Below the pieces are notes generated by a model. That model worked only from the letters and a program-made list of their open reading frames with translations. It did no database searches and was not told the origin of the DNA. From Bacteroidota bacterium (GTDB lineage: Bacteria > Bacteroidota > Ignavibacteria > Kapaibacteriales > UBA2268), in the NCBI GenBank assembly GCA_029974985.1, contig JARKQC010000203.1:458-64457 (forward strand): a DNA stretch of 64,000 bases. Direction: 5' to 3'. Below are positions 1 to 64,000 of this stretch, in pieces. The position numbers and the translations under genes are program-made. Every line of letters starts with the position of its first letter. Positions within the stretch are counted from its first letter, which is position 1.

Positions 1-82
1 TGAAGATTTGAAGGAACTGAATATAATGCCCAATCCAGCGGTTTCAGTTAGTTTTGATTTGGGTGAGTTAATATATGCCTAA
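1..82 (+). CDS. 3' end of an ORF entering from upstream (...EDLKELNIMPNPAVSVSFDLGELIYA*). Product unknown; possibly the partner of the following HicA-like gene.
   Basis: The frame is open (codons from position 2) to the TAA at 80-82. It overlaps the ATG at 75 by 8 nt, which is operon-style coupling. No recognisable motif. Confidence 0.2.
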   Translation, partial: EDLKELNIMPNPAVSVSFDLGELIYA

Positions 83-318
83 ATTGAAAGTATTATCAGG
101 TAATGATGTAATTAAAATATTTTTCTTATTTGGATTTGAAATCTCATCGCAGAAAGGAAGTCATATTAAATTAGGTTCGTAAGACTAAATATAGTAAGCA
201 AGTTATTACAATTCCAAACCATAGCGAGTTGGATAAAGGAACTTTAAAAGCAATAATAAATCAAAGCACAAAATTTATAAGCGAAGATGATTTATACAAA
301 CATTTTTATAACGAATAG
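75..318 (+). pseudogene. HicA/YcfA-family toxin gene interrupted by a frameshift
   Basis: Frame A reads MPKLKVLSGNDVIKIFFLFGFEISSQKGSHIKLGS* (stop at 180-182). The +1 frame reads on from 175 as VRKTKYSKQVITIPNHSELDKGTLKAIINQSTKFISEDDLYKHFYNE* (stop at 316-318). Joined, the two halves match the HicA pattern (MPKL..SG.E.IK....GF...RQKGSH..L...........IP.H.ELD.GTL..I..Q). One base of shift near 172-176 restores a single ORF. Confidence 0.6.
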
Positions 319-480
319 TTTATTTATTATAGGCAACTTAACAAATTGTTGCTTAATTACTCTTTTTTAAAATTTTTAAATTGATAAATATACTTTCTGC
401 TGTAAAATACTTTTAATCTATATAAAGTTATACTTGATTTTAAGTTAAGAATCAGAAAGACAAATGTACCTTTTTACCAG

Positions 481-585
481 CTGTCTTACATTCGTTCATT
501 TCGGCTCCGCTCAATGAATGGCGTTGACAGATCAATGAACAAGATTTAAGCGTACCCTGAGCGTAGTCGAAGAGTAGCTTTCTCC
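481..585. repeat. REP-like intergenic element, copy A (small hairpin plus a 44-bp core)
   Basis: There is a hairpin around ttcatt-tcggctccgctc-aatgaa. The core at 535-578 (atgaacaagatttaagcgtaccctgagcgtagtcgaagagtagc) recurs at 6108-6151 with 3 mismatches. Confidence 0.6.
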
Positions 586-826
586 AGATGGTGCTATCTC
601 AAAAGTATTATTAGAAAATTCTTTCAAAATAACGACTTTAATAAATCGTTGCTATATTGAATTTTCTAAGTAAAGTTATCATTTTGAGTGGATTGTTTTT
701 ATCAATTTTATACGGCTTTAACACTTATGAGACAGTCTCAATTCAGTATCAGTATCACAGCAGGTATAGCCAAGTAGCTTCTGCTATGTATTTAATACGG
801 AATTAATAATATGGTAATGGTTTAAT

Positions 827-1210
827 ATGGCAAAGAAATATATCTTGTCCAATAATACAAAAGATGAAAAGGAAATTTTGGAAAGTTCGGGATTTTTGAA
901 GTCATTTTCGAATTTTTTAAATAACTACTTCTCCTTTATTATTTATTTTACGATTCTTTTAATTTGGCAATTTTCAATAATATTTGAATTACCTTATTCA
1001 AATACTATTCTTGAGCTATTTGTATGTATTGCATTAGTTCAGCAAATCAAAGAAAAGTTTCTGAAATCTTCGCTCTTTTTAATTCCTATTGTAGCGGTAA
1101 TAATTTTATTATTCGTATTAAAATCATATAATATTCCCAATACGCAGTGGATAATCATTTTAGGTATTTTAATAGGATTGAAGATTCATTCCTTATTAAA
1201 AAAGAAATAG
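827..1210 (+). CDS. Hypothetical small integral membrane protein (127 aa)
   Basis: ATG ORF with three or more hydrophobic helices (FSFIIYFTILLIWQFSIIF, LFLIPIVAVIILLFVL, WIIILGILIGL). A hairpin follows it. No family recognised. Confidence 0.4.
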   Translation: MAKKYILSNNTKDEKEILESSGFLKSFSNFLNNYFSFIIYFTILLIWQFSIIFELPYSNTILELFVCIALVQQIKEKFLKSSLFLIPIVAVIILLFVLKSYNIPNTQWIIILGILIGLKIHSLLKKK

Positions 1211-1250
1211 TAACTCAAAGTATATATTCTCTTTAATGTATATAGAGTAT

Positions 1251-1279
1251 GCAGCCAAACTAATATAAAGTTTAGCTGC
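1251..1279. terminator. Possible bidirectional hairpin terminator between convergent genes
   Basis: gcagccaaact-aatataa-agtttagctgc forms an 11-bp stem with one mismatch. It lies between the + strand ORF ending at 1210 and the - strand sigma gene ending at 1404, and a T-rich run follows. Confidence 0.35.
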
Positions 1280-1403
1280 ATAATTTATTTGTATTTAGTT
1301 GTATCTTTATCCAGAAAATCCTTTAATCTAAAAAATTACGGTTGTGACTACATTTTCTTGACTTTTTTCCTATGCTCAAAATGATAATGTAGGATTATTT
1401 TAG

Positions 1404-1988
1404 CTATTGTTCGGGTTCCTTAAAAAATGGCTCTAATGATTCTAAGATTTTAATCAAACTTCTATAATTTCTTTGTTTAATTGCATCAATTGAATCGCCT
1501 GTTATTTCAGCAATTTCACTATTTGACAAATCTGCAAACCATTTTAAGTAAAATGTATCCTTTTGTTTTTCACTTAAACACGTTGATACTTTTTTTACTA
1601 ATTGAATCAAATCATTATTTTCAATTAATGATTCAAGATTTGTATGTTTAGATATTATCATATCTAAATGTTTATTTTCAACAAATGATAAATTAGATTT
1701 ACGCTTTTTATTGCTATTTTGATAAATTAAATTTCGTGCTATACCAAAAAGATAATGAGGCAATTGGATATTCTCTTTACCTTGATTAACTGCCTCAAAA
1801 AAAAATTTCCATATTTCTTGATGTATATCTTCTGCATCTAACATATCTTCACATTTCGAACGGCAATACAAATATAGACGTTTTGAATAGCGAACGTATA
1901 TTTCATTAAAAACACTATCTCGATTATCTCCACCTAAGCAAATTTGTGCTATTAGCCACTCATCATTATATTTACTAAAATCACTCAT
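1404..1988 (-). CDS. RNA polymerase sigma-70 family factor, ECF (group 4)-like, 194 aa
   Basis: Region 2-like segment: DAEDIHQEIWKFFFEAV...LPHYLFGIARNLIYQ. Region 4.2 HTH-like segment: LSEKQKDTFYLKWFADLSNSEIAEITGDSIDAIKQRNYRSLIKIL. The size is typical of ECF sigma factors. Confidence 0.8.
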   Translation of the reverse strand: MSDFSKYNDEWLIAQICLGGDNRDSVFNEIYVRYSKRLYLYCRSKCEDMLDAEDIHQEIWKFFFEAVNQGKENIQLPHYLFGIARNLIYQNSNKKRKSNLSFVENKHLDMIISKHTNLESLIENNDLIQLVKKVSTCLSEKQKDTFYLKWFADLSNSEIAEITGDSIDAIKQRNYRSLIKILESLEPFFKEPEQ

Positions 1989-2178
1989 TATTATTGCCGT
2001 ATATCAAATATCATATTTTATGTATTAATCATAATATACAATTCAATCGGCTTCATCATTTTTAACTTTAACGAAACTAAAATTAATTTAGACAATTACT
2101 TACATTACAAGAACTAATATAAAAAGATTAATCGTAGTGAGCTATAAGCAATTTGATATAGTTCAATACAATAGAATT

Positions 2179-2883
2179 TTAATCACAATTACCCTGACAA
2201 GGTATTGGCTGATTAGTCAAACAATCAATAAAAGTAGAAACTCCACTACAATTAGAACCTGGGTAAGTTTCTTTAGTAAAAGTAGGTTCTAAATTAGTAA
2301 ACCAACGTTCATAAAGACTATCCCAATAACATTTTACTGTATATACACGTTGACAACATTTAAACCCACATTCTATTTGATGAGTATAGTTAATATAACG
2401 AGAACTTTTATATTCATAGATGTCTGGATTTATTTCTGGGGCGTCACAACACTCAATTTCTTGATTTATATCTAACTTTAAAGCACATTTTGTATTTACA
2501 TAACATTTAGTCTTATAAACAATTGCTATTTGAGCATTTATAGTTTGACCCTCATAACCAGGATAACCCGGACAAGGAGCTAAAGATGACAGAATTTCGT
2601 ATTCAACTATTTCCTGAATGGCTTTGTCAGACAAACCAAGCATTTTATTTGACAAAGTAGTCCAATCAATAGAAATTTCTTTCATTCCAGCCCCATTAGT
2701 TCTGCTAAGATAATCAACACTGCCAATGCTCCCAAAGTAGCGATAAACAACATCAATATGATTACCACTCCATTCGTTAGGTAATGTACCCGGTGGACAA
2801 TCTGGCTGGCAATAAACGAGTTCATTTTTGAATGTTATTAGACATATTATGGTGAATAGTATTGAAATCAAATATTTTTTCAT
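2179..2883 (-). CDS. Secreted Cys-rich protein, paralog A (234 aa), unknown family
   Basis: Has a signal peptide (MKKYLISILFTIICLITF). It shares PDCPPG, TKC..KLD.....CCD.P.INP.IYE, CGFKCC and the C-terminal YPGS.CSG.S..IDCLTN.PI.C.GNCD with ORF 4451-5134. Confidence 0.7.
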   Translation of the reverse strand: MKKYLISILFTIICLITFKNELVYCQPDCPPGTLPNEWSGNHIDVVYRYFGSIGSVDYLSRTNGAGMKEISIDWTTLSNKMLGLSDKAIQEIVEYEILSSLAPCPGYPGYEGQTINAQIAIVYKTKCYVNTKCALKLDINQEIECCDAPEINPDIYEYKSSRYINYTHQIECGFKCCQRVYTVKCYWDSLYERWFTNLEPTFTKETYPGSNCSGVSTFIDCLTNQPIPCQGNCD

Positions 2884-2894
2884 TTAATTTTTCC

Positions 2895-4433
2895 TCACCA
2901 ATTACATTTGACAAATCTATTGTATAATATAGAACCATTATAAAGTTGTACTTTAAGAAAGTAAATTCCGTCTGGCAAATCACTAATATTCAGTTTGTCA
3001 GTTTGACCTTTAAATACAAGCAATAAATTTCCATAGAGATTTGTAAGCTCAATATCAGAGATTTCTGTATTTGGATTGTTGATTTGAATAAAATCACTTG
3101 CTGGGTTAGGAAATAATAGTATTGCTTGTTCCTTCAAATCCTGTTCAGATACACTAAGCATCTTAATTGGTGCTTTTATTAAGAAATTATTACTTAGCAT
3201 CCATAGATTATTATCGGGAGTTACGAACATTTTGTGTATTTTAGGACGTAATACCGCATTATAAAATTTATCTTTTTTTGCTTCATCAAAAGCAAGATAA
3301 ATATCTTCGTCAAGCACCTTCTCTGATGATTTGTAAATAGTGGCGTCTGAAAGTATAAGATCCCAATCAGTCTTCTCTAATTGATAATCTTGATGTATCA
3401 AATATGGCTGCGACAATATAACCATCAACATAAGTTTATCATTTAATTGTGTTATAGACATTACAGGTTTAGGAAGATTGGGTGATTGAAATGGGAATCC
3501 ATCTTTTTCATCAAATATACGCCAGTCTTTAGATTTAATATCAAATATAGATAATCCCCTATGTAGAGTTATCCAATAAAGAAATTTGAAATTCTCGTCT
3601 AAAACGGGTATGTCGTTACCTTGATGAGCAAACCATATTTTATCATCAACAATATACATATTATTGACTATCTTATTAAATAAAGAATCCCAATCATAAG
3701 TTCTTATTCTATGAGCTTCGGAAGCAGTATTGCCCGGCTCATAGATAATTAAATCTAATTCACCATCAAGTGAGTCAATTATCTCATCACCTTGCCTACT
3801 TAATGTTTTATGAAAAGCAATTCTACCATCTTTAAGTCTGATCAATTTTTCAGAATTAATTAATGTATTATATGTAGAATATATACTATAAGGGGTTCTT
3901 TGTAAAATTTTCTCAAATGTAATTCCATTGAACATATATAGTTCACTAAAATTGATAGAAGAACTATTATACTTATCAAAAACGGAAGTGGTAAGCCAGA
4001 CATTATCTTCAGCATCAATTGCTAAATGCTCATAAAAACGAGCATAGCTATATTTATCCGATATAAAGAATTCCTTCCATTTACTATCTTCGTATTTATA
4101 AAGTGATTTTCCTGTAAACCATAAGTTGCCATGATCATCAAACCTTATTCTTGATTGTGGACTTAACTCCAAAGCTACTTCACCCTCATCTGTAATGATA
4201 TAATTAGGCAGAACAGTCATTACTCCATTTTCGATATATTGAATTGTGGGATAGTTCGTTATTTTATTATCTACAACAACAGATTCCATACCCAAAATTA
4301 CAACCTTATCAGCGAACTTGTCCATTGCAATTAACTGGTAGCAACCAAAATTTTCACTTGATATGGTAATTGAATATATATTATTAATAGATATTATATA
4401 ATATAAAATCAATATTATTGTAAATCTTTTCAT
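2895..4433 (-). CDS. Beta-propeller-like (two-component-regulator-propeller type repeats) protein with a T9SS C-terminal sorting domain
   Basis: I moved the start to the internal ATG (MKRFTIILILYY...), which has a GGAGA RBS and removes the overlap with the upstream gene. Repeated D..(G/N).(L/I/V)W motifs are present (DDHGNLWFTG, DAEDNVWLTT, VDDKIWFAH, TPDNNLWMLS). The C-terminus LLFPNPASDFIQIN...LPDGIYFLKVQ is T9SS CTD-like. Confidence 0.7.
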   Translation of the reverse strand: MKRFTIILILYYIISINNIYSITISSENFGCYQLIAMDKFADKVVILGMESVVVDNKITNYPTIQYIENGVMTVLPNYIITDEGEVALELSPQSRIRFDDHGNLWFTGKSLYKYEDSKWKEFFISDKYSYARFYEHLAIDAEDNVWLTTSVFDKYNSSSINFSELYMFNGITFEKILQRTPYSIYSTYNTLINSEKLIRLKDGRIAFHKTLSRQGDEIIDSLDGELDLIIYEPGNTASEAHRIRTYDWDSLFNKIVNNMYIVDDKIWFAHQGNDIPVLDENFKFLYWITLHRGLSIFDIKSKDWRIFDEKDGFPFQSPNLPKPVMSITQLNDKLMLMVILSQPYLIHQDYQLEKTDWDLILSDATIYKSSEKVLDEDIYLAFDEAKKDKFYNAVLRPKIHKMFVTPDNNLWMLSNNFLIKAPIKMLSVSEQDLKEQAILLFPNPASDFIQINNPNTEISDIELTNLYGNLLLVFKGQTDKLNISDLPDGIYFLKVQLYNGSILYNRFVKCNW

Positions 4434-4450
4434 TTTCTTTTTCTCCGAAA

Positions 4451-5134
4451 TTAATCGCAATTCCCTTCGCAATGAATTGGTTCATTTGTTAAACAATCAA
4501 TATATGGACTTGTGCCAGAACATTCTGAACCAGGGTAATCCTGATTTGTTATGTTTTGAACAACTTTAATAGACAAATTGGTGCCTACTGACTGACAAAA
4601 CAAAGTTATTATCTTTTCACAGCATTTAAATCCGCAAGGTTGATTTTTATAATAATTCAAATACCATTGCCCGTTGAATTCATATATTGGAGGATTAATA
4701 CTTGGGTCGTCACAACATTGAGATTCCAATCCCATATCCAATTTCACTCTGCATTTTGTAGGTATATAGCATTCAGTTTTGTCAATAATGGATACTGTTG
4801 TTAATTGTCCTAGATATTGGCAAGGATCGTCCGAATACCTTTGAGCAAGAAAAATAGTAAAAAGTTCCTTCATTGTTTCATCGCTGATTGGTTTCTTGTT
4901 ATTCCATAATGTACTCCAATCCGCAGTAATTTCAACTTTACCTCCAACTATTCTTTCGTAATATTGAACGCTGCCCGAATATTTAAAGGGTTCTAATTCC
5001 ATATATGCATTTTTTGGTAAACCCCAATTTACACCCGGTGGACAGTCTGGCATTTGCGCTTGAGTATTTGACTTAAAAGTAAATATTATTGAAATTATAC
5101 TAAGCAGAAGTATTATTCTTTTCAATTTATTCAT
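4451..5134 (-). CDS. Secreted Cys-rich protein, paralog B (227 aa), unknown family
   Basis: Has a signal peptide (MNKLKRIILLLSIISIIFTF). The same 14 conserved Cys positions and the same ...GNCD C-terminus as ORF 2179-2883. Confidence 0.7.
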   Translation of the reverse strand: MNKLKRIILLLSIISIIFTFKSNTQAQMPDCPPGVNWGLPKNAYMELEPFKYSGSVQYYERIVGGKVEITADWSTLWNNKKPISDETMKELFTIFLAQRYSDDPCQYLGQLTTVSIIDKTECYIPTKCRVKLDMGLESQCCDDPSINPPIYEFNGQWYLNYYKNQPCGFKCCEKIITLFCQSVGTNLSIKVVQNITNQDYPGSECSGTSPYIDCLTNEPIHCEGNCD

Positions 5135-5638
5135 ATTAAAATCTCCTAATCTTTATAATCAATATTAAATAAAAACGCATTTTTTTTTAATATACCAATA
5201 ATCTTTTGTGCTTTTATTTTGATTTGCTTGGTAGTATATTAAATACTACCTTGCATTAAATAGTTTTTTTTAAGTTTTGTAGTACATTTAATATATATAT
5301 TTGCTTTCACGAGAAAAAGGTGACAAATTGTTTTTATTATTTTTTAATTTAGCGATTCAAAATAACTTTTTTCAAATTTACACTATTATATAATTTAATA
5401 GTACACGAACTTAGATTTTGTTACAAAAAAATGAAAAATTACCAAATAAAACTACGAAGTAGTTGAATGTCTGTAATAAATGATATTTACAATCGGTATA
5501 TGCATTGTAAGGATTGAGCTTGCTCTATCCCAAACAACATAATACAATAAACAAGGGCAAAGCAAGGTGTAACTCTATTTAGCGAAAAATAATTAATAAT
5601 ATCCATTCTACTACCGAATGAAATACTTTGTTTGAAAA

Positions 5639-5657
5639 GTAAAAAATTCTTTTTTAC
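5639..5657. promoter_or_regulatory. Palindrome upstream of hicB (candidate operator)
   Basis: gtaaaaaa-ttc-ttttttac has perfect 8-bp arms and lies about 60 nt upstream of the hicB start. A tatata box follows. The site is AT-only, so chance occurrence is possible. Confidence 0.25.
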
Positions 5658-5717
5658 AAAAATATATAAAAGAAATATGATAAATTTTCGTTTCATTATT
5701 GAAAATAAGGTGAATAA

Positions 5718-5906
5718 ATGATTACATTTAAAATAGAAAAAGATGGTAATGAGTATCATGCTTGGGTGCCTGAATTGCCCGGTTGTCATACTCATGGCGA
5801 AACTATTGCAGAAGCCTTAGCTAACCTAAAAGATGCAATTCAACTATATCTCGAAGTGCTGATGGAGGAAGAAATTGCTAATCAAGTATTAGAGATGGAC
5901 GCGTGA
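5718..5906 (+). CDS. hicB: HicB-family antitoxin (UPF0150-like), 62 aa
   Basis: MITFKIEKDGNEYHAWVPELPGCHTHGETIAEALANLKDAIQLYLE is the classic HicB N-terminal fold signature. It overlaps hicA by 4 nt (GTGA). Confidence 0.8.
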   Translation: MITFKIEKDGNEYHAWVPELPGCHTHGETIAEALANLKDAIQLYLEVLMEEEIANQVLEMDA

Positions 5907-6091
5907 AGCCAAGAGAATTAGTCAAATTGTTAAATGAGAATGGATATATTTTTGCTCGGCAATCTGGTTCGCATGCAATATTTAAAAATCCTTTATCTAA
6001 AATTATTGTTGTGCCAATGCACAATCGTGATATACCTAAAGGAACTCTTACAGGGATTTTAAAAGATGCTGAAATTGAGATTAAACAATAA
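5903..6091 (+). CDS. hicA: HicA-family mRNA interferase toxin, 62 aa
   Basis: GTG start. The sequence MKPRELVKLLNENGYIFARQSGSHAIFKNP...VVPMHNRDIPKGTLTGILKDAEI matches HicA (GSH...H..D.P.GTL..IL). Confidence 0.85.
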   Translation: MKPRELVKLLNENGYIFARQSGSHAIFKNPLSKIIVVPMHNRDIPKGTLTGILKDAEIEIKQ

Positions 6092-6107
6092 CTGAATTGG
6101 CAGCTAA

Positions 6108-6151
6108 ATGAGCAAGATTTAATCGTACCCTGAGCGTAGTCGAAGAGTCGC
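6108..6151. repeat. REP-like 44-bp core, copy B
   Basis: atgagcaagatttaatcgtaccctgagcgtagtcgaagagtcgc matches 535-578 with 3 mismatches. It lies immediately 3' of hicA. Confidence 0.6.
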
Positions 6152-6160
6152 ACCGTGTCA

Positions 6161-6200
6161 GTTGTCCTACACTTTCGGAAGTGTAGGACAACTTATTTTA
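6161..6200 (+). terminator. Rho-independent terminator after hicA
   Basis: Perfect 14-bp stem gttgtcctacactt / aagtgtaggacaac with a tcgg loop, followed by ttatttta. Confidence 0.6.
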
Positions 6201-6202
6201 TT

Positions 6203-6284
6203 ACCTCACCCAAACCCTCTCCAAAGGCGAGGGCTTATCCATTTTCTCCCCATCTCCATTGGAGAAGGGGCTGGGGGTTGAGGT
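6203..6284. repeat. Structured GC-rich intergenic element (nested hairpins)
   Basis: The outer arms acctcaccc / gggttgaggt enclose ccctc-tccaaaggc-gaggg and ctcc-att-ggag hairpins. It forms a GC-rich island in AT-rich DNA. Spurious ORF 6155-6379 translates it as ...SPKPSPKARA...SPHLHWRRGWG. Confidence 0.5.
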
Positions 6285-6494
6285 TGATTTTGACAAGCAA
6301 GAATGTTTATCCTACTAACTATCAATTATCAACTAATTATTTTTATTTTGATAAGAATGACATTGACCATATAGGTTAAAAATTCGGTTTTAATATTAAA
6401 ATTTGAAAAAAAATTCAAAATTCAGCAAATTTTTAACATTTTTAAAAATATTTTTTAAAAAAAATAAATATTTTTTGGAAATGTGGAAAAATAA

Positions 6495-6526
6495 TTTGGT
6501 AACAATAAAAAGATTTATTACTTTTG
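6495..6526 (+). promoter_or_regulatory. Candidate Bacteroidetes-type promoter for the str operon
   Basis: TTTG at 6495-6498 and TActTTTG at 6519-6526 are separated by 20 nt, about 50 nt upstream of the rpsL GTG. An A-tract-rich region (6380-6490) lies upstream. Confidence 0.35.
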
Positions 6527-6577
6527 TAAGCTCTATCGCAGTAAAGTGAGTGAATTTATAAAATTGGAGATTTAAGA

Positions 6578-6991
6578 GTGCCAACTATATGTCAGTTAGT
6601 TCGTAAAGGCAGAAAAAGAATTGAATATAAAAGTAAGTCAGCGGCTTTGGTTTCTTGCCCGCAGAGAAGAGGTGTATGCACAAGAGTATATACAACAACT
6701 CCCAAAAAACCAAACTCAGCACTTAGAAAAGTAGCTCGTGTACGCTTAACAACTGGATTTGAAGTTTCGGCTTATATTCCAGGTGAAGGGCATAATTTGC
6801 AAGAGCACTCAATAGTATTTGTGCGTGGTGGTAGGGTAAAGGACCTTCCGGGTGTAAGATATCATATAGTTAGAGGAACTGCGGATACACAAGGAGTTGA
6901 CGGCAGACGTCAAGGTCGTTCAAAATATGGTTCGAAGAGACCAAAACCAGGTCAAGCAACAGGACCAGCGGCAAAAGGTAAGAAAAAATAA
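6578..6991 (+). CDS. rpsL: 30S ribosomal protein S12
   Basis: GTG start. S12 hallmarks present: [36 protein letters not shown]. Confidence 0.97.
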
Positions 6992-7006
6992 TTAAATAGA
7001 TAAAAA

Positions 7007-7474
7007 ATGAGAAAAAGAAGAGCAGAAAAAAGACCCGTTGTTTTGGACCCAATCTACAATGATTATGTGGTGGCAAAGTTCGTAAACAATATTATGTACG
7101 AAGGCAAGAAAAATGTTGCACGTCAATTAATATACGATGCTTTCGATATTATAAAGGAAAAGGCTAAGGAAGAACCACTTGATGTGTTTAAAAAAGCAAT
7201 ATCAAACGTGGCCCCACTTGTAGAAGTACGCTCACGACGTGTTGGTGGTGCAACGTATCAAGTTCCCGTAGATGTTCGCGAAGAACGTCGTTTAGCACTT
7301 GCAATTCGTTGGCTCAAAAATTATGCGAAGGCTCGTAGAGACAAAAATATGTCTTCTAAACTTGCCGCAGAAATACTTGCCGCTTCAAAAGGTGAAGGCT
7401 CGGCAGTAAAAAAACGTGAAGATACTCATAAAATGGCTGAAGCAAACAAAGCTTTTGCACATTTCAAATGGTAG
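7007..7474 (+). CDS. rpsG: 30S ribosomal protein S7
   Basis: [19 protein letters not shown] and the C-terminus [20 protein letters not shown]. Confidence 0.97.
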
Positions 7475-7516
7475 TTCACAAAATTGTTCTTTGTAAATTT
7501 GTAAACCTGACTTGAG

Positions 7517-9571
7517 ATGACTCGTCAAGTAGATATATCGAAATACCGCAATATAGGCATTATGGCTCATATTGATGCTGGAAAAACAACCACAACAGAA
7601 AAAATCTTGTTTTTTTCTGGCTATCTTCATAAAATGGGCGCTGTTGATGACGGCACTGCATTTATGGATTTTATGGAGCAGGAAAAAGAGCGAGGTATAA
7701 CGATAATGTCAGCGGCAACAACATTAATGTGGAAGGAACATCAAATTAATTTGATTGATACCCCAGGTCATGTTGATTTTACCGCAGAAGTGCAAAGATC
7801 ACTTCGAATTCTTGATGGAGCTATCGCATTGTTTTGCGGAGTGGGAGGCGTCGAGCCACAGTCTGAAACAGTTTGGCATCAAGCAGACCAATATCATGTT
7901 CCTCGTATTGCATTTGTCAATAAAATGGATAGAATCGGTGCTGATTTCGATAGAGTTCTTAATATGATGAGAACACGATTAAATGCTAAACCCGTAGCTG
8001 TGCAATTTCCGATGGGCGCTGAAGACAGATTCGAAGGCGTGGTGGACTTAGTTAAAATGAAATCCTTACGCTTTGATATCGAAACACTCGGCTTGGAATA
8101 CACTGAATCAGATATACCTCAGCAATATTTAAAAATGGCAGAGGAGTATCGCACATATTTGCTTGAATCACTTGCAGATATAGACGATAATATATTAGAG
8201 AAGTTCCTTGCTGGAAATGATATAAGCGAATCTGAAATTAAAGCAACCTTGAGAAAAGGAACTATTGAACAAAAATTTGTTCCCGTCCTTTGTGGTTCAT
8301 CACTAAAAAATACGGGGGTACAACCCTTAATAAATGCAGTGATTGACTATTTACCTTCTCCACTCGAAGTAGTCTATTTGCCCGGTTTTGATATTAAAGA
8401 TAGTGAAAAACAAATTACTCGTCTTCCTAAAGATGAGGAACCGTTTTCATCACTTGCTTTTAAATTAATAACAGACCCGTTTATTGGTAAACTTACATTT
8501 ATTAGAATTTATTCTGGCACATTGAAAGTTGGACAAACAGTCCAAAATACAAGTGCCGATAAAAAAGAAAAAATTTTAAAAATAATGAAAATTTATGCAA
8601 GTAAACGAGAAGAAGTTCAAGAAGCATTTGCAGGAGATATAATAGCAATTCCCGGACTAAAATTTACTCGTACTGGCGATACACTATGCGATATAAATAA
8701 TTTATTACTTTATGAAAAAATAAATTTTACTGAACCAGTTATCAATCAAGCAATAGAAGCAAAAACTATTGCCGACCAAGATAAATTAATTGATGCTCTT
8801 CAAAAAATTTCTGATGAAGATCCGTCATTTAGATTTAGTAATGATAATGAAAGCGGGCAAATTATTATAAGTGGAGTTGGTGAATTACATCTCGAAATTA
8901 TTGTTGACCGTCTTAATCGTGAATTTAGAGTTCCTTCAAAAGTTGGTAAGCCCCAAGTTTCATATAGAGAAACAGTTAGTTCCGTAGTTATTGAAGAAAA
9001 TACTTTCGAAAGACAATTGGCAAATAAGAATCAATATGGAAATGTTAAAATTGAGTTATTGCCCACAGAAAGAAATGAAGGAATGATAGTTGAGAATTTG
9101 ATAGATAAAACAAAAATCCCGGAAATTTTTGTTAAAGCCTTGGAGCAAGGAGTTCGCGAGGCTCTAAATATCGGTCCAAATGGTTACCCAATGATTGATG
9201 TAAAAGTCAGAATACTTGAAACAAATTATCTTGCAGATACTACGACAGAGATTGCATGTAAGATTGCGGCTTCAACAGCGGTTAAGGACGCCTGTCGAAA
9301 GGCAAATCCAATACTGCTTGAACCAGTATGCAAAGTAGAGATTACATTGCCAGATGAATATGTCGGTGATGTAATTGCAGACATTAACTCAAGAAGAGGG
9401 CGAGTAGAAGATATAGAAAGTGTACTTTCTATGAAAGTGATAAAAGCACAAGTACCTCTATCCGAATTGTTTGGATATGTAACTCAATTACGTAGTAAAA
9501 GTCAAGGAAGAGCAGCGTTTACGATGACATTTTCTCATTATGAACCTGCAGTTATAAAAAGTTTTTATTAG
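7517..9571 (+). CDS. fusA: Elongation factor G (divergent), 684 aa
   Basis: G1 AHIDAGKTT, switch I RGITI, G3 DTPGH and G4 NKMD are present, with full EF-G domain order and the str-operon position. The domain IV loops are non-canonical (see finding). Confidence 0.9.
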   Translation: MTRQVDISKYRNIGIMAHIDAGKTTTTEKILFFSGYLHKMGAVDDGTAFMDFMEQEKERGITIMSAATTLMWKEHQINLIDTPGHVDFTAEVQRSLRILDGAIALFCGVGGVEPQSETVWHQADQYHVPRIAFVNKMDRIGADFDRVLNMMRTRLNAKPVAVQFPMGAEDRFEGVVDLVKMKSLRFDIETLGLEYTESDIPQQYLKMAEEYRTYLLESLADIDDNILEKFLAGNDISESEIKATLRKGTIEQKFVPVLCGSSLKNTGVQPLINAVIDYLPSPLEVVYLPGFDIKDSEKQITRLPKDEEPFSSLAFKLITDPFIGKLTFIRIYSGTLKVGQTVQNTSADKKEKILKIMKIYASKREEVQEAFAGDIIAIPGLKFTRTGDTLCDINNLLLYEKINFTEPVINQAIEAKTIADQDKLIDALQKISDEDPSFRFSNDNESGQIIISGVGELHLEIIVDRLNREFRVPSKVGKPQVSYRETVSSVVIEENTFERQLANKNQYGNVKIELLPTERNEGMIVENLIDKTKIPEIFVKALEQGVREALNIGPNGYPMIDVKVRILETNYLADTTTEIACKIAASTAVKDACRKANPILLEPVCKVEITLPDEYVGDVIADINSRRGRVEDIESVLSMKVIKAQVPLSELFGYVTQLRSKSQGRAAFTMTFSHYEPAVIKSFY

Positions 9572-9630
9572 AAAATTATTAATTTTATTTATTATATAGT
9601 ACTCTATATTAATTTAGGAGCAATGTACTA

Positions 9631-10836
9631 ATGGCTAAAGAAAAATTTGATCGCAGTAAGCCGCACGTGAACGTTGGTACAATAGGTCACGTGGATCATG
9701 GTAAAACTACATTGACCGCCGCTATAACAATGGCATTGGCGAAAAAAACTGGTGGAGAAAAAAGATCATTTGACTCTATTGATAATGCACCAGAAGAAAA
9801 AGCACGTGGAATAACAATTGCTACTTCACACGTTGAATACCAAACTGATAATCGTCACTATGCACACGTTGACTGTCCAGGTCACGCAGACTATGTAAAG
9901 AATATGATTACAGGTGCTGCACAAATGGACGGTGCAATATTAGTGTGTGCCGCAACTGATGGACCTATGCCTCAGACACGCGAACATATCCTTTTAGCAC
10001 GTCAAGTAGGTGTTCCTAGAATAGTTGTATTTATGAATAAAGTTGATATTGCTGACCCAGATTTATTAGAATTAGTAGAAATGGAATTAAGAGAATTATT
10101 ATCTTCTTATCAATTCCCTGGCGATGAAATTCCAATTATCCCCGGTTCTGCTTTAAACGCTTTAGATGCTGGTGCAGCTGACGCTCCACTTGATGATCCA
10201 AGATTTCAATGTATTTGGAATCTTATGGACGCTGTAGATAATTATATCCCAACTCCAATGCGCGAAGTAGATAAACCATTCTTAATGCCAGTAGAAGACG
10301 TATTTTCAATCACTGGACGTGGTACAGTAGGAACAGGTAGAATTGAACGTGGTATAGTAAAAGTAAACGAAGAAGTTGAAATAGTTGGTTTCGGTCTTCA
10401 GAAGAAAACAACTTGTACTGGCGTAGAAATGTTCCGTAAACTTCTTGATGAAGGTCGTGCAGGCGATAACGTTGGTTTGTTATTACGTGGCGTTGATAAA
10501 AATGAATTAGAACGCGGTATGGTTATTGCTAAACCTGGTTCAATAAAACCACATTATAAGTTTTCAGCTCAGGTTTACGTATTGAAAAAAGAAGAAGGTG
10601 GACGTCATACACCGTTTTTTAATGGATACCGTCCACAGTTCTATTTTAGAACAACTGACGTTACTGGTTCGATGACATTACCAGCAGGCGTAGAAATGGT
10701 TATGCCTGGTGATAACCTTGACGAGATAGAAATCGAACTTATTACACCCGTAGCTATGGAAGATGGATTAAGATTCGCTATCCGTGAAGGCGGTAGAACA
10801 GTAGGTGCTGGTGTAGTTGTATCAGTTATTGCATAA
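9631..10836 (+). CDS. tuf: Elongation factor Tu
   Basis: [35 protein letters not shown]; 401 aa. Confidence 0.98.
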
Positions 10837-10869
10837 AACAGAGATCGGATAAATCTCAAGGAAATTAAA

Positions 10870-11178
10870 GTGTCAACACAAAGAATTAGAATAAAATTAA
10901 AATCATACGACCATAATCTTATTGATAAGTCTTCAGAAAAGATTGTTAGGACTGTAAAGCAAACCGGTGCTGTTGTATCAGGACCGGTTCCTTTACCAAC
11001 ACGCCGCTCGGTTTATACTGTAAATCGTTCGCCACACGTTGATAAAAAGTCCCGTGAACAATTTGAGACAAGAGTTCATAAAAGATTAATAGACATTTTT
11101 AGTTCAACACAAAAGACAATTGATGCTCTTATGCGACTAGAATTGCCAGCAGGTATTGATGTCGAAGTGAAAGTGTGA
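10870..11178 (+). CDS. rpsJ: 30S ribosomal protein S10
   Basis: GTG start; [16 protein letters not shown]...[13 protein letters not shown]. Confidence 0.96.
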
Positions 11179-11196
11179 TAAAGGAGAGTTAACTAT

Positions 11197-11820
11197 ATGA
11201 AATCTGCTATATTAGGAAAAAAAGTTGGAATGACAACAATGTATGACTCGCAAGGCGTAGCAGTACCTTGTACTGTTATCGAAGCTGGTCCTTGTCCAGT
11301 TGTTAATATCAAAACTTTAGAAAAAGATGGTTATAGTGCTATCCAACTCGGATTTGGTTCTATAAAAATTAATAGAGTCAATAAGCCACTTGCTGGGCAA
11401 TTTAAAAAAGCTGGCGTAGAACCCGTTAAACATCTAAAAGAATTTAGAGACCTTTCAAAAGATTATGAGATTGGTAATCAAATAACAGTCGAGGAATTTA
11501 ATTCTGGCGATAAAGTTAAAGTAAGTAGTAATAGTAAAGGTCGAGGATTCCAAGGTGTTGTAAAACGCCATCATTTTGGTGGAGTCGGTATGAGAACACA
11601 CGGTCAGAGCGATCGCCAAAGACATCCCGGTTCAATAGGTGCATCATCATATCCATCAAGAGTATTTAAAGGTATAAGAATGGCTGGACGTATGGGCGGA
11701 AAGCGTACCTCTATTAGAAATATTGAGATATTTGAAATTATACCAGAAAGAAACTTGATATTATTAAAAGGTAGTGTACCTGGACATAAGAATACTTTGT
11801 TGGAAATTATAAAGTTATAG
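11197..11820 (+). CDS. rplC: 50S ribosomal protein L3
   Basis: GKKVGMTTMYD..., GFQGVVKRHHFGG; conserved S10-operon order. Confidence 0.96.
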   Translation: MKSAILGKKVGMTTMYDSQGVAVPCTVIEAGPCPVVNIKTLEKDGYSAIQLGFGSIKINRVNKPLAGQFKKAGVEPVKHLKEFRDLSKDYEIGNQITVEEFNSGDKVKVSSNSKGRGFQGVVKRHHFGGVGMRTHGQSDRQRHPGSIGASSYPSRVFKGIRMAGRMGGKRTSIRNIEIFEIIPERNLILLKGSVPGHKNTLLEIIKL

Positions 11821-11828
11821 GCAAGAAT

Positions 11829-12455
11829 ATGCAAATAGATTTATTTTCAAAAGAAGGCTCCGTAATTGGCAAAGTTGATTTACCTGAAGATATATTCGGT
11901 ATTGAGCCAAATGAACATGCTATGCATCAAGCAGTAGTTGCTTATTTGGCACATCAGAGACAAGGTACAGCAAAAACTAAAATTCGCTCCGAAGTCTCAG
12001 GTGGAGGTAAAAAACCTTGGAAGCAAAAAGGTAGAGGTACTGCAAGAGCTGGTTCTACACGTTCGCCATTATGGTCTGGTGGTGGAACTATACACGGTCC
12101 AAAACCACACGAATATGTATATAAACTACCCAAAAAGGTAAGTCGCCTTGCACGCAAATCTGCATATTCTCAAAGATTATTAGAAGAGAATTTAGTTGTA
12201 GTAGAAGACTTTTCTTTTGATACAATTAAAACAAAACAGATGGCAAGTGTATTAAAAAATTTAGCATTGAAAGATTACAAAACTTTGATTTTATTAAGTG
12301 ATACTGATAATAAAATCTATATGTCTGGAAGAAATATTCCAAATGTAACTATTCAACCAGCAGATAAAATATCAACTTATGATATTTTAAATCATAGAAA
12401 AATATTGCTTTTGAAAGGCGCTATTGAAAAAATACAAAATACATTTGGTAATTAA
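11829..12455 (+). CDS. rplD: 50S ribosomal protein L4
   Basis: GGGKKPWKQKGRGTARAGSTRSPLWSGGG motif. Confidence 0.96.
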   Translation: MQIDLFSKEGSVIGKVDLPEDIFGIEPNEHAMHQAVVAYLAHQRQGTAKTKIRSEVSGGGKKPWKQKGRGTARAGSTRSPLWSGGGTIHGPKPHEYVYKLPKKVSRLARKSAYSQRLLEENLVVVEDFSFDTIKTKQMASVLKNLALKDYKTLILLSDTDNKIYMSGRNIPNVTIQPADKISTYDILNHRKILLLKGAIEKIQNTFGN

Positions 12456-12470
12456 GACGGTAATGTTAAA

Positions 12471-12776
12471 ATGAATCAAATTATAAAAAAACCGATTATA
12501 ACAGAAAAAGCAATGAATTTGTCATCTCAAAGACAATATGTTTTTGAAGTACAAGATAATGCTAATAAAATTGAAATCAAACGCGCTGTTCAAGAAATGT
12601 TTGATGTTGATGTTACAAGCGTAAGAACTGTTAGAGTTAAAGGAAAAAATAAAATCCGTATGACTCGCCGTGGATTAATGCGCGGTAAAACAGCTTTGAA
12701 GAAAAAAGCTTATGTAACACTGAAAGAAGGACAGCAAATTGAGATAGTATCAAGTGTTGGTAGCGACACAGAATAA
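12471..12776 (+). CDS. rplW: 50S ribosomal protein L23
   Basis: IIKKPIITEKAM...YVFEV...ANKIEIKRAVQEMFDVDV; position between rplD and rplB. Confidence 0.95.
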   Translation: MNQIIKKPIITEKAMNLSSQRQYVFEVQDNANKIEIKRAVQEMFDVDVTSVRTVRVKGKNKIRMTRRGLMRGKTALKKKAYVTLKEGQQIEIVSSVGSDTE

Positions 12777-12810
12777 ATTTATTATCAATTTTGAATAAGT
12801 TTTATAAAAA

Positions 12811-13647
12811 ATGGCAATTAGAACACTAAAACCGATTACACCAGGAACAAGGTTTTACTCTGTAAGCGAATTTGATGAAATTACTACGGATAAACCCTAT
12901 AAAAAACTTACTGCACCTTTGAAAAAAAGTGGTGGTAGAAATAATACCGGTAAAATTACATCTCGTCATAGAGGTGGCGGGCATAAAAGACGCTATAGAA
13001 TTATAGATTTTAAGAGAAATAAGCACGGAATACCAGCTACTATTAAAACTATTGAATATGATCCAAATAGAAATGCAAGAATAGCTTTAGTAGAGTATCA
13101 AGATGGAGAATTTAGATATATTTTAGCACCTGCAAAAATCAAAGTTGGTAATGTTATTGTTTCAGGACCTGACGTAGAATTTAAAGATGGTAATGCTTTA
13201 CCACTTAAAAAAATTCCTGTAGGATTGTTTATTCATAATGTTGAATTAAAACCAGGTAAAGGCGGACAGCTTGCACGCTCTGCTGGTTCGGCTGTTCAAT
13301 TAGTTGCTAACGAAGGTAAATATTCTCATCTTAAATTACCATCTGGTGAAATAAGATTAGTTCCAAATAATTGTTATGCTACTCTTGGTACAGTAAGTAA
13401 TGCAGATTATGAAAATATATTCTGGGGTAAAGCAGGGCGTTTGCGTTGGTTTGGAATAAGACCACAAACACGTGGTATGGCAATGAACCCAATTGATCAC
13501 CCAATGGGCGGTGGCGAAGGAGCCTCAAAGAGTGGTGGTGGTCGTCAGCATCCAAGAACACCTTGGGGTAAATACACTAAGGGTCTTAAGACAAGAAAAA
13601 GTAAATCATCTGATAATTTAATAATTAGAAATAGAAAGTCAAAATAG
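12811..13647 (+). CDS. rplB: 50S ribosomal protein L2
   Basis: [31 protein letters not shown]. Confidence 0.97.
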
Positions 13648-13665
13648 TCAAGGAAAATAAATAGA

Positions 13666-13953
13666 ATGTCGCGTTCGCTAAAAAAAGGCATCTTTGTCAA
13701 TTTTAAACTTTTAAGAAAAGTAGAAGCACTTAATGAAACAAAGAAAAAACAAGTAGTAAAAACTTGGGCACGTGCTTGTACAATAACCCCTGAATTTGTT
13801 GGGCATACAGTTGCAGTTCATAATGGTAAAAATTTTATTCCAGTATATGTAACCGAAAATATGGTCGGTCATAAACTTGGTGAGTTTGCACCTACAAGAA
13901 TCTACAGAGGTCATGCTGGTCATAGAAAAGAACAACGTTCAGCTAAAAAGTGA
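13666..13953 (+). CDS. rpsS: 30S ribosomal protein S19
   Basis: [33 protein letters not shown]. Confidence 0.97.
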
Positions 13954-13976
13954 TAATTAGGGAGAAGATATAAAAA

Positions 13977-14369
13977 ATGGAAGCTAAAGCTTTAAAAAGA
14001 TATATACCATCATCACCATTGAAAATGAGATTAGTCATTGATTTGATACGTGGTAAAAATGCTGCAGAAGCCTTAAATATATTAAGATTTTCGCCAAAAA
14101 GTGCTGCAAAAGTAGCTGAACAAACATTAAGGTCAGCAATAGCTAATTTGAATTTAAAAGCTGAACAAAATGATACTTCGATAAATGAAGAAGAAGTTTA
14201 TGTAAAAAGTGCTTTTGTAAACGGCGGACCTGCAGCTAAAAGAATATTACCTGCTCCAATGGGAAGAGCCTATAGAATTAAAAAACGTTCTAATCATTTA
14301 ACTATTATAGTTGCAACACCCGAAGAGGATGCTGCTGTTTTGACAAACGAAAATTCTATTAAGGAGTAA
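13977..14369 (+). CDS. rplV: 50S ribosomal protein L22
   Basis: SPLKMRLVIDLIRGKNAAEALNILRF...; operon position. Confidence 0.95.
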   Translation: MEAKALKRYIPSSPLKMRLVIDLIRGKNAAEALNILRFSPKSAAKVAEQTLRSAIANLNLKAEQNDTSINEEEVYVKSAFVNGGPAAKRILPAPMGRAYRIKKRSNHLTIIVATPEEDAAVLTNENSIKE

Positions 14370-14373
14370 TACG

Positions 14374-15009
14374 GTGGGACAAAAAACTAATCCGATAGGT
14401 TTAAGATTAGGTATAAATCGCAGTTGGGATGCTAATTGGTTCGATGAAAGAAATGTGTCAGAAAAATTAGCAGAAGATTTTAAAGTTAGAAATTATATAA
14501 GAAATCGTAAGAAAAAAGCTGGTATAGCAAGAATTCTTATTGAAAGAACAGCCAAACAAATGAGAATAACAATAAATACATCAAGACCCGGTGTTATTAT
14601 TGGACGCTCAGGTAAAGATATTACTCAACTTGAAGAAGAATTAAAAAAAGTAACTGGAAAAGATGTTAAAATTCTAATAAGTGAAATTAAACGTCCAGAG
14701 ATAGACGCTTTACTTGTTGCTGATAATATAGCTCAACAATTAGAAGGAAGAATATCATTCCGTCGAGCAATGAAACAAGCTGTATCATCAACTATGAGAA
14801 TGGGCGCACAAGGTATTAGAATTATGTGTTCTGGCCGACTTGGCGGTGCTGAAATGGCTAGAACTGAACAATATAAAGAAGGTAGAATTCCACTACATAC
14901 TCTAAGAGCTGATATAGATTACGGAACCGCCGAAGCACTTACAATCTATGGTATCATAGGTATCAAAGTTTGGATTTGTAGAGGTGAAGTAATTGGTAAG
15001 CAACAGTAA
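14374..15009 (+). CDS. rpsC: 30S ribosomal protein S3
   Basis: GTG start; GQKTNPIGLRLGINRSWD, SGRLGGAEMARTE. Confidence 0.97.
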   Translation: MGQKTNPIGLRLGINRSWDANWFDERNVSEKLAEDFKVRNYIRNRKKKAGIARILIERTAKQMRITINTSRPGVIIGRSGKDITQLEEELKKVTGKDVKILISEIKRPEIDALLVADNIAQQLEGRISFRRAMKQAVSSTMRMGAQGIRIMCSGRLGGAEMARTEQYKEGRIPLHTLRADIDYGTAEALTIYGIIGIKVWICRGEVIGKQQ

Positions 15010-15040
15010 ATTATAAGAAAAAAGTAAACGGAAATTATTT

Positions 15041-15472
15041 ATGTTATCACCTAAAAGAGTTAAAAGACGCAAAACGTTTCGCGGCAGAATGACTGGTAAA
15101 GCATTCAGAGGTTCGACTATATCATTTGGTTCTTATGGACTAAAAGCACTCGAACCACATTGGATTACTAATAGACAAATAGAAGCCGCACGTATTGCCA
15201 TTAACAGATATCTCAAACGCGACGGTAAAGTTTGGATAAGAATATTCCCTGATAAACCTTATACAAAGAAACCACTTGAAACTCGTATGGGTAAAGGTAA
15301 AGGTAGTCCAGAAGGTTGGGTAGCTGTAATTAGACCAGGAAGAATACTTTTTGAAGTAGATGGAGTATCTAAGGAAGCTGCAGCAGAAGCATTAAGACTT
15401 GCTTCTCACAAATTACCAATAAAAACAAAATTTGTATCACGTATTGATTTGGTTTACAATGAAACCACGTAA
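15041..15472 (+). CDS. rplP: 50S ribosomal protein L16
   Basis: [11 protein letters not shown]..., [24 protein letters not shown]. Confidence 0.97.
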
Positions 15473-15671
15473 AGCTCAAGACCTAAGAGAATTGAATGAC
15501 GAAGAATTAAATCTGTTATATAAAGAATCAATTGAAACTTTATCAAAACAGTCGTTTCAACATGCCTTAAAGCAATTGCATGATACATCTTATCTTAAGA
15601 TACTTAAACAAGATGTTGCGAGAATAAATACCATTTTAAATGAACGTTTAAGAGCAAAGCAAAATGGATAA
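15459..15671 (+). CDS. rpmC: 50S ribosomal protein L29
   Basis: I moved the start to the internal ATG ([20 protein letters not shown]...), which fits the L29 N-terminus. It overlaps the end of rplP by 14 nt. Confidence 0.9.
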
Positions 15672-15978
15672 TAATATTGAAATATCAAATAATGCTGAAA
15701 TAATGACAAATATTGAAAATAATACTCAAAAAGTTAATAAAAGATATTTGACTGGTAAAGTTATTTCAAACAAAGCAGATAAAACAATTATTGTAGCTTC
15801 TGAAAGACAGGTTATGCACCCTCTTTATAAGAAGTATTTTAAAAGAACTAAACGAGTTATGGCTCACGATGAGAATAATCAATGTAATATTGGTGATACA
15901 GTCAAAATTATTGAGTCGAGACCATTAAGTGCAAGAAAGCGCTGGAATTTGGTTGAAATAATTGTTCGAGCCAAATAA
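15664..15978 (+). CDS. rpsQ: 30S ribosomal protein S17
   Basis: LTGKVISNKADKTIIVASERQVMHPLYKKY...AHDENN..IGDTVKIIESRPLS. The start could instead be the in-frame ATG at 15703. Confidence 0.93.
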   Translation: MDNNIEISNNAEIMTNIENNTQKVNKRYLTGKVISNKADKTIIVASERQVMHPLYKKYFKRTKRVMAHDENNQCNIGDTVKIIESRPLSARKRWNLVEIIVRAK

Positions 15979-15998
15979 TCAATTAGGAGAAAATTAAA

Positions 15999-16367
15999 AT
16001 GGTAAGAGAAGAAGCGAATTTAACGGTAGCAGATAACTCTGGTGCTAAAAGAGTAAGGATAATAAGAGTATTAGGTGGACATGGCAAAAAATATGCTTCA
16101 TTAGGAGATATTGTTGTTGTAGCTGTTAAATCCGCAATACCAAATGGTACTGTTAAAAAAGGTCAAGTATGTAAAGCTGTAATCGTAAGAACAGCAAAAG
16201 AAATCGGTAGAAGAGATGGCTCTTATATTAGATTTGATGATAACGCCGCCGTTATCTTAAATGATAAAGGCGAACCGAGAGGAACACGTATTTTTGGACC
16301 TGTTGCTCGTGAATTGCGTGAAAAAAATTATATGAAAATTGTTTCGCTAGCTCCAGAAGTAATTTAA
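15999..16367 (+). CDS. rplN: 50S ribosomal protein L14
   Basis: [18 protein letters not shown]..., [12 protein letters not shown]. Confidence 0.97.
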
Positions 16368-16377
16368 GGAATAAATA

Positions 16378-16698
16378 ATGAAATTTAAGATTAAAAAGAA
16401 TGATATCGTTCAAGTTTTGTCTGGAGACGATAAAGGTAAAACAGGAAGAGTATTACTTGTTGATTATAAAAAAATGAAAGTTTTGGTCGAAGGTGTAAAT
16501 ATGCATATTAAACACCAAAAACCAAGTCAAAATAATCAAGAAGGCGGAAGAATAAATAAAGAATTTCCTATTCATTATTCTAATGTATTAGTCTTGGATT
16601 CAGATAAAAAAGCAACAAGAGTTGGTTTTAGAAAAGAAACAAAGGGTTCTAAAACAATAACTGTTAGAGTATCAAAAAATAATAACAAAGTAATTTAA
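16378..16698 (+). CDS. rplX: 50S ribosomal protein L24
   Basis: KOW motif: KKNDIVQVLSGDDKGKTGRVL. Confidence 0.95.
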   Translation: MKFKIKKNDIVQVLSGDDKGKTGRVLLVDYKKMKVLVEGVNMHIKHQKPSQNNQEGGRINKEFPIHYSNVLVLDSDKKATRVGFRKETKGSKTITVRVSKNNNKVI

Positions 16699-16721
16699 TA
16701 TTTATTAAGTGATAATTTAAA

Positions 16722-17378
16722 ATGGCTAAGCAGAAAGTACAACAACCTACAGGTAAGGCAGGTTCGAAAAAAGGTGAATTCGCCCCGGAAGGTAAAAGGC
16801 TCGAAGACGTTAAACAAACAGGACCTTTACCTTACCCGAGACTTGCTGAATATTATAAAAGTACTGTTGTGCCTGCACTAATGAAAAAATATGAATATAA
16901 ATCAATAATGCAGGTGCCAAAACTTCAAAAAATTTGCTTAAATATGGGAGTAGGTATTGCTACCCAAGATTTAAAGACATTGCAAAGTGCAATTAATGAA
17001 TTAGAATTGATATCAGGGCAAAGACCAGTAGTTAGAAAAGCTAAAAAAGCAATATCGAATTTCAAATTACGTCAAGGTATGCCTATCGGATGTATGGTTA
17101 CTCTTCGTGGCGCACGTATGTATGAATTTCTTGATAGATTTATAAATATTGCGTCACCACGTATTAGAGACTTTCGTGGTTTCCCAGATAAAAGTTTTGA
17201 CGGTAGAGGAAATTATACAGTTGGTATAAAAGAGCAGATTATTTTTCCGGAAATTGATGTTGATAAAGTAAACAGAATAACCGGATTGGATATTACTTTT
17301 GTGATAAAATCTGAGTCTGACGATGAATCGTTTTCACTAATGTCAGAATTTGGATTCCCTTTCCGTAAAAAAAGTTAA
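16722..17378 (+). CDS. rplE: 50S ribosomal protein L5 (with an N-terminal extension of about 38 aa)
   Basis: The conserved L5 core starts at [40 protein letters not shown] found no in-frame ATG/GTG/TTG between the annotated start and the core. Confidence 0.93.
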
Positions 17379-17399
17379 ATTAAGTGGTAGATAACATTT

Positions 17400-17669
17400 A
17401 TGTCTAAAATATCAGTAGTAGCACGAAACGAAAAAAGAAAACGCTTAAATGCAAAATATGCAGAACAACGTGAATATTTAAAATCAATTGGTGATTACGA
17501 AGCTTTGCAAAAATTGCCACGTAATAGCGCACCAACAAGATTGAGAAGTCGCTGTACCCTAACAGGTAAAGGTAAAGGCGTGTACAAAAAATTTGGATTG
17601 TGCAGAAATGTTTTTCGTCAGATGGCGTTGGAGGGAAAAATCCCTGGCGTTCGTAAGGCAAGTTGGTAA
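17400..17669 (+). CDS. rpsN: 30S ribosomal protein S14 (long, non-zinc form)
   Basis: The C-terminus [41 protein letters not shown]; 89 aa. Confidence 0.95.
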
Positions 17670-17693
17670 ATAATTTAATATGGTAAACGAAAT

Positions 17694-18089
17694 ATGCCAG
17701 TAACAGATCAAATATCAGACTTTTTGACAAGGATTCGCAATGCCGGTAAGGCAGGGCATAAAACAGTTGATTCACCTTTATCTAATATTAGATTTCATAT
17801 AGCTGAAATCTTAAAAGATCAAGGATATATCACAGATGTTGAAAAAATTGATGAAGGACCTCAAGGTACTATAAGAGTAACTTTGAGATATTTCAAAAGA
17901 AAACCGGCGATAAAAAAGATTGTCAGGGTAAGTAAACCCGGAAGACGAGTTTACTCAACGGTTGAAGGATTGCCGCGTGTTTATAATGGCTTGGGTATTG
18001 CAATTATTTCAACATCGAAAGGTGTGATGACTGCTAAACAAGCTCGTAAATACAATATCGGCGGTGAAGTTTTATGTACAGTATGGTAA
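17694..18089 (+). CDS. rpsH: 30S ribosomal protein S8
   Basis: DQISDFLTRIRNA..., GIAIISTSKGVMT..AR...IGGEVLC.VW. Confidence 0.96.
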   Translation: MPVTDQISDFLTRIRNAGKAGHKTVDSPLSNIRFHIAEILKDQGYITDVEKIDEGPQGTIRVTLRYFKRKPAIKKIVRVSKPGRRVYSTVEGLPRVYNGLGIAIISTSKGVMTAKQARKYNIGGEVLCTVW

Positions 18090-18109
18090 TTTCTTAAAGG
18101 AGCCAAAAA

Positions 18110-18649
18110 GTGTCGAGAATTGGTAAAAAACCTATAACAGTTCCTGACAAGGTTAATGTCAGTTTTAATGAAGGACTAGTAGAAGCGTCAGGACCACTAG
18201 GAAAATTACAATATAAAGTGCCTGAATCCATTACTGTAAGTATGGAAAATAACACTATAACTTTTAGCCGTGCTAGTGAAGATAGACATATAAGAGCATT
18301 ACATGGATTATCAAGAGCCTTGATTGCAAATATTATTGAAGGCGTTTCTAAAGGATTTGAAAAAACACTTATTATTGAAGGTGTTGGTTTTAAAGCCGAA
18401 TTGAGAAATGGAAGATTATTAATGTTTTTAGGATTTTCACATCCTATATTAATAATACCACCTCAAGGTATTAGTTTTGAGGTACCTTCGGCTACTAATA
18501 TTAAAATTAAAGGTATTGATAAACAACTCGTTGGTATGATAGCTGCTAAAATACGACAAATGAGACCACCCGAACCGTATAAAGGTAAAGGCGTTCGTTA
18601 TCAAGGTGAGTATATTCGTCGTAAAGCCGGTAAAACTTCGGCTAAATAA
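18110..18649 (+). CDS. rplF: 50S ribosomal protein L6
   Basis: GTG start; SRIGKKPITVPDKV..., PEPYKGKGVRY. Confidence 0.96.
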   Translation: MSRIGKKPITVPDKVNVSFNEGLVEASGPLGKLQYKVPESITVSMENNTITFSRASEDRHIRALHGLSRALIANIIEGVSKGFEKTLIIEGVGFKAELRNGRLLMFLGFSHPILIIPPQGISFEVPSATNIKIKGIDKQLVGMIAAKIRQMRPPEPYKGKGVRYQGEYIRRKAGKTSAK

Positions 18650-18690
18650 TTTTTAAACTATAATAGCAGAAAAGATTAGAGAGATAAATA

Positions 18691-19062
18691 ATGAAAGTTG
18701 AAGTATTAAAAGCTAAACGCAGAGCTAAACGTAAAGCTCACGTAAGAGCAAAAATTAATGGCACATTAGAACGTCCAAGACTTACAGTTTTTAGAAGTCT
18801 TAATGAGTTTTATGCTCAATTAATTGATGATGTTGATGGCAAAACACTCGTTTCTGCCTCTACTATTGACAAAGATTTAAGAGGGCAAATTACAAAAGAT
18901 ATGAATAAAACTGCTAAAAGTATTTTTGTAGGCAAAGCCTTAGCAAAAAAAGCAATCGAAGCAAATATTAATAAAGTTTCTTTTGATAGAAACGGGTATA
19001 TATATCATGGTAGGATTAAAGCCTTCGCTGATGCCGTTCGTCAAGGTGGTATAGAATTTTAA
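18691..19062 (+). CDS. rplR: 50S ribosomal protein L18
   Basis: RPRLTVFRSLNEFYAQLIDD..., FDRNGYIYHGRIKAFADAVRQGG. Confidence 0.96.
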   Translation: MKVEVLKAKRRAKRKAHVRAKINGTLERPRLTVFRSLNEFYAQLIDDVDGKTLVSASTIDKDLRGQITKDMNKTAKSIFVGKALAKKAIEANINKVSFDRNGYIYHGRIKAFADAVRQGGIEF

Positions 19063-19085
19063 TTACTTGTAAGGAGAGAATGTAA

Positions 19086-19589
19086 GTGGCAAATTATAAA
19101 GTATCAGAACTTGACCTAAAAGACAAACTTGTTTATGTCGGTAGAACTGCTAAGGTTGTAAAAGGCGGTAGAAGATTTAATTTTTCTGCATTAGTAGTTG
19201 TAGGCGATGGACAAGGACACGTCGGATACGGATTAGGTAAAGCAAGTGAGGTCGTAGATGCTGTTACAAAAGCAACAGAATCCGCAAAAAAGAATATTGT
19301 AAAAATTCGTCTTTCGAATAATACTATACCACACGAAGCTATTGGTAAATTTGGAGCATCTTCGGTTTTAGTTCGTCCAGCTACTGCTGGTACTGGAGTT
19401 ATTGCATCAGGTGGAATTCGTGCTGTACTCGAATTAGCTGGGGTGCAAGATGTTTTAACTAAAAGTCTAGGTTCGTCAAATCCTCATAATACCGTAAAAG
19501 CTACTGTTGTTGCGCTCGCTTCATTAGAAGATGCTACAAGTGTGGCTGAACGTCGTGGCGTAAGTGTAGAAAAAGTATTATTAGGCTAA
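19086..19589 (+). CDS. rpsE: 30S ribosomal protein S5
   Basis: GTG start; [36 protein letters not shown]. Confidence 0.96.
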
Positions 19590-19624
19590 TATAATTGATT
19601 AAGCTAAATAAAGGTGGTACAAAA

Positions 19625-19810
19625 ATGGGTAAACTTAAAATTACTCAAACGAAAAGCGTAATTAAAAGAATGCTAAAACAGAAAAAAACTATCGAAGCTC
19701 TTGGACTCGGAAGACCCACATATTCAAATGTTCTTCCAGATAATCCACAAACAAGAGGAATGATAGAAGTAGTAAAGCATTTAGTTACAGTTGAAGAAGT
19801 TTCAGAATAA
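19625..19810 (+). CDS. rpmD: 50S ribosomal protein L30
   Basis: I moved the start to the internal ATG ([15 protein letters not shown]...LGLGR), which follows an aaaggtgg RBS. Confidence 0.9.
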
Positions 19811-19826
19811 TAAGATAATAAATAAT

Positions 19827-20288
19827 ATGAAGCATATTGGTAATTTATCATACGCCGAAGGTGCAAAAAAGAAATCTAAACGTATTGGACGCGGACCAGG
19901 CTCGGGACACGGTGGAACATCTACTCGTGGACATAAAGGACAAAAATCACGTTCAGGTGCGAAAATATCAAGATTTACCGAAGGCGGTCAAATGCCTATT
20001 AATAGAAGATTGCCTAAATTTGGTTTCTTCAACAGATTTAGAGTAGAATATCAAATTGTAAACGTAAGCACTCTTCAAGAATTAGTAGATAAAAATTTAA
20101 TTCAAGATAATATTGTTGATTTTAATTCTTTATTAGATCTTGGTGTTATTAATAAAAAAACTTTACCTTTAAAAATTTTAGGTAATGGAGAGTTGAACGT
20201 TGCATTGAACGTAACTGCCCATAAGTTTTCTGAATCTGCAAAACAAAAGATTGAGACAGTCGGAGGGACCGTAATAGTAAATGAGTAA
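19827..20288 (+). CDS. rplO: 50S ribosomal protein L15
   Basis: I moved the start to the internal ATG (MKHIGNLSYAEGAKKKSKRIGRGPGSGHGGTSTRGHKGQ), after the rpmD stop. Confidence 0.92.
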   Translation: MKHIGNLSYAEGAKKKSKRIGRGPGSGHGGTSTRGHKGQKSRSGAKISRFTEGGQMPINRRLPKFGFFNRFRVEYQIVNVSTLQELVDKNLIQDNIVDFNSLLDLGVINKKTLPLKILGNGELNVALNVTAHKFSESAKQKIETVGGTVIVNE

Positions 20289-21627
20289 ATTCGTACAAAC
20301 ATTACAAAATATTTTCAAAATCGAAGAATTAAAAGATAGAATACTTTTTACACTTGCGATTCTTGTGGTTGTTCGAATCGGCGCTCATATAACTTTACCC
20401 GGAGTTGATGTTGGTGTATTGAAGATGTCTATCGCGTCGCAAGATTCTAACACTCTATTTGGCTTGTTTGACTTGTTCGTTGGCGGTGCGTTTTCTAATG
20501 CGGCTATATTTGCATTAGGTATTATGCCGTATATTACTTCTTCTATTATATTTCAGCTCGCTGGTGTAGTAGTGCCCGAAATACAAAAAATTCAAAAAGA
20601 AGGCGAAGAAGGCAGAAGGAAAATTAATCAATGGACAAGATTTTTAACAGTATTTATTGCTATGTTACAAGGTTGGGGTATAAGTATTAAACTTGCTTCT
20701 CAAAATGCAAGTGGCATTCCAGTAGTTCCAGATTCAGGCTTTTGGTTTATTACATCAACGATAATCTTGCTTTCAGCAGGTACAGTATTTATGATGTGGT
20801 TAGGTGAGCAGATTACTGAAAGAGGTATTGGTAATGGTATTTCTTTAATCATTATGATCGGTATTATTGCACGTTTACCTGCATCATTATTTAATGAATG
20901 GAATTTACTTGTTTCCGGTTCAAGATTGTGGCCTGTTGAAATTATTGTGATTGCATTACTAGTAATTATTATTGCATCTATTGTATTAGTTACCTTAGGG
21001 GCAAGGAGAATACCTGTTCAATATGCTAAACGCCAAGTTGGTAATAAAGTTTACGGCGGCACTACTCAATATATACCATTAAGAGTTAATACTGCTGGTG
21101 TAATGCCAATTATCTTTGCTCAATCATTGATGTTTATCCCAAATACTATTGCTACATTTTTCCCTGAAAGTGCATTCTTTAATACAGTTGCAAGATTGTT
21201 TGACCATCAATCATTTTTCTATGCAGCAGTATATTTCTTAATGATTGTAGCATTTACATATTTTTATACAGCAATAATATTTAATCCCAAAGAAATTGCT
21301 GATAATATGAAAAAACAAGGTGGATTTATTCCTGGTATTAGACCGGGCAATAATACATCAGAATATATAGAAGCGATACTTACACGTATTACTTTACCCG
21401 GTTCAATTTTCTTAGGTATTGTTGCAATATTACCAACATTTATTTCTTACTTCTTCAAGGTTGATATGCATTTTGCTGCATTCTTTGGAGGAACAAGTTT
21501 GCTTATTATGGTTGGTGTCGCTCTTGATACTTTACAACAAATTGAATCACATTTATTAATGCGTCATTACGATGGATTTATGAAAAGTGGTAAAATGCGT
21601 GGTAGAGCTGGTGTTGGTGGGTTTTAA
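20281..21627 (+). CDS. secY: Preprotein translocase subunit SecY
   Basis: 448 aa and 10-TM. Motifs LGIMPYITSSIIFQL and GISLIIMIGI. It overlaps rplO by 8 nt. Confidence 0.96.
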   Translation: MSKFVQTLQNIFKIEELKDRILFTLAILVVVRIGAHITLPGVDVGVLKMSIASQDSNTLFGLFDLFVGGAFSNAAIFALGIMPYITSSIIFQLAGVVVPEIQKIQKEGEEGRRKINQWTRFLTVFIAMLQGWGISIKLASQNASGIPVVPDSGFWFITSTIILLSAGTVFMMWLGEQITERGIGNGISLIIMIGIIARLPASLFNEWNLLVSGSRLWPVEIIVIALLVIIIASIVLVTLGARRIPVQYAKRQVGNKVYGGTTQYIPLRVNTAGVMPIIFAQSLMFIPNTIATFFPESAFFNTVARLFDHQSFFYAAVYFLMIVAFTYFYTAIIFNPKEIADNMKKQGGFIPGIRPGNNTSEYIEAILTRITLPGSIFLGIVAILPTFISYFFKVDMHFAAFFGGTSLLIMVGVALDTLQQIESHLLMRHYDGFMKSGKMRGRAGVGGF

Positions 21628-21665
21628 TTATAATTTATTCGGTAATATTACTACTATAATATAAT

Positions 21666-21884
21666 ATGGCAAAACAAGATTTAATAAGAGTTGATGGTGT
21701 TATAGACGAGTCATTACCGAATACACAGTTCATCGTTAAACTCGAAAATGGACATAAAATTTTAGCACATATTTCGGGGAAAATGAGAATGAACTTTATA
21801 AAAATACTTCAAGGTGATAAGGTTACAGTAGAACTGTCTCCTTATGACTTAACAAAAGGTAGAATTGTTTATAGATTTAAATAG
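21666..21884 (+). CDS. infA: Translation initiation factor IF-1
   Basis: 72 aa; S1-like sequence [45 protein letters not shown]. Confidence 0.96.
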
Positions 21885-21894
21885 TGAGTCAGCC

Positions 21895-22011
21895 ATGAAA
21901 GTTCAGGCATCTGTTAAAAAAAGAAATCCTGATGATAAAATTGTGAAAAGAAAAGGAAGAGTTTATATCATCAATAAAAAAAATCCACGTTTCAAACAGA
22001 GACAAGGTTAA
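21895..22011 (+). CDS. rpmJ: 50S ribosomal protein L36 (Cys-less form)
   Basis: This 38-aa ORF is not in the supplied track: [38 protein letters not shown]. It sits in the canonical infA-rpmJ-rpsM position. Confidence 0.9.
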
Positions 22012-22027
22012 TTAAAGGAGTAAAATT

Positions 22028-22402
22028 GTGGCTCGTATTGCAGGTATAGACATACCAAAAAATAAACGCGGTGTTGTTGGATTAACTTATATTTTTGGCG
22101 TTGGTCGAACTACTTCTGAAAAAGTATTAAACCAAGCTGGTATAGATTTATCTAAACGTGTTAATGATTGGTCTGATGATGAGATCGCAAGAATTCGCCA
22201 GATTCTCGACAATTACAAAATTGAAGGTAATCTGAGAAGCGAAATACAAATGAATATAAAACGACTTATGGATATTGGTTGTTATCGTGGTTTAAGACAT
22301 AGAAGAGGATTACCTGTTAGAGGTCAAAGAACTCGTACTAATGCTCGTACACGTAAAGGTCGTAAGAAAACAGTTGCTGGAAAGAAAAAAGCAACTAAAT
22401 AA
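22028..22402 (+). CDS. rpsM: 30S ribosomal protein S13
   Basis: GTG start; [13 protein letters not shown]..., [27 protein letters not shown]. Confidence 0.96.
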
Positions 22403-22444
22403 TCTCTATGAGATAATTTGTACATTAAATTTAGGTAAAATAAC

Positions 22445-22825
22445 GTGGCAAAAAAGAAAGTCAAAAAGAAAGTCGTCTCAGATATTCATGGTAAAGCATT
22501 TATCAGGGCTACTTTTAATAATGTGCAAGTAACAATAACCGATATGTATGGAAATACATTATGCTGGTCCTCAGCAGGAAAAAATGGTTTTAAGGGGTCA
22601 AAGAAAAACACCCCTTATGCGGCACAAGTATCCGCCGAAAAATCAGCAAAAGAAGCATACGATATGGGATTACGTAAAGTTGACGTTATGGTAAAAGGAC
22701 CAGGCTCGGGAAGAGAAGCGGCTATTAGAGCATTATCACAAGCCGGTCTTGAAATACATAGTATAGTTGACCGAACCCCAATTCCACATAACGGTTGTCG
22801 TCCGCCAAAAAGAAGAAGAGTGTAA
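22445..22825 (+). CDS. rpsK: 30S ribosomal protein S11
   Basis: GTG start; [37 protein letters not shown]. Confidence 0.96.
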
Positions 22826-22876
22826 TACTCGTGGCATTCATATATTTGGTCACATAAATTAACGATTGAAATTAAT

Positions 22877-23896
22877 ATGAATACTCAAATGCAAATGCCC
22901 GAAAGGGTTATTATTGAAGAAACATCTGCCGAATCACACGGTAGATTTATTATGCAACCTCTCGAGCCTGGGTTTGGGGTTACTATTGGTAATACTTTAA
23001 GAAGAATATTGCTTTCTTCTATTCCAGGTACAGCCATTATTGGTTTGAAAATTTCTGATGTTTTACACGAATTTCAGACTATTCCAGGCGTTCTTGAGGA
23101 TACCTCTGAAATCATACTTAATTTAAAAGAAGTTAGAATTAAAACTTCTGATAAAAAACTGACAAAAGTTAATATGCAAATTAAAGGTCCCGGAAGCTGG
23201 ACTGCTAAGGATATTCAAGACGCAGCTCCTACATTAGAAGTTATGGACCCAAATCATCATATATGTACATTAGCTGATGATGCCGAGTTTGACGTAGAAC
23301 TTAGATTAGGAAAAGGAAAAGGGTACGTGCCAGCCGAAGAGCAAGTAATTACCGATTTTCCAATTGGTATGCTACCAATTGATTCAATTTATACACCAAT
23401 TATGAATGTCGTTTATACTATTGAACCATATAGAGTTGGTCAAAGAATTGATTACGAAAAACTTATTCTTGACGTGAAAACTGATGGAACTATTTCTGCA
23501 CAAGAAGCAGTTCATGCTTCTGCTAAAATTATGAATGACCATATCAAGTATTTCATTAATTTTGAACAATTTGAAGAAGAAGTACCCGTTCAGGAAATCG
23601 TTGAAGAAGAAGTTAAGGTAGCTGAAAGAAATAGATTAAGAAAAATATTATTAACTCCTGTTGAAGACCTTGAGCTTTCGGTTAGGGCACATAATTGCCT
23701 TAAAGCCGCAAATATAAAAACTTTAGCAGAGTTAGTTCAACTACAAGAATCAGAGTTATTAAAATTCCGTAACTTTGGACGTAAATCATTAGCAGAATTA
23801 ACTGAAGTTGTTTTACTTAATGGTTTAGAATTTGGTATGAGTGTTGAACAATTTCTTAAAGATGATAAAATAGCTCCTGAAGCTTTAATTGATTAA
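22877..23896 (+). CDS. rpoA: DNA-directed RNA polymerase subunit alpha
   Basis: 339 aa. N-terminal domain motif PLEPGFGVTIGNTLRRILLSSIPG; C-terminal domain motif LELSVRAHNCLKAANIKTLAELV. Confidence 0.96.
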   Translation: MNTQMQMPERVIIEETSAESHGRFIMQPLEPGFGVTIGNTLRRILLSSIPGTAIIGLKISDVLHEFQTIPGVLEDTSEIILNLKEVRIKTSDKKLTKVNMQIKGPGSWTAKDIQDAAPTLEVMDPNHHICTLADDAEFDVELRLGKGKGYVPAEEQVITDFPIGMLPIDSIYTPIMNVVYTIEPYRVGQRIDYEKLILDVKTDGTISAQEAVHASAKIMNDHIKYFINFEQFEEEVPVQEIVEEEVKVAERNRLRKILLTPVEDLELSVRAHNCLKAANIKTLAELVQLQESELLKFRNFGRKSLAELTEVVLLNGLEFGMSVEQFLKDDKIAPEALID

Positions 23897-23929
23897 TTTT
23901 AATATTATTACTGAAATTGAGTTCTAATT

Positions 23930-24607
23930 ATGAGACATTTAGTATCGGGAAGAAAGTTGAAAAGGACAAGTAGTCATAGAAAAGCACTACTTGCAAACCT
24001 TGCTACTGAACTTTTCAGACATAAAAGTATTAAAACTACCGAAGCAAAAGCAAAAGAATTACGCCCTTATGCTGAATCTTTGATTACAAAAGCTAAAATT
24101 GCTTTGATTAAAGAAAAAGAAAATGCTTTACCTAATGGACATACTATTGATGTTCATAGTAGAAGAATTGTTGCTAAACATATTCGTGTAAAAAGTGTGT
24201 TAGAAGAATTGTTTAATTCAATTGCTCCTGCTGTTATTGATAGAAACGGTGGTTATTCAAGAGTTATTAAGACTGGAATGAGACAAGGTGATTCTGCACG
24301 CACTGCTATTATCGAGCTTGTTGACTTCTCTGCTCCTCAAGACGGAGCATTTGCTTTGAAAAAAAGAAAAAAGAAAACAAGTTCAAAACCAAAAACAGAA
24401 GAAATTCAGCATATCAAAGCAGTAGATAAAAAAATAGTTGAAGATGAAATTATTGAAAAAAATGAAACTATTGTAAATGCGGCAGATATAGTTGAAAATG
24501 AAGTAGAACTTACAAATTCTTTAGATGAAAATATCAATGATGCACCAGAAAATACTGAAATTGAAAATGCATCAGAAAATATTTCTAATGAAGAAAATAA
24601 AGCCTAA
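23930..24607 (+). CDS. rplQ: 50S ribosomal protein L17 with an acidic C-terminal tail of about 90 aa
   Basis: L17 core: [28 protein letters not shown]...[33 protein letters not shown] segment and an E/N/D-rich low-complexity tail follow. Confidence 0.93.
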
Positions 24608-24630
24608 TTTTTCATAGATTAATTGATTAG

Positions 24631-24690
24631 GAAGCCAACCAAATATTATTTGATTAATTATATTTATCAAAAATTTGGTCGGCTTCTTTA
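24631..24690 (+). terminator. Possible terminator after rplQ
   Basis: gaagccaaccaaat ... atttggtcggcttc forms a 14-bp stem with one mismatch and a long loop of about 28 nt. tttaatttt follows. Confidence 0.35.
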
Positions 24691-24697
24691 ATTTTAA

Positions 24698-25393
24698 ATG
24701 ATTATTAGAGCAAAAAATATTGTAAAGTCTTTTCAAATAGTTGGAGAGAAAAAGACTGTTGTTTTAAATGGTCTTAATCTTACTATTGATGAAGGTGAAT
24801 TTGTTGCGCTTGTCGGACCCTCTGGTGTTGGAAAAAGTACTTTATTATATTTATTAGGTACTCTCGATAAGCCTGATTCTGGTGAAATAATATTTAATAG
24901 TAAAGATGAGCAAATAAATATTACTAATGTAGTTGATTTTAAACTTGCTAAATTACGAAATAATATGTTAGGTTTTATTTTTCAATTTCATCAATTATTA
25001 CCAGAATTTACCTCATTAGAAAATGTAATTATCCCAGCTCTAATAAAAGGCGTTTCTAAAAAAAAGTGTGTTGAAAAAGCAAATTATTTACTTGAAAAAG
25101 TAGGAATGCAACATAGATTAAATAATAAACCTTCTGAATTATCAGGTGGCGAACAGCAAAGAGTTGCAATTGCTCGCGCTTTAATGAATGATCCCAAAAT
25201 TATATTAGCTGACGAACCAACGGGGAATCTTGATAAACATAATTCACAGTTTGTGCTTGAATTGATTTCATCAATACGTAAAGAATATAATTTGACTTGT
25301 TTAGTTGCTACTCATAGTATTGATGTAGCTAACTATGCAGATAGAATCTGCACAATGGGTGATGGATTAATACTAAATGATACAAAATATTAA
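24698..25393 (+). CDS. ABC transporter ATP-binding protein, LolD/FtsE-like
   Basis: Walker A GPSGVGKST, signature LSGGEQQRVAIARAL, Walker B ILADEPTGNLD; 231 aa. There is no adjacent permease. Confidence 0.85.
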   Translation: MIIRAKNIVKSFQIVGEKKTVVLNGLNLTIDEGEFVALVGPSGVGKSTLLYLLGTLDKPDSGEIIFNSKDEQINITNVVDFKLAKLRNNMLGFIFQFHQLLPEFTSLENVIIPALIKGVSKKKCVEKANYLLEKVGMQHRLNNKPSELSGGEQQRVAIARALMNDPKIILADEPTGNLDKHNSQFVLELISSIRKEYNLTCLVATHSIDVANYADRICTMGDGLILNDTKY

Positions 25394-25421
25394 TAAATAA
25401 TTGTAAATTTATATAAATTAT

Positions 25422-25452
25422 TTTGTCAATTTAATAATTTATATTATTTTTG
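25422..25452 (+). promoter_or_regulatory. Candidate Bacteroidetes-type promoter for rpsF-rplI
   Basis: TTTG at 25422-25425 and TAttTTTG at 25445-25452 are separated by 19 nt, about 70 nt upstream of the rpsF ATG. Confidence 0.35.
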
Positions 25453-25525
25453 TATTCTGTATTTACCATCAATAAAAAAAATTATTTTGATGTGATAAAG
25501 GATTTTTAATTAGGAGATATAATAA

Positions 25526-25963
25526 ATGAATGTTCGCCGTGTTTATGAGTCAACTGTAATAATAAATGCTGCTTTGGAAGATAACGATATTGATGTAATT
25601 ATTAATAAAATTACTAATTATATCGAAAATCACGGTGGTGCAATTCTTGAAATTGATAAGTGGGGACGTAAAAGATTAGCATACCCAATAAATAAAAAAT
25701 ATAATGGGTTCTATGTGCATATTGTATTTGAGACTTTACCAATAAATTTACCTATTTTGGAAAGGTTTTATGTCCTCGAAGATACAATATTAAGACACCT
25801 TACTTTGATTTTACCTGAAAGTTTACGTCAGCATCGCAAAGAAAAAGCTTTGTCGAACGGTAAAGAATCAGGCGTTGATTTAATTTCAGGAACTGACACT
25901 ATTGTTAAAACAGAAGCTACACTTACCATTGAAAAAGATGAAATAGTTGCTGAAGAAGTATAA
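25526..25963 (+). CDS. rpsF: 30S ribosomal protein S6
   Basis: YESTVIINAALED...IDKWGRKRLAYPINKKYNGFYVHIVFE. Confidence 0.93.
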   Translation: MNVRRVYESTVIINAALEDNDIDVIINKITNYIENHGGAILEIDKWGRKRLAYPINKKYNGFYVHIVFETLPINLPILERFYVLEDTILRHLTLILPESLRQHRKEKALSNGKESGVDLISGTDTIVKTEATLTIEKDEIVAEEV

Positions 25964-26018
25964 TACAATGTTTATTTATATTTGCTCTTAATTACGATTA
26001 TAATAGGAAATTATAGAA

Positions 26019-26468
26019 ATGAAAGTTATTCTTAGGAAAGATTTATTAAATTTAGGCGAAATGGGTGAAATCGTTAATGTGCGCGATGGCTATGCACGCA
26101 ACTATTTAATCCCAAGAGACTATGCTTATTATGCATCAGAAAGCGCTATTAAACGCCTTGAAATTGAAAAACAGCATAGAGCAAAAAAATTAGCTAAAGA
26201 AAAAGTTTATGCTGAATCATTAGCTAATTCATTAGCAGAAGTGCAGGTTAGCGTTGCTATGAAAGTAGGTGAAGAAGGTAAATTATACGGCTCTGTAACC
26301 CCTACTATGATTGCACACGAGCTTACTATTAAAGGATTTAATATTGATAAAAGAAATATTATTGTAGATAATAGTATAAAGACTCTTGGAGTTTTCGATG
26401 CTAAAATAAAACTTCACCCTGAAGTTACTGCAAACATAAAAGTTTGGGTTATTAGCGAAGAAGAATAA
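26019..26468 (+). CDS. rplI: 50S ribosomal protein L9
   Basis: MKVILRKDLLNLGEMGEIVNVRDGYARNYLIPRDYA. Confidence 0.95.
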   Translation: MKVILRKDLLNLGEMGEIVNVRDGYARNYLIPRDYAYYASESAIKRLEIEKQHRAKKLAKEKVYAESLANSLAEVQVSVAMKVGEEGKLYGSVTPTMIAHELTIKGFNIDKRNIIVDNSIKTLGVFDAKIKLHPEVTANIKVWVISEEE

Positions 26469-26486
26469 TAAGAAAAATATTTTTTT

Positions 26487-26522
26487 AAAAAGGGTAGAAT
26501 TTGATTTATTCTACCCTTTTTT
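26487..26522 (+). terminator. Rho-independent terminator after rplI
   Basis: aaaagggtagaat-ttgattt-attctaccctttt stem-loop followed by a T run. Confidence 0.7.
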
Positions 26523-26586
26523 AGTATATTTAGTAATTTTTTATAAATATTTCAGTCTATAATATTTTAAATTATTTATAAGAAAT

Positions 26587-27315
26587 ATGAAAATCATAAC
26601 CTCAAAAAATATACAAAATTTAAGTTTAATTAGTTTTGTTGCTATTACAATTTTAATTTGGAATATTCCCGGTGGTAAAATATTACTTTATCCATTTACT
26701 ATTTTAAGCACGTGGTTTCACGAATTGGCACACGGGTTTTCTGCAATATTATTGGGAGGGGATTTTCATAAAATTGTGATTTTTCCCGATGGTTCGGGCT
26801 ATGCACAGTTCTCATATTCAAGCTTATTCTTTGATAATATTGGGAAATCAATAGTTGCAGGAGCTGGACCAATCGGACCTTCTGTTATTGGAGCAATTTT
26901 TGTAATGAGTTCTGTAAAAGAAAAATCAACACGAATAGTAATGTATTTATTTAGTATTTTTCTAATTAGCACATCAATAATTTGGATAAGACCAATAATT
27001 AGTTGGGGCTTTTTTATAATTTTAATTTTTTCAATTCTAATTACACAAATTGCCACAAAGGCAAATGATAAATTTAAGATATTTACACTACAGTTTATCG
27101 CAGTACAAGCATTTTTAAGCGTATATCAAAGCATGGGTTACTTATTTTCAAGTGGAGCAATAGTTGATGGTAATCATAATTTAAGCGATACTGCTGTTAT
27201 TTCTGAAAATTTATTTCTACCTTATTGGTTTTGGGGAGCGATAATTTTACTAATTAATATTATTTTGATTTATTATAGTTTTAATTATTATTATAAAAAG
27301 GTTAAAATATATTAA
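26587..27315 (+). CDS. Integral membrane metallopeptidase, M50B-like
   Basis: HExxH (WFHELAHGFSAILLGG) followed by FPDGSGYAQ, with about 6 TM helices. This matches my recollection of the Peptidase_M50B-like family. Confidence 0.6.
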   Translation: MKIITSKNIQNLSLISFVAITILIWNIPGGKILLYPFTILSTWFHELAHGFSAILLGGDFHKIVIFPDGSGYAQFSYSSLFFDNIGKSIVAGAGPIGPSVIGAIFVMSSVKEKSTRIVMYLFSIFLISTSIIWIRPIISWGFFIILIFSILITQIATKANDKFKIFTLQFIAVQAFLSVYQSMGYLFSSGAIVDGNHNLSDTAVISENLFLPYWFWGAIILLINIILIYYSFNYYYKKVKIY

Positions 27316-27400
27316 TTAATAATTTTGCTGTTTGTCTTATTTTATTTATTTTTAAATTCATTGTAAATTACTTATTTTAAATCATAAAAGGATTAATATT

Positions 27401-28609
27401 TTGAAAATAAAATACATATTTTTAATTATATTTATTTTTTCTATTAATAATAAATTTGCTTTTTCTCAATTTGACTATAGTTTATACGGTTTTGTAAAAA
27501 CAGACGTAATTTACGATACTCGTCAAAATGTTACTGCACGCGAGGGACATTTATTACTATATCCTACAAATGTTTTAGATGCACAGGGTGAGGATGCAAA
27601 CGATGGACTTAATTTTAATATTTTATCTATTCAATCAAGAGCGGGAATAAAAATCTCTGCACCCGAATTTCTTGGTGCAAAATCGAGTGGTTTGATTGAA
27701 GGTGAGTTTTTTGGTTCTAATAATAGCATTTCTGGTGCTATGCGTATGCGTCATGCATATCTAAAGCTACAATGGAATAATCACGAAGTGCTTGCCGGTC
27801 AAACATGGAATCCAATTTTCATTGATGATTGTTATCCTTTAACAGTATCTTTTAATACGGGGATACCATTTGTGCAGTTTAGTCGTAATCCAATGATTAA
27901 ATATACTTATATACCCGAAAAAATAAGATTTCATATTTCTGCAATAGCCGAAAGAGACTATCAAAGCCCGGGCCCCGATGGGGAATCAAGTAATTATTTA
28001 CGAAATTCTGGATTGCCAATATTTAATTTTGGAACTAATTATGATGATGGTACTCTATATTTTGCAGCGAATGTAATGTATAAAGAAATTCAACCAAGAT
28101 TAATGACAGAAAAAAGATTTAAAGATGAGAATAGAGTAAAGGGTTTTCTTACAAATGCACTAATTCGATATAAAACAAAAGATTTCTTTATTACTGTTTC
28201 AGCATTTTATGGGCAAAATACGTATAATTTAATGATGTTAGGCGGCTACGGAGTTAGTGAAATTTCTCAAAATGATGGAAAATGGGAATATACTCCAATA
28301 AATATTGCTTCGACTTGGTTTGATATTAATTATGGCGATAAATTAAGTGTCGGTTTGTTCGGTGGATATAGTAAAAATTTAGGTGCAGATAAAGAAATTA
28401 TTGCTAATTATTTTTCGCGTGGAAAAGATATTGATTATCTTTATAGAATATCGCCAAGAATTGTTTATAAGATGAATAAAACACAATTAGCTGGCGAATT
28501 AGAATGCACGAGTGCCGCTTATGGTACTAATGATAATTTTGGTAAAGTTATTAACTCTAAAGAGATAACAAATTATAGAATTTTACTTGCCGCTTATATA
28601 TTTTTCTAA
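27401..28609 (+). CDS. Outer-membrane beta-barrel (porin-like) protein
   Basis: TTG start. It has a signal peptide, alternating hydrophobic beta-strand patterning, and a C-terminal ...YRILLAAYIFF ending in Phe, which is an OMP sorting signature. Confidence 0.55.
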   Translation: MKIKYIFLIIFIFSINNKFAFSQFDYSLYGFVKTDVIYDTRQNVTAREGHLLLYPTNVLDAQGEDANDGLNFNILSIQSRAGIKISAPEFLGAKSSGLIEGEFFGSNNSISGAMRMRHAYLKLQWNNHEVLAGQTWNPIFIDDCYPLTVSFNTGIPFVQFSRNPMIKYTYIPEKIRFHISAIAERDYQSPGPDGESSNYLRNSGLPIFNFGTNYDDGTLYFAANVMYKEIQPRLMTEKRFKDENRVKGFLTNALIRYKTKDFFITVSAFYGQNTYNLMMLGGYGVSEISQNDGKWEYTPINIASTWFDINYGDKLSVGLFGGYSKNLGADKEIIANYFSRGKDIDYLYRISPRIVYKMNKTQLAGELECTSAAYGTNDNFGKVINSKEITNYRILLAAYIFF

Positions 28610-28668
28610 TTTGAAATAATTAATTTTGCATTGTATTTAGCAATTATATTAAATTTAGAATAATATAA

Positions 28669-29985
28669 TTGAAAAAGGTATTATTTTTGAAAAAGAAATG
28701 TTTATCAATATATTTTAGGTTTATTAAATTGGATAAGATTAATAGAATTTTTAAATTTCAATATTTTAATATAATATTTTTGTTCATTTTTGTTTTGTTA
28801 TTTAATTCCTGTGATAAAAATAGTGAAAATAAACCTAATGAAAATACTATAAAATTTTGGCATTTTTGGAGCGAACCGAATCAAAGGATTGCTATAAAAT
28901 CTCTAATCGAAGAATTTGAAAAAAACAATAATTGTAAAGTTGAACTAACCGAATTAAGCTGGAACGACGGTAAAACAAAACTTTTTGCCGCCTTTAATGC
29001 TGGTAACGCCCCCGACGTTTTGGAATTAGGTTCTGATTGGGTTGCTCAATTTAGCTCAAGCGGAGTATTACACGAATTAGATAAAGAGACTGCAAATTTA
29101 GATAAATATATTGATTTTTCTTTATCGCCCGTATTTTGGCAAAATAAAATATATTGTTTACCTTGGGTTGTTGATACGAGAGTGCTATTTTATAATAAGA
29201 AATTTATAAATGAGCATATTTTAAGTAAAATTGAAAATGAAAGTTTTGATTTTGATGATCTTTACGTTGCCGCTTCTTCAGCTAATAAAGATGGAATATA
29301 CGGTTGGGGGGCAAACGGCTCAGATATCCATAGATTATATAAGAAAATAATACCTTTTTTCTGGACTTTTGGCGGTGATATATTAGATTCAAATTCTAAT
29401 CCCGTAGTTAATTCAGCTCAAAATGTGCGTGCCTTAGAAAAATATGCAGAATTAAGTAGAGTTGGTATTATCGAAACACAAAGACAGCTCGATGCTACTT
29501 TTGTTGAAGGACGTATTGCATTTTGCTTATCTGGAGGCTGGCTTTTAGAAAAAATTAAAAATGAAAATCCACTACTCGATTTTGGTGTTTGTCAAATGCC
29601 TAAATATATGGAAAATAAAGGAATATCATTTGCTGGTGGTGAATATTTAGCCATAAATTCAAAATCTAATAATTTAGAATTAGCTAAAAATTTTATAAAA
29701 TTTATGACAAATGGCGAGAATTCTTTAAAATTTTGTAAAGAAGTTATCGAAGCGGGTTTCCCTGCAGATAAAAATTATTATCAAGACGATTATTACAAAT
29801 CTCAAGCAAATAGAATGGTTTTTGCACGCCAATTAGAAAATTCAAAAATGACACCCGTTCATAAAAAATGGCTCGATATTGAAAATATTATAGAAGAGGC
29901 TACAGTTTCTGTTTTATATGGCAAATCAACTGCTCAAGAATCGCTTAACAATGCTCAATATTTAATAAAACAATTAGAAAAATAA
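28669..29985 (+). CDS. Extracellular solute-binding lipoprotein (ABC family-1, sugar-type)
   Basis: Lipobox-like LLFNSC. The sequence FWHFWSEP...ELSWNDGKTKLFAAFNAGNAPDVLELGSDWVAQF is typical of family-1 SBPs. The TTG start is uncertain. No permease or ATPase genes are adjacent. Confidence 0.7.
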   Translation: MKKVLFLKKKCLSIYFRFIKLDKINRIFKFQYFNIIFLFIFVLLFNSCDKNSENKPNENTIKFWHFWSEPNQRIAIKSLIEEFEKNNNCKVELTELSWNDGKTKLFAAFNAGNAPDVLELGSDWVAQFSSSGVLHELDKETANLDKYIDFSLSPVFWQNKIYCLPWVVDTRVLFYNKKFINEHILSKIENESFDFDDLYVAASSANKDGIYGWGANGSDIHRLYKKIIPFFWTFGGDILDSNSNPVVNSAQNVRALEKYAELSRVGIIETQRQLDATFVEGRIAFCLSGGWLLEKIKNENPLLDFGVCQMPKYMENKGISFAGGEYLAINSKSNNLELAKNFIKFMTNGENSLKFCKEVIEAGFPADKNYYQDDYYKSQANRMVFARQLENSKMTPVHKKWLDIENIIEEATVSVLYGKSTAQESLNNAQYLIKQLEK

Positions 29986-30094
29986 TTTTTTCAAACCAAA
30001 ATTATTCATAAGAATACGATAAACAATACGTGCTATTTGTATATAATTTAGTATTAATTTTTGGATAGACATTTTTGTCAATCTATTCATTATT

Positions 30095-30147
30095 GTCATT
30101 CTGAGCGAAATAAATAATTTTTATTTTTTATTAATAGATTCTTCGCT
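30095..30147. repeat. REP-like motif in a long AT-rich spacer
   Basis: gtcattctgagcgaa ... gattcttcgct. The arms agcgaa/ttcgct flank an AT-only loop. It resembles the gtcattctgagcgaagcgaagaatc type of intergenic repeat that I recall from FCB genomes. Confidence 0.3.
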
Positions 30148-30447
30148 AAAATTATATTGACAAGCAATTTATAGGGTACATTTAAAAAATTATATTCTCT
30201 AATACAATATTTGATATTAATATTTGATGAAATTTATAAATATAAATTATTTATTTATAATCCTTATTTAATAGTTAATTAAGAAAAAAATATTTTGAAA
30301 ATAATTCGCTATATTTCATTAAAAAATTTGTATATTAAATTAATATGTAATAAATTCGTATTGTAATTTATACGTATTTTTTTATTGATATTTATTCAAA
30401 TATTATGTTCTAAATATTCAATATAATATATATTTTGTAATCAATAT

Positions 30448-33400
30448 GTGTTGATTTTGGGGGTGAATATATTGAGATTATTTTTACTATTTATTTTATT
30501 AATCACAATATTTTCAAATGAATTATCCGCTCAATTAGAATATTCTAATTGGTATTTCGGTAATTTTGCTGGTGTTACCTTTAATACCTCAAATTCTAAT
30601 CCTGTTTATTTAGCAGGTAATAAATTATCACAATTCGAGGGCATTGCAACAATTTCAGATAAATCTGGCAATTTACTATTTTATACCAATGGTGAGTTTG
30701 TTGTCAATAAATTTGGAAATTATTTAAATATTGGTAACCCAATGTTTGGCCATCAATCATCAACACAATCAGCAATCATTGTGCCTAAACCAGATTCTGA
30801 AAATCTATATTATATTTTTACCGCCGATGCCGGTGAATATACGGGTTCACAAAATAGAGGGATAAATTATTCAATTTTGGATATTCGTGGAAATTCAGGG
30901 CAAGGTGAAATACTTGAAATAAATACACCACTTGTAAAACCAGCATCAGAGCAGTTGTCTGCTGTCTATCACGCTAATGGAAAGGATATTTGGATAATAG
31001 CAAGAGGTTGGAAAAATAATAATTTTTATGCATATTTATTGACTAAACAAGGAATTAGTGATACTGTAATTACTTCGATTGGATTTACTCGAAGTACTGA
31101 TTTTCATACTATTGGCTGTTTAAAATTCTCACCTAATGGAAATATTGCGGCAACAGCAATTTATGACGAGGAATTTATCGAATTGTATAAATTTGATACA
31201 AAGAGTGGAGAATTTTCTAATAGATTACAAATTGATATACCCGAGCATCACACCTTATATGGAGTTGAATTTTCATCTAATGGAAAAGTTTTATATGTTT
31301 CTAGTAGCAAAAGTGCATTGGGAGTATATACGCTTTTTCAGTTTAATTTAGCTGAATATAATGCTACGAAAATTGCACAATCTAAATTTAATGTAATTTC
31401 GAGTATTGGACATATTGGCACGCTGCAAAGAGCTATAAATAATAAAATTTATGTGGCTATTATGGGGGAAAAATATTTACATTCAATAGAATATCCAAAT
31501 ATTATTAATGCGGGTTGTAAATATATTGAGAAATCTGTAAAATTAGAAGATAGCACATCGCAACTTGGTTTACCACAAGTTTTTAAGCAAGCAAATAATT
31601 TTAGAGCTTTTTCAATTTGTGAAGGCTCTACAATCGAATTTGATACTGATAATTTTTTAGAAGATACTATTAAATATCAATATTCATATAAATGGACTGG
31701 ACCAAATTCTTGGGAATCAAATTTACCAAAGCCAATTCTTAGTAATGTTCAAATTTCTGATACTGGACTTTATAAATTAAATGTAACATTTATAGTTAAT
31801 AACAATCCAATTTCTTTAACATATACAATTAATCTTAAAATTGGCAAGCATCTTAATTTTAAAATTAAAGGACAAAATACAATTTGCATGGGGGCAAAAG
31901 CAAATTTAAGCTCGGATACTGTAAATCCATTTTTTTCGTATAAATGGAATACTGGTCAGACTAATCATATAATAAGTGCTACAAAGCCCGGACGATATGT
32001 ATTGTATATTACATCACCTTTCGGTTGTGTTGATAGTGCTGAATTTGATTTAACGGTTGTTGAAGCGCCGAAATCTAATATTATTGGAGATAGACTTATT
32101 TGTAAAAATGAAACATTAGTTTTATCATCAGAATATCAAGATGATGAATTGACATATTTATGGTCCACCGGTGAGACAAGTCCTACAATTAGTGTTGATA
32201 AACCGGGTGAATATAAACTTATTGTAACAAATAAAAATTCTTGCAAAGATACATCTTCAATTAGAATTATTAAAAATTCAAATATAAAGATTAAAATTCT
32301 TGGTGATTCTGTATTGTGTATTCCAGATAATTTGAGGCTCGAAGCTGAAATCACACCTTACGATTCTACTTTAAATTATGAATATTTGTGGTCTAATGGA
32401 GCCTCTACAAAATATATTGATATAAATAAAGCAAATCTATATAAATTAACTGTTATAATTGATAATCATTGTACTTATGTTGATTCAATTAATGTTGTGC
32501 ATTCTAATAAGCCAACTATTCATACTAATACTAATAATAAAAATGAATTATGCGAAGGTGAAATTCTTGTTGCTGATATTTTTGATAAACAGAAAGATGT
32601 CAAATATTATTGGGACGATGGAATAAATACATTTCCTAGAAAATTAAGACAAGAAGGCGATTACACAATAATTGCTGAAAATAAAGATGGTTGCATAAGC
32701 ACATATTCAATAAATCTTAAATATTTACCGCGCCCAAAAGCAGAAATAAAAATTGATGAAAATTCAAATTTGTGCAATAGTGATTCTTTAATTATTAGAG
32801 CATATCCGCAAGGTGAAAATTACTCATATAACTGGTTTAAAGATGGATATAACGATTCTGTTGTAGTTCGAAAGTCAGGGAAATATATAGTTGTTGTAAC
32901 AAATGAATTTGGCTGTAGCGATACTGCACAAATTGATATTGAATTAGGAAAAGGTTTACCTGTTAAAATTGTAGGTAATACACTTGCTTGCCAAGGAGAT
33001 GTAGTTTCGCTTAGTGCAGAAGTAAATTATAATGGAAATAATTCTGATTTAAAATACATTTGGTCGAATGGAGATACCCAAAAAACTATTAATGTTGAAA
33101 AAGAAGGCAAATATTCTGTTATTGTTAGTCATATTTTAGGCTGTCAAGGTAGCGATTCTTGCGAAATAAAATTTCTCGAAATTCCAAGTGTTGAACTTAA
33201 TATTGATACTAATATCACAATTTGTGATGGTGATTCTATAATTGTATTTCCTAAAAATAAAAACCCTAAATGGACTTATTTCTGGTATGATGGCACAAAT
33301 GATGACGAGAAAATAATAAAAAAAGAAGGCAAATATAGAATAATTGTTTTTAATACAGCTCAATGCTCAGACACGCTCGAATTTACAATAAACATTGTCG

Positions 33401-34836
33401 AAAAACCAGACGTTAAGATTATTGCCGAGCCGAATAATAAATTATGTATTGGGCAAAAAATTATTTTAAAACCATCTGAAATTAGAAACGATTACATTTA
33501 TGAGTGGTCATTCGAAAATTCAAATAAGCAAATAATCGAAGTTGATAAAGCGGCTTGGTATTATCTTAAAACAACTAATTCTAATTCTTGCTATTTTATT
33601 GATAGTATTCAAATTACACCCGCTAAAGAAGCTAATATTAGTATTATTGAATCAAAACCATTTTTATGTGCTGATGACTCACTTTTTTTGACTGCCGAAG
33701 GCGATTTTTCATCATTAATTTGGTCAAATGGTGAGAAAAAATCGCAAATTGTAGTTAAAAAAGCTGGAATATATTCTGCTACTGCTTTTTCGGAGGATAA
33801 CTGCGAAATTAAAAAATTTATTGAAGTAAAAAGATTTTCTGATACAAATAAATTAGAAGTAAGCGATTATAAATTTAGTATTATTTGTCCCGGTCAATCA
33901 GAACAAAAGGAAATAATTTTAAAAAATAATTCTGAAAATGAACTATTGATTCTAAATATTCAAAATGATAATAAAACTAATTTTGAGATTTTACAAAATA
34001 TTATTGGAACATATATTCCAGCTAAAAGTTCGATTTATTTGCCAATTTTATATAAAACAAATCAAATTGGTGATTTTAGCTCGACAATAAAAATCATATA
34101 TCAAAATTATTGCATTGATTCGATTAGTTTCGAAGTCTTTGGAAAAAGTAACTTTGGAAGTATTATCAAAATACCAAATTTAAACTCGATTTCTGGAGAA
34201 AAATTAACTATTCCTATTAATTTTGAATTTGAATGTATTGACGAAATTGATTTTGTGTCATCAGCAAAAATGAGTATATCGCTTGACGCTAATTATTTCT
34301 TACCAGAAAGCATTACAAATGGAAAAATAATTAGAAATGAAATCAAAAATTCAATAAGATATTTAGAATTCGTACTTTACGAAAATCATTTTAATCGCAA
34401 ACAAGGCAAGTTATGTTCAATATTTGGAACTTCTTTACTTGGAAAAGACACTGCGGCAATAATTTCGATTGATAATTTTGAGTGGTCAAATCCATTAAGA
34501 ACAACTTTTATAAATGGTAGTTTAAGTAATGAATATTGTGCTATTGATATAAGTCAAATTAAATATTTCGTAACTACAAAAATGCAAGTTTCTCCAATTC
34601 CAACAAATGATTTTATAAATATTACCGTAAATTCACAAGAAAAAGGTATATTTGTAATTGACTTGATAGATTATTCAGGGATAATTATTGATTCTTATTC
34701 TTGGACAAGACTTGAATCGGATTTGATAAAAAAAGAAATAAAGATTGAAACGAATAATCTATCATCGGGAGTGTATTCTATTAGATTAAAATCGCCTTGG
34801 AATATACTCAATTCTAAAATAATTATAGTAAAATAA
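30448..34836 (+). CDS. T9SS cargo protein, trio member 1 (up to 1462 aa): N-terminal propeller-like domain, about 10 Cys-bracketed repeats, shared C-terminal module, CTD
   Basis: The start is uncertain (GTG 30448, GTG 30463 or TTG 30472, the last after a GGGGG RBS). Signal peptide ...IFSNELSAQ. Conserved blocks NWYFG, FEGIATISDKSGNLLFYTNG and YGVEFSSNGKVLYVS. The C-terminus PIPTNDFINITV...LSSGVYSIRLKSPW is a T9SS type-A CTD. Confidence 0.85.
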   Translation: MLILGVNILRLFLLFILLITIFSNELSAQLEYSNWYFGNFAGVTFNTSNSNPVYLAGNKLSQFEGIATISDKSGNLLFYTNGEFVVNKFGNYLNIGNPMFGHQSSTQSAIIVPKPDSENLYYIFTADAGEYTGSQNRGINYSILDIRGNSGQGEILEINTPLVKPASEQLSAVYHANGKDIWIIARGWKNNNFYAYLLTKQGISDTVITSIGFTRSTDFHTIGCLKFSPNGNIAATAIYDEEFIELYKFDTKSGEFSNRLQIDIPEHHTLYGVEFSSNGKVLYVSSSKSALGVYTLFQFNLAEYNATKIAQSKFNVISSIGHIGTLQRAINNKIYVAIMGEKYLHSIEYPNIINAGCKYIEKSVKLEDSTSQLGLPQVFKQANNFRAFSICEGSTIEFDTDNFLEDTIKYQYSYKWTGPNSWESNLPKPILSNVQISDTGLYKLNVTFIVNNNPISLTYTINLKIGKHLNFKIKGQNTICMGAKANLSSDTVNPFFSYKWNTGQTNHIISATKPGRYVLYITSPFGCVDSAEFDLTVVEAPKSNIIGDRLICKNETLVLSSEYQDDELTYLWSTGETSPTISVDKPGEYKLIVTNKNSCKDTSSIRIIKNSNIKIKILGDSVLCIPDNLRLEAEITPYDSTLNYEYLWSNGASTKYIDINKANLYKLTVIIDNHCTYVDSINVVHSNKPTIHTNTNNKNELCEGEILVADIFDKQKDVKYYWDDGINTFPRKLRQEGDYTIIAENKDGCISTYSINLKYLPRPKAEIKIDENSNLCNSDSLIIRAYPQGENYSYNWFKDGYNDSVVVRKSGKYIVVVTNEFGCSDTAQIDIELGKGLPVKIVGNTLACQGDVVSLSAEVNYNGNNSDLKYIWSNGDTQKTINVEKEGKYSVIVSHILGCQGSDSCEIKFLEIPSVELNIDTNITICDGDSIIVFPKNKNPKWTYFWYDGTNDDEKIIKKEGKYRIIVFNTAQCSDTLEFTINIVEKPDVKIIAEPNNKLCIGQKIILKPSEIRNDYIYEWSFENSNKQIIEVDKAAWYYLKTTNSNSCYFIDSIQITPAKEANISIIESKPFLCADDSLFLTAEGDFSSLIWSNGEKKSQIVVKKAGIYSATAFSEDNCEIKKFIEVKRFSDTNKLEVSDYKFSIICPGQSEQKEIILKNNSENELLILNIQNDNKTNFEILQNIIGTYIPAKSSIYLPILYKTNQIGDFSSTIKIIYQNYCIDSISFEVFGKSNFGSIIKIPNLNSISGEKLTIPINFEFECIDEIDFVSSAKMSISLDANYFLPESITNGKIIRNEIKNSIRYLEFVLYENHFNRKQGKLCSIFGTSLLGKDTAAIISIDNFEWSNPLRTTFINGSLSNEYCAIDISQIKYFVTTKMQVSPIPTNDFINITVNSQEKGIFVIDLIDYSGIIIDSYSWTRLESDLIKKEIKIETNNLSSGVYSIRLKSPWNILNSKIIIVK
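31609..33840 (+). repeat. About 10 tandem protein-level repeats (72-76 aa each) in trio member 1
   Basis: Recurring pattern: C.(G/N/D)..L.L.........Y.W(S/N).G.(T/S)...I.V.K.G.Y.(L/V).V.....C.D(S/T)..I.(I/V). Example: ICKNETLVLSSEYQDDELTYLWSTGETSPTISVDKPGEYKLIVTNKNSCKDTSSIRII. Confidence 0.75.
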
Positions 34837-34848
34837 AATAATTAAAAT

Positions 34849-37800
34849 ATGTATTATTGGATTAGTATAATTTTAACTTTTTTTATTCTTTATAGTAATC
34901 TTTTTTCTATAGAGAATAAGATTTGGGACAATTGGTATTTTGGCAGGAAAGCGGCACTGACTTTTAATACAAATAATAGATTGCCCAAAGCTCTCGATGA
35001 TAGCCAAATTAATACATTAGAAGGTTGTGCTTCGATTTCTGATGCAAATGGAAAACTACTTTTTTATACAAATGGTGTCTTTGTATATGATAAAAATGGA
35101 GATATAATGCCTAATGGTACTGGATTAAATGGGCATTATACAAGTACACAATCCGCATTAATAGTAAAACGACCTAAATCTAATAACTTATATCATATTT
35201 TTACTACTGATAAAGGACCTTATGAAGGAGAGTCAGACCATAATTTTTGTGTATCTATTGTTGATATGAATTTGAATAATGGTCTTGGCGATGTGCTTTT
35301 CAAAAATTTTGAAATTTATAAACCCGTTGTAGAAAAATTGACTGCTGTTCAGCATGCCAATGGAGAAGATTTTTGGATTATAGCTCGTGGAATGAATGAT
35401 AATAAATTTATCATATCCTTACTTACTGAAGGTGGTGTCGTTAGCACAAAAACAATTTCTATGGGACCAACATATTTTCCATATCCCGCGACCCCACAAT
35501 TAGCATTAGGACAGTTAAAAGCTAATCCAAAAGGTGATATGCTTGCAACAGTTGTTTATGGCGCTAATAATATTGAGTTATATAAATTTGATAATGAGAC
35601 TGGCTCTGTTACATCATATATACCAATTCCTATAAATGAAGATGTTACAGCACTTTATGGAGTTGAGTTTTCGTCAAATAATAAATTTTTGTATGTAAAT
35701 AATCTTTACGGTAGAATTTATCAATATGATGTATCGAAATTCGATGCAGAAAAAATTAAAAATAGTATGCGTTTAGTTTATGATAGCCTTAATTATGATT
35801 TTCAAAAATTTGGACAATTGCAATTAGCATCGAATGGTAAAATTTATATGGCATTGTCTTATGATACTTGCTTAGCTGTGATAAATAAACCAAATGTACC
35901 CGCACCGTATTGCTCATATATTCCTATGGGAATTGGGCTTAATAGACGTTTGTCTATGTTTGGATTGCCGAATAATGTAGTTACGGGTATTTATTATAGT
36001 CTTGATATTTATGGGCGTAGTATTTGTGCAAATGAAAATGACTCTCTTGAGCTGTTTTCGATTGTATATCCAGAAGACAATAATTATGTTTACGAATGGA
36101 CTGGCCCAAATGGTTTTACCTCTAATTTAGCAAATCCAAAAATTTTAATGGCTGATTATAAAGCATCGGGTAAATACTTTTGCAAAGTTAGTTTAAACGG
36201 AAGTTTATTTAAAATTGACTCTACTGAAGTATTTGTTTATGATAATCCCAAAGCCGAAATCATTGGTCCAAGAAGTATATGCCCGCCTGAAACAATAAAA
36301 TTAAGCTCTAAATATCAATCACCTGAATATATTTATAAATGGTCAACGAGTGAGACAAGTAGCGAAATTACAATTACAAGTCCAGGCAACTATTATTTAA
36401 TAATTAAAAACCCTGCTAATTGCTATGATTCGACATTTTTCAAAGTCGTTAATGATGATAATTTGTATATAGCTTTCGAAGGTGAAAATAAATTTTGCAA
36501 AGGGTCATCACTTGAAATCTCACTATCTAAAGAAATTTACGAACCATTAAGCGATTATCAAATTAAATGGTCAACGGGAGATACAACTCTTTCCACTATT
36601 GTTAATAAAGAAGGATTTTACTCGGTTACTGTATTAAAAAAAGGTGGTTGTAGCGGTACAGATTCAATTTTTGTTGAAGAACTTGATAACCCAACTGTTA
36701 AATTAAACGCAGAAGGAACTATTCATTTATGTATTGGCGATACTATTAGTTTAGAAATACTTGATAAAAATCCAAATTGGAATTATTATTGGGCTGACAC
36801 AAAAACGCAAGATAATATTAGACATATTAGTGAAAGTGGAATTTACAAAATTATTGTTGATAATGGCGGCGTTTGTAAAGATTCTGCAAGCGTTGAGATT
36901 ATTTTTGATGAAAAACCCAATATTGATTTGCTTTTTGATAAAGGTTTAAGCCTTTGTTATGGTGATTCATTAATTGTTAAGCCCAAAAATATAAATAATG
37001 ATAACTTATATAAATGGAATGATAATTCTACTAATCCCGAAAAGATAATCAAACAATCGGGAGTTTATACGCTTTATGTTACAAATTCCTCTCTATGCTC
37101 GGATAGTGCTACTTTTGAAGTGTTTATAGCAGACAAGATTAATTCACAAATCAATGCTGATAAATTATTTATTTGCCTAAATGATTCTGTAACCTTATCA
37201 TCAAACGCGAGATATAACACTTATAAATGGTCAAATGGTGATACAAATGATTTTACGCGTGTGTACTTACCCGGAAAATATAGTGTAATAGTTAGTAATG
37301 ATTTAGGTTGTTTAGATACAAGTGAAATAGAGATAAAAGGCGTGGATTTTCAATCTACAATGAATAAAAATAGAATTTTTATTGATTCGATTTGTCAAGG
37401 TATAGAAATAAATGAACATATTGAAATTAATTATAAATCAAATGATAAAGTTGAGTTAAGCGATTATGTATATAATGGCGATGATTTTAATTTCTCGTTA
37501 GAAGATGAATTAAAACAATTAAATTCCGAAAATTATAGACATTCAATTCATTTTAAACTTGGAAAAAATAAACCCGGTATTTATCAAGGCGAAATAATAA
37601 TAACAATAGAAAAGCCCTGTTTTAATCAGTTTTCTATACCAATTTATGTAAAAGTATATTCTGAATATTTAATTGAAGCAAATGATATTACAGCAGAGCC
37701 GGGCGATTCTGTTTGTATTATAATAAATATTACATCACAGTGCGGAGATGATTTGAATCAAATCTATTCACCCGAATTTGATTTATTGCTAAAATCAGAA

Positions 37801-38346
37801 TATTTTTATCCATTATATTCAAAAGGCGCTCAAATTTTGAGTAATATTTCTGATGGAACTGATAGAACATTACATATAAAAGTTGATGAACAGACTTTTC
37901 CAATTTCGACAAAAAGAACTATTGAAATTTGTGGTTTGATATTAGCAGGGCAAAAACCCGTTTCTCTAATTGAATTTCAATCTCCCAATTGGAATAATGA
38001 GCAAATTCATTCTAAGTTCAAAAACGGCACGATAGCAGTCGAAGCCTGCTCGCAAGAAATACGAAGAATAAGTATTTTTAAACCAATAAATGTTACAATT
38101 AGTCCCAATCCAGCTGATGTTTATTTTGACATAAATATTTTATCGCAAGAGCGTGGCAAACATTTTATCGAAATTTATTCAATTGATGGACGCTTATTAG
38201 AAAAAATTGAATTAAATAATTTTGAAAATATTAATAGTCAGAGTTTAAGAATTGATACGCATAATTATAATCAAGGTATGTATCAAATTGTTCTAAAATC
38301 TCCTTGGACTGTACTAACAAATAATATTTTTATTATAAAAAATTGA
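34849..38346 (+). CDS. T9SS cargo protein, trio member 2 (1165 aa), about 6 repeats
   Basis: The ATG lies 12 nt after member 1. It has the same N-terminal blocks (NWYFGRKAALTFNT, LEGCASISDANGKLLFYTNG, YGVEFSSNNKFLYVN) and a CTD (ISPNPADVYFDINIL...YNQGMYQIVLKSPW). Confidence 0.88.
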   Translation: MYYWISIILTFFILYSNLFSIENKIWDNWYFGRKAALTFNTNNRLPKALDDSQINTLEGCASISDANGKLLFYTNGVFVYDKNGDIMPNGTGLNGHYTSTQSALIVKRPKSNNLYHIFTTDKGPYEGESDHNFCVSIVDMNLNNGLGDVLFKNFEIYKPVVEKLTAVQHANGEDFWIIARGMNDNKFIISLLTEGGVVSTKTISMGPTYFPYPATPQLALGQLKANPKGDMLATVVYGANNIELYKFDNETGSVTSYIPIPINEDVTALYGVEFSSNNKFLYVNNLYGRIYQYDVSKFDAEKIKNSMRLVYDSLNYDFQKFGQLQLASNGKIYMALSYDTCLAVINKPNVPAPYCSYIPMGIGLNRRLSMFGLPNNVVTGIYYSLDIYGRSICANENDSLELFSIVYPEDNNYVYEWTGPNGFTSNLANPKILMADYKASGKYFCKVSLNGSLFKIDSTEVFVYDNPKAEIIGPRSICPPETIKLSSKYQSPEYIYKWSTSETSSEITITSPGNYYLIIKNPANCYDSTFFKVVNDDNLYIAFEGENKFCKGSSLEISLSKEIYEPLSDYQIKWSTGDTTLSTIVNKEGFYSVTVLKKGGCSGTDSIFVEELDNPTVKLNAEGTIHLCIGDTISLEILDKNPNWNYYWADTKTQDNIRHISESGIYKIIVDNGGVCKDSASVEIIFDEKPNIDLLFDKGLSLCYGDSLIVKPKNINNDNLYKWNDNSTNPEKIIKQSGVYTLYVTNSSLCSDSATFEVFIADKINSQINADKLFICLNDSVTLSSNARYNTYKWSNGDTNDFTRVYLPGKYSVIVSNDLGCLDTSEIEIKGVDFQSTMNKNRIFIDSICQGIEINEHIEINYKSNDKVELSDYVYNGDDFNFSLEDELKQLNSENYRHSIHFKLGKNKPGIYQGEIIITIEKPCFNQFSIPIYVKVYSEYLIEANDITAEPGDSVCIIINITSQCGDDLNQIYSPEFDLLLKSEYFYPLYSKGAQILSNISDGTDRTLHIKVDEQTFPISTKRTIEICGLILAGQKPVSLIEFQSPNWNNEQIHSKFKNGTIAVEACSQEIRRISIFKPINVTISPNPADVYFDINILSQERGKHFIEIYSIDGRLLEKIELNNFENINSQSLRIDTHNYNQGMYQIVLKSPWTVLTNNIFIIKN
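36016..37347 (+). repeat. About 6 tandem repeats of the same module in trio member 2
   Basis: Example: ICPPETIKLSSKYQSPEYIYKWSTSETSSEITITSPGNYYLIIKNPANCYDSTFFKVV. Confidence 0.75.
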
Positions 38347-38353
38347 TAGCTTT

Positions 38354-40972
38354 GTGCAAAAAACATATATTATATTAATTTTCTTAATTTTTTTTTCTAC
38401 TAACTTATTTGGTAGAAATGAAGCATTAAATTGGTATTTTGGTGATAAGGCGGCTATCAGTTTTAAAACAAAAGACGGTGATCCAATTCCTATCAGTGGC
38501 TCGATGTTAAGCACATTAGAGGGTTGTTCGTCTATTTCGGATACAAATGGAAATTTACTGTTTTATACTGATGGGGTCGAAGTCTGGAATAAAAATCATC
38601 AAATAATGAACCTAAAACAAAGGCTTTTTGGACATTTTTCTTCTGCACAAAGTGCTTTAATTATTCAGAAACCCCATTCAAAAAATATATATTATATTTT
38701 CACTGTTGACGCTGGCGAATACGTCGAAAACATTGACACTACAATATATGAAAATCGCGGATTAAACTATTCAATAGTTGATATGTCTTTAAATGATAGT
38801 TTGGGTAAAATAACTGATTTCAATATTTTGTTAACCAAACCCGTTACAGAAAAATTATCTAGTATTTTTCATAAAAATAAAAAAGATATTTGGATTTTAG
38901 CACACGAATGGGATACAAAAAAATATATTTCATTTTTATTAACCGAAAATGGTATTTCTCAAGGTATTAAAAGCGATGGAGCTATTTTATACTCCGGAGA
39001 TATAGAGCGATATATTGGAAATCTGAAAATTTCACCAAATGGAAAGTATATTGCAACAACTATTCAAGGATTAAATTATATAGAAATTGCTGAATTTGAT
39101 AATCAAACGGGAAAAGTTTCAAATCCAATAATAATGAATACTGGAAAAAGATTTAATAATTATGGAATAGAATTTTCCCCAAATTCAAAATTAATTTATA
39201 TAAGCGATTACGAGAAAAAAACTTTACATCAATATAACATTTCTGTCTATGATACAAGCGATATAAAAAAGTCTGAAACTTTGATTTATAAAGATACAGT
39301 TTCGCATTCGATTGGTGCTTTGCAACTTGCTCCAAATGGAAAAATATATCTTGCACTAAATCAAAGAAAACATCTTGCTTGTATCGAAAAACCCGATTCT
39401 ATCGGAAAATCTTGTAATTTTATTTTCGAAGCAGTTTTTTTAGCAAATGAATATGATGTTAGGTCTCGCCACGGATTACCGAATCTTAATCAAAGCTATT
39501 ACGATTTTAAAGGAAAAATTGACTATCAATATACTTGCTATGGCGAGCCTTTGGTCTTAAATTCAGTAGTTAATTCCGAATTTAAAGATATAAATTATAA
39601 ATGGACAAGCCCCAATGGAAAAGTTACTTATGAGAAAAATTTAGTTATTCCTAATGCTAATCCACAGTTAAATGGAAAATATACTCTCGAAGTATCTTAT
39701 CGCGATTTTATAGATTATGACACAGTCGAGGTAATAATTGTAGAAAAGCCGAAAGTAAAAATTATTGGTGATACTATAATATGCCTAAATACTAAAGCGA
39801 GGCTTAATCCAAGTATTGTTTCTGATAGCTTGATTTATATTTGGTCAAATGGTGAAATGGGTGATGAATTAGTAATATCGTCGCCGGGAGTGTATTCGTT
39901 AAAAACAATTTTTCCTGACGGATGCTCGGTAAATGATACAATCGTAGTAAAAGGATTAATTACAAATGCCCAATATGTAAATAATAAAGTGGGATTTTTC
40001 GAAGATTTACCGATAGAAACAAATCAAAAATTAATTTTTGAATTTAAAAATTTCGATAAAGATAGTATTTATATAAATACTGTATTTATAAAAAATAAAA
40101 CTCAAAATATTAAAATATTAAATCCCGAGAAAGCGATAGGGTTTCTAAAAACTAATGAATCGAAAACTATTGAATTAAATTTATTTTCGAGCAATCCAAT
40201 TTCTATAAGTGATTCATTAGTAATCGAGGTATCTTCGCCATATTGTTCGATATTTTTTTCTTGCCCAATAGTAGGAAATATCTATGTTCCAGTAAAAATT
40301 ATGATGCCTCAAATTAAGGGTAGCCCCGCGGATATAATTAAAATTCCTTTTGGGATAAAAATAAATATTGATACAAAATCGAAATTTGATTTAACATATA
40401 GTTCAAAATTATCTTTTCCCGTTGATTATTTTTACCCTGATTCTTGCATTAATTGTAAAATTAATAGTAATTATGTGCAAAATGATAGAAGATATATTGG
40501 CGTTTCGGGTTCAATAAATAATCTTTCAAAAAATGAAAGCCTATTATTCTTTTTAGTTGGAAAAGTATTAATTGGAAAAAAGGAAGCAACTAAGATTAGT
40601 ATTGATACTATTGAGTGGTCTAATCCATTATTCAAAAATGAATATTCGCTTGGTGATTTTATCGTGGAAGGTTGCTCAACTCCAATACGCCCAATTAAGA
40701 TTTTCGAACCAACTACATTAAATATTTATCCAAATCCTATAAAAGATTATGTAACGATAAAAATTAGAACAGAAGAAAAAGGCACTTTCGAACTACTTTT
40801 AATTGATAATTTAGGGAAAAAAATAAACTTAAACACGTGGATTCGAACTGAATTAGATACAAGAGAATATGAGTTTACTTATGATTTATCAAAATTTAAT
40901 ACGGGAATTTATAGATTGATACTTAAATCGCCTTGGTATATATTTTCTGATAATATTTTGCTTGTTAAGTGA
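38354..40972 (+). CDS. T9SS cargo protein, trio member 3 (872 aa), about 2 repeats
   Basis: The GTG lies 7 nt after member 2. Blocks NWYFGDKAAISFKT, LEGCSSISDTNGNLLFYTDG and YGIEFSPNSKLIYIS; CTD IYPNPIKDYVTIKI...FNTGIYRLILKSPW. Confidence 0.88.
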   Translation: MQKTYIILIFLIFFSTNLFGRNEALNWYFGDKAAISFKTKDGDPIPISGSMLSTLEGCSSISDTNGNLLFYTDGVEVWNKNHQIMNLKQRLFGHFSSAQSALIIQKPHSKNIYYIFTVDAGEYVENIDTTIYENRGLNYSIVDMSLNDSLGKITDFNILLTKPVTEKLSSIFHKNKKDIWILAHEWDTKKYISFLLTENGISQGIKSDGAILYSGDIERYIGNLKISPNGKYIATTIQGLNYIEIAEFDNQTGKVSNPIIMNTGKRFNNYGIEFSPNSKLIYISDYEKKTLHQYNISVYDTSDIKKSETLIYKDTVSHSIGALQLAPNGKIYLALNQRKHLACIEKPDSIGKSCNFIFEAVFLANEYDVRSRHGLPNLNQSYYDFKGKIDYQYTCYGEPLVLNSVVNSEFKDINYKWTSPNGKVTYEKNLVIPNANPQLNGKYTLEVSYRDFIDYDTVEVIIVEKPKVKIIGDTIICLNTKARLNPSIVSDSLIYIWSNGEMGDELVISSPGVYSLKTIFPDGCSVNDTIVVKGLITNAQYVNNKVGFFEDLPIETNQKLIFEFKNFDKDSIYINTVFIKNKTQNIKILNPEKAIGFLKTNESKTIELNLFSSNPISISDSLVIEVSSPYCSIFFSCPIVGNIYVPVKIMMPQIKGSPADIIKIPFGIKINIDTKSKFDLTYSSKLSFPVDYFYPDSCINCKINSNYVQNDRRYIGVSGSINNLSKNESLLFFLVGKVLIGKKEATKISIDTIEWSNPLFKNEYSLGDFIVEGCSTPIRPIKIFEPTTLNIYPNPIKDYVTIKIRTEEKGTFELLLIDNLGKKINLNTWIRTELDTREYEFTYDLSKFNTGIYRLILKSPWYIFSDNILLVK
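39524..39958 (+). repeat. About 2 copies of the module in trio member 3
   Basis: YQYTCYGEPLVLNS...YKWTSPNGK...NGKYTLEV and ICLNTKARLNPSIVSDSLIYIWSNGEMGDELVISSPGVYSLKTIFPDGCSVNDTIVV. Confidence 0.7.
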
Positions 40973-41040
40973 TTTTTATGCTTATTTTTTACTATATTTT
41001 TTACTTATAAAATTGATATATTTTTACTTTAAAAAACTCA

Positions 41041-41901
41041 ATGCACAATTTTAAAATCGCCGCAGTAGTAGTAACTTTTAATCGCTTAGAATTGCTCAAA
41101 AAAGTGATTGCGAGCTTGCGAAATCAGACTCGCAAGTTAGATGCTATCATAGTTGTAAATAATTCTTCTACTGACGGCACTGAAAAGTGGCTGTCTGAAC
41201 AAGATGATTTAACGGTTGTAAAACAAGCAAATTTAGGCAGTTCAGGTGGGCAATATACAAGTTTTAAAACTGCTTATGATATGGGATTTGACTATATTTG
41301 GGCAATGGACGATGATGTTTTTCCCGATAACGATTGCCTTGAAAAACTTATTCCGCATATTAGAGAAAATTATACACTTTTTCCGATTAGAATTTCATCT
41401 CAAAATAATCCCGTTCTGCTCGAAACTAAGATTTTTAATTTGACTAATCCATTTAAAAGTATTTGGACAAAAATTATAGATGAAAATGATATAAAAAATC
41501 CAGAACTTGAAATTGATGGACCGACTTTCGAAGGACCGTTTATGAGTCGCGATTTAATTGCTAAAATTGGTTTGCCCGAAAAGAAATTTTTTATTTATGG
41601 CGATGATTCGGAGTATTTTATTCGTGCCTCGAAATATGGATTTAAGAATTTACTTATTACAGATGCCAAACTAAATAGAATGATTGATATTCCAGAAAAT
41701 GATTCATTTCATAATTGGAAACATTTTTATATACTGCGAAATCTAATTGCGATTGATGTTTTACACGGAAATATAATTGTCAGAATTCTTAGACCTTTTG
41801 GATATTTATTGAGTTTTTTACTAAAATGTCAAAATTTTTCTGAAGTAATTACTTCGTTAAAAGCATTTTTTGCTGGGTATTTTTACAAATCTGAAAATTA
41901 A
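41041..41901 (+). CDS. Glycosyltransferase family 2 (soluble, rhamnosyl/galactofuranosyl-transferase-like)
   Basis: AAVVVTFNRLELLKKVIASLRNQT...IIVVNNSSTDGT...WAMDDDVFP (DxD), ...GDDSEY. Confidence 0.75.
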   Translation: MHNFKIAAVVVTFNRLELLKKVIASLRNQTRKLDAIIVVNNSSTDGTEKWLSEQDDLTVVKQANLGSSGGQYTSFKTAYDMGFDYIWAMDDDVFPDNDCLEKLIPHIRENYTLFPIRISSQNNPVLLETKIFNLTNPFKSIWTKIIDENDIKNPELEIDGPTFEGPFMSRDLIAKIGLPEKKFFIYGDDSEYFIRASKYGFKNLLITDAKLNRMIDIPENDSFHNWKHFYILRNLIAIDVLHGNIIVRILRPFGYLLSFLLKCQNFSEVITSLKAFFAGYFYKSEN

Positions 41902-41921
41902 AAGATTAAGGACTGAGATTT

Positions 41922-43529
41922 ATGGATATAATTAATGCTAAATTGAATACAAAAACACAAGAATATAAAGATAATTATAATCATTCTATTAACTTATTGA
42001 AAGAATTAAAAGATAATCTCGAAAAAGTAAAATTAGGAGGTTCAGAAACAGCTCGAAAGCGACATACAGATCGCGGAAAATTACTCGTTCGTGATAGAAT
42101 TGCCGCACTTTGTGATAAAAATAGTCCTTTTTTAGAATTAAATGCACTTGCCGCATTTAATATGTATGATAATGAAGCACCTTCTGCGGGTATGGTTACG
42201 GGTATTGGTCGAATAAACGGTAGAGAATGTATGATTGTCGCAAATGATGCAACTGTAAAAGGTGGCACATATTTTCCGATGACAATAAAAAAACATATTC
42301 GCGCCCAAACAGTTGCTATCGAAAATAAATTGCCTTGCATTTATCTTGTGGATTCAGGTGGAATTTTCTTGCCATATCAATCAGAAACATTTGCGGACAA
42401 GGAGCATTTTGGTAATATTTTCTATAATCAAGCAATTATGTCAGCTGAAAATATTCCACAAATTGCCTGTGTGATGGGTTCTTGCACTGCGGGAGGCGCC
42501 TATGTGCCAGCTATGAGCGATGAAACTATTATGGTAAAAAATCAAGCAACAATTTTTATCGGTGGACCGCCACTTGTAAAAGCGGCAACGGGCGAAATCG
42601 TTAGTGATGAAGAGCTTGGCGGCGCTGATGTTCACTCGAAAATTTCGGGCGTTTCCGATCATTATGCTCATAATGATTCGCATGCTTTAGAAATTGTTCG
42701 CAATATTGTTGCAAATTTTGGATATAAAAAGAAATTTGAAATTGATACGATAGAACCCGAAGATCCATATTTCGATCCTAAAGAAATTTATGGGATTATA
42801 CCACAAAATTTAAAACAACAATTCGATATGTTCGAAGTAATTGCACGGATTGTTGATGGAAGTCGCTTTCAGCAATTTAAAGCAGAGTATGGAAAAACTC
42901 TTATTACTGGATTTGCAAGAATTATGGGTATGCAAGTCGGAATAATTGCAAATAATGGAGTGCTTTTCTCAGAATCGAGTTTAAAGGGGGCGCATTTTAT
43001 AGAATTATGTACTATGAGAAAAATTCCACTACTCTTTTTACAAAATATTACGGGATTTATGGTTGGCAAAAAGTATGAACACGGCGGAATTGCACGTGAT
43101 GGAGCAAAACTTGTTCACGCTGTAGCAAATGCACAAGTTCCTAAATTTACTATAATTGTTGGTGGCTCTTACGGAGCAGGAAATTATGCGATGTGCGGTC
43201 GTGGATATAAGCCAAGATTATTATTTATGTATCCAAATAGTAGAATTTCTGTAATGGGAGGTGAGCAAGCCGCAAGCGTACTATCTACTGTAAAAATCAA
43301 GCAATTAGAAAAACAAGGTAAGAAACTATCAGATGAAGAAATACGCAAAATTCAAGAGCCAATATTACAAAAATACGAAGAAGAAGCAAGCCCATATTAT
43401 AGCACTGCTCGGCTTTGGGACGATGGAATTATTGACCCGCTCGATACACGAAATGTTATTGCTCTCGGAATTTCGATGTCGCTTAATAGAGAAATACCCG
43501 AACAAAAATATGGTATATTTAGGATGTAA
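41922..43529 (+). CDS. Acyl-CoA carboxylase carboxyltransferase (beta) subunit, methylcrotonyl-CoA carboxylase-like
   Basis: 535 aa. [20 protein letters not shown]..., [59 protein letters not shown]. The length and motifs fit MCCase beta. No biotin-carboxylase partner is in the window. Confidence 0.8.
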
Positions 43530-43559
43530 AAATTTATTTAGAATTAATCATTTATAAAA

Positions 43560-44855
43560 TTGAGAAATACTCCTAAAATAATTGAATTAATTATAACGAT
43601 TTTAATAATTGTTATAGTAAATCTATTTTCATATCTTTTTCAGAGTCCAATTACTAATAACGATGGCAAAGGTATGGACGGAGTAGAATACTACAAAGTT
43701 GCGGAAGATTTTGTAAATAATAAAACGCCCGAAGCTAAGGCTCCGTTTGTTTATAGGATTGGAACTCCATATTTGGTAAGTGTTTTTTTTGAAAATGATT
43801 TACTAAATGGATTTAAAACGATAAATATTATAGCAGGATCTTTCATTCCAATAATGTTACTTTTTTGGATTTCACTATTTTATAACTCATCATTTTTAAG
43901 AATTTTACCCGTTGTGCTATTTTCATTGACTTGGCATTCGCCATTAAGATTAAGTTGGTATTATCCCGTTCATAGCGACCCTATTGCAGTTCTCATATTG
44001 CTTAAACTCCTTTTTTTGCTTTATTTAGTATCAAAAGATGAAAGTAAGTATATTATTTTTAATCAAAATTTATTACAAATATCATTCATTTTACTTACTT
44101 TTATTGGAGTGTTTTTTAGGGAAATTTGTGTGATTCCCGCATTTATTTTTAGTTTAAAAGCGATTAATTTTGATATTACAAACTTAAAATCCTTCAAATT
44201 TGATAATTTTAAACGCATTCAATATATATATTTAATTCCATTAATTTTTGGAATTTTTGGAATTATAATAACGCATATATTAGTAAATCCGATTGGTTCT
44301 TATTCATTTTTGGGGGCTTTAGGATTGTGGATATATCAAAAATCAATTGTAATGAATTTTCACGCATTAATTATAGCATTCGGACCAATAATATATATAA
44401 TATTTTTTACTTATTTAGATGCATGGAATTTTCTTAAAAAAGAAAAAGATTTATTAGTTTTTTTAATTATAATTTTATTTTTAAGTTTTGCGGGAGGCTC
44501 TGATACTGAACGAATAATTTATTGGTCATTTCCTATAGTATATTTATTAATTATAAATAGCATAATAAAAAACAAGGAAAAAGTTGTAAATATTTTATTT
44601 TTAAGTATAATAACGCTTGGTCAAATTATTAATATGCGAATATTTTTGACAACACCCGATTACCCAAACAATTATTCCAGCGTTCTGCCAATACTTACTC
44701 CAATCGCTAATAAATTTCCATTCCTCGATTTGTTTACTATGCACGGCTATTGGAAAGTAAATGTATTATCATTTTTCGAATATATAATTTTGATGATTAT
44801 AGCATATTTTATTTTTAATTATATAAAAATTAATAACATCAATACAACTAATTAA
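43560..44855 (+). CDS. Polytopic membrane protein (possible GT-C-type glycosyltransferase or polymerase), unknown family
   Basis: TTG start; 431 aa; more than 10 predicted hydrophobic helices. Its neighbourhood is rich in envelope genes. No diagnostic motif was recognised. Confidence 0.4.
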   Translation: MRNTPKIIELIITILIIVIVNLFSYLFQSPITNNDGKGMDGVEYYKVAEDFVNNKTPEAKAPFVYRIGTPYLVSVFFENDLLNGFKTINIIAGSFIPIMLLFWISLFYNSSFLRILPVVLFSLTWHSPLRLSWYYPVHSDPIAVLILLKLLFLLYLVSKDESKYIIFNQNLLQISFILLTFIGVFFREICVIPAFIFSLKAINFDITNLKSFKFDNFKRIQYIYLIPLIFGIFGIIITHILVNPIGSYSFLGALGLWIYQKSIVMNFHALIIAFGPIIYIIFFTYLDAWNFLKKEKDLLVFLIIILFLSFAGGSDTERIIYWSFPIVYLLIINSIIKNKEKVVNILFLSIITLGQIINMRIFLTTPDYPNNYSSVLPILTPIANKFPFLDLFTMHGYWKVNVLSFFEYIILMIIAYFIFNYIKINNINTTN

Positions 44856-44876
44856 AAAAACTGTTAATTTTGTAAT

Positions 44877-46055
44877 ATGAAAAGTGGACAAAATACAGAG
44901 CGTATTGATTTTATCAAAAAAAATATGAATGAAGATTTGCATAAGCTATCTTTGAAAAAAAGTTCTTATTCAAAAACTGAGTTTCTTGAAATTTTAAATG
45001 AAATAAAGTGCCGTCAAAAATTAAAAGAAAAATTTCCGTCTTGGGCTGAAAATTTTTTATTACAAATGCCAAAACCCGAAAATATCGAGCAATCATCAAG
45101 TTTTGAAACTGCCCAATTCAAATCACAAATTTATAAATTCACTTCTTCTCTTGATTTAAGCGCGGGATTTGGAATTGATTCATATTTTTTTGCTTTACAC
45201 TCCGAAAATCATACTGCTATCGAGCCTAATTCAAATTTATATAATATTTTAAAAAATAATTTTAAAGCATTACATATTAATAATTCTTTTTTTATAAATC
45301 AAGATGCTGATACTTTTCTAAATAAAAATAGCCTAAAATATGATTTAGTATTTATTGACCCTTCGAGACGCAATAATTTAGGGCAGAGAAAAATTGATTT
45401 GAATGATTATGAACCAAATATAATTTCATTATTTCAAAAAATTAAAAAAACATGTAGATATCTTATTGTAAAATTATCTCCAATGCTCGATTTTACTTTT
45501 CTTAAAAATCAATTTCCAGAAATAAATAGATTTTATATAATTTCTATTGATGGTGAATGTAAGGAAATATTATTAGCTTTTGATTTTATAAGCCCACATA
45601 AGACTTTACAATATTATGCTGTCGAGCTTGGTAAGTCTAAGTTTAATTATATATTTGAAGAAGATAATAATTTAGAAATTGATTATTCGATGCCAAAGAA
45701 ATATATTTATGATATTCATCCCGTGATTAAAAAAACTGGATTTTATGATAATTATGCAATGGGTTTAGGTCTATCAAAATTAAATAAAAATTCACATCTA
45801 TATACAAGTGATGAATTAAAATCAAATTTTAAAGGGAAAACTTATAAATTTATTGATTATTGCAAGCCCGATTATAAAGAATTAAAAAATATAATTTCGG
45901 ATTGTAAGGCGATTGTTGTTCGTTATGGTTTTCCTCTTACTGTTGAGAATATAAGAAAAAAATATTCGATTTTAGAAGGAAAAGATAAAACTGTTTTTGC
46001 TGTTAAGTTATTAAATAATAAAAATTATTTTGTAATAGCTGAAAGAATTAATTAA
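44877..46055 (+). CDS. Class I SAM-dependent methyltransferase (with a THUMP-like C-terminal region)
   Basis: Motif I-like LDLSAGFGIDSYFFA and a post-I acidic residue. VFIDPSRR is typical of this roughly 390-aa FCB methyltransferase family, from memory. Confidence 0.55.
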   Translation: MKSGQNTERIDFIKKNMNEDLHKLSLKKSSYSKTEFLEILNEIKCRQKLKEKFPSWAENFLLQMPKPENIEQSSSFETAQFKSQIYKFTSSLDLSAGFGIDSYFFALHSENHTAIEPNSNLYNILKNNFKALHINNSFFINQDADTFLNKNSLKYDLVFIDPSRRNNLGQRKIDLNDYEPNIISLFQKIKKTCRYLIVKLSPMLDFTFLKNQFPEINRFYIISIDGECKEILLAFDFISPHKTLQYYAVELGKSKFNYIFEEDNNLEIDYSMPKKYIYDIHPVIKKTGFYDNYAMGLGLSKLNKNSHLYTSDELKSNFKGKTYKFIDYCKPDYKELKNIISDCKAIVVRYGFPLTVENIRKKYSILEGKDKTVFAVKLLNNKNYFVIAERIN

Positions 46056-46180
46056 ATTCCTTTTTTTTAATGAGATAATTTAAAAATTTTATTCCTATAA
46101 ATTTATTTTTGAAAATTTTAATTAATTAGTAATTTTAAATCATATTATTATTAAAATATTTTAGTTTTAATTGTAATTAT

Positions 46181-47344
46181 TTACCAAATAATAGATTTTG
46201 CGGCGCTTACTGCAATCGCTCGTGCTTCGCTTTGAGTATTAGCAACTGCTGTAATATGTCCCATTTTCCGTCCATTACGAGATTCTTTTTTATTATAAAG
46301 ATGTAGAAAGATATTGTTATGTTTTAATAGTTTAGTAATGTTTTCGGGAACCCCACTTCCGCTTCTTGTTCCAAGTAAATTAATCATAACCGATGCGGGA
46401 ACATACATTTTTGCAGAACCAAGAGGTAAATCACAAACTGCTCTTATACAATTTTCAAATTGTGAAGTATAGTTCGATTCTATTGTATAATGCCCCGAAT
46501 TATGAGGTCTGGGCGCAATTTCATTCACAAGAATATCGTTATTTTTAGTTAAAAATAATTCGACACCAAAAACACCAACTCCCGAAATAGATTCGACACA
46601 TTTTACAGCAATTTTCTGTGCCTCTTTGCGAATTTTCTCCTCAATCTCGGCTGGAGCAATAACTTCGTGGCAAATATGACGATACTGCACAGTTTCTACA
46701 CAAGGATAAACTTCGATTTGTCCACTTGAATTTCGAGCAACGATTACGGCTAATTCTTTTGTAAAATCAACGAATTTCTCAGCTAAAAGCTCGCGATTAG
46801 AATTTGATTCTTTAAATTTATTATAAGCCTCAATAGCATTTTCTTCATTAAAAATTGTTGCATTGCCATAGCCATCATACCCATATTTCCGAGCTTTTAA
46901 TACAAAAGGATAAGAAACACTTTTTGAGAAATTTAATAATTCCTCTATGGAGTCAATTTTTTCAAAAAATGGCAAAGGTAACCCTGAATTTTTAAAAGTT
47001 TCTTTTTGAATAAATTTATCTTGAACAAGTCGCATAGTTTGCGGCGAAGGAAATACCTTTTTCTTTTTTGAAATATATTCTAAAATATCTGGGTCAATAA
47101 ATTCATTTTCGAGTGTAATTAAATCTGAAGCCTCGATAAATCTATCCAATTCTTCTTTATTAAACCAACCTTGCGGAAAGTCTAATTTAGTCAATTCACC
47201 TGCTGGTGAATTGATATGATTTTCGATTATTGCAACATTAATACCAAGACGATATGCCGCAGAAGCCAGCATTTTGGCTAATTGTCCGCCACCAAGTATT
47301 CCAAGTGTAAAAGGTTTATCAGGATTTGTTAAAGATTTAAGCAT
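46181..47344 (-). CDS. purK: N5-carboxyaminoimidazole ribonucleotide synthase (ATP-grasp)
   Basis: LGILGGGQLAKMLASAA..., VLKARKYGYDGYGN, NEIAPRPHNSGHYT. No purE is adjacent. Confidence 0.8.
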   Translation of the reverse strand: MLKSLTNPDKPFTLGILGGGQLAKMLASAAYRLGINVAIIENHINSPAGELTKLDFPQGWFNKEELDRFIEASDLITLENEFIDPDILEYISKKKKVFPSPQTMRLVQDKFIQKETFKNSGLPLPFFEKIDSIEELLNFSKSVSYPFVLKARKYGYDGYGNATIFNEENAIEAYNKFKESNSNRELLAEKFVDFTKELAVIVARNSSGQIEVYPCVETVQYRHICHEVIAPAEIEEKIRKEAQKIAVKCVESISGVGVFGVELFLTKNNDILVNEIAPRPHNSGHYTIESNYTSQFENCIRAVCDLPLGSAKMYVPASVMINLLGTRSGSGVPENITKLLKHNNIFLHLYNKKESRNGRKMGHITAVANTQSEARAIAVSAAKSIIW

Positions 47345-47428
47345 AATAAAATATTAGAATATTATCAAAAAAATACAAAAGTAATGAATAAAAATTGAAT
47401 TTCAATATTACAAAATTTGAGAAAAAAA

Positions 47429-48538
47429 TTATTTAAAAGTTTGCCCCTTCCAAATAATTTTTCTATCTAATAAAAGTGGTGGAATAATAATTTCCATAAT
47501 CATAAAGAAAATTATTGAAGGCAATATCCAAAGCAAAAGTTTTTCTTTTTTCAAAATTTTCAAAACTGGCTTTAACACAAAAAAATCGCATAGAATTCGA
47601 GTAAATATTACTGCAAAAAATAAATATTGATTAGATATTAATATTGAAGTAAGTAATCCGAGCCAAATCATAGTAGAAGTAAAAACAAAATAAACTGCAT
47701 CTTTTCCTAAATCTATTCCACCGACAGCCCAACGCTTATGTTGCAAAATATATTCATTAAAGGTATGGCAGGGGACAGTCGTTACAGTAGAATTATAATC
47801 GCATACATAATTGATTCTATATCCAGATTTAAAAACAGCTTTTAATAAAGCTAAGTCTTCTGTAACAGAAAATTTAATATTTGGATAGCCACCAATTTTA
47901 TCATAAACAGTTCTTCTAATTGATAAATTGTTACCATAGCAACCCAATGGATTATTGTTACCAACGCCAGCCCTTGCCATCGTGTGCATATAAACCCATT
48001 CTAAAGCCTGCAATTTATCAAAAATATTTTTATCATTAATTATAGTATAAGAAGGCACTAAACCTATTTCGGGATTTGAGAATCTTTGCTCTATTGTAGA
48101 AATCCAATTTGGATTTACTTGGCAATCGGCATCGGTCATCATAATAATTTCGCCCTTTGAGGATAATATCCCTTGGTGTAAAGCTCCCGGTTTGCCTTTT
48201 AAATTGTTTTTTTCAGAATCATTCTTAATATTTAAAATTTTTAAATTTGGAAATTCAACAGCTAAATTTTGCAAAATTGATAATGTATTATCTGTAGAAC
48301 GGTCATTTATGGCAATAATCTCAAATTTATCTTTTGGATAATTTGATTTCATTATATTACGAATACAATTTTCAATGTTAATTTCTTCATTTCGAGCTGG
48401 CACAACGACAGAAATAAAATGGAGCGATTTTTGATTATATAAAAATTTATTTTTGGAGTGTTCTTTACGATTACCAATAATCATAAATAAAGTTCTTAAA
48501 ATAAAAACTAAAATTGTAAATAAAATGAACCAAATCAT
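47429..48538 (-). CDS. Membrane-anchored processive-type glycosyltransferase family 2
   Basis: An N-terminal TM helix, then VSVVVPARNEE, INDRSTDNT, MTDADC (DxD), TEDLAL and QHKRWAVG (the Q(R/Q)xRW motif), then C-terminal TM helices. Confidence 0.75.
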   Translation of the reverse strand: MIWFILFTILVFILRTLFMIIGNRKEHSKNKFLYNQKSLHFISVVVPARNEEINIENCIRNIMKSNYPKDKFEIIAINDRSTDNTLSILQNLAVEFPNLKILNIKNDSEKNNLKGKPGALHQGILSSKGEIIMMTDADCQVNPNWISTIEQRFSNPEIGLVPSYTIINDKNIFDKLQALEWVYMHTMARAGVGNNNPLGCYGNNLSIRRTVYDKIGGYPNIKFSVTEDLALLKAVFKSGYRINYVCDYNSTVTTVPCHTFNEYILQHKRWAVGGIDLGKDAVYFVFTSTMIWLGLLTSILISNQYLFFAVIFTRILCDFFVLKPVLKILKKEKLLLWILPSIIFFMIMEIIIPPLLLDRKIIWKGQTFK

Positions 48539-48975
48539 AAAAAATTATTATTATTGAAATTAATATTCAGACTAAGTCGAAATTATTAAAAAAAAGTTTG
48601 AAAATAAGAATTTTATATAAAATTATTGGTCAATAATCGCCAAAATTGATTTTTTTTAAAAATTTTTAAAAAAAAATGAAAAAAAAGTGGAAAAAATCAC
48701 TTTTTTTGAGACGTTTTTGATTTTGATGTGTTACTACTAATAGAAGAAGATGCAAATTTTAAAAATGGTATTTAAAATTAAAATTAAAAATAGGAGTTCA
48801 AAATGAAATTAAAGAATTTTAATTAATAAAAAGTTTGATAAAAAGAATGATAAAAAAAATAAAATATTAATGAAAATTAAGCTAAATATACTATATTGCA
48901 TTACTAAAAAGTTGCAAATTGAAAAATATATTTTAAATAACAATTTTGTTGTACAAATAATTTAAGGGATTTTAT

Positions 48976-51900
48976 ATGAAGAAGCTTTTACTTCTTGTAA
49001 CTCTTATGCTCGGACTCATCGTAAGTTTTGCTTTTGCAAAGGATAAGGAGTCAGACGAAGAAGAGCTGCTTAGAAAAAGCACTTTGAAAGAACCACCCCA
49101 ATTTAACTCTGGTTCTACAAGCTTCCCTCGAAATTTTACTCCAAATGCACAGTGGACACAGCCCACAAATGCAGCAATTTCGACTGGGTATTATTGGATA
49201 GACGACCGTGAAAATTTGAATCCTCAACTATTTCCCGGTATGAAGCCAGCACATTCACGCGCTGATACAAACTATCAGCCAGAAATGTGGAGAAAAATTG
49301 TTCCAGGTCCAAGAATGCTACCTAAAGAGTATTGGACAAATAATAAAGCGGAAGGTTTGGCATTTTTCCGTCAGCCTTTTGATGCAGATTTTTGGAATTC
49401 TCCATCAGATTCAACTGATAATGCAATTGCAGGTCCAATTCCTATCGGTATTCGAGGTGGATTTTATTTCAATGGTCTGCGTTTTGACTCATTTTATGTA
49501 TCTACAAACGGGGTTATATCTTTGTCTAATAGAAGATATTTTTATGATGCAAATGGTAATCGTGTAATTCCTCCTGGTGCTACAAGTGCTTATGACCCAA
49601 TGTCAATGGACTGGTTTGCTGGTGGTACACGTGGTCATGATACATTATGGGTAAGAACTTGGGATGATTCACAAGATTCGATTTATATTACTGGTCCAAA
49701 TATGGGCAAACGTATTCCTTTATTAGATGGAAATGGAAATATTCAATATAAAAACGGTTTGAAAGATCCTGTTCCAGATAATTTTGGTTATCAGTTTGCT
49801 GCACTTGGAATAGATCCAATTAATTTTAGTGGTAATTCAGCTACCTCTGGTATTCGTGGTACTGGTGGTGATTTAGCTACTGCTATTAATTTAAATTGTA
49901 AAACTCCATTAATTGCAGTATTTTGGGGTGATTTAGTGTTATCTCAATATAACCCAGACACTAAATTAAAAGATGAGCATGGATATGTGTTCTATAAAAG
50001 AACTTATACAAATGACTCATTAATTATTGCATATTTTAATGCACAGCCAAAAGGTGCCATTGCTACACCATTTGGTAGTGTAAATATTAATCCAGATACA
50101 AGACCATACTCAACTAACTATGTAACTGCAAATGCTCACGTTGTTCTTTCGGCTGTTGACTCAAGTATTACAATCCACTATACTAGAGTTTCAGATAGAA
50201 TAACAACTACATATCGCCCTGTTCCAGGTGGTGAGGTGTTCAAATATAATACTACTTGTGGTGTTCGTGGTTTTGCTCGCCACGTAAATTTTGGTAAAGG
50301 TGGATTGCCAGAAGGTCAACCTTGGGGCGGCGAATATTTACAAACAACTACATATTTCCAAAGATATCAAGTTTATAATCCAGCTATTGAGTATCCTTAT
50401 ACTGGTACAACAGTAAAATTTAAACAATGGCAAAATACTTTACGCGTGCATGATGTTGCATATCGCGTAAGAAGTAAAGATCCTAAAGCAGATAATCCAA
50501 CTGATTTTGTTACAGAACTTAAATCAGATGAAATTTCAGATTATGAATTATTAGCTGGACACGAAAGACTCGGCGCTATTCAACCAGTTGCTATAATTCA
50601 AAACCTCACAAATGAAATTCAAGGTCCATCTGGAGTTAATTTTGTTAAACAATCACTAAATTTCCGTGGTCGTTTCCAAATTAGAAATACAATTACTAAT
50701 AGAGTTATTTATAACCGTTTAGTTCCCGTTGATGCTCTTTGTATGGGTTTGAGCGATAGCCCAGAAGATGCGGCAAAATGTAATGGTGATCCAACTGTAA
50801 GAGTACGTTTAGCTAATTATAATGGTGATAATATCAATATTATAAATAATTTCCAAGCTACAGGTTTTAATGGTGTACCTCCATATTATTTCGCAAGAAT
50901 AGTATTCCCACCATTTGAAGCTAACGAATTTATTGATAACCATATAGGAAGGATGCGTTCATTCGTTATCGCTGAGCCAGTAAATCCAGTAAGCGGTGAA
51001 AAATTACGTGATAATTGGCCTTTTGATGACTCATCAAAAGTTACATTATTTGTAATGAGAAGATATTATGATAATCACCCAAATCCAGAATTTAGAAAAT
51101 TTGAAGATGATGGTAGCCAATGGCATATTGACCTCGAATCTGGTGATAATATTCCTTCAGCATGGAAATGGGTAAATATTAATGCACAGATGGTTTCTGG
51201 TGATGCTGTTTCTAAATATCCGTTATCGCCACGTAAACTTGATACTGCTCATAATTATTTCTTAGGTGCTATGAATAATGCAATTACTTTAAGCGCCCCA
51301 GTAATAAAAATGAATCGTTTACAAATTGATGACTTTTCTGAGCCACTTAAAAAATATCAAGATAGTCGTGGTCTTGGTGGTGATGAGATTCGTTCATTCC
51401 CAATTGATTTATCTGGGAAACCAAATCCTATAATAACACTTTCTATTCAAAGAGTTATTCATAGAGAAGATTGGGCAAGAGATTATAGTGAAGAATTACT
51501 CGTTGGACCAGAGCCAAGAGTTACAGTTGCTGGACTTCCATTAACAGTATATAATAATAATAATGCCGCAAGTGCAGTTCCAGATGAAATATGCGTTGAA
51601 TTTGCAAAGCCTTCTGATGATGGAATTGACAGAATAACAAATATTAAACAAGATGACTGGAGACACTTACCATACAGACGTGGAACAAAAGATGCCGCTT
51701 TAACTAAACAAGCACCACTTACATTATATGGTGCAGGTGGTTATTTGATAGGATTCCTCGAAACAGATAAAGACTCTACATTGAATTTACCTGGCACTCC
51801 AGCTGGCGCTATTAACTCATTAAGATATAATAGATTTGATGATGGTATTGACTTGGAATATCAAAAATTTGCTATTCCAGTGCCAGATACATTCATATTA

Positions 51901-53835
51901 TGGAAAAATCAAGGCGCTAAATATTTTAGATTTAGAGTTAAAGTATATGCTGGTAATGACAAAAAATGTATGCAATGTATTAGTGATGACGCGGACGATT
52001 TCTTTGTAGATAATATTAAAATTCTTTACAGAGCAGAAGTTACAGATATTGAAGTATCATCAGTAAAAGTATCTTGGCCTTATACAATTGTTCCAGCTTC
52101 ACAAGCAACCTCTATTCCTATAACAGTTAGATTATCTAACAATACAGATATCGATGCTCCTAACTTTTCAATTAAAGTAAAAATATTTAGAGCAAACGAA
52201 AAAGGCGATCCAATAGAAAGAGATCCTATATATTGCCGTACACAAAACATCTCTAATTTAGTACGTCGCGGTACATTAGACCAAATTATGCCACCTTGGA
52301 ATGCTCGTAAAAGTTTAAGAGATACCGTGCAATATTTCAGACTTGTTTCAATGATAATGATGAATGAGCCAGATTTAGTTCCAACTAATGATACAACATT
52401 CTCAGTATTTACACTTAGAGTAGGTCGTGTATTTGCTTACGATCCACCAGATGAATCACCTACTAACTCATTAGGAGCTTCTGGTCTTAATTTAATGCTA
52501 CCTACATTACAATCTGGACAACCACGTTCAGGTCCAACTTGGGATGGTACTTTCGATACAAGAGGTGCTGTCGGTGGATCTGGCTCTGGTGCAGTAGCTG
52601 TAAAATTTAACTTGTTAAACTCTGATACATTACGCGGATACTCAATATTATGGGGCGCTTTAAATAGAGCGGCCGACCAAACAACTATGTCTTTATTTAG
52701 CGGTGGTGAAAGATTACCGAACGCGTCAAATCGTATTTATTCAGAAATTACTACACGTGGTGGAAAGAACTTTGCTAACGTTTATGGACGTTATGTTGAT
52801 TATGTATTTGCAAAACCAATAGTATTAGCTAAAGGAACATATTGGATTAGTATTTCTCAAGATGGTGAGACCGGTATGGAACTCGGTGTTTCTAAATCAA
52901 GAAGTGCTCAAAGAACTACAAATACTTATGTTTCACCATCAGGTATTTGGGGTGAAGCAGGTACATCATTAAATATTGATAAAAACTTCCGTAAAATGCA
53001 AAGTGGTAATTTAGTAAATGATAACTTCTTTGCTATGCAAAATGTTGCAGGTTCGTTAGAATGGCTTGAATTTACACCAACAGTTGGTAACCCAGCTTAT
53101 GGTAACTTAAACCATTATGGCGCACCCGTTGACCCACAAACTCAAACATTGACACGTGGTTCTTGGATACCTATGTTACGTCCATATTTCGGACCTAAAG
53201 GATTTGGCGAAGCTGTAAATGAATTCGAATGGTGCCCAGATGATATTCCAGTAGAATTATATACATTTACTGGAAGTGTTCGTCCTGCTGGTATTGATTT
53301 ATATTGGGAAACAGCATCTGAACTTAATAACTATGGCTTCTTTGTAGAAAGAAGAGAAGCAAGTAAAGAAGAAGAATTTAGACAAATAGGATTTGTTGCT
53401 GGTAATGGTAATTCATCTACTATTAGTCGTTATAACTTCTTAGATAAAGATGTAAAAGTTAAACAAACTTATGAATATCGCTTACGTCAAGTAGATAAAG
53501 ACGGTACTCAAGAATGCTTTACATCTGAAATTGTAACTCTTACTTATGATAAAATTGGTGACCTTGTTCTCGAACAAAATACACCAAATCCATTTGCTAG
53601 TACAACATTAATTAGCTTCAACGTGCCAAGCCCACAAGCTATAAAACTTGAAGTAATTGATTTATTTGGTAATGTGGTAAGAGTACTTGCTAACGAAAAT
53701 CTTACAGCTCAAAAACATTCATTCATTTTTGATGGAAATGATAATAATGGAAAACAATTACCAAGCGGTAGTTATATCTATAGATTATCTTCTGAAAATG
53801 AAGTTTTAACTGGTAAGATGAGCATTGTACGTTAA
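48976..53835 (+). CDS. Giant secreted T9SS cargo protein, paralog 1 (1619 aa), unknown function
   Basis: Signal peptide MKKLLLLVTLMLGLIVSFAFA. NIDO-like segment GPIPIGIRGGFYFNGLRFDSFYVSTNGVISL. C-terminus VELYTFTG..GIDLYWETASELNNYGFFVERR..., then LEQNTPNPFASTTLISFNV...LPSGSYIYRLS, a T9SS/FlgD-Ig-like CTD. Confidence 0.88.
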   Translation: MKKLLLLVTLMLGLIVSFAFAKDKESDEEELLRKSTLKEPPQFNSGSTSFPRNFTPNAQWTQPTNAAISTGYYWIDDRENLNPQLFPGMKPAHSRADTNYQPEMWRKIVPGPRMLPKEYWTNNKAEGLAFFRQPFDADFWNSPSDSTDNAIAGPIPIGIRGGFYFNGLRFDSFYVSTNGVISLSNRRYFYDANGNRVIPPGATSAYDPMSMDWFAGGTRGHDTLWVRTWDDSQDSIYITGPNMGKRIPLLDGNGNIQYKNGLKDPVPDNFGYQFAALGIDPINFSGNSATSGIRGTGGDLATAINLNCKTPLIAVFWGDLVLSQYNPDTKLKDEHGYVFYKRTYTNDSLIIAYFNAQPKGAIATPFGSVNINPDTRPYSTNYVTANAHVVLSAVDSSITIHYTRVSDRITTTYRPVPGGEVFKYNTTCGVRGFARHVNFGKGGLPEGQPWGGEYLQTTTYFQRYQVYNPAIEYPYTGTTVKFKQWQNTLRVHDVAYRVRSKDPKADNPTDFVTELKSDEISDYELLAGHERLGAIQPVAIIQNLTNEIQGPSGVNFVKQSLNFRGRFQIRNTITNRVIYNRLVPVDALCMGLSDSPEDAAKCNGDPTVRVRLANYNGDNINIINNFQATGFNGVPPYYFARIVFPPFEANEFIDNHIGRMRSFVIAEPVNPVSGEKLRDNWPFDDSSKVTLFVMRRYYDNHPNPEFRKFEDDGSQWHIDLESGDNIPSAWKWVNINAQMVSGDAVSKYPLSPRKLDTAHNYFLGAMNNAITLSAPVIKMNRLQIDDFSEPLKKYQDSRGLGGDEIRSFPIDLSGKPNPIITLSIQRVIHREDWARDYSEELLVGPEPRVTVAGLPLTVYNNNNAASAVPDEICVEFAKPSDDGIDRITNIKQDDWRHLPYRRGTKDAALTKQAPLTLYGAGGYLIGFLETDKDSTLNLPGTPAGAINSLRYNRFDDGIDLEYQKFAIPVPDTFILWKNQGAKYFRFRVKVYAGNDKKCMQCISDDADDFFVDNIKILYRAEVTDIEVSSVKVSWPYTIVPASQATSIPITVRLSNNTDIDAPNFSIKVKIFRANEKGDPIERDPIYCRTQNISNLVRRGTLDQIMPPWNARKSLRDTVQYFRLVSMIMMNEPDLVPTNDTTFSVFTLRVGRVFAYDPPDESPTNSLGASGLNLMLPTLQSGQPRSGPTWDGTFDTRGAVGGSGSGAVAVKFNLLNSDTLRGYSILWGALNRAADQTTMSLFSGGERLPNASNRIYSEITTRGGKNFANVYGRYVDYVFAKPIVLAKGTYWISISQDGETGMELGVSKSRSAQRTTNTYVSPSGIWGEAGTSLNIDKNFRKMQSGNLVNDNFFAMQNVAGSLEWLEFTPTVGNPAYGNLNHYGAPVDPQTQTLTRGSWIPMLRPYFGPKGFGEAVNEFEWCPDDIPVELYTFTGSVRPAGIDLYWETASELNNYGFFVERREASKEEEFRQIGFVAGNGNSSTISRYNFLDKDVKVKQTYEYRLRQVDKDGTQECFTSEIVTLTYDKIGDLVLEQNTPNPFASTTLISFNVPSPQAIKLEVIDLFGNVVRVLANENLTAQKHSFIFDGNDNNGKQLPSGSYIYRLSSENEVLTGKMSIVR

Positions 53836-53883
53836 TTTTATTTATAAAAAAATTAACTAAATGTTAAGCTAAATTCGTTCAAT

Positions 53884-53923
53884 ATTCAGCCCTTTACTCT
53901 CAAAGAAAGGTAAGGGGCTGAAT
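53884..53923 (+). terminator. Rho-independent terminator after giant paralog 1
   Basis: attcagccctttac-tctcaaagaaag-gtaaggggctgaat forms a stem with one G-U pair, followed by ttatt. Confidence 0.65.
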
Positions 53924-53948
53924 TTATTAAAAATTTAATAAGAATTTT

Positions 53949-54007
53949 TATGTAAAAAATAATAATATCAAAATAATGTAATATTTTTGTACATTATTTT
54001 TTACATA
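53949..54007. promoter_or_regulatory. Perfect 15-bp inverted repeat bracketing a -7-like box upstream of the 563-aa gene
   Basis: tatgtaaaaaataat (53949-53963) and attattttttacata (53993-54007) are exact reverse complements with a 29-nt spacer. The spacer contains TAttTTTG at 53982-53989. Confidence 0.4.
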
Positions 54008-54151
54008 AGTATTTAAAAATAAATTATGAAAAAATAAAATTTGAATTAATATTATAAATAAAAGAATAATTATAATTGATATAGTAAAAAAATGTTTATT
54101 TTATAATATTGTAAAATTATTTATTAAGAAAATAAATCAAGGTAAATAGTA

Positions 54152-55843
54152 ATGGAAATTAAAGGGTCAAAAATTCTTGTATTAGGCGGTTGGGGCTTAG
54201 TAGGCTCAGCTGTTTGTAGAAAGCTGATGGAAAATAATCCAGCTCAATTAATGGTATCTTCATTAAAACAATCCGAAGCCGAAGACGCAATCGAGCAGTT
54301 ACGTAAGGAATATCCCGATTCAAATCCAGAAATGTTTGTACCTAAATGGGGTAATATTTTTACTCGACAAGATTGGAAAGATATTGACTTTAATGAAGTT
54401 TTAACTAATTCCGAAAAAAGAAAAATACAAATTCGAGATATATTTAATGAATTATCTGAAGATATAGTAAAAAATTCTGCTTTATATAATTTAATAATAG
54501 AATCTAAACCAGATATTGTAATTGATTGTATTAATACAGCTACTGCAATTGCCTATCTTAATATATATAATACAGTTACTAACGCACTTAAACGAATTGA
54601 AGAAGATTCAATTGATGATTCTGTAGTTGAGAACATTATTGCAAGTTCATATATCCCACAATTAATTAGACATATTCAGCTTTTATATCGCGGATTAATA
54701 GATACAAACTCAAAATTTTATTTTAAAATTGGAACAAGTGGCACTGGTGGTATGGGATTTAATATTCCTTATACTCATAGCGAAGAAAGGCCTTCGAGAG
54801 TGTTATTATCTAAAAATGCTGTTGCAGGAGCACAAAGTTTATTACTCTTTGCACTTGCAAGAACGCCAAATGGACCAATAGTAAAAGAAATCAAACCAAC
54901 CGCTTCGATTGCTTGGAAAAAAATTGCTTATGGAGATGTAAAACGCCGTGGAAAAGCAATTGAACTTGTTGATATGGATTTTTCTAATGCAAAAAATATT
55001 AATGATTATTTCATTTTTGATGATATAGAAAATGTAAATTTAACGGGTGAAAATTTTAAATCTGTCTTTATTGATACTGGTGAAAATGGTATTTTCTCTC
55101 GTGGCGAGTTTCAAGCAATTAGTTCACTTGGACAAATGGAAATAATTACTCCAGAAGAAATTGCCGAATATCTTGTTTACGAAATAAAAGGTGGTAATAC
55201 TGGTAAAGATATTATTCAAGGATTAGATGCATTTACTATGGGACCAACTTATCGTGGCGGGATGCTAAGAAATGTTGCAATGGAAAAATTAGATGAATTA
55301 GAAAAAGAGCATAATGTAAATAGTGTAGCCTTTGAATTGCTTGGACCTCCAAGATTATCCAAATTGTTATATGAGGCATATTTGTTAAAATGTATTACTG
55401 AAAAAATGAAAAATGTTGCAAATTATAGTGCTAAAGAATTATCATTAAAAGCCGAAGAGCTTTTGAAAAATGATAATCAATTACGAAAACAAATATTATC
55501 AATAGGATTAGCAATACTTTTAAATAATGGAAAAAATTATTTAAGGGGTAAAGACATAAAAATTCCTGTTAGACGCGGAGTGACAAAACTTGAGTTTACG
55601 CCAGAAAATATTAATCAATGGTGTTATGATGGCTGGATAGACCTAAGAGAATCAAATTTTGAAATTTGGAAAGAAAGAATAAATACAATAATGGAACAGT
55701 CAAATTCATTACCTACTGACACGACAAGCTCAAGATATACTTATACAAATAAATTCTGGGGCAATTTCGAGGAAATTAATGAAGGCAAAATTGTGGGCTG
55801 GATTTTTGAATATGAAGATAAAGGTTGGCGTTTTAAACGTTAA
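54152..55843 (+). CDS. NAD(P)-binding Rossmann-fold protein of unknown function (563 aa)
   Basis: N-terminal KILVLGGWGLVGSAVCRKL (GxGxxG) followed by an acidic/Ser beta2 end. DIVIDCINTA and GTSGTGGMGFNIPYTH also occur. The large C-terminal region has no recognised motifs. Confidence 0.6.
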   Translation: MEIKGSKILVLGGWGLVGSAVCRKLMENNPAQLMVSSLKQSEAEDAIEQLRKEYPDSNPEMFVPKWGNIFTRQDWKDIDFNEVLTNSEKRKIQIRDIFNELSEDIVKNSALYNLIIESKPDIVIDCINTATAIAYLNIYNTVTNALKRIEEDSIDDSVVENIIASSYIPQLIRHIQLLYRGLIDTNSKFYFKIGTSGTGGMGFNIPYTHSEERPSRVLLSKNAVAGAQSLLLFALARTPNGPIVKEIKPTASIAWKKIAYGDVKRRGKAIELVDMDFSNAKNINDYFIFDDIENVNLTGENFKSVFIDTGENGIFSRGEFQAISSLGQMEIITPEEIAEYLVYEIKGGNTGKDIIQGLDAFTMGPTYRGGMLRNVAMEKLDELEKEHNVNSVAFELLGPPRLSKLLYEAYLLKCITEKMKNVANYSAKELSLKAEELLKNDNQLRKQILSIGLAILLNNGKNYLRGKDIKIPVRRGVTKLEFTPENINQWCYDGWIDLRESNFEIWKERINTIMEQSNSLPTDTTSSRYTYTNKFWGNFEEINEGKIVGWIFEYEDKGWRFKR

Positions 55844-55912
55844 AAATATAATATGAAATTAAATAATAAAATAATAATAATTATGTTTTACAAATTTATT
55901 GGGGTTTTTTAA

Positions 55913-58900
55913 ATGAAGAATCTCTTACTGCTTATAGCAATTAGTTTTGGAATGATTGTTGGCATATCTTATGCCAAGGATAAAGAAACTAATGAAGAAG
56001 AGCTGCTAAGAAAAAGTCAGTTGACCGAAGGTGCATATTTTCAATCCGGTTTGACAAGTTTCCCAAGAAACTTCGCACCGACCTCTGCTTGGTCAACTCC
56101 TACAAATGCGGCTATTTCTACAGGCTATTATTGGGTTGATGACAGAGAGATGCTTGATGATATGCTATTTCCGAATATGCGCCCATCACCATCAAAAATT
56201 GATACAGGATATCAACCTGAATTATGGAGAAAAATTTTAGCAGGTCCGAGAATGAAACCTGCTACTTATTGGCAAACAAATAAATCAGAAGGTTTGCCTT
56301 TTTTCAGACAGCCAGCTGATGGTGATAAAGATGGGGATTTCTTTTTGCAACCGACTGACTCAGTTGATGAAGCAATTGCTGGTCCTATTCCTTTAGGTAT
56401 GAATGGTGGTTTTTATTTTAATGGTATAAGATATGATTCATTTTATGTATCAACTAATGGTTTGATAGCTCTTACTAATAGAAGATATTTTTATGATGAA
56501 AATGGAAATAGAACAATACCAAATGGCTCTACAAGCGCTTACGATCCAATGTCAATGGATTGGTTTGCTGGTGGTTTTAGAGGACACGATACATTATGGG
56601 TAAGAAAATGGGACAACTCAGCGGATTCAGTAGATCGTGATTTGAAGAAAATTCCTGTTAAAGATGAGAATGGAGTTATCTTATTTAAAAATGGTTTGAA
56701 CGACCCAGCAGTTGATAATTTTGGTTATCAATTCTCTGTTTTAGGTGCAAACCCCGTAACTACTGGTTGGGATAGAAAAGTAACTACAAACGGTATTCGA
56801 ACTCGTGGTGGCGATTTATTGTCTGGTATTGACCCAAATTCAAGAACTGCTATGATTGCTGTATTTTGGGGTGATTTAGTTTTATCTCAATATAATCCTA
56901 CTACAAAAAATAATGAAGAACATGGTAAAGTAATGTATAAACGCTCATCGAATAAAGATTCTTTGATAATTGCGATTTACAATGCACAACCCAAAGGACG
57001 CTTAATTGCGGCTTTAAACTTAGCGGCTGGACAAGGTTATACAACTGAAATACCAGCTAATACTCGCCCCGGTGATGAATCTTATGCTACAGCCGATGCA
57101 CATGTTGTATTATCTAATGTTGACTCAAGTATTACTATTCATTATACAAGAATATCAGATAGTGTTACTTACCTTGACCCTAATACTGGTATATATATGA
57201 AAGCTCATGCACGTGAAATTTTCAGATATAATACTACTGCTGGAGTTCGCGGATTTGCTCGACACGTTGGTTTTGGTAAAGGCGGATTACCTCCTTATCA
57301 ACCTTGGGCTGGTGAATATATTCAAGCAACTACTTATTGGGATAGATATTACTCTGATACATTAAATCCAGAAGTAATGTATCCAAATTCAATGTCAGCA
57401 GTAAAATTTAAACAATGGAAAAATACTTTAAGAGTTCAATCTCTAAATTATAGAATCAGAAATCAAGCTGTTGGTGCTGGTGATACAACTTCTTTTGTTA
57501 TTACTGTACCAGATGCTAACGCTGATGATTATGAGTTACTTGCTGGCCATAGTAGATTAGGACAAATTCAACCATTTGCAATAGTTCAGAATTTAACAAA
57601 CGAAATTCAAGGACCTTCGGGGATTAATTTTGTTAAACAAGACCATACTTTTAGAGTTCGTTTCTTAATTAGAAATTCTGTAACAGGTAGGTCAATTTAT
57701 AATAGAGTTGTTCCCGTTAATGCAAAATGCTTGAGTTTAGCAGATAATAGAGCAGTTGAATGTAATGGCGATCCTAATATTCGTGTAAGACTCGTTCGTG
57801 GTACAACCGTATTAACAAACAATGATTTTATAAATCTTGGTTTTACTGGTATTCCAGCATATTATGGTGTGCAAGTACAATTTCCACCATTTGAACCAAA
57901 TCAATTTATTGATGAACATATTGGTAAAATGAAGGCTATTGCAGTTGCAGAGCCAATTAATCCTGCTACAAATACAGCTTATGAAGATAATTGGCCCTTC
58001 GATGATACACTTAAAACTACAATGCACGTTATGAGAAGATATTATGACAAACATCCAGACCCAAGATTTAGAGTGTTTGATGATGACGTTAGTGAGTTCT
58101 TCTATGACTTAGAAAATGGCGATTATATTCCTTCTGTTTGGAAATGGGTAAATATTAATGCGAATGTTGTATCAGGTAACGATGTTTCTAAATATCCTTT
58201 ACCACCAAGAAGATATGATACCGCGGCTAATTATTTTCTTGAAGTACCAAATGCTTTGAAAGTATTACATTCACCAACAATAAGAATGAATCGTGTTCAA
58301 CGTGCAAATGGTGCTGAACCATTAGCAAGATTTGGCGATAATAGATCACCACAACGTAATGGTGATGAAATACGCTCATTCCCAATTGATTTACGTGGTA
58401 AAAAAGGAACAGTTTTAACATTATCAGTTCAAAGAACAGCTTATAATCCAGATATTAAACGTGGATTTGCAGATAAATTACTTGTTGGACCAGAGCCAAG
58501 AGTAGTACGTCAAGGTAATGTTTTAAATCCATATTTACTTGGTAATTCAGTAAGTAGCTTGCCAGATGAATTAGTTGTTGAATTTGCAAAACCTTCTGAT
58601 GACGGTATTAATGGTATTACAAATATTCCATTAACTAATTGGAGACATCATCCATATAGAAGAGGTACTGCATTATATGCTCGTACTGATATGGCAGCAC
58701 TAACTCTTTATGGTGCTGGTGGATATTTGATAGGCTTCTTAGAAAAAGATAAGGATTCTGTGTTAGCTCCTCCGGGTGCAGCGGCTTCTGGATTAATTAA
58801 TTCTTTGAGAGCTGACTTATATGATGATGGATTTGACTTAGAATATAAGAAATTTGCTATTCCAATTCCAGATACATTTATTAATTGGAGAAATAACGGT

Positions 58901-60922
58901 GCGCAATATTTCAGATTTAGAATTAAAGTTTATGCTACAAATAATAAAAATGCTAAAAATTGTGTTAATTGTGTAGCAGATGACTTTGATGATTTCTTCG
59001 TTGATAATGTGCGTTTGTTATATCGTTCAGAAACTACTGATTTGGAAATTTCTTCTGTAAAAGTTAATTGGCCCTATACGATAGCGCCTGCTTCACAAAC
59101 AACAAATATTCCACTTTCTGTTGTTATATCTAATAACACTACTTTGAATGCGGCAAATTTTGCAGTTAAATTAAAGATATTCAGAACTGATAGTAAAGGT
59201 AATTTGATTAATAATGATCCAATTTATTGTCGTACTCAAACTATTTCAAATTTAACACCAAGTGGTACTATTAATATTTCAATGCCTTCTTGGAATGCTC
59301 GTAAAAGCCAAATTGATACCATATCCTATTATAGATTATATGCTAATTTAATAATGGGTGAAAAGGATTTAATTCCAAGCAATGATACTACTTTTTCAGA
59401 TTTTGTCCTAAGAGTAGGAAATGTTTTTGCTTATGATCCAGCTGTTGAAAAGAGTTATAATTCAATAAATGACTTTATTACTCCAAAAGGAAAAGGTTTA
59501 AACTTTACATTACCATTAATTACTAAACCAAATCCACTACCTGGATTACCACCTATACAAGTTAATTCACCACGTGCTGGTCAAGGCAGTTTAGACGGGC
59601 TTAACATTGCTAATTTCAGTTTTGTTACTGATGCTACGGGTGCAGTTGGTGGCGACGGATCTGGCTCTATTGCCGCTAAATTTACTTTATTAAATTCTGA
59701 TACTTTACGCGGTTTTTCAATATTCTGGGCTGGTATCAATAAAGCGGCTGACTATGTAACTATTAGACTTTATGAAGGTGGAGATAAATTACCTAATGAA
59801 TCAAAGATTATTAAAGTATTCCATACAAGACGTGGTGGACCAAACTTTGCTAATATTTATGACCAATATGTAAATTATCAATTTGATGAGCCTATCATAT
59901 TAACTAATGGTGTTTATTGGTTAGGTGTTTCACAAGATGGTGAAACTGGCTTTGAACTTGCCGCTTCAAGTTCGAGATCAGGTATGAGAACTACTAACTT
60001 ATGGGAAGACCAAAGTACGGGTTGGCTTGGCGAACAAGGTATTTCACTTAACTTAGATAAAGGTTTCCGTAAGATTGTTGATGGTAAATTAGTAAATGAT
60101 AACCTTTTTGCTTTCCAAAATGTTACTACTATTGGTAAATGGATGGAATTTACACCAGCAAAAGGTAACCCTGCATTCGGACACTTAGACCATCGTGGAA
60201 TTTGCATCAATGATATGAGTACATTTACTATGACACGTGGTACTTGGATACCAATGATTAGAGCATTATTCGGATTTAAACCATTCGGTGAAGCCGTTAA
60301 TGATTATGAGTGGTGCCCAGATGAAAATGTAGTTCCAGTTGAATTATATACATTTACTGGTAATGTTCGTAATTCAGGTATTGATTTATATTGGGAAACT
60401 GCTTCTGAAATTAATAATTTTGGATTTTATGTTGAAAAACGTATTGCTAATTCAAAAGATGATTTTAAACAAATTGGATTTGTGCAAGGTGTTGGCAATT
60501 CATCATCAATTAGCCGTTATAATTTCTTAGATAAAGATGTTAAAGTAAAAACTACTTATGAATATCGTCTTCGTCAAGTAGATAAAGATGGTTCACAAGA
60601 TTGCTTTACTTCTAATATCGTTACATTGACTTATGATAGAATTGGTGAATTGGTATTAGAGCCAAATATGCCAAATCCGTTTGTAAATCAAACAGTTATT
60701 AGCTTTAATTTACCTCAATCACAAGAAGTTAGACTCGAAGTTATAGATATGCTTGGAAATACTGTAAAAGTACTCGAAAATGGATATCTACAAGCAAATC
60801 GTCATTCTTATATATTTGATGGTAATGATGCTAATGGAAATGCTTTACCAACTGGTATTTATATTTATAAACTATCAGCTGGAAACAATATTCAATCTCT
60901 TAAAATGAATATTGTACGTTAA
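55913..60922 (+). CDS. Giant secreted T9SS cargo protein, paralog 2 (1669 aa), unknown function
   Basis: Collinear with 48976-53835 from the signal peptide to the CTD. Examples: KDKETNEEELLRKS, NAAISTGYYWVDDRE, GPIPLGMNGGFYFNGIRYDSFYVSTNGLIAL, and LEPNMPNPFVNQTVISFNL...LPTGIYIYKLS. Confidence 0.88.
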   Translation: MKNLLLLIAISFGMIVGISYAKDKETNEEELLRKSQLTEGAYFQSGLTSFPRNFAPTSAWSTPTNAAISTGYYWVDDREMLDDMLFPNMRPSPSKIDTGYQPELWRKILAGPRMKPATYWQTNKSEGLPFFRQPADGDKDGDFFLQPTDSVDEAIAGPIPLGMNGGFYFNGIRYDSFYVSTNGLIALTNRRYFYDENGNRTIPNGSTSAYDPMSMDWFAGGFRGHDTLWVRKWDNSADSVDRDLKKIPVKDENGVILFKNGLNDPAVDNFGYQFSVLGANPVTTGWDRKVTTNGIRTRGGDLLSGIDPNSRTAMIAVFWGDLVLSQYNPTTKNNEEHGKVMYKRSSNKDSLIIAIYNAQPKGRLIAALNLAAGQGYTTEIPANTRPGDESYATADAHVVLSNVDSSITIHYTRISDSVTYLDPNTGIYMKAHAREIFRYNTTAGVRGFARHVGFGKGGLPPYQPWAGEYIQATTYWDRYYSDTLNPEVMYPNSMSAVKFKQWKNTLRVQSLNYRIRNQAVGAGDTTSFVITVPDANADDYELLAGHSRLGQIQPFAIVQNLTNEIQGPSGINFVKQDHTFRVRFLIRNSVTGRSIYNRVVPVNAKCLSLADNRAVECNGDPNIRVRLVRGTTVLTNNDFINLGFTGIPAYYGVQVQFPPFEPNQFIDEHIGKMKAIAVAEPINPATNTAYEDNWPFDDTLKTTMHVMRRYYDKHPDPRFRVFDDDVSEFFYDLENGDYIPSVWKWVNINANVVSGNDVSKYPLPPRRYDTAANYFLEVPNALKVLHSPTIRMNRVQRANGAEPLARFGDNRSPQRNGDEIRSFPIDLRGKKGTVLTLSVQRTAYNPDIKRGFADKLLVGPEPRVVRQGNVLNPYLLGNSVSSLPDELVVEFAKPSDDGINGITNIPLTNWRHHPYRRGTALYARTDMAALTLYGAGGYLIGFLEKDKDSVLAPPGAAASGLINSLRADLYDDGFDLEYKKFAIPIPDTFINWRNNGAQYFRFRIKVYATNNKNAKNCVNCVADDFDDFFVDNVRLLYRSETTDLEISSVKVNWPYTIAPASQTTNIPLSVVISNNTTLNAANFAVKLKIFRTDSKGNLINNDPIYCRTQTISNLTPSGTINISMPSWNARKSQIDTISYYRLYANLIMGEKDLIPSNDTTFSDFVLRVGNVFAYDPAVEKSYNSINDFITPKGKGLNFTLPLITKPNPLPGLPPIQVNSPRAGQGSLDGLNIANFSFVTDATGAVGGDGSGSIAAKFTLLNSDTLRGFSIFWAGINKAADYVTIRLYEGGDKLPNESKIIKVFHTRRGGPNFANIYDQYVNYQFDEPIILTNGVYWLGVSQDGETGFELAASSSRSGMRTTNLWEDQSTGWLGEQGISLNLDKGFRKIVDGKLVNDNLFAFQNVTTIGKWMEFTPAKGNPAFGHLDHRGICINDMSTFTMTRGTWIPMIRALFGFKPFGEAVNDYEWCPDENVVPVELYTFTGNVRNSGIDLYWETASEINNFGFYVEKRIANSKDDFKQIGFVQGVGNSSSISRYNFLDKDVKVKTTYEYRLRQVDKDGSQDCFTSNIVTLTYDRIGELVLEPNMPNPFVNQTVISFNLPQSQEVRLEVIDMLGNTVKVLENGYLQANRHSYIFDGNDANGNALPTGIYIYKLSAGNNIQSLKMNIVR

Positions 60923-60947
60923 AAAAAACTTTTTAAAAGTGAAAATT

Positions 60948-60982
60948 AACCCTTTACCGTCTTGGTAAAGGGTTTTTTATTT
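60948..60982 (+). terminator. Rho-independent terminator after giant paralog 2
   Basis: aaccctttacc-gtctt-ggtaaagggtt followed by ttttatttt. Confidence 0.75.
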
Positions 60983-60999
60983 TATTTAAAGGGAAAAAT

Positions 61000-61344
61000 A
61001 TGTCTGATTCAATTTTTACTAAAATTATAAAAAGAGAAATTCCATCTGAAATAGTTTTTGAAGATGATGAAATTATTGCGTTTAATGATATTGCGCCCAA
61101 AGCACCAATTCATATTTTAATAGTACCTAAAAAACAAATACCAACGTTAAACAATGCAACTGAAAACGATGCAGAACTACTTGGAAAATTATTACTTACT
61201 TGCTCGAAAATCGCTAAGATGAAAGGAATTGATGAGCGTGGCTATAGAGTTGTAATTAATTGCAATGAAGAAGCTTGCCAAACCGTATTTCATATACATT
61301 TTCATTTAATTGGCGGTAAACAATTAGGTTGGTCGCCAGATTGA
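61000..61344 (+). CDS. HIT-family (histidine triad) nucleotide hydrolase
   Basis: IFTKIIKREIPSEIVFEDDEIIAFNDIAPKAPIHILIVPK and the triad HIHFHLIGG. Confidence 0.88.
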   Translation: MSDSIFTKIIKREIPSEIVFEDDEIIAFNDIAPKAPIHILIVPKKQIPTLNNATENDAELLGKLLLTCSKIAKMKGIDERGYRVVINCNEEACQTVFHIHFHLIGGKQLGWSPD

Positions 61345-61360
61345 TAATTAGTAAATTATT

Positions 61361-62647
61361 ATGAAAAAAAATGTACCTATTGCTATTGTTGATTGTAACA
61401 ATTTTTATGCCTCTTGTGAAAGGATTTTTAATCCTAAATTAATTGGCAAACCAATAGTTGTTTTATCTAATAATGATGGAATTATTGTTGCCCTATCAAA
61501 TGAGGCTAAACAATTAGGTATTAAAAATTTTTCTCCGCTTTTTAAAGTAAATGATATATTAAAAAAATATGATGTAGCTGTATTTTCCTCTAATTATACA
61601 CTTTATGGTGATATTTCTCATCGTATAATGATTTCACTTGAGCAGTTTTCACCAGAAATTGAGGTTTATTCAATTGATGAAGCATTTGTGTATTTAGATG
61701 GAATTCATAATAAAGATTTATTCTCTTATGCACAAGAAATGCAGAAAACTATTAAAAAATGGATTGGAATTCCCGTTTCTATTGGTATTGCCGAAACAAA
61801 AACATTAGCTAAATTAGCTAATCGAAGAGCAAAAAAAAATCAAGAATATAAAGGAATACTAAATTTAATTAATAATGTGGAAATAGAAAGTCATCTAAAA
61901 TTGACTAATGTTACAGATGTTTGGGGAGTAGGGAGGCAATATACAAAACTATTAAACTGCCATAATATATATAATGCTTACGATTTATCGAAAGTAAATC
62001 ATAATTGGATTAAAAAAAAAATGACAGTACAAGGCTTGCGTACAGTTATGGAATTAAATGGATTCCCCTGTATCGAAGGGGAATTTATACCACCAGATAA
62101 AAAAGGAATAATCTCATCTCGTTCATTTAGTAATTATGTAAGTGAAAAAAATGAGCTTTCTGAAGCTATTGCAACATATACCTCAAGAGCCGCAGAAAAA
62201 TTACGTATGCAAAAGTCTGTTGCAAATATGATAAGCGTATTTTTAAGAACTAATCCATATAAAAATACTCCTCAATATCATAATGGGTGCCAGGTAATGT
62301 TGCCCGTTGCAACAGATTTTACAAATGAATTAATTGATTACGCATTAAAAGGACTTGAGCAAATTTATAAACCTAATTATCTTTATCAAAAAGTAGGTGT
62401 AATGATAACTGGAATTTTACCGAAGAATATTTTACAAAATTCCTTATTTGATAATATTGATAGAGAAAAAAATCAAAAATTAGTTGATGCTATTGATAAG
62501 ATTAATCTTGAATATGGCTCGGATACAATATATTTTGCCTCGTCGGGAGTTCAAAAAAAATGGCAAATGAAAAGAGATTTTAAATCACCACAATATACTA
62601 CACGCTGGGAGGATATCCCTTATGTTATATCTAATTTAGTAGATTAA
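61361..62647 (+). CDS. umuC: Y-family DNA polymerase, UmuC-like
   Basis: N-terminus IAIVDCNNFYASCERIFNPKLIGKPIVVLSNNDGIIVA (UmuC-type SNNDG motif), YSIDEAF, and a C-terminus ...RWEDIP. No umuD-like gene is adjacent. Confidence 0.7.
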   Translation: MKKNVPIAIVDCNNFYASCERIFNPKLIGKPIVVLSNNDGIIVALSNEAKQLGIKNFSPLFKVNDILKKYDVAVFSSNYTLYGDISHRIMISLEQFSPEIEVYSIDEAFVYLDGIHNKDLFSYAQEMQKTIKKWIGIPVSIGIAETKTLAKLANRRAKKNQEYKGILNLINNVEIESHLKLTNVTDVWGVGRQYTKLLNCHNIYNAYDLSKVNHNWIKKKMTVQGLRTVMELNGFPCIEGEFIPPDKKGIISSRSFSNYVSEKNELSEAIATYTSRAAEKLRMQKSVANMISVFLRTNPYKNTPQYHNGCQVMLPVATDFTNELIDYALKGLEQIYKPNYLYQKVGVMITGILPKNILQNSLFDNIDREKNQKLVDAIDKINLEYGSDTIYFASSGVQKKWQMKRDFKSPQYTTRWEDIPYVISNLVD

Positions 62648-62650
62648 ATT

Positions 62651-64000
62651 ATGAATTTTTTAAATAATATAAATTATAAAATTAAATTTTTATTCATTGC
62701 CGCTATAATGTTTGTATTATTCCTTGGCAATGTACATTTATTCGATTGGGACGAGATAAATTTTGCCGAAGCGGCACGCGAAATGATTGAAACGGGCGAT
62801 TATCTTAATGTTAGAATTGATTATGAACCTTTTCACGAAAAGCCACCATTATTTATTTGGTTCCAAGTAATTTCGATGAAAATATTTGGAGTATCAGAAT
62901 TTGGTGCAAGATTTCCAAATCTAATAATTGGTATTATTACATTAGCTTTTTTACTTCATATTGGTGAGAAAATATATGATAAAGATTTTGGAAAAATATG
63001 GGCATTGGCTTATTTAGGCTCCTTTTTGCCATTTTTTTATTTTAAAACAAGTATAATTGACCCAACTTTTAATTTATTTATGTATTTAGCAATATATTAT
63101 TTATATTTATTTAGTTCAAATAGTATGAATAATATTAAAAATAATAAGTATATTTATTATGCGGCATTTAATACGGCTTTAGCCTTTTTAACTAAGGGGC
63201 CCGTTGGTTTTCTTCTTGTGTCTTTATCGTGGGCTATATTTTGGTTAATAAATCATAAATCATTTGAATTGCCGAAAAAACAAATAATTATATTTACTTT
63301 TTTATCATTTTTGCCAGCGACACTATGGTATTCTGCTATATTTTATCAGCAAGGTGGTGGATTAATTAGCGATTTTATAAGTTATCAAATTAGATTATTA
63401 ACTACAGGTGATGCAGGGCATAGCGGACCTTTTTATTATCATTTTATTGTTGTATTTCTGGGCTGTTTTCCAGCTTCTATATTTATTTTTAGAGCATTTA
63501 AAAAGAATGTTAATGATTTAAAAGAGCAAGAAATATTTAAGCAGTTTAATTTAATTTTATTAGCTATTGTATTAATAATATTTTCAATAGTGAAAACAAA
63601 GATTATTCATTATTCATCATTATCATATTTTCCTGTAACATTTTTTGCCGCTTATACTATGTATAAAATTATAAAAGGAGAATTTGAAATTAAAAAAAGT
63701 ACACAATTTTCTATTGCAATACTTGGTGTAATTTTTTCTATTTTATTTATTGCATTTCCACTTGTATTGATGAATATAAATATATTTTTGCCAAAAATTA
63801 CTGATGAATTTACAAGAGAAATTTTAAAAGCTGATGTAAAATGGTATGGATATGAAGTGATTGTAGGATTATTTATACTATTGAGTGTTATTTTATATTT
63901 AATATTTTCTAAACAAAAGAAAATATTAATGTCATATTATACATTATTTTTTGGATTTGCAATTTCTTTATTGATTTTTCTTAGAATTATGGCGCCAAAA
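62651..64000 (+). CDS. ArnT/PMT-like (GT39/GT83-type) polytopic glycosyltransferase, 5' partial (runs off the window)
   Basis: This ORF is not in the supplied track. The ATG at 62651 opens a frame that stays open to 64000. FDWDEINFAEAAREMIETGDYLNVRIDYEPFHEKPPLFIW is the characteristic first-loop motif, and many TM helices follow. Confidence 0.75.
   Translation, partial: MNFLNNINYKIKFLFIAAIMFVLFLGNVHLFDWDEINFAEAAREMIETGDYLNVRIDYEPFHEKPPLFIWFQVISMKIFGVSEFGARFPNLIIGIITLAFLLHIGEKIYDKDFGKIWALAYLGSFLPFFYFKTSIIDPTFNLFMYLAIYYLYLFSSNSMNNIKNNKYIYYAAFNTALAFLTKGPVGFLLVSLSWAIFWLINHKSFELPKKQIIIFTFLSFLPATLWYSAIFYQQGGGLISDFISYQIRLLTTGDAGHSGPFYYHFIVVFLGCFPASIFIFRAFKKNVNDLKEQEIFKQFNLILLAIVLIIFSIVKTKIIHYSSLSYFPVTFFAAYTMYKIIKGEFEIKKSTQFSIAILGVIFSILFIAFPLVLMNINIFLPKITDEFTREILKADVKWYGYEVIVGLFILLSVILYLIFSKQKKILMSYYTLFFGFAISLLIFLRIMAPK

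Follow-up and report, generated by a model that had tools for sequence, protein, structure and literature searches.

Organization of the locus

The window (the whole stretch of 64,000 nucleotides analyzed here) contains two very long open reading frames, termed giant A and giant B, with a single gene for a predicted enzyme between them. Coordinates obtained for the three genes agree exactly with the original prediction of two ORFs of 1619 and 1669 aa separated by a gene of 563 aa, all on the plus strand. The locus comprises the following features:

47429 to 48538, minus strand: membrane GT2 glycosyltransferase, 369 aa, divergent from giant A
48539 to 48975, no strand: AT-rich intergenic region of 437 bp between the GT2 gene and giant A, presumed promoter region
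48585, 48822, and 48900: three copies of a 39-nt AT-rich direct repeat (repeat family D16)
48976 to 53835, plus strand: giant A, ORF of 1619 aa, with a signal peptide (aa 1-21), a passenger of ~1,500 aa predicted to be all-beta, an Fn3-like sandwich (aa ~1425-1530), and a C-terminal sorting domain (CTD; aa ~1536-1616)
49432 to 49512, plus strand: motif GPIPIG..GGFYFNG.RFDSFYVSTNG (aa 153-179 of giant A), the most conserved stretch of the giant family
53581 to 53823, plus strand: CTD of giant A (TIGR04183, aa 1536-1616; PF18962, aa 1537-1616)
53884 to 53923, plus strand: terminator-like hairpin 3′ of giant A (15-bp stem, −21.5 kcal/mol, z = −6.66)
54152 to 55843, plus strand: predicted cytoplasmic SDR-like NAD(P) oxidoreductase of 563 aa with an Ind2-type C-terminal domain (the enzyme)
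55913 to 60922, plus strand: giant B, ORF of 1669 aa, collinear paralogue of giant A
60671 to 60907, plus strand: CTD of giant B (TIGR04183, aa 1587-1665; FlgD_ig, aa 1599-1658)
60948 to 60974, plus strand: intrinsic terminator 3′ of giant B (12-bp stem followed by the T-run TTTTATTTT; −16.8 kcal/mol, z = −4.1)
61000 to 61344, plus strand: HIT-family protein, 114 aa (PF01230, 96.5 bits)

The full-length similarity of the two giants, which had been noticed by eye, was reproduced by BLASTP as a single end-to-end alignment (988/1677 identities, i.e. 59%; E = 0). Protein identity between giants A and B was ~59-61% overall, and their DNA sequences were collinear at 70-79% identity with an offset that remained constant at ~7 kb. 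The giants are two real genes rather than junk ORFs, and they are part of a conserved family. We saw no sign of recent gene conversion between the two giants; the longest repeats at the DNA level are 70-79% identical.

Each giant is followed by a hairpin (z = −6.7 for A and −4.1 for B), in keeping with the strong terminators predicted for both genes. For the hairpin of giant A, none of 200 shuffled sequences folded equally well, and its tail AAUUUAUU is U-rich to a moderate degree only; a consensus scan missed this hairpin because its loop exceeds 8 nt. The 69-bp gap between the enzyme gene and giant B contains no hairpin (z = +1.4), and the two genes may well be co-transcribed. Matches in a scan for sigma-70 promoters were no commoner than in shuffled sequence. 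An Rfam scan of positions 48400-61500 detected no riboswitch or leader and returned a chance match to a miRNA (E = 0.085).

Range and conservation of the giant family

The giant family is narrow and lineage-specific. It has 133 representatives among 1.84 billion, and every one of them comes from a MAG labelled Kapaibacteria (‘Kapabacteria’) or Ignavibacteria. Its members are so far annotated as hypothetical, and searches of the Kapabacteria/Ignavibacteria literature for T9SS, S-layers, or proteomics turned up nothing on them. For giant A, 285 homologues with lengths of 1,550-1,700 aa were found. Full-length collinear homologues of the giants occurred at 72 species-level loci, and this length range as well as the collinearity was preserved in 83 out of 83 full-length copies. 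No internal repeats were detected in the giants.

Conservation was even over the whole protein, with peaks at aa 161-200 and 521-560, and more than 120 columns were invariant among 30-35 aligned diverse members. Invariant D, E, R, H, W, and Y residues are numerous, and the family has 8-10 Cys. Such even conservation, invariant residues, and Cys content would be compatible with an enzyme or part of a machine as well, a point against reading the giants as a coat.

Most genomes carry a single giant. Tandem duplication took place in at least six independent events, after which two or three copies were retained. Orthologue pairs of A and B are kept in the window and at the loci L001, L007, and L008 (giant B orthologues with 71-75% identity), and apparently also at L009, where the second copy is truncated by the end of the contig. 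We rejected the idea that the single-copy relatives are chimeric, because all four quarters of their protein were closer to A than to B.

Gene order was compared across 75 loci. The conserved order was enzyme, giant, HIT: an enzyme homologue was located 5′ of the giant and co-directional with it in 59 of these loci (median gap 64 bp), and a HIT homologue 3′ of the giant in 47 (median gap 84 bp). Giant B, which starts 69 bp 3′ of the enzyme gene, occupies the ancestral position in this arrangement. The layout giant-enzyme-giant had been proposed as a conserved unit, but beyond the window it was seen in only four close relatives (L001, L007, L008, and L009). Extra giants without an enzyme were observed at L002/L037, L029, L050, L051, and L060. 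The surroundings of the giants consist of envelope and housekeeping genes (the enzyme, HIT, a KpsF-like SIS+CBS protein, and a RodZ-like protein). Outside the enzyme-giant-HIT block the flanks differed among loci, so gene order is not frozen in general.

Export signals and C-terminal sorting domain

Direct reading of the sequences identified a Sec-type signal peptide in giant A (MKKLLLLVTLMLGLIVSFAFA↓KDKE) and in giant B (MKNLLLLIAISFGMIVGISYA↓KDKE). Both display a positive N-terminus, a hydrophobic core, and a cleavage-type site (AFA↓K or SYA↓K), and neither contains a lipobox Cys.

The C-terminal sorting region recognized originally was found with the TIGR04183 model, which scored 31.1 bits in each giant (curated cut-off 23). 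FlgD_ig reached 32.6 bits in giant A and 35.3 bits in giant B (cut-off 27), and PF18962 remained slightly below its cut-off of 27 (23.7 and 25.7 bits). Among 30 diverse relatives, FlgD_ig matched in 30 and PF18962 in 25. Judged from these profiles, assignment of the giants to the T9SS type-A CTD cargo is supported; the rest of the protein, the passenger, is unrecognizable. They share with such cargo a signal peptide and a C-terminal Ig-like sorting domain of ~75 aa above the curated cut-off, but differ in their ~1,500-aa passenger, which was matched by no protease, glycosidase, adhesin repeat, LRR, PKD, or other such model.

Five CTD proteins are encoded in the window, the two giants and three others, which lends indirect support to a T9SS in the host. 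None of porK/L/M/N, sprA/sov, porU, or porV was present inside the 64-kb window or within the ±10 kb loci. We also considered whether the giants themselves were machinery of the PorU/PorZ/SprA type; this was rejected, as the PorU model matched the CTD alone (22.8 bits versus a cut-off of 420).

Domain searches and predicted fold of the passenger

Searches of both giants against Pfam and NCBIfam matched the CTD alone. The original statement that a large part of each protein matched no recognized family was correct in substance, but the stretch concerned amounts to ~1,530 aa rather than ~1300 aa. No match beyond the CTD was obtained for 30 diverse relatives, and seven sub-fragments of the giants searched at E ≤ 10 again gave the CTD alone. 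NIDO, CARDB, MAM, LamG, and choice-of-anchor families were undetected in the giants, in the sub-fragments, and in the 30 relatives. Comparison of the family profile with PDB sequences returned FlgD Ig-like domains at the CTD and no other match, and outside the CTD no S-layer-related Pfam/NCBIfam family or PDB sequence was matched. As anticipated, the Pfam, NCBIfam, and PDB-sequence searches yielded no full-length match to a characterized enzyme or adhesin family.

The conserved motif at aa 153-179 had been described as NIDO-like. The motif itself is present, and part of it (aa 163-179, of the type F-x-F-x-G-x-x-Y/F-x-x-x-x-V-S-T-N-G) may resemble NIDO, but the NIDO profile (PF06119) matched neither the full giants (E ≤ 1) nor any of 30 relatives (E ≤ 0.05), nor fragments of ~290 aa around the motif (A aa 134-425 and B aa 140-445; E ≤ 10), so that HMMs lend the resemblance no support. 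With a conservation of 0.80 and many invariant columns, aa 161-200 form the top 40-aa block of the family.

Structure prediction for giant A, based on 47 diverse sequences, gave confident AlphaFold models that were beta nearly throughout and contained hardly any helix (aa 22-1025: pLDDT 83, pTM 0.76; aa 1015-1619: pLDDT 86.7, pTM 0.66). According to these models, the passenger would be a rigid array, nearly all beta, that is made up of Ig-like and jelly-roll sandwiches and bears Asp-rich motifs resembling Ca sites.

Both models were compared with the PDB using Foldseek, and the N-terminal one also with BFVD, the whole multi-domain models serving as queries. No specific fold was recovered; all matches were generic, with TM below 0.2 and high RMSD. 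They included an archaeal S-layer protein (7ptp), sandwich domains of transglutaminase and complement proteins, accessory domains of GH101 enzymes, and phage lectin/jelly-roll proteins. For the C-terminal model 7ptp was the top match (TM 0.14), which reflects generic similarity of Ig arrays. The GH101 matches (TM 0.13, RMSD above 20 Å) concern beta-sandwich accessory domains. A GH101-like enzyme was rejected, since the (beta/alpha)8 barrel of GH101 is impossible in a model with almost no helices. As the queries were multi-domain models, an all-beta catalytic domain could be hidden in them.

The pI values of the giants are mildly acidic (5.8 and 6.3). Occurrences of the Bacteroidota O-glycosylation motif D(S/T)(A/I/L/V/M/T) (PMC8550257) were 1.5-fold above shuffled sequences, and five of these sequons are conserved.

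Neighboring genes

The putative N-terminal Rossmann segment of the enzyme (aa 6-77) gave sub-threshold Pfam matches alone, i.e. Epimerase (19.6 bits, cut-off 20.9), SDR (19.1 bits, cut-off 27), and Polysacc_synt_2 (16.2 bits, cut-off 20.2). It carries a GxxGxxG-type Rossmann motif, as GGWGLVGS, and the profile of the enzyme family matched the Rossmann segment of 3pvz (E = 1.5 × 10−4). The precomputed Pfam annotation of an identical protein (P0121) contains PF27054 (Beta_methylindole_red_C), which is likewise listed for all 120 listed homologues of the enzyme and for the L001 orthologue. PF27054 is named after Ind2 of Streptomyces, so the enzyme family is not specific to T9SS. Ind2 is the NADH-dependent 3-methylindolepyruvate ketoreductase of indolmycin biosynthesis (PMC8246080). 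In addition to this domain, which is taken from the precomputed annotation, the enzyme shares with Ind2 the N-terminal GxxGxxG motif, but no indolmycin-type genes are located near it. Conservation of the enzyme (55-80% identity) exceeded that of the giants (38-80%).

The gene divergent from giant A had been described as a processive membrane GT2. Its membership in GT2 and its orientation were confirmed (PF00535, 92.4 bits, cut-off 23.3; PF13641, 75 bits; Glyco_transf_21, 50 bits and above that model's own cut-off), but the equivalog models for processive synthases fell far short of their cut-offs (PgaC_IcaA, 98.5 bits versus 422; CelA, 44.6 versus 699), so processivity is not established. The models for the lipid glycosyltransferases HpnI, HpnB, and CruG scored similarly, with HpnI and CruG far below their cut-offs. 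A GT2 homologue was present at 28 of the 75 loci (median position −2.3 kb from the giant); the gene is a loosely conserved neighbor of the giants.

Codon usage

Codon usage resembling that of ribosomal protein genes had been claimed for the giants. The codon adaptation index (CAI), calculated against the r-protein genes of the window, was 0.73-0.75 for the giants, 0.60-0.79 for the r-protein genes, and 0.57-0.75 for other genes; it did not separate r-protein genes from other genes of the window, because GC3 is ~0.15-0.25 throughout. In place of CAI we used a leave-one-out likelihood-ratio (LLR) test, which did separate the r-protein genes from the others. Here both giants (+0.028 and +0.014) fell within the range of the r-proteins (+0.0125 ± 0.017; other genes, −0.0115 ± 0.019), so the claim was supported in part, by LLR but not by CAI. 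The enzyme, the GT2 gene, and the three other T9SS cargo genes were located opposite to the r-protein side. EF-G, which is surely highly expressed, had an LLR of −0.018. This small codon signal suggests that expression of the giants may be high.

Possible roles of the giants

A role as major surface proteins is the best reading for the giants. The cleavable signal peptide would direct them to Sec for passage through the inner membrane, and the type-A CTD to the type IX secretion system for passage through the outer membrane. As in other type-A cargo, the CTD would then be cleaved and the protein held on the cell surface. The passenger would act there as a surface coat, S-layer-like and comparable to TfsA/TfsB in Tannerella, or as a surface binding scaffold. 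Even conservation along the whole giant suggests that it is most likely a core component of the envelope rather than a dispensable accessory adhesin. Moreover, maintenance of length and order over deep divergence, combined with the lack of a recognizable domain, makes the giant a good candidate for the main surface structure of the lineage. We infer surface retention, a structural or coat role, and abundance from these features. We judge it evenly balanced whether the giants are a core surface component that is specific to the lineage and exported by the T9SS, acting either as a structural coat or as a binding scaffold; the nearest analogue would be the TfsA/TfsB S-layer. As to the history of the locus, enzyme, giant, and HIT would constitute an old conserved block, and an older duplication in the clade of the window would have left a second giant 5′ of the enzyme.

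TfsA and TfsB (133 and 151 kDa) are T9SS-dependent CTD proteins of the Tannerella S-layer; the Tannerella surface coat forms only with a working T9SS, and T9SS cargo is known to be glycosylated and anchored to LPS (PMC4175972). The giants resemble them in several respects: (i) they are two large proteins that begin with a signal peptide and end in a T9SS CTD; (ii) they are of similar scale, ~175-185 kDa when mature (estimated from length); (iii) they are neighboring paralogues with the same kind of CTD; and (iv) they contain a mild excess of the Bacteroidota O-glycosylation sequon. Relatives of the giants are mostly single-copy, so a two-subunit lattice would not be general to the family. Furthermore, S-layer proteins are usually fast-diverging and tolerant of indels, whereas conservation in the giant family is far more even than in a typical S-layer protein.

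Large T9SS cargo characterized in environmental Bacteroidota consists mostly of hydrolases. Possibly, the giants act as enzymes, either secreted or attached to the surface, that degrade or modify polysaccharides or proteins, with a novel all-beta catalytic domain and the other sandwiches as carbohydrate-binding modules. The strong and even conservation and the many invariant charged and aromatic residues would suit such enzymes, and GH101, a putative GH (4jrl), and lectin/CBM-like proteins were among the top Foldseek matches. The GH101 similarity concerns accessory sandwiches, however, and Pfam/NCBIfam revealed no hydrolase, lyase, or peptidase family for 30 members. Near-universal occurrence in one or two copies within a housekeeping context is also unlike loci of the polysaccharide-utilization type. 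We consider an enzymatic role rather unlikely.

The proximity of enzyme and giant, with the enzyme adjoining the giant 5′ at 59 of 75 loci for giants down to 38% identity and with the hairpin-free gap of 69 bp in the window, could point to a true functional module, in which the Ind2-type oxidoreductase supplies a moiety (sugar, lipid, or small molecule) that the giant needs for its modification, anchoring, or assembly. The resemblance of the N-terminus of the enzyme to sugar-nucleotide dehydratases (3pvz), the occurrence of GT2 and KpsF-like genes close by in many loci, and the known glycosylation and LPS anchoring of T9SS cargo (PMC4175972) are in line with this. On the other hand, extra giants occur without an enzyme, and the HIT neighbor is equally conserved, which suggests inherited order rather than shared function. 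In addition, the Pfam domain of the enzyme is common to a Streptomyces secondary-metabolite reductase, and the enzyme is better conserved than the giants and has codon usage that is not r-protein-like. Overall, a module of this kind appears improbable.

Many T9SS organisms have dozens of large CTD proteins, and three more are encoded in the window; together with the narrowness of the family this would agree with an ordinary lineage-specific adhesin duplication without a core role, its order kept by slow rearrangement in a poorly sampled clade, but such adhesins as a rule contain repeats, vary in length, and have a patchy distribution, whereas length and collinearity of the giants were kept in all full-length copies without internal repeats, and the varying flanks argue against frozen gene order, so we give this explanation little credence.

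Returning to the giants as surface proteins, a more specific proposal would be that they are subunits (one, two, or three paralogues depending on the lineage) of a Kapaibacteria-specific T9SS coat, the assembly or anchoring of which would require a product of the Ind2-type oxidoreductase encoded on the same transcript. This combination is speculative and improbable; if true, it would constitute a new class of S-layer or sheath served by a dedicated tailoring enzyme in the cytoplasm.

The Kapaibacteria and their relatives, which are uncultured, occur commonly in bioreactors, sediments, hot springs, and groundwater. A giant was present in essentially every sampled member of the Kapaibacteria type, with ~1,500 aa lacking a recognizable domain, and the family is a candidate for a new Pfam/DUF family spanning several novel beta-sandwich domains. 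At present, the giants are a hypothetical family with a clear and testable hypothesis rather than a new kind of system. Should they turn out to be just another large cargo protein, this result would be routine. If they form a coat, it would be just the second type of T9SS-built S-layer after that of Tannerella, and the giants would provide a marker and an antigen for the Kapaibacteria group.

Gene arrangement around the two giants

The original prediction described two giant T9SS-cargo genes (giants A and B) separated by a single 563-aa gene. All three ORFs, which are co-directional, were found at exactly the predicted coordinates.

47429-48538, -: membrane glycosyltransferase gene (GT2), opposite to giant A and 437 bp upstream of it
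48976-53835, +: giant A, ORF of 1619 aa
53884-53923: hairpin after giant A (-21.5 kcal/mol, z -6.7)
54152-55843, +: 563-aa gene, a predicted SDR-like/Ind2-type oxidoreductase
55913-60922, +: giant B, ORF of 1669 aa
60948-60974: hairpin after giant B (-16.8 kcal/mol, z -4.1), then a T-run
61000-61344, +: HIT-family gene, next after giant B
61361-62647, +: DinB/UmuC-type (IMS family) polymerase gene, after the HIT gene

The strong terminator-like structure expected behind each giant is thus present as one hairpin (folding energy, with z relative to shuffles). No structure was found on folding the 69 bp that separate the 563-aa gene from giant B (z +1.4), suggesting a single transcript for this pair, which would probably start in the 316-bp, AT-rich spacer behind the giant A hairpin.

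Between GT2 and giant A, a 39-nt AT-rich direct repeat occurs three times (48585-48938; 72-100% identical; repeat family D16), possibly as promoter or operator elements or as mere low-complexity AT sequence. A 98-aa antisense ORF within giant B (59914-60210, -), which recurs at seven loci (cluster 21), most likely just reflects the conserved sense frame and is not a real gene.

Divergence of giants A and B

A full-length alignment of the two proteins gives 59% identity and contains short gaps only, in agreement with the proposed collinearity from signal peptide to C-terminal sorting domain (CTD). Their DNA is likewise collinear (70-79% identical, at a steady offset of ~7 kb). No long near-identical tract was detected between them, indicating that the duplication is old and that recent gene conversion is absent. 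Orthologs of both A and B were retained in the clade of the window at 70-80% identity, which shows that each copy is old and has been kept by purifying selection. Single-copy relatives are 63-67% identical to giant A vs. 57-61% to giant B in every quarter of the protein, and an outgroup is equally distant from both. Giant B holds the ancestral position, yet is the more diverged copy.

Export signals, protein family, and predicted fold

A Sec-type signal peptide lacking a lipobox could be read off the start of both giants, and their CTDs pass curated cut-offs (TIGR04183, 31.1 bits vs. 23; also FlgD_ig). Outside the last ~85 residues, no Pfam or NCBIfam match was obtained for either giant, seven sub-fragments (E <= 10), or 30 diverse relatives, and the family profile matched only FlgD Ig-like domains, at the CTD, among all PDB sequences. 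The expectation that the giants resemble no known family apart from the NIDO-like stretch and the CTD was borne out for the remainder of the proteins. The stretch previously called NIDO-like is real and the most conserved of the family (aa 153-179), but the NIDO profile gave no match. In mature form, A and B have mildly acidic pI values of 5.8 and 6.3 and contain 10 and 8 Cys, respectively. The Bacteroidota O-glycosylation sequon occurs 1.5-fold relative to shuffles with five conserved positions, which we regard as a lead only.

A word-indexed search returned 285 homologs, nearly all collinear and 1,550-1,700 aa long, whose annotations do not go beyond 'hypothetical', 'T9SS type A sorting domain', or 'FlgD Ig'. 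Where named, the sources were mostly Candidatus Kapabacteria, Kapaibacterium, or Ignavibacteria; the few other titles are apparently mislabeled. Many records with such a Kapaibacteria-type locus (L004, L005, L010-L013, L015, L019, and others) carry titles such as 'uncultured Hyphomicrobiales bacterium', 'Desulfobulbaceae', 'Chloroflexota', or 'Chloroherpeton thalassium', and look like mislabeled or mis-binned MAGs.

When the first 1,004 mature residues were used for an exhaustive HMMER search, only 133 of 1.84 billion cluster representatives matched at E <= 1e-3 (64 at E <= 1e-30), and the family is therefore narrow. The remotest matches, T9SS cargo proteins of only 1,000-1,170 aa, have just aa ~460-1000 in common with the giants and contain no known domain either. 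In six of these proteins (P0290, P0303, P0304, P0309, P0312, and P0347), the shared part begins at aa ~460-720 and ends at ~1000. These proteins suggest a wider superfamily based on the middle module of the giants. Conservation is even over the full giant length (0.4-0.8 per 40-aa block); when 30-35 diverse members were aligned, over 120 columns proved invariant, a large share of them D, N, R, W, Y, or G, and Asp-rich motifs such as DDxDDFxVDN occur. We consider it improbable that the giants are ordinary lineage-specific adhesins.

AlphaFold models, built from 47 diverse members, were confident for aa 22-1025 (pLDDT 83, pTM 0.76) and aa 1015-1619 (pLDDT 86.7), and nearly all beta. Foldseek against PDB and viral models returned only generic multi-sandwich proteins (TM < 0.2), among them an archaeal S-layer protein, sandwich domains of transglutaminase and complement proteins, accessory domains of GH101, and lectin and jelly-roll proteins of phages. 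These comparisons revealed no catalytic fold, although the models were compared uncut rather than per domain, so an all-beta catalytic domain could be hidden within them; that the giants are a novel all-beta enzyme appears unlikely, if somewhat less so than the adhesin reading.

Conserved gene order and repeated duplication

Neighbors were counted by tblastn and ORF clustering, with Pfam labels added, over 75 loci (72 from a scan in which each GTDB species was represented by one genome, two contig look-ups, and the window).

Neighbors of the giants at 75 loci
563-aa gene: 59/75, directly upstream, median gap 64 bp
HIT gene: 47/75, directly downstream, median gap 84 bp
KpsF-like SIS+CBS gene: 27/75, further downstream
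RodZ-like gene: 25/75, further downstream
GT2: 28/75, upstream, median distance 2.3 kb

The conserved unit is therefore 563-aa gene, giant, HIT gene, surrounded by envelope and housekeeping genes. The proposed giant-Rossmann-giant synteny did not hold as a general order: giant, 563-aa gene, giant, HIT was restricted to the window plus four close relatives (L001, L007, L008, and L009). From a distance tree built on 83 full-length copies, at least six other independent tandem duplications were evident, with layouts giant-giant-HIT, 563-aa gene-giant-giant, and 563-aa gene-giant-HIT-giant. Duplicated giants were seen at L002/L037, L017, L028, L031, L035, L046, L052 (three copies), L062, L066, and L069.

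Behind the HIT gene, relatives usually carry the KpsF-like and RodZ-like genes (L001, 22473-24421), not a polymerase gene as in the window. A 447-aa ORF without Pfam match lies between GT2 and the giant/563-aa genes of L001 (8434-9777); this type is present in 16 relatives and absent from the window, which has a 431-aa ORF without Pfam match at 43560-44855 (+).

The 563-aa protein has an N-terminal GxxGxxG Rossmann segment just under Pfam thresholds and a precomputed PF27054 (Beta_methylindole_red_C) annotation; the namesake, Ind2, is an NADH-dependent ketoreductase of indolmycin biosynthesis (PMC8246080). Its family is of constant length, 55-80% identical (mean column identity 73% in 22 homologs), and more conserved than the giants. 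A true functional module of this enzyme and the giant(s) would fit their tight linkage, yet additional giants exist without the enzyme and its codon usage differs from theirs; we consider such a module doubtful, to the same degree as the adhesin reading. As the HIT neighbor is as conserved as the enzyme, inherited gene order rather than common function may account for the block. Dispersed extra giants without the enzyme occur in some MAGs (L029/L063 beside L024, L050 beside L021, and L060 beside L059).

Codon usage

The codon usage of the giants had been described as closer to that of ribosomal genes than to that of neighboring accessory genes, suggesting high expression. CAI against the r-protein genes of the window did not discriminate (reference 0.60-0.79, other genes 0.57-0.75, giants 0.73-0.75), with GC3 ~0.15-0.25 throughout. 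A leave-one-out likelihood ratio of synonymous codon choice separated r-protein genes (mean +0.0125 +/- 0.017) from the other genes of the window (-0.0115 +/- 0.019; Mann-Whitney p = 7e-5) and placed giants A (+0.028) and B (+0.014) on the r-protein side, mainly through GGT, CGT, TTC, CAC, and GAC. The 563-aa gene (-0.015), GT2 (-0.016), and three other T9SS cargo genes (-0.013 to -0.030) fell on the opposite side. This signal is weak and noisy, as the score of -0.018 for EF-G illustrates, and the predicted resemblance to ribosomal genes is supported only in part. Those three consecutive cargo genes (30448-40972, +; 1462, 1165, and 872 aa) form a second block of large secreted proteins with codon usage unlike r-protein genes; a Por_Secre_tail CTD is present in all three, and Ig_7/PKD-like repeats in the first two.

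Interpretation

Giants A and B are old, retained paralogs of a narrow family, conserved over its full length of ~1,600 aa, predicted to be all-beta, and targeted to Sec and T9SS; members occur in a conserved block with the enzyme and HIT genes and were tandemly duplicated repeatedly. These results confirm the observation underlying the original prediction and partly support its interpretation as major surface proteins. In the favored reading, the giants would stay on the cell surface once the CTD has been removed and serve there as a core part of the envelope, whether as coat or as binding scaffold. Their closest known analog is the S-layer of Tannerella forsythia, without implying that the giants belong to an S-layer family; it consists of TfsA and TfsB, both of them large CTD proteins that need the T9SS to be displayed at the surface (PMC4175972). 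As T9SS cargo, the giants belong to a known kind of system rather than to a new one; what is new is their passenger family, which had not been described before and merits a DUF-type definition.
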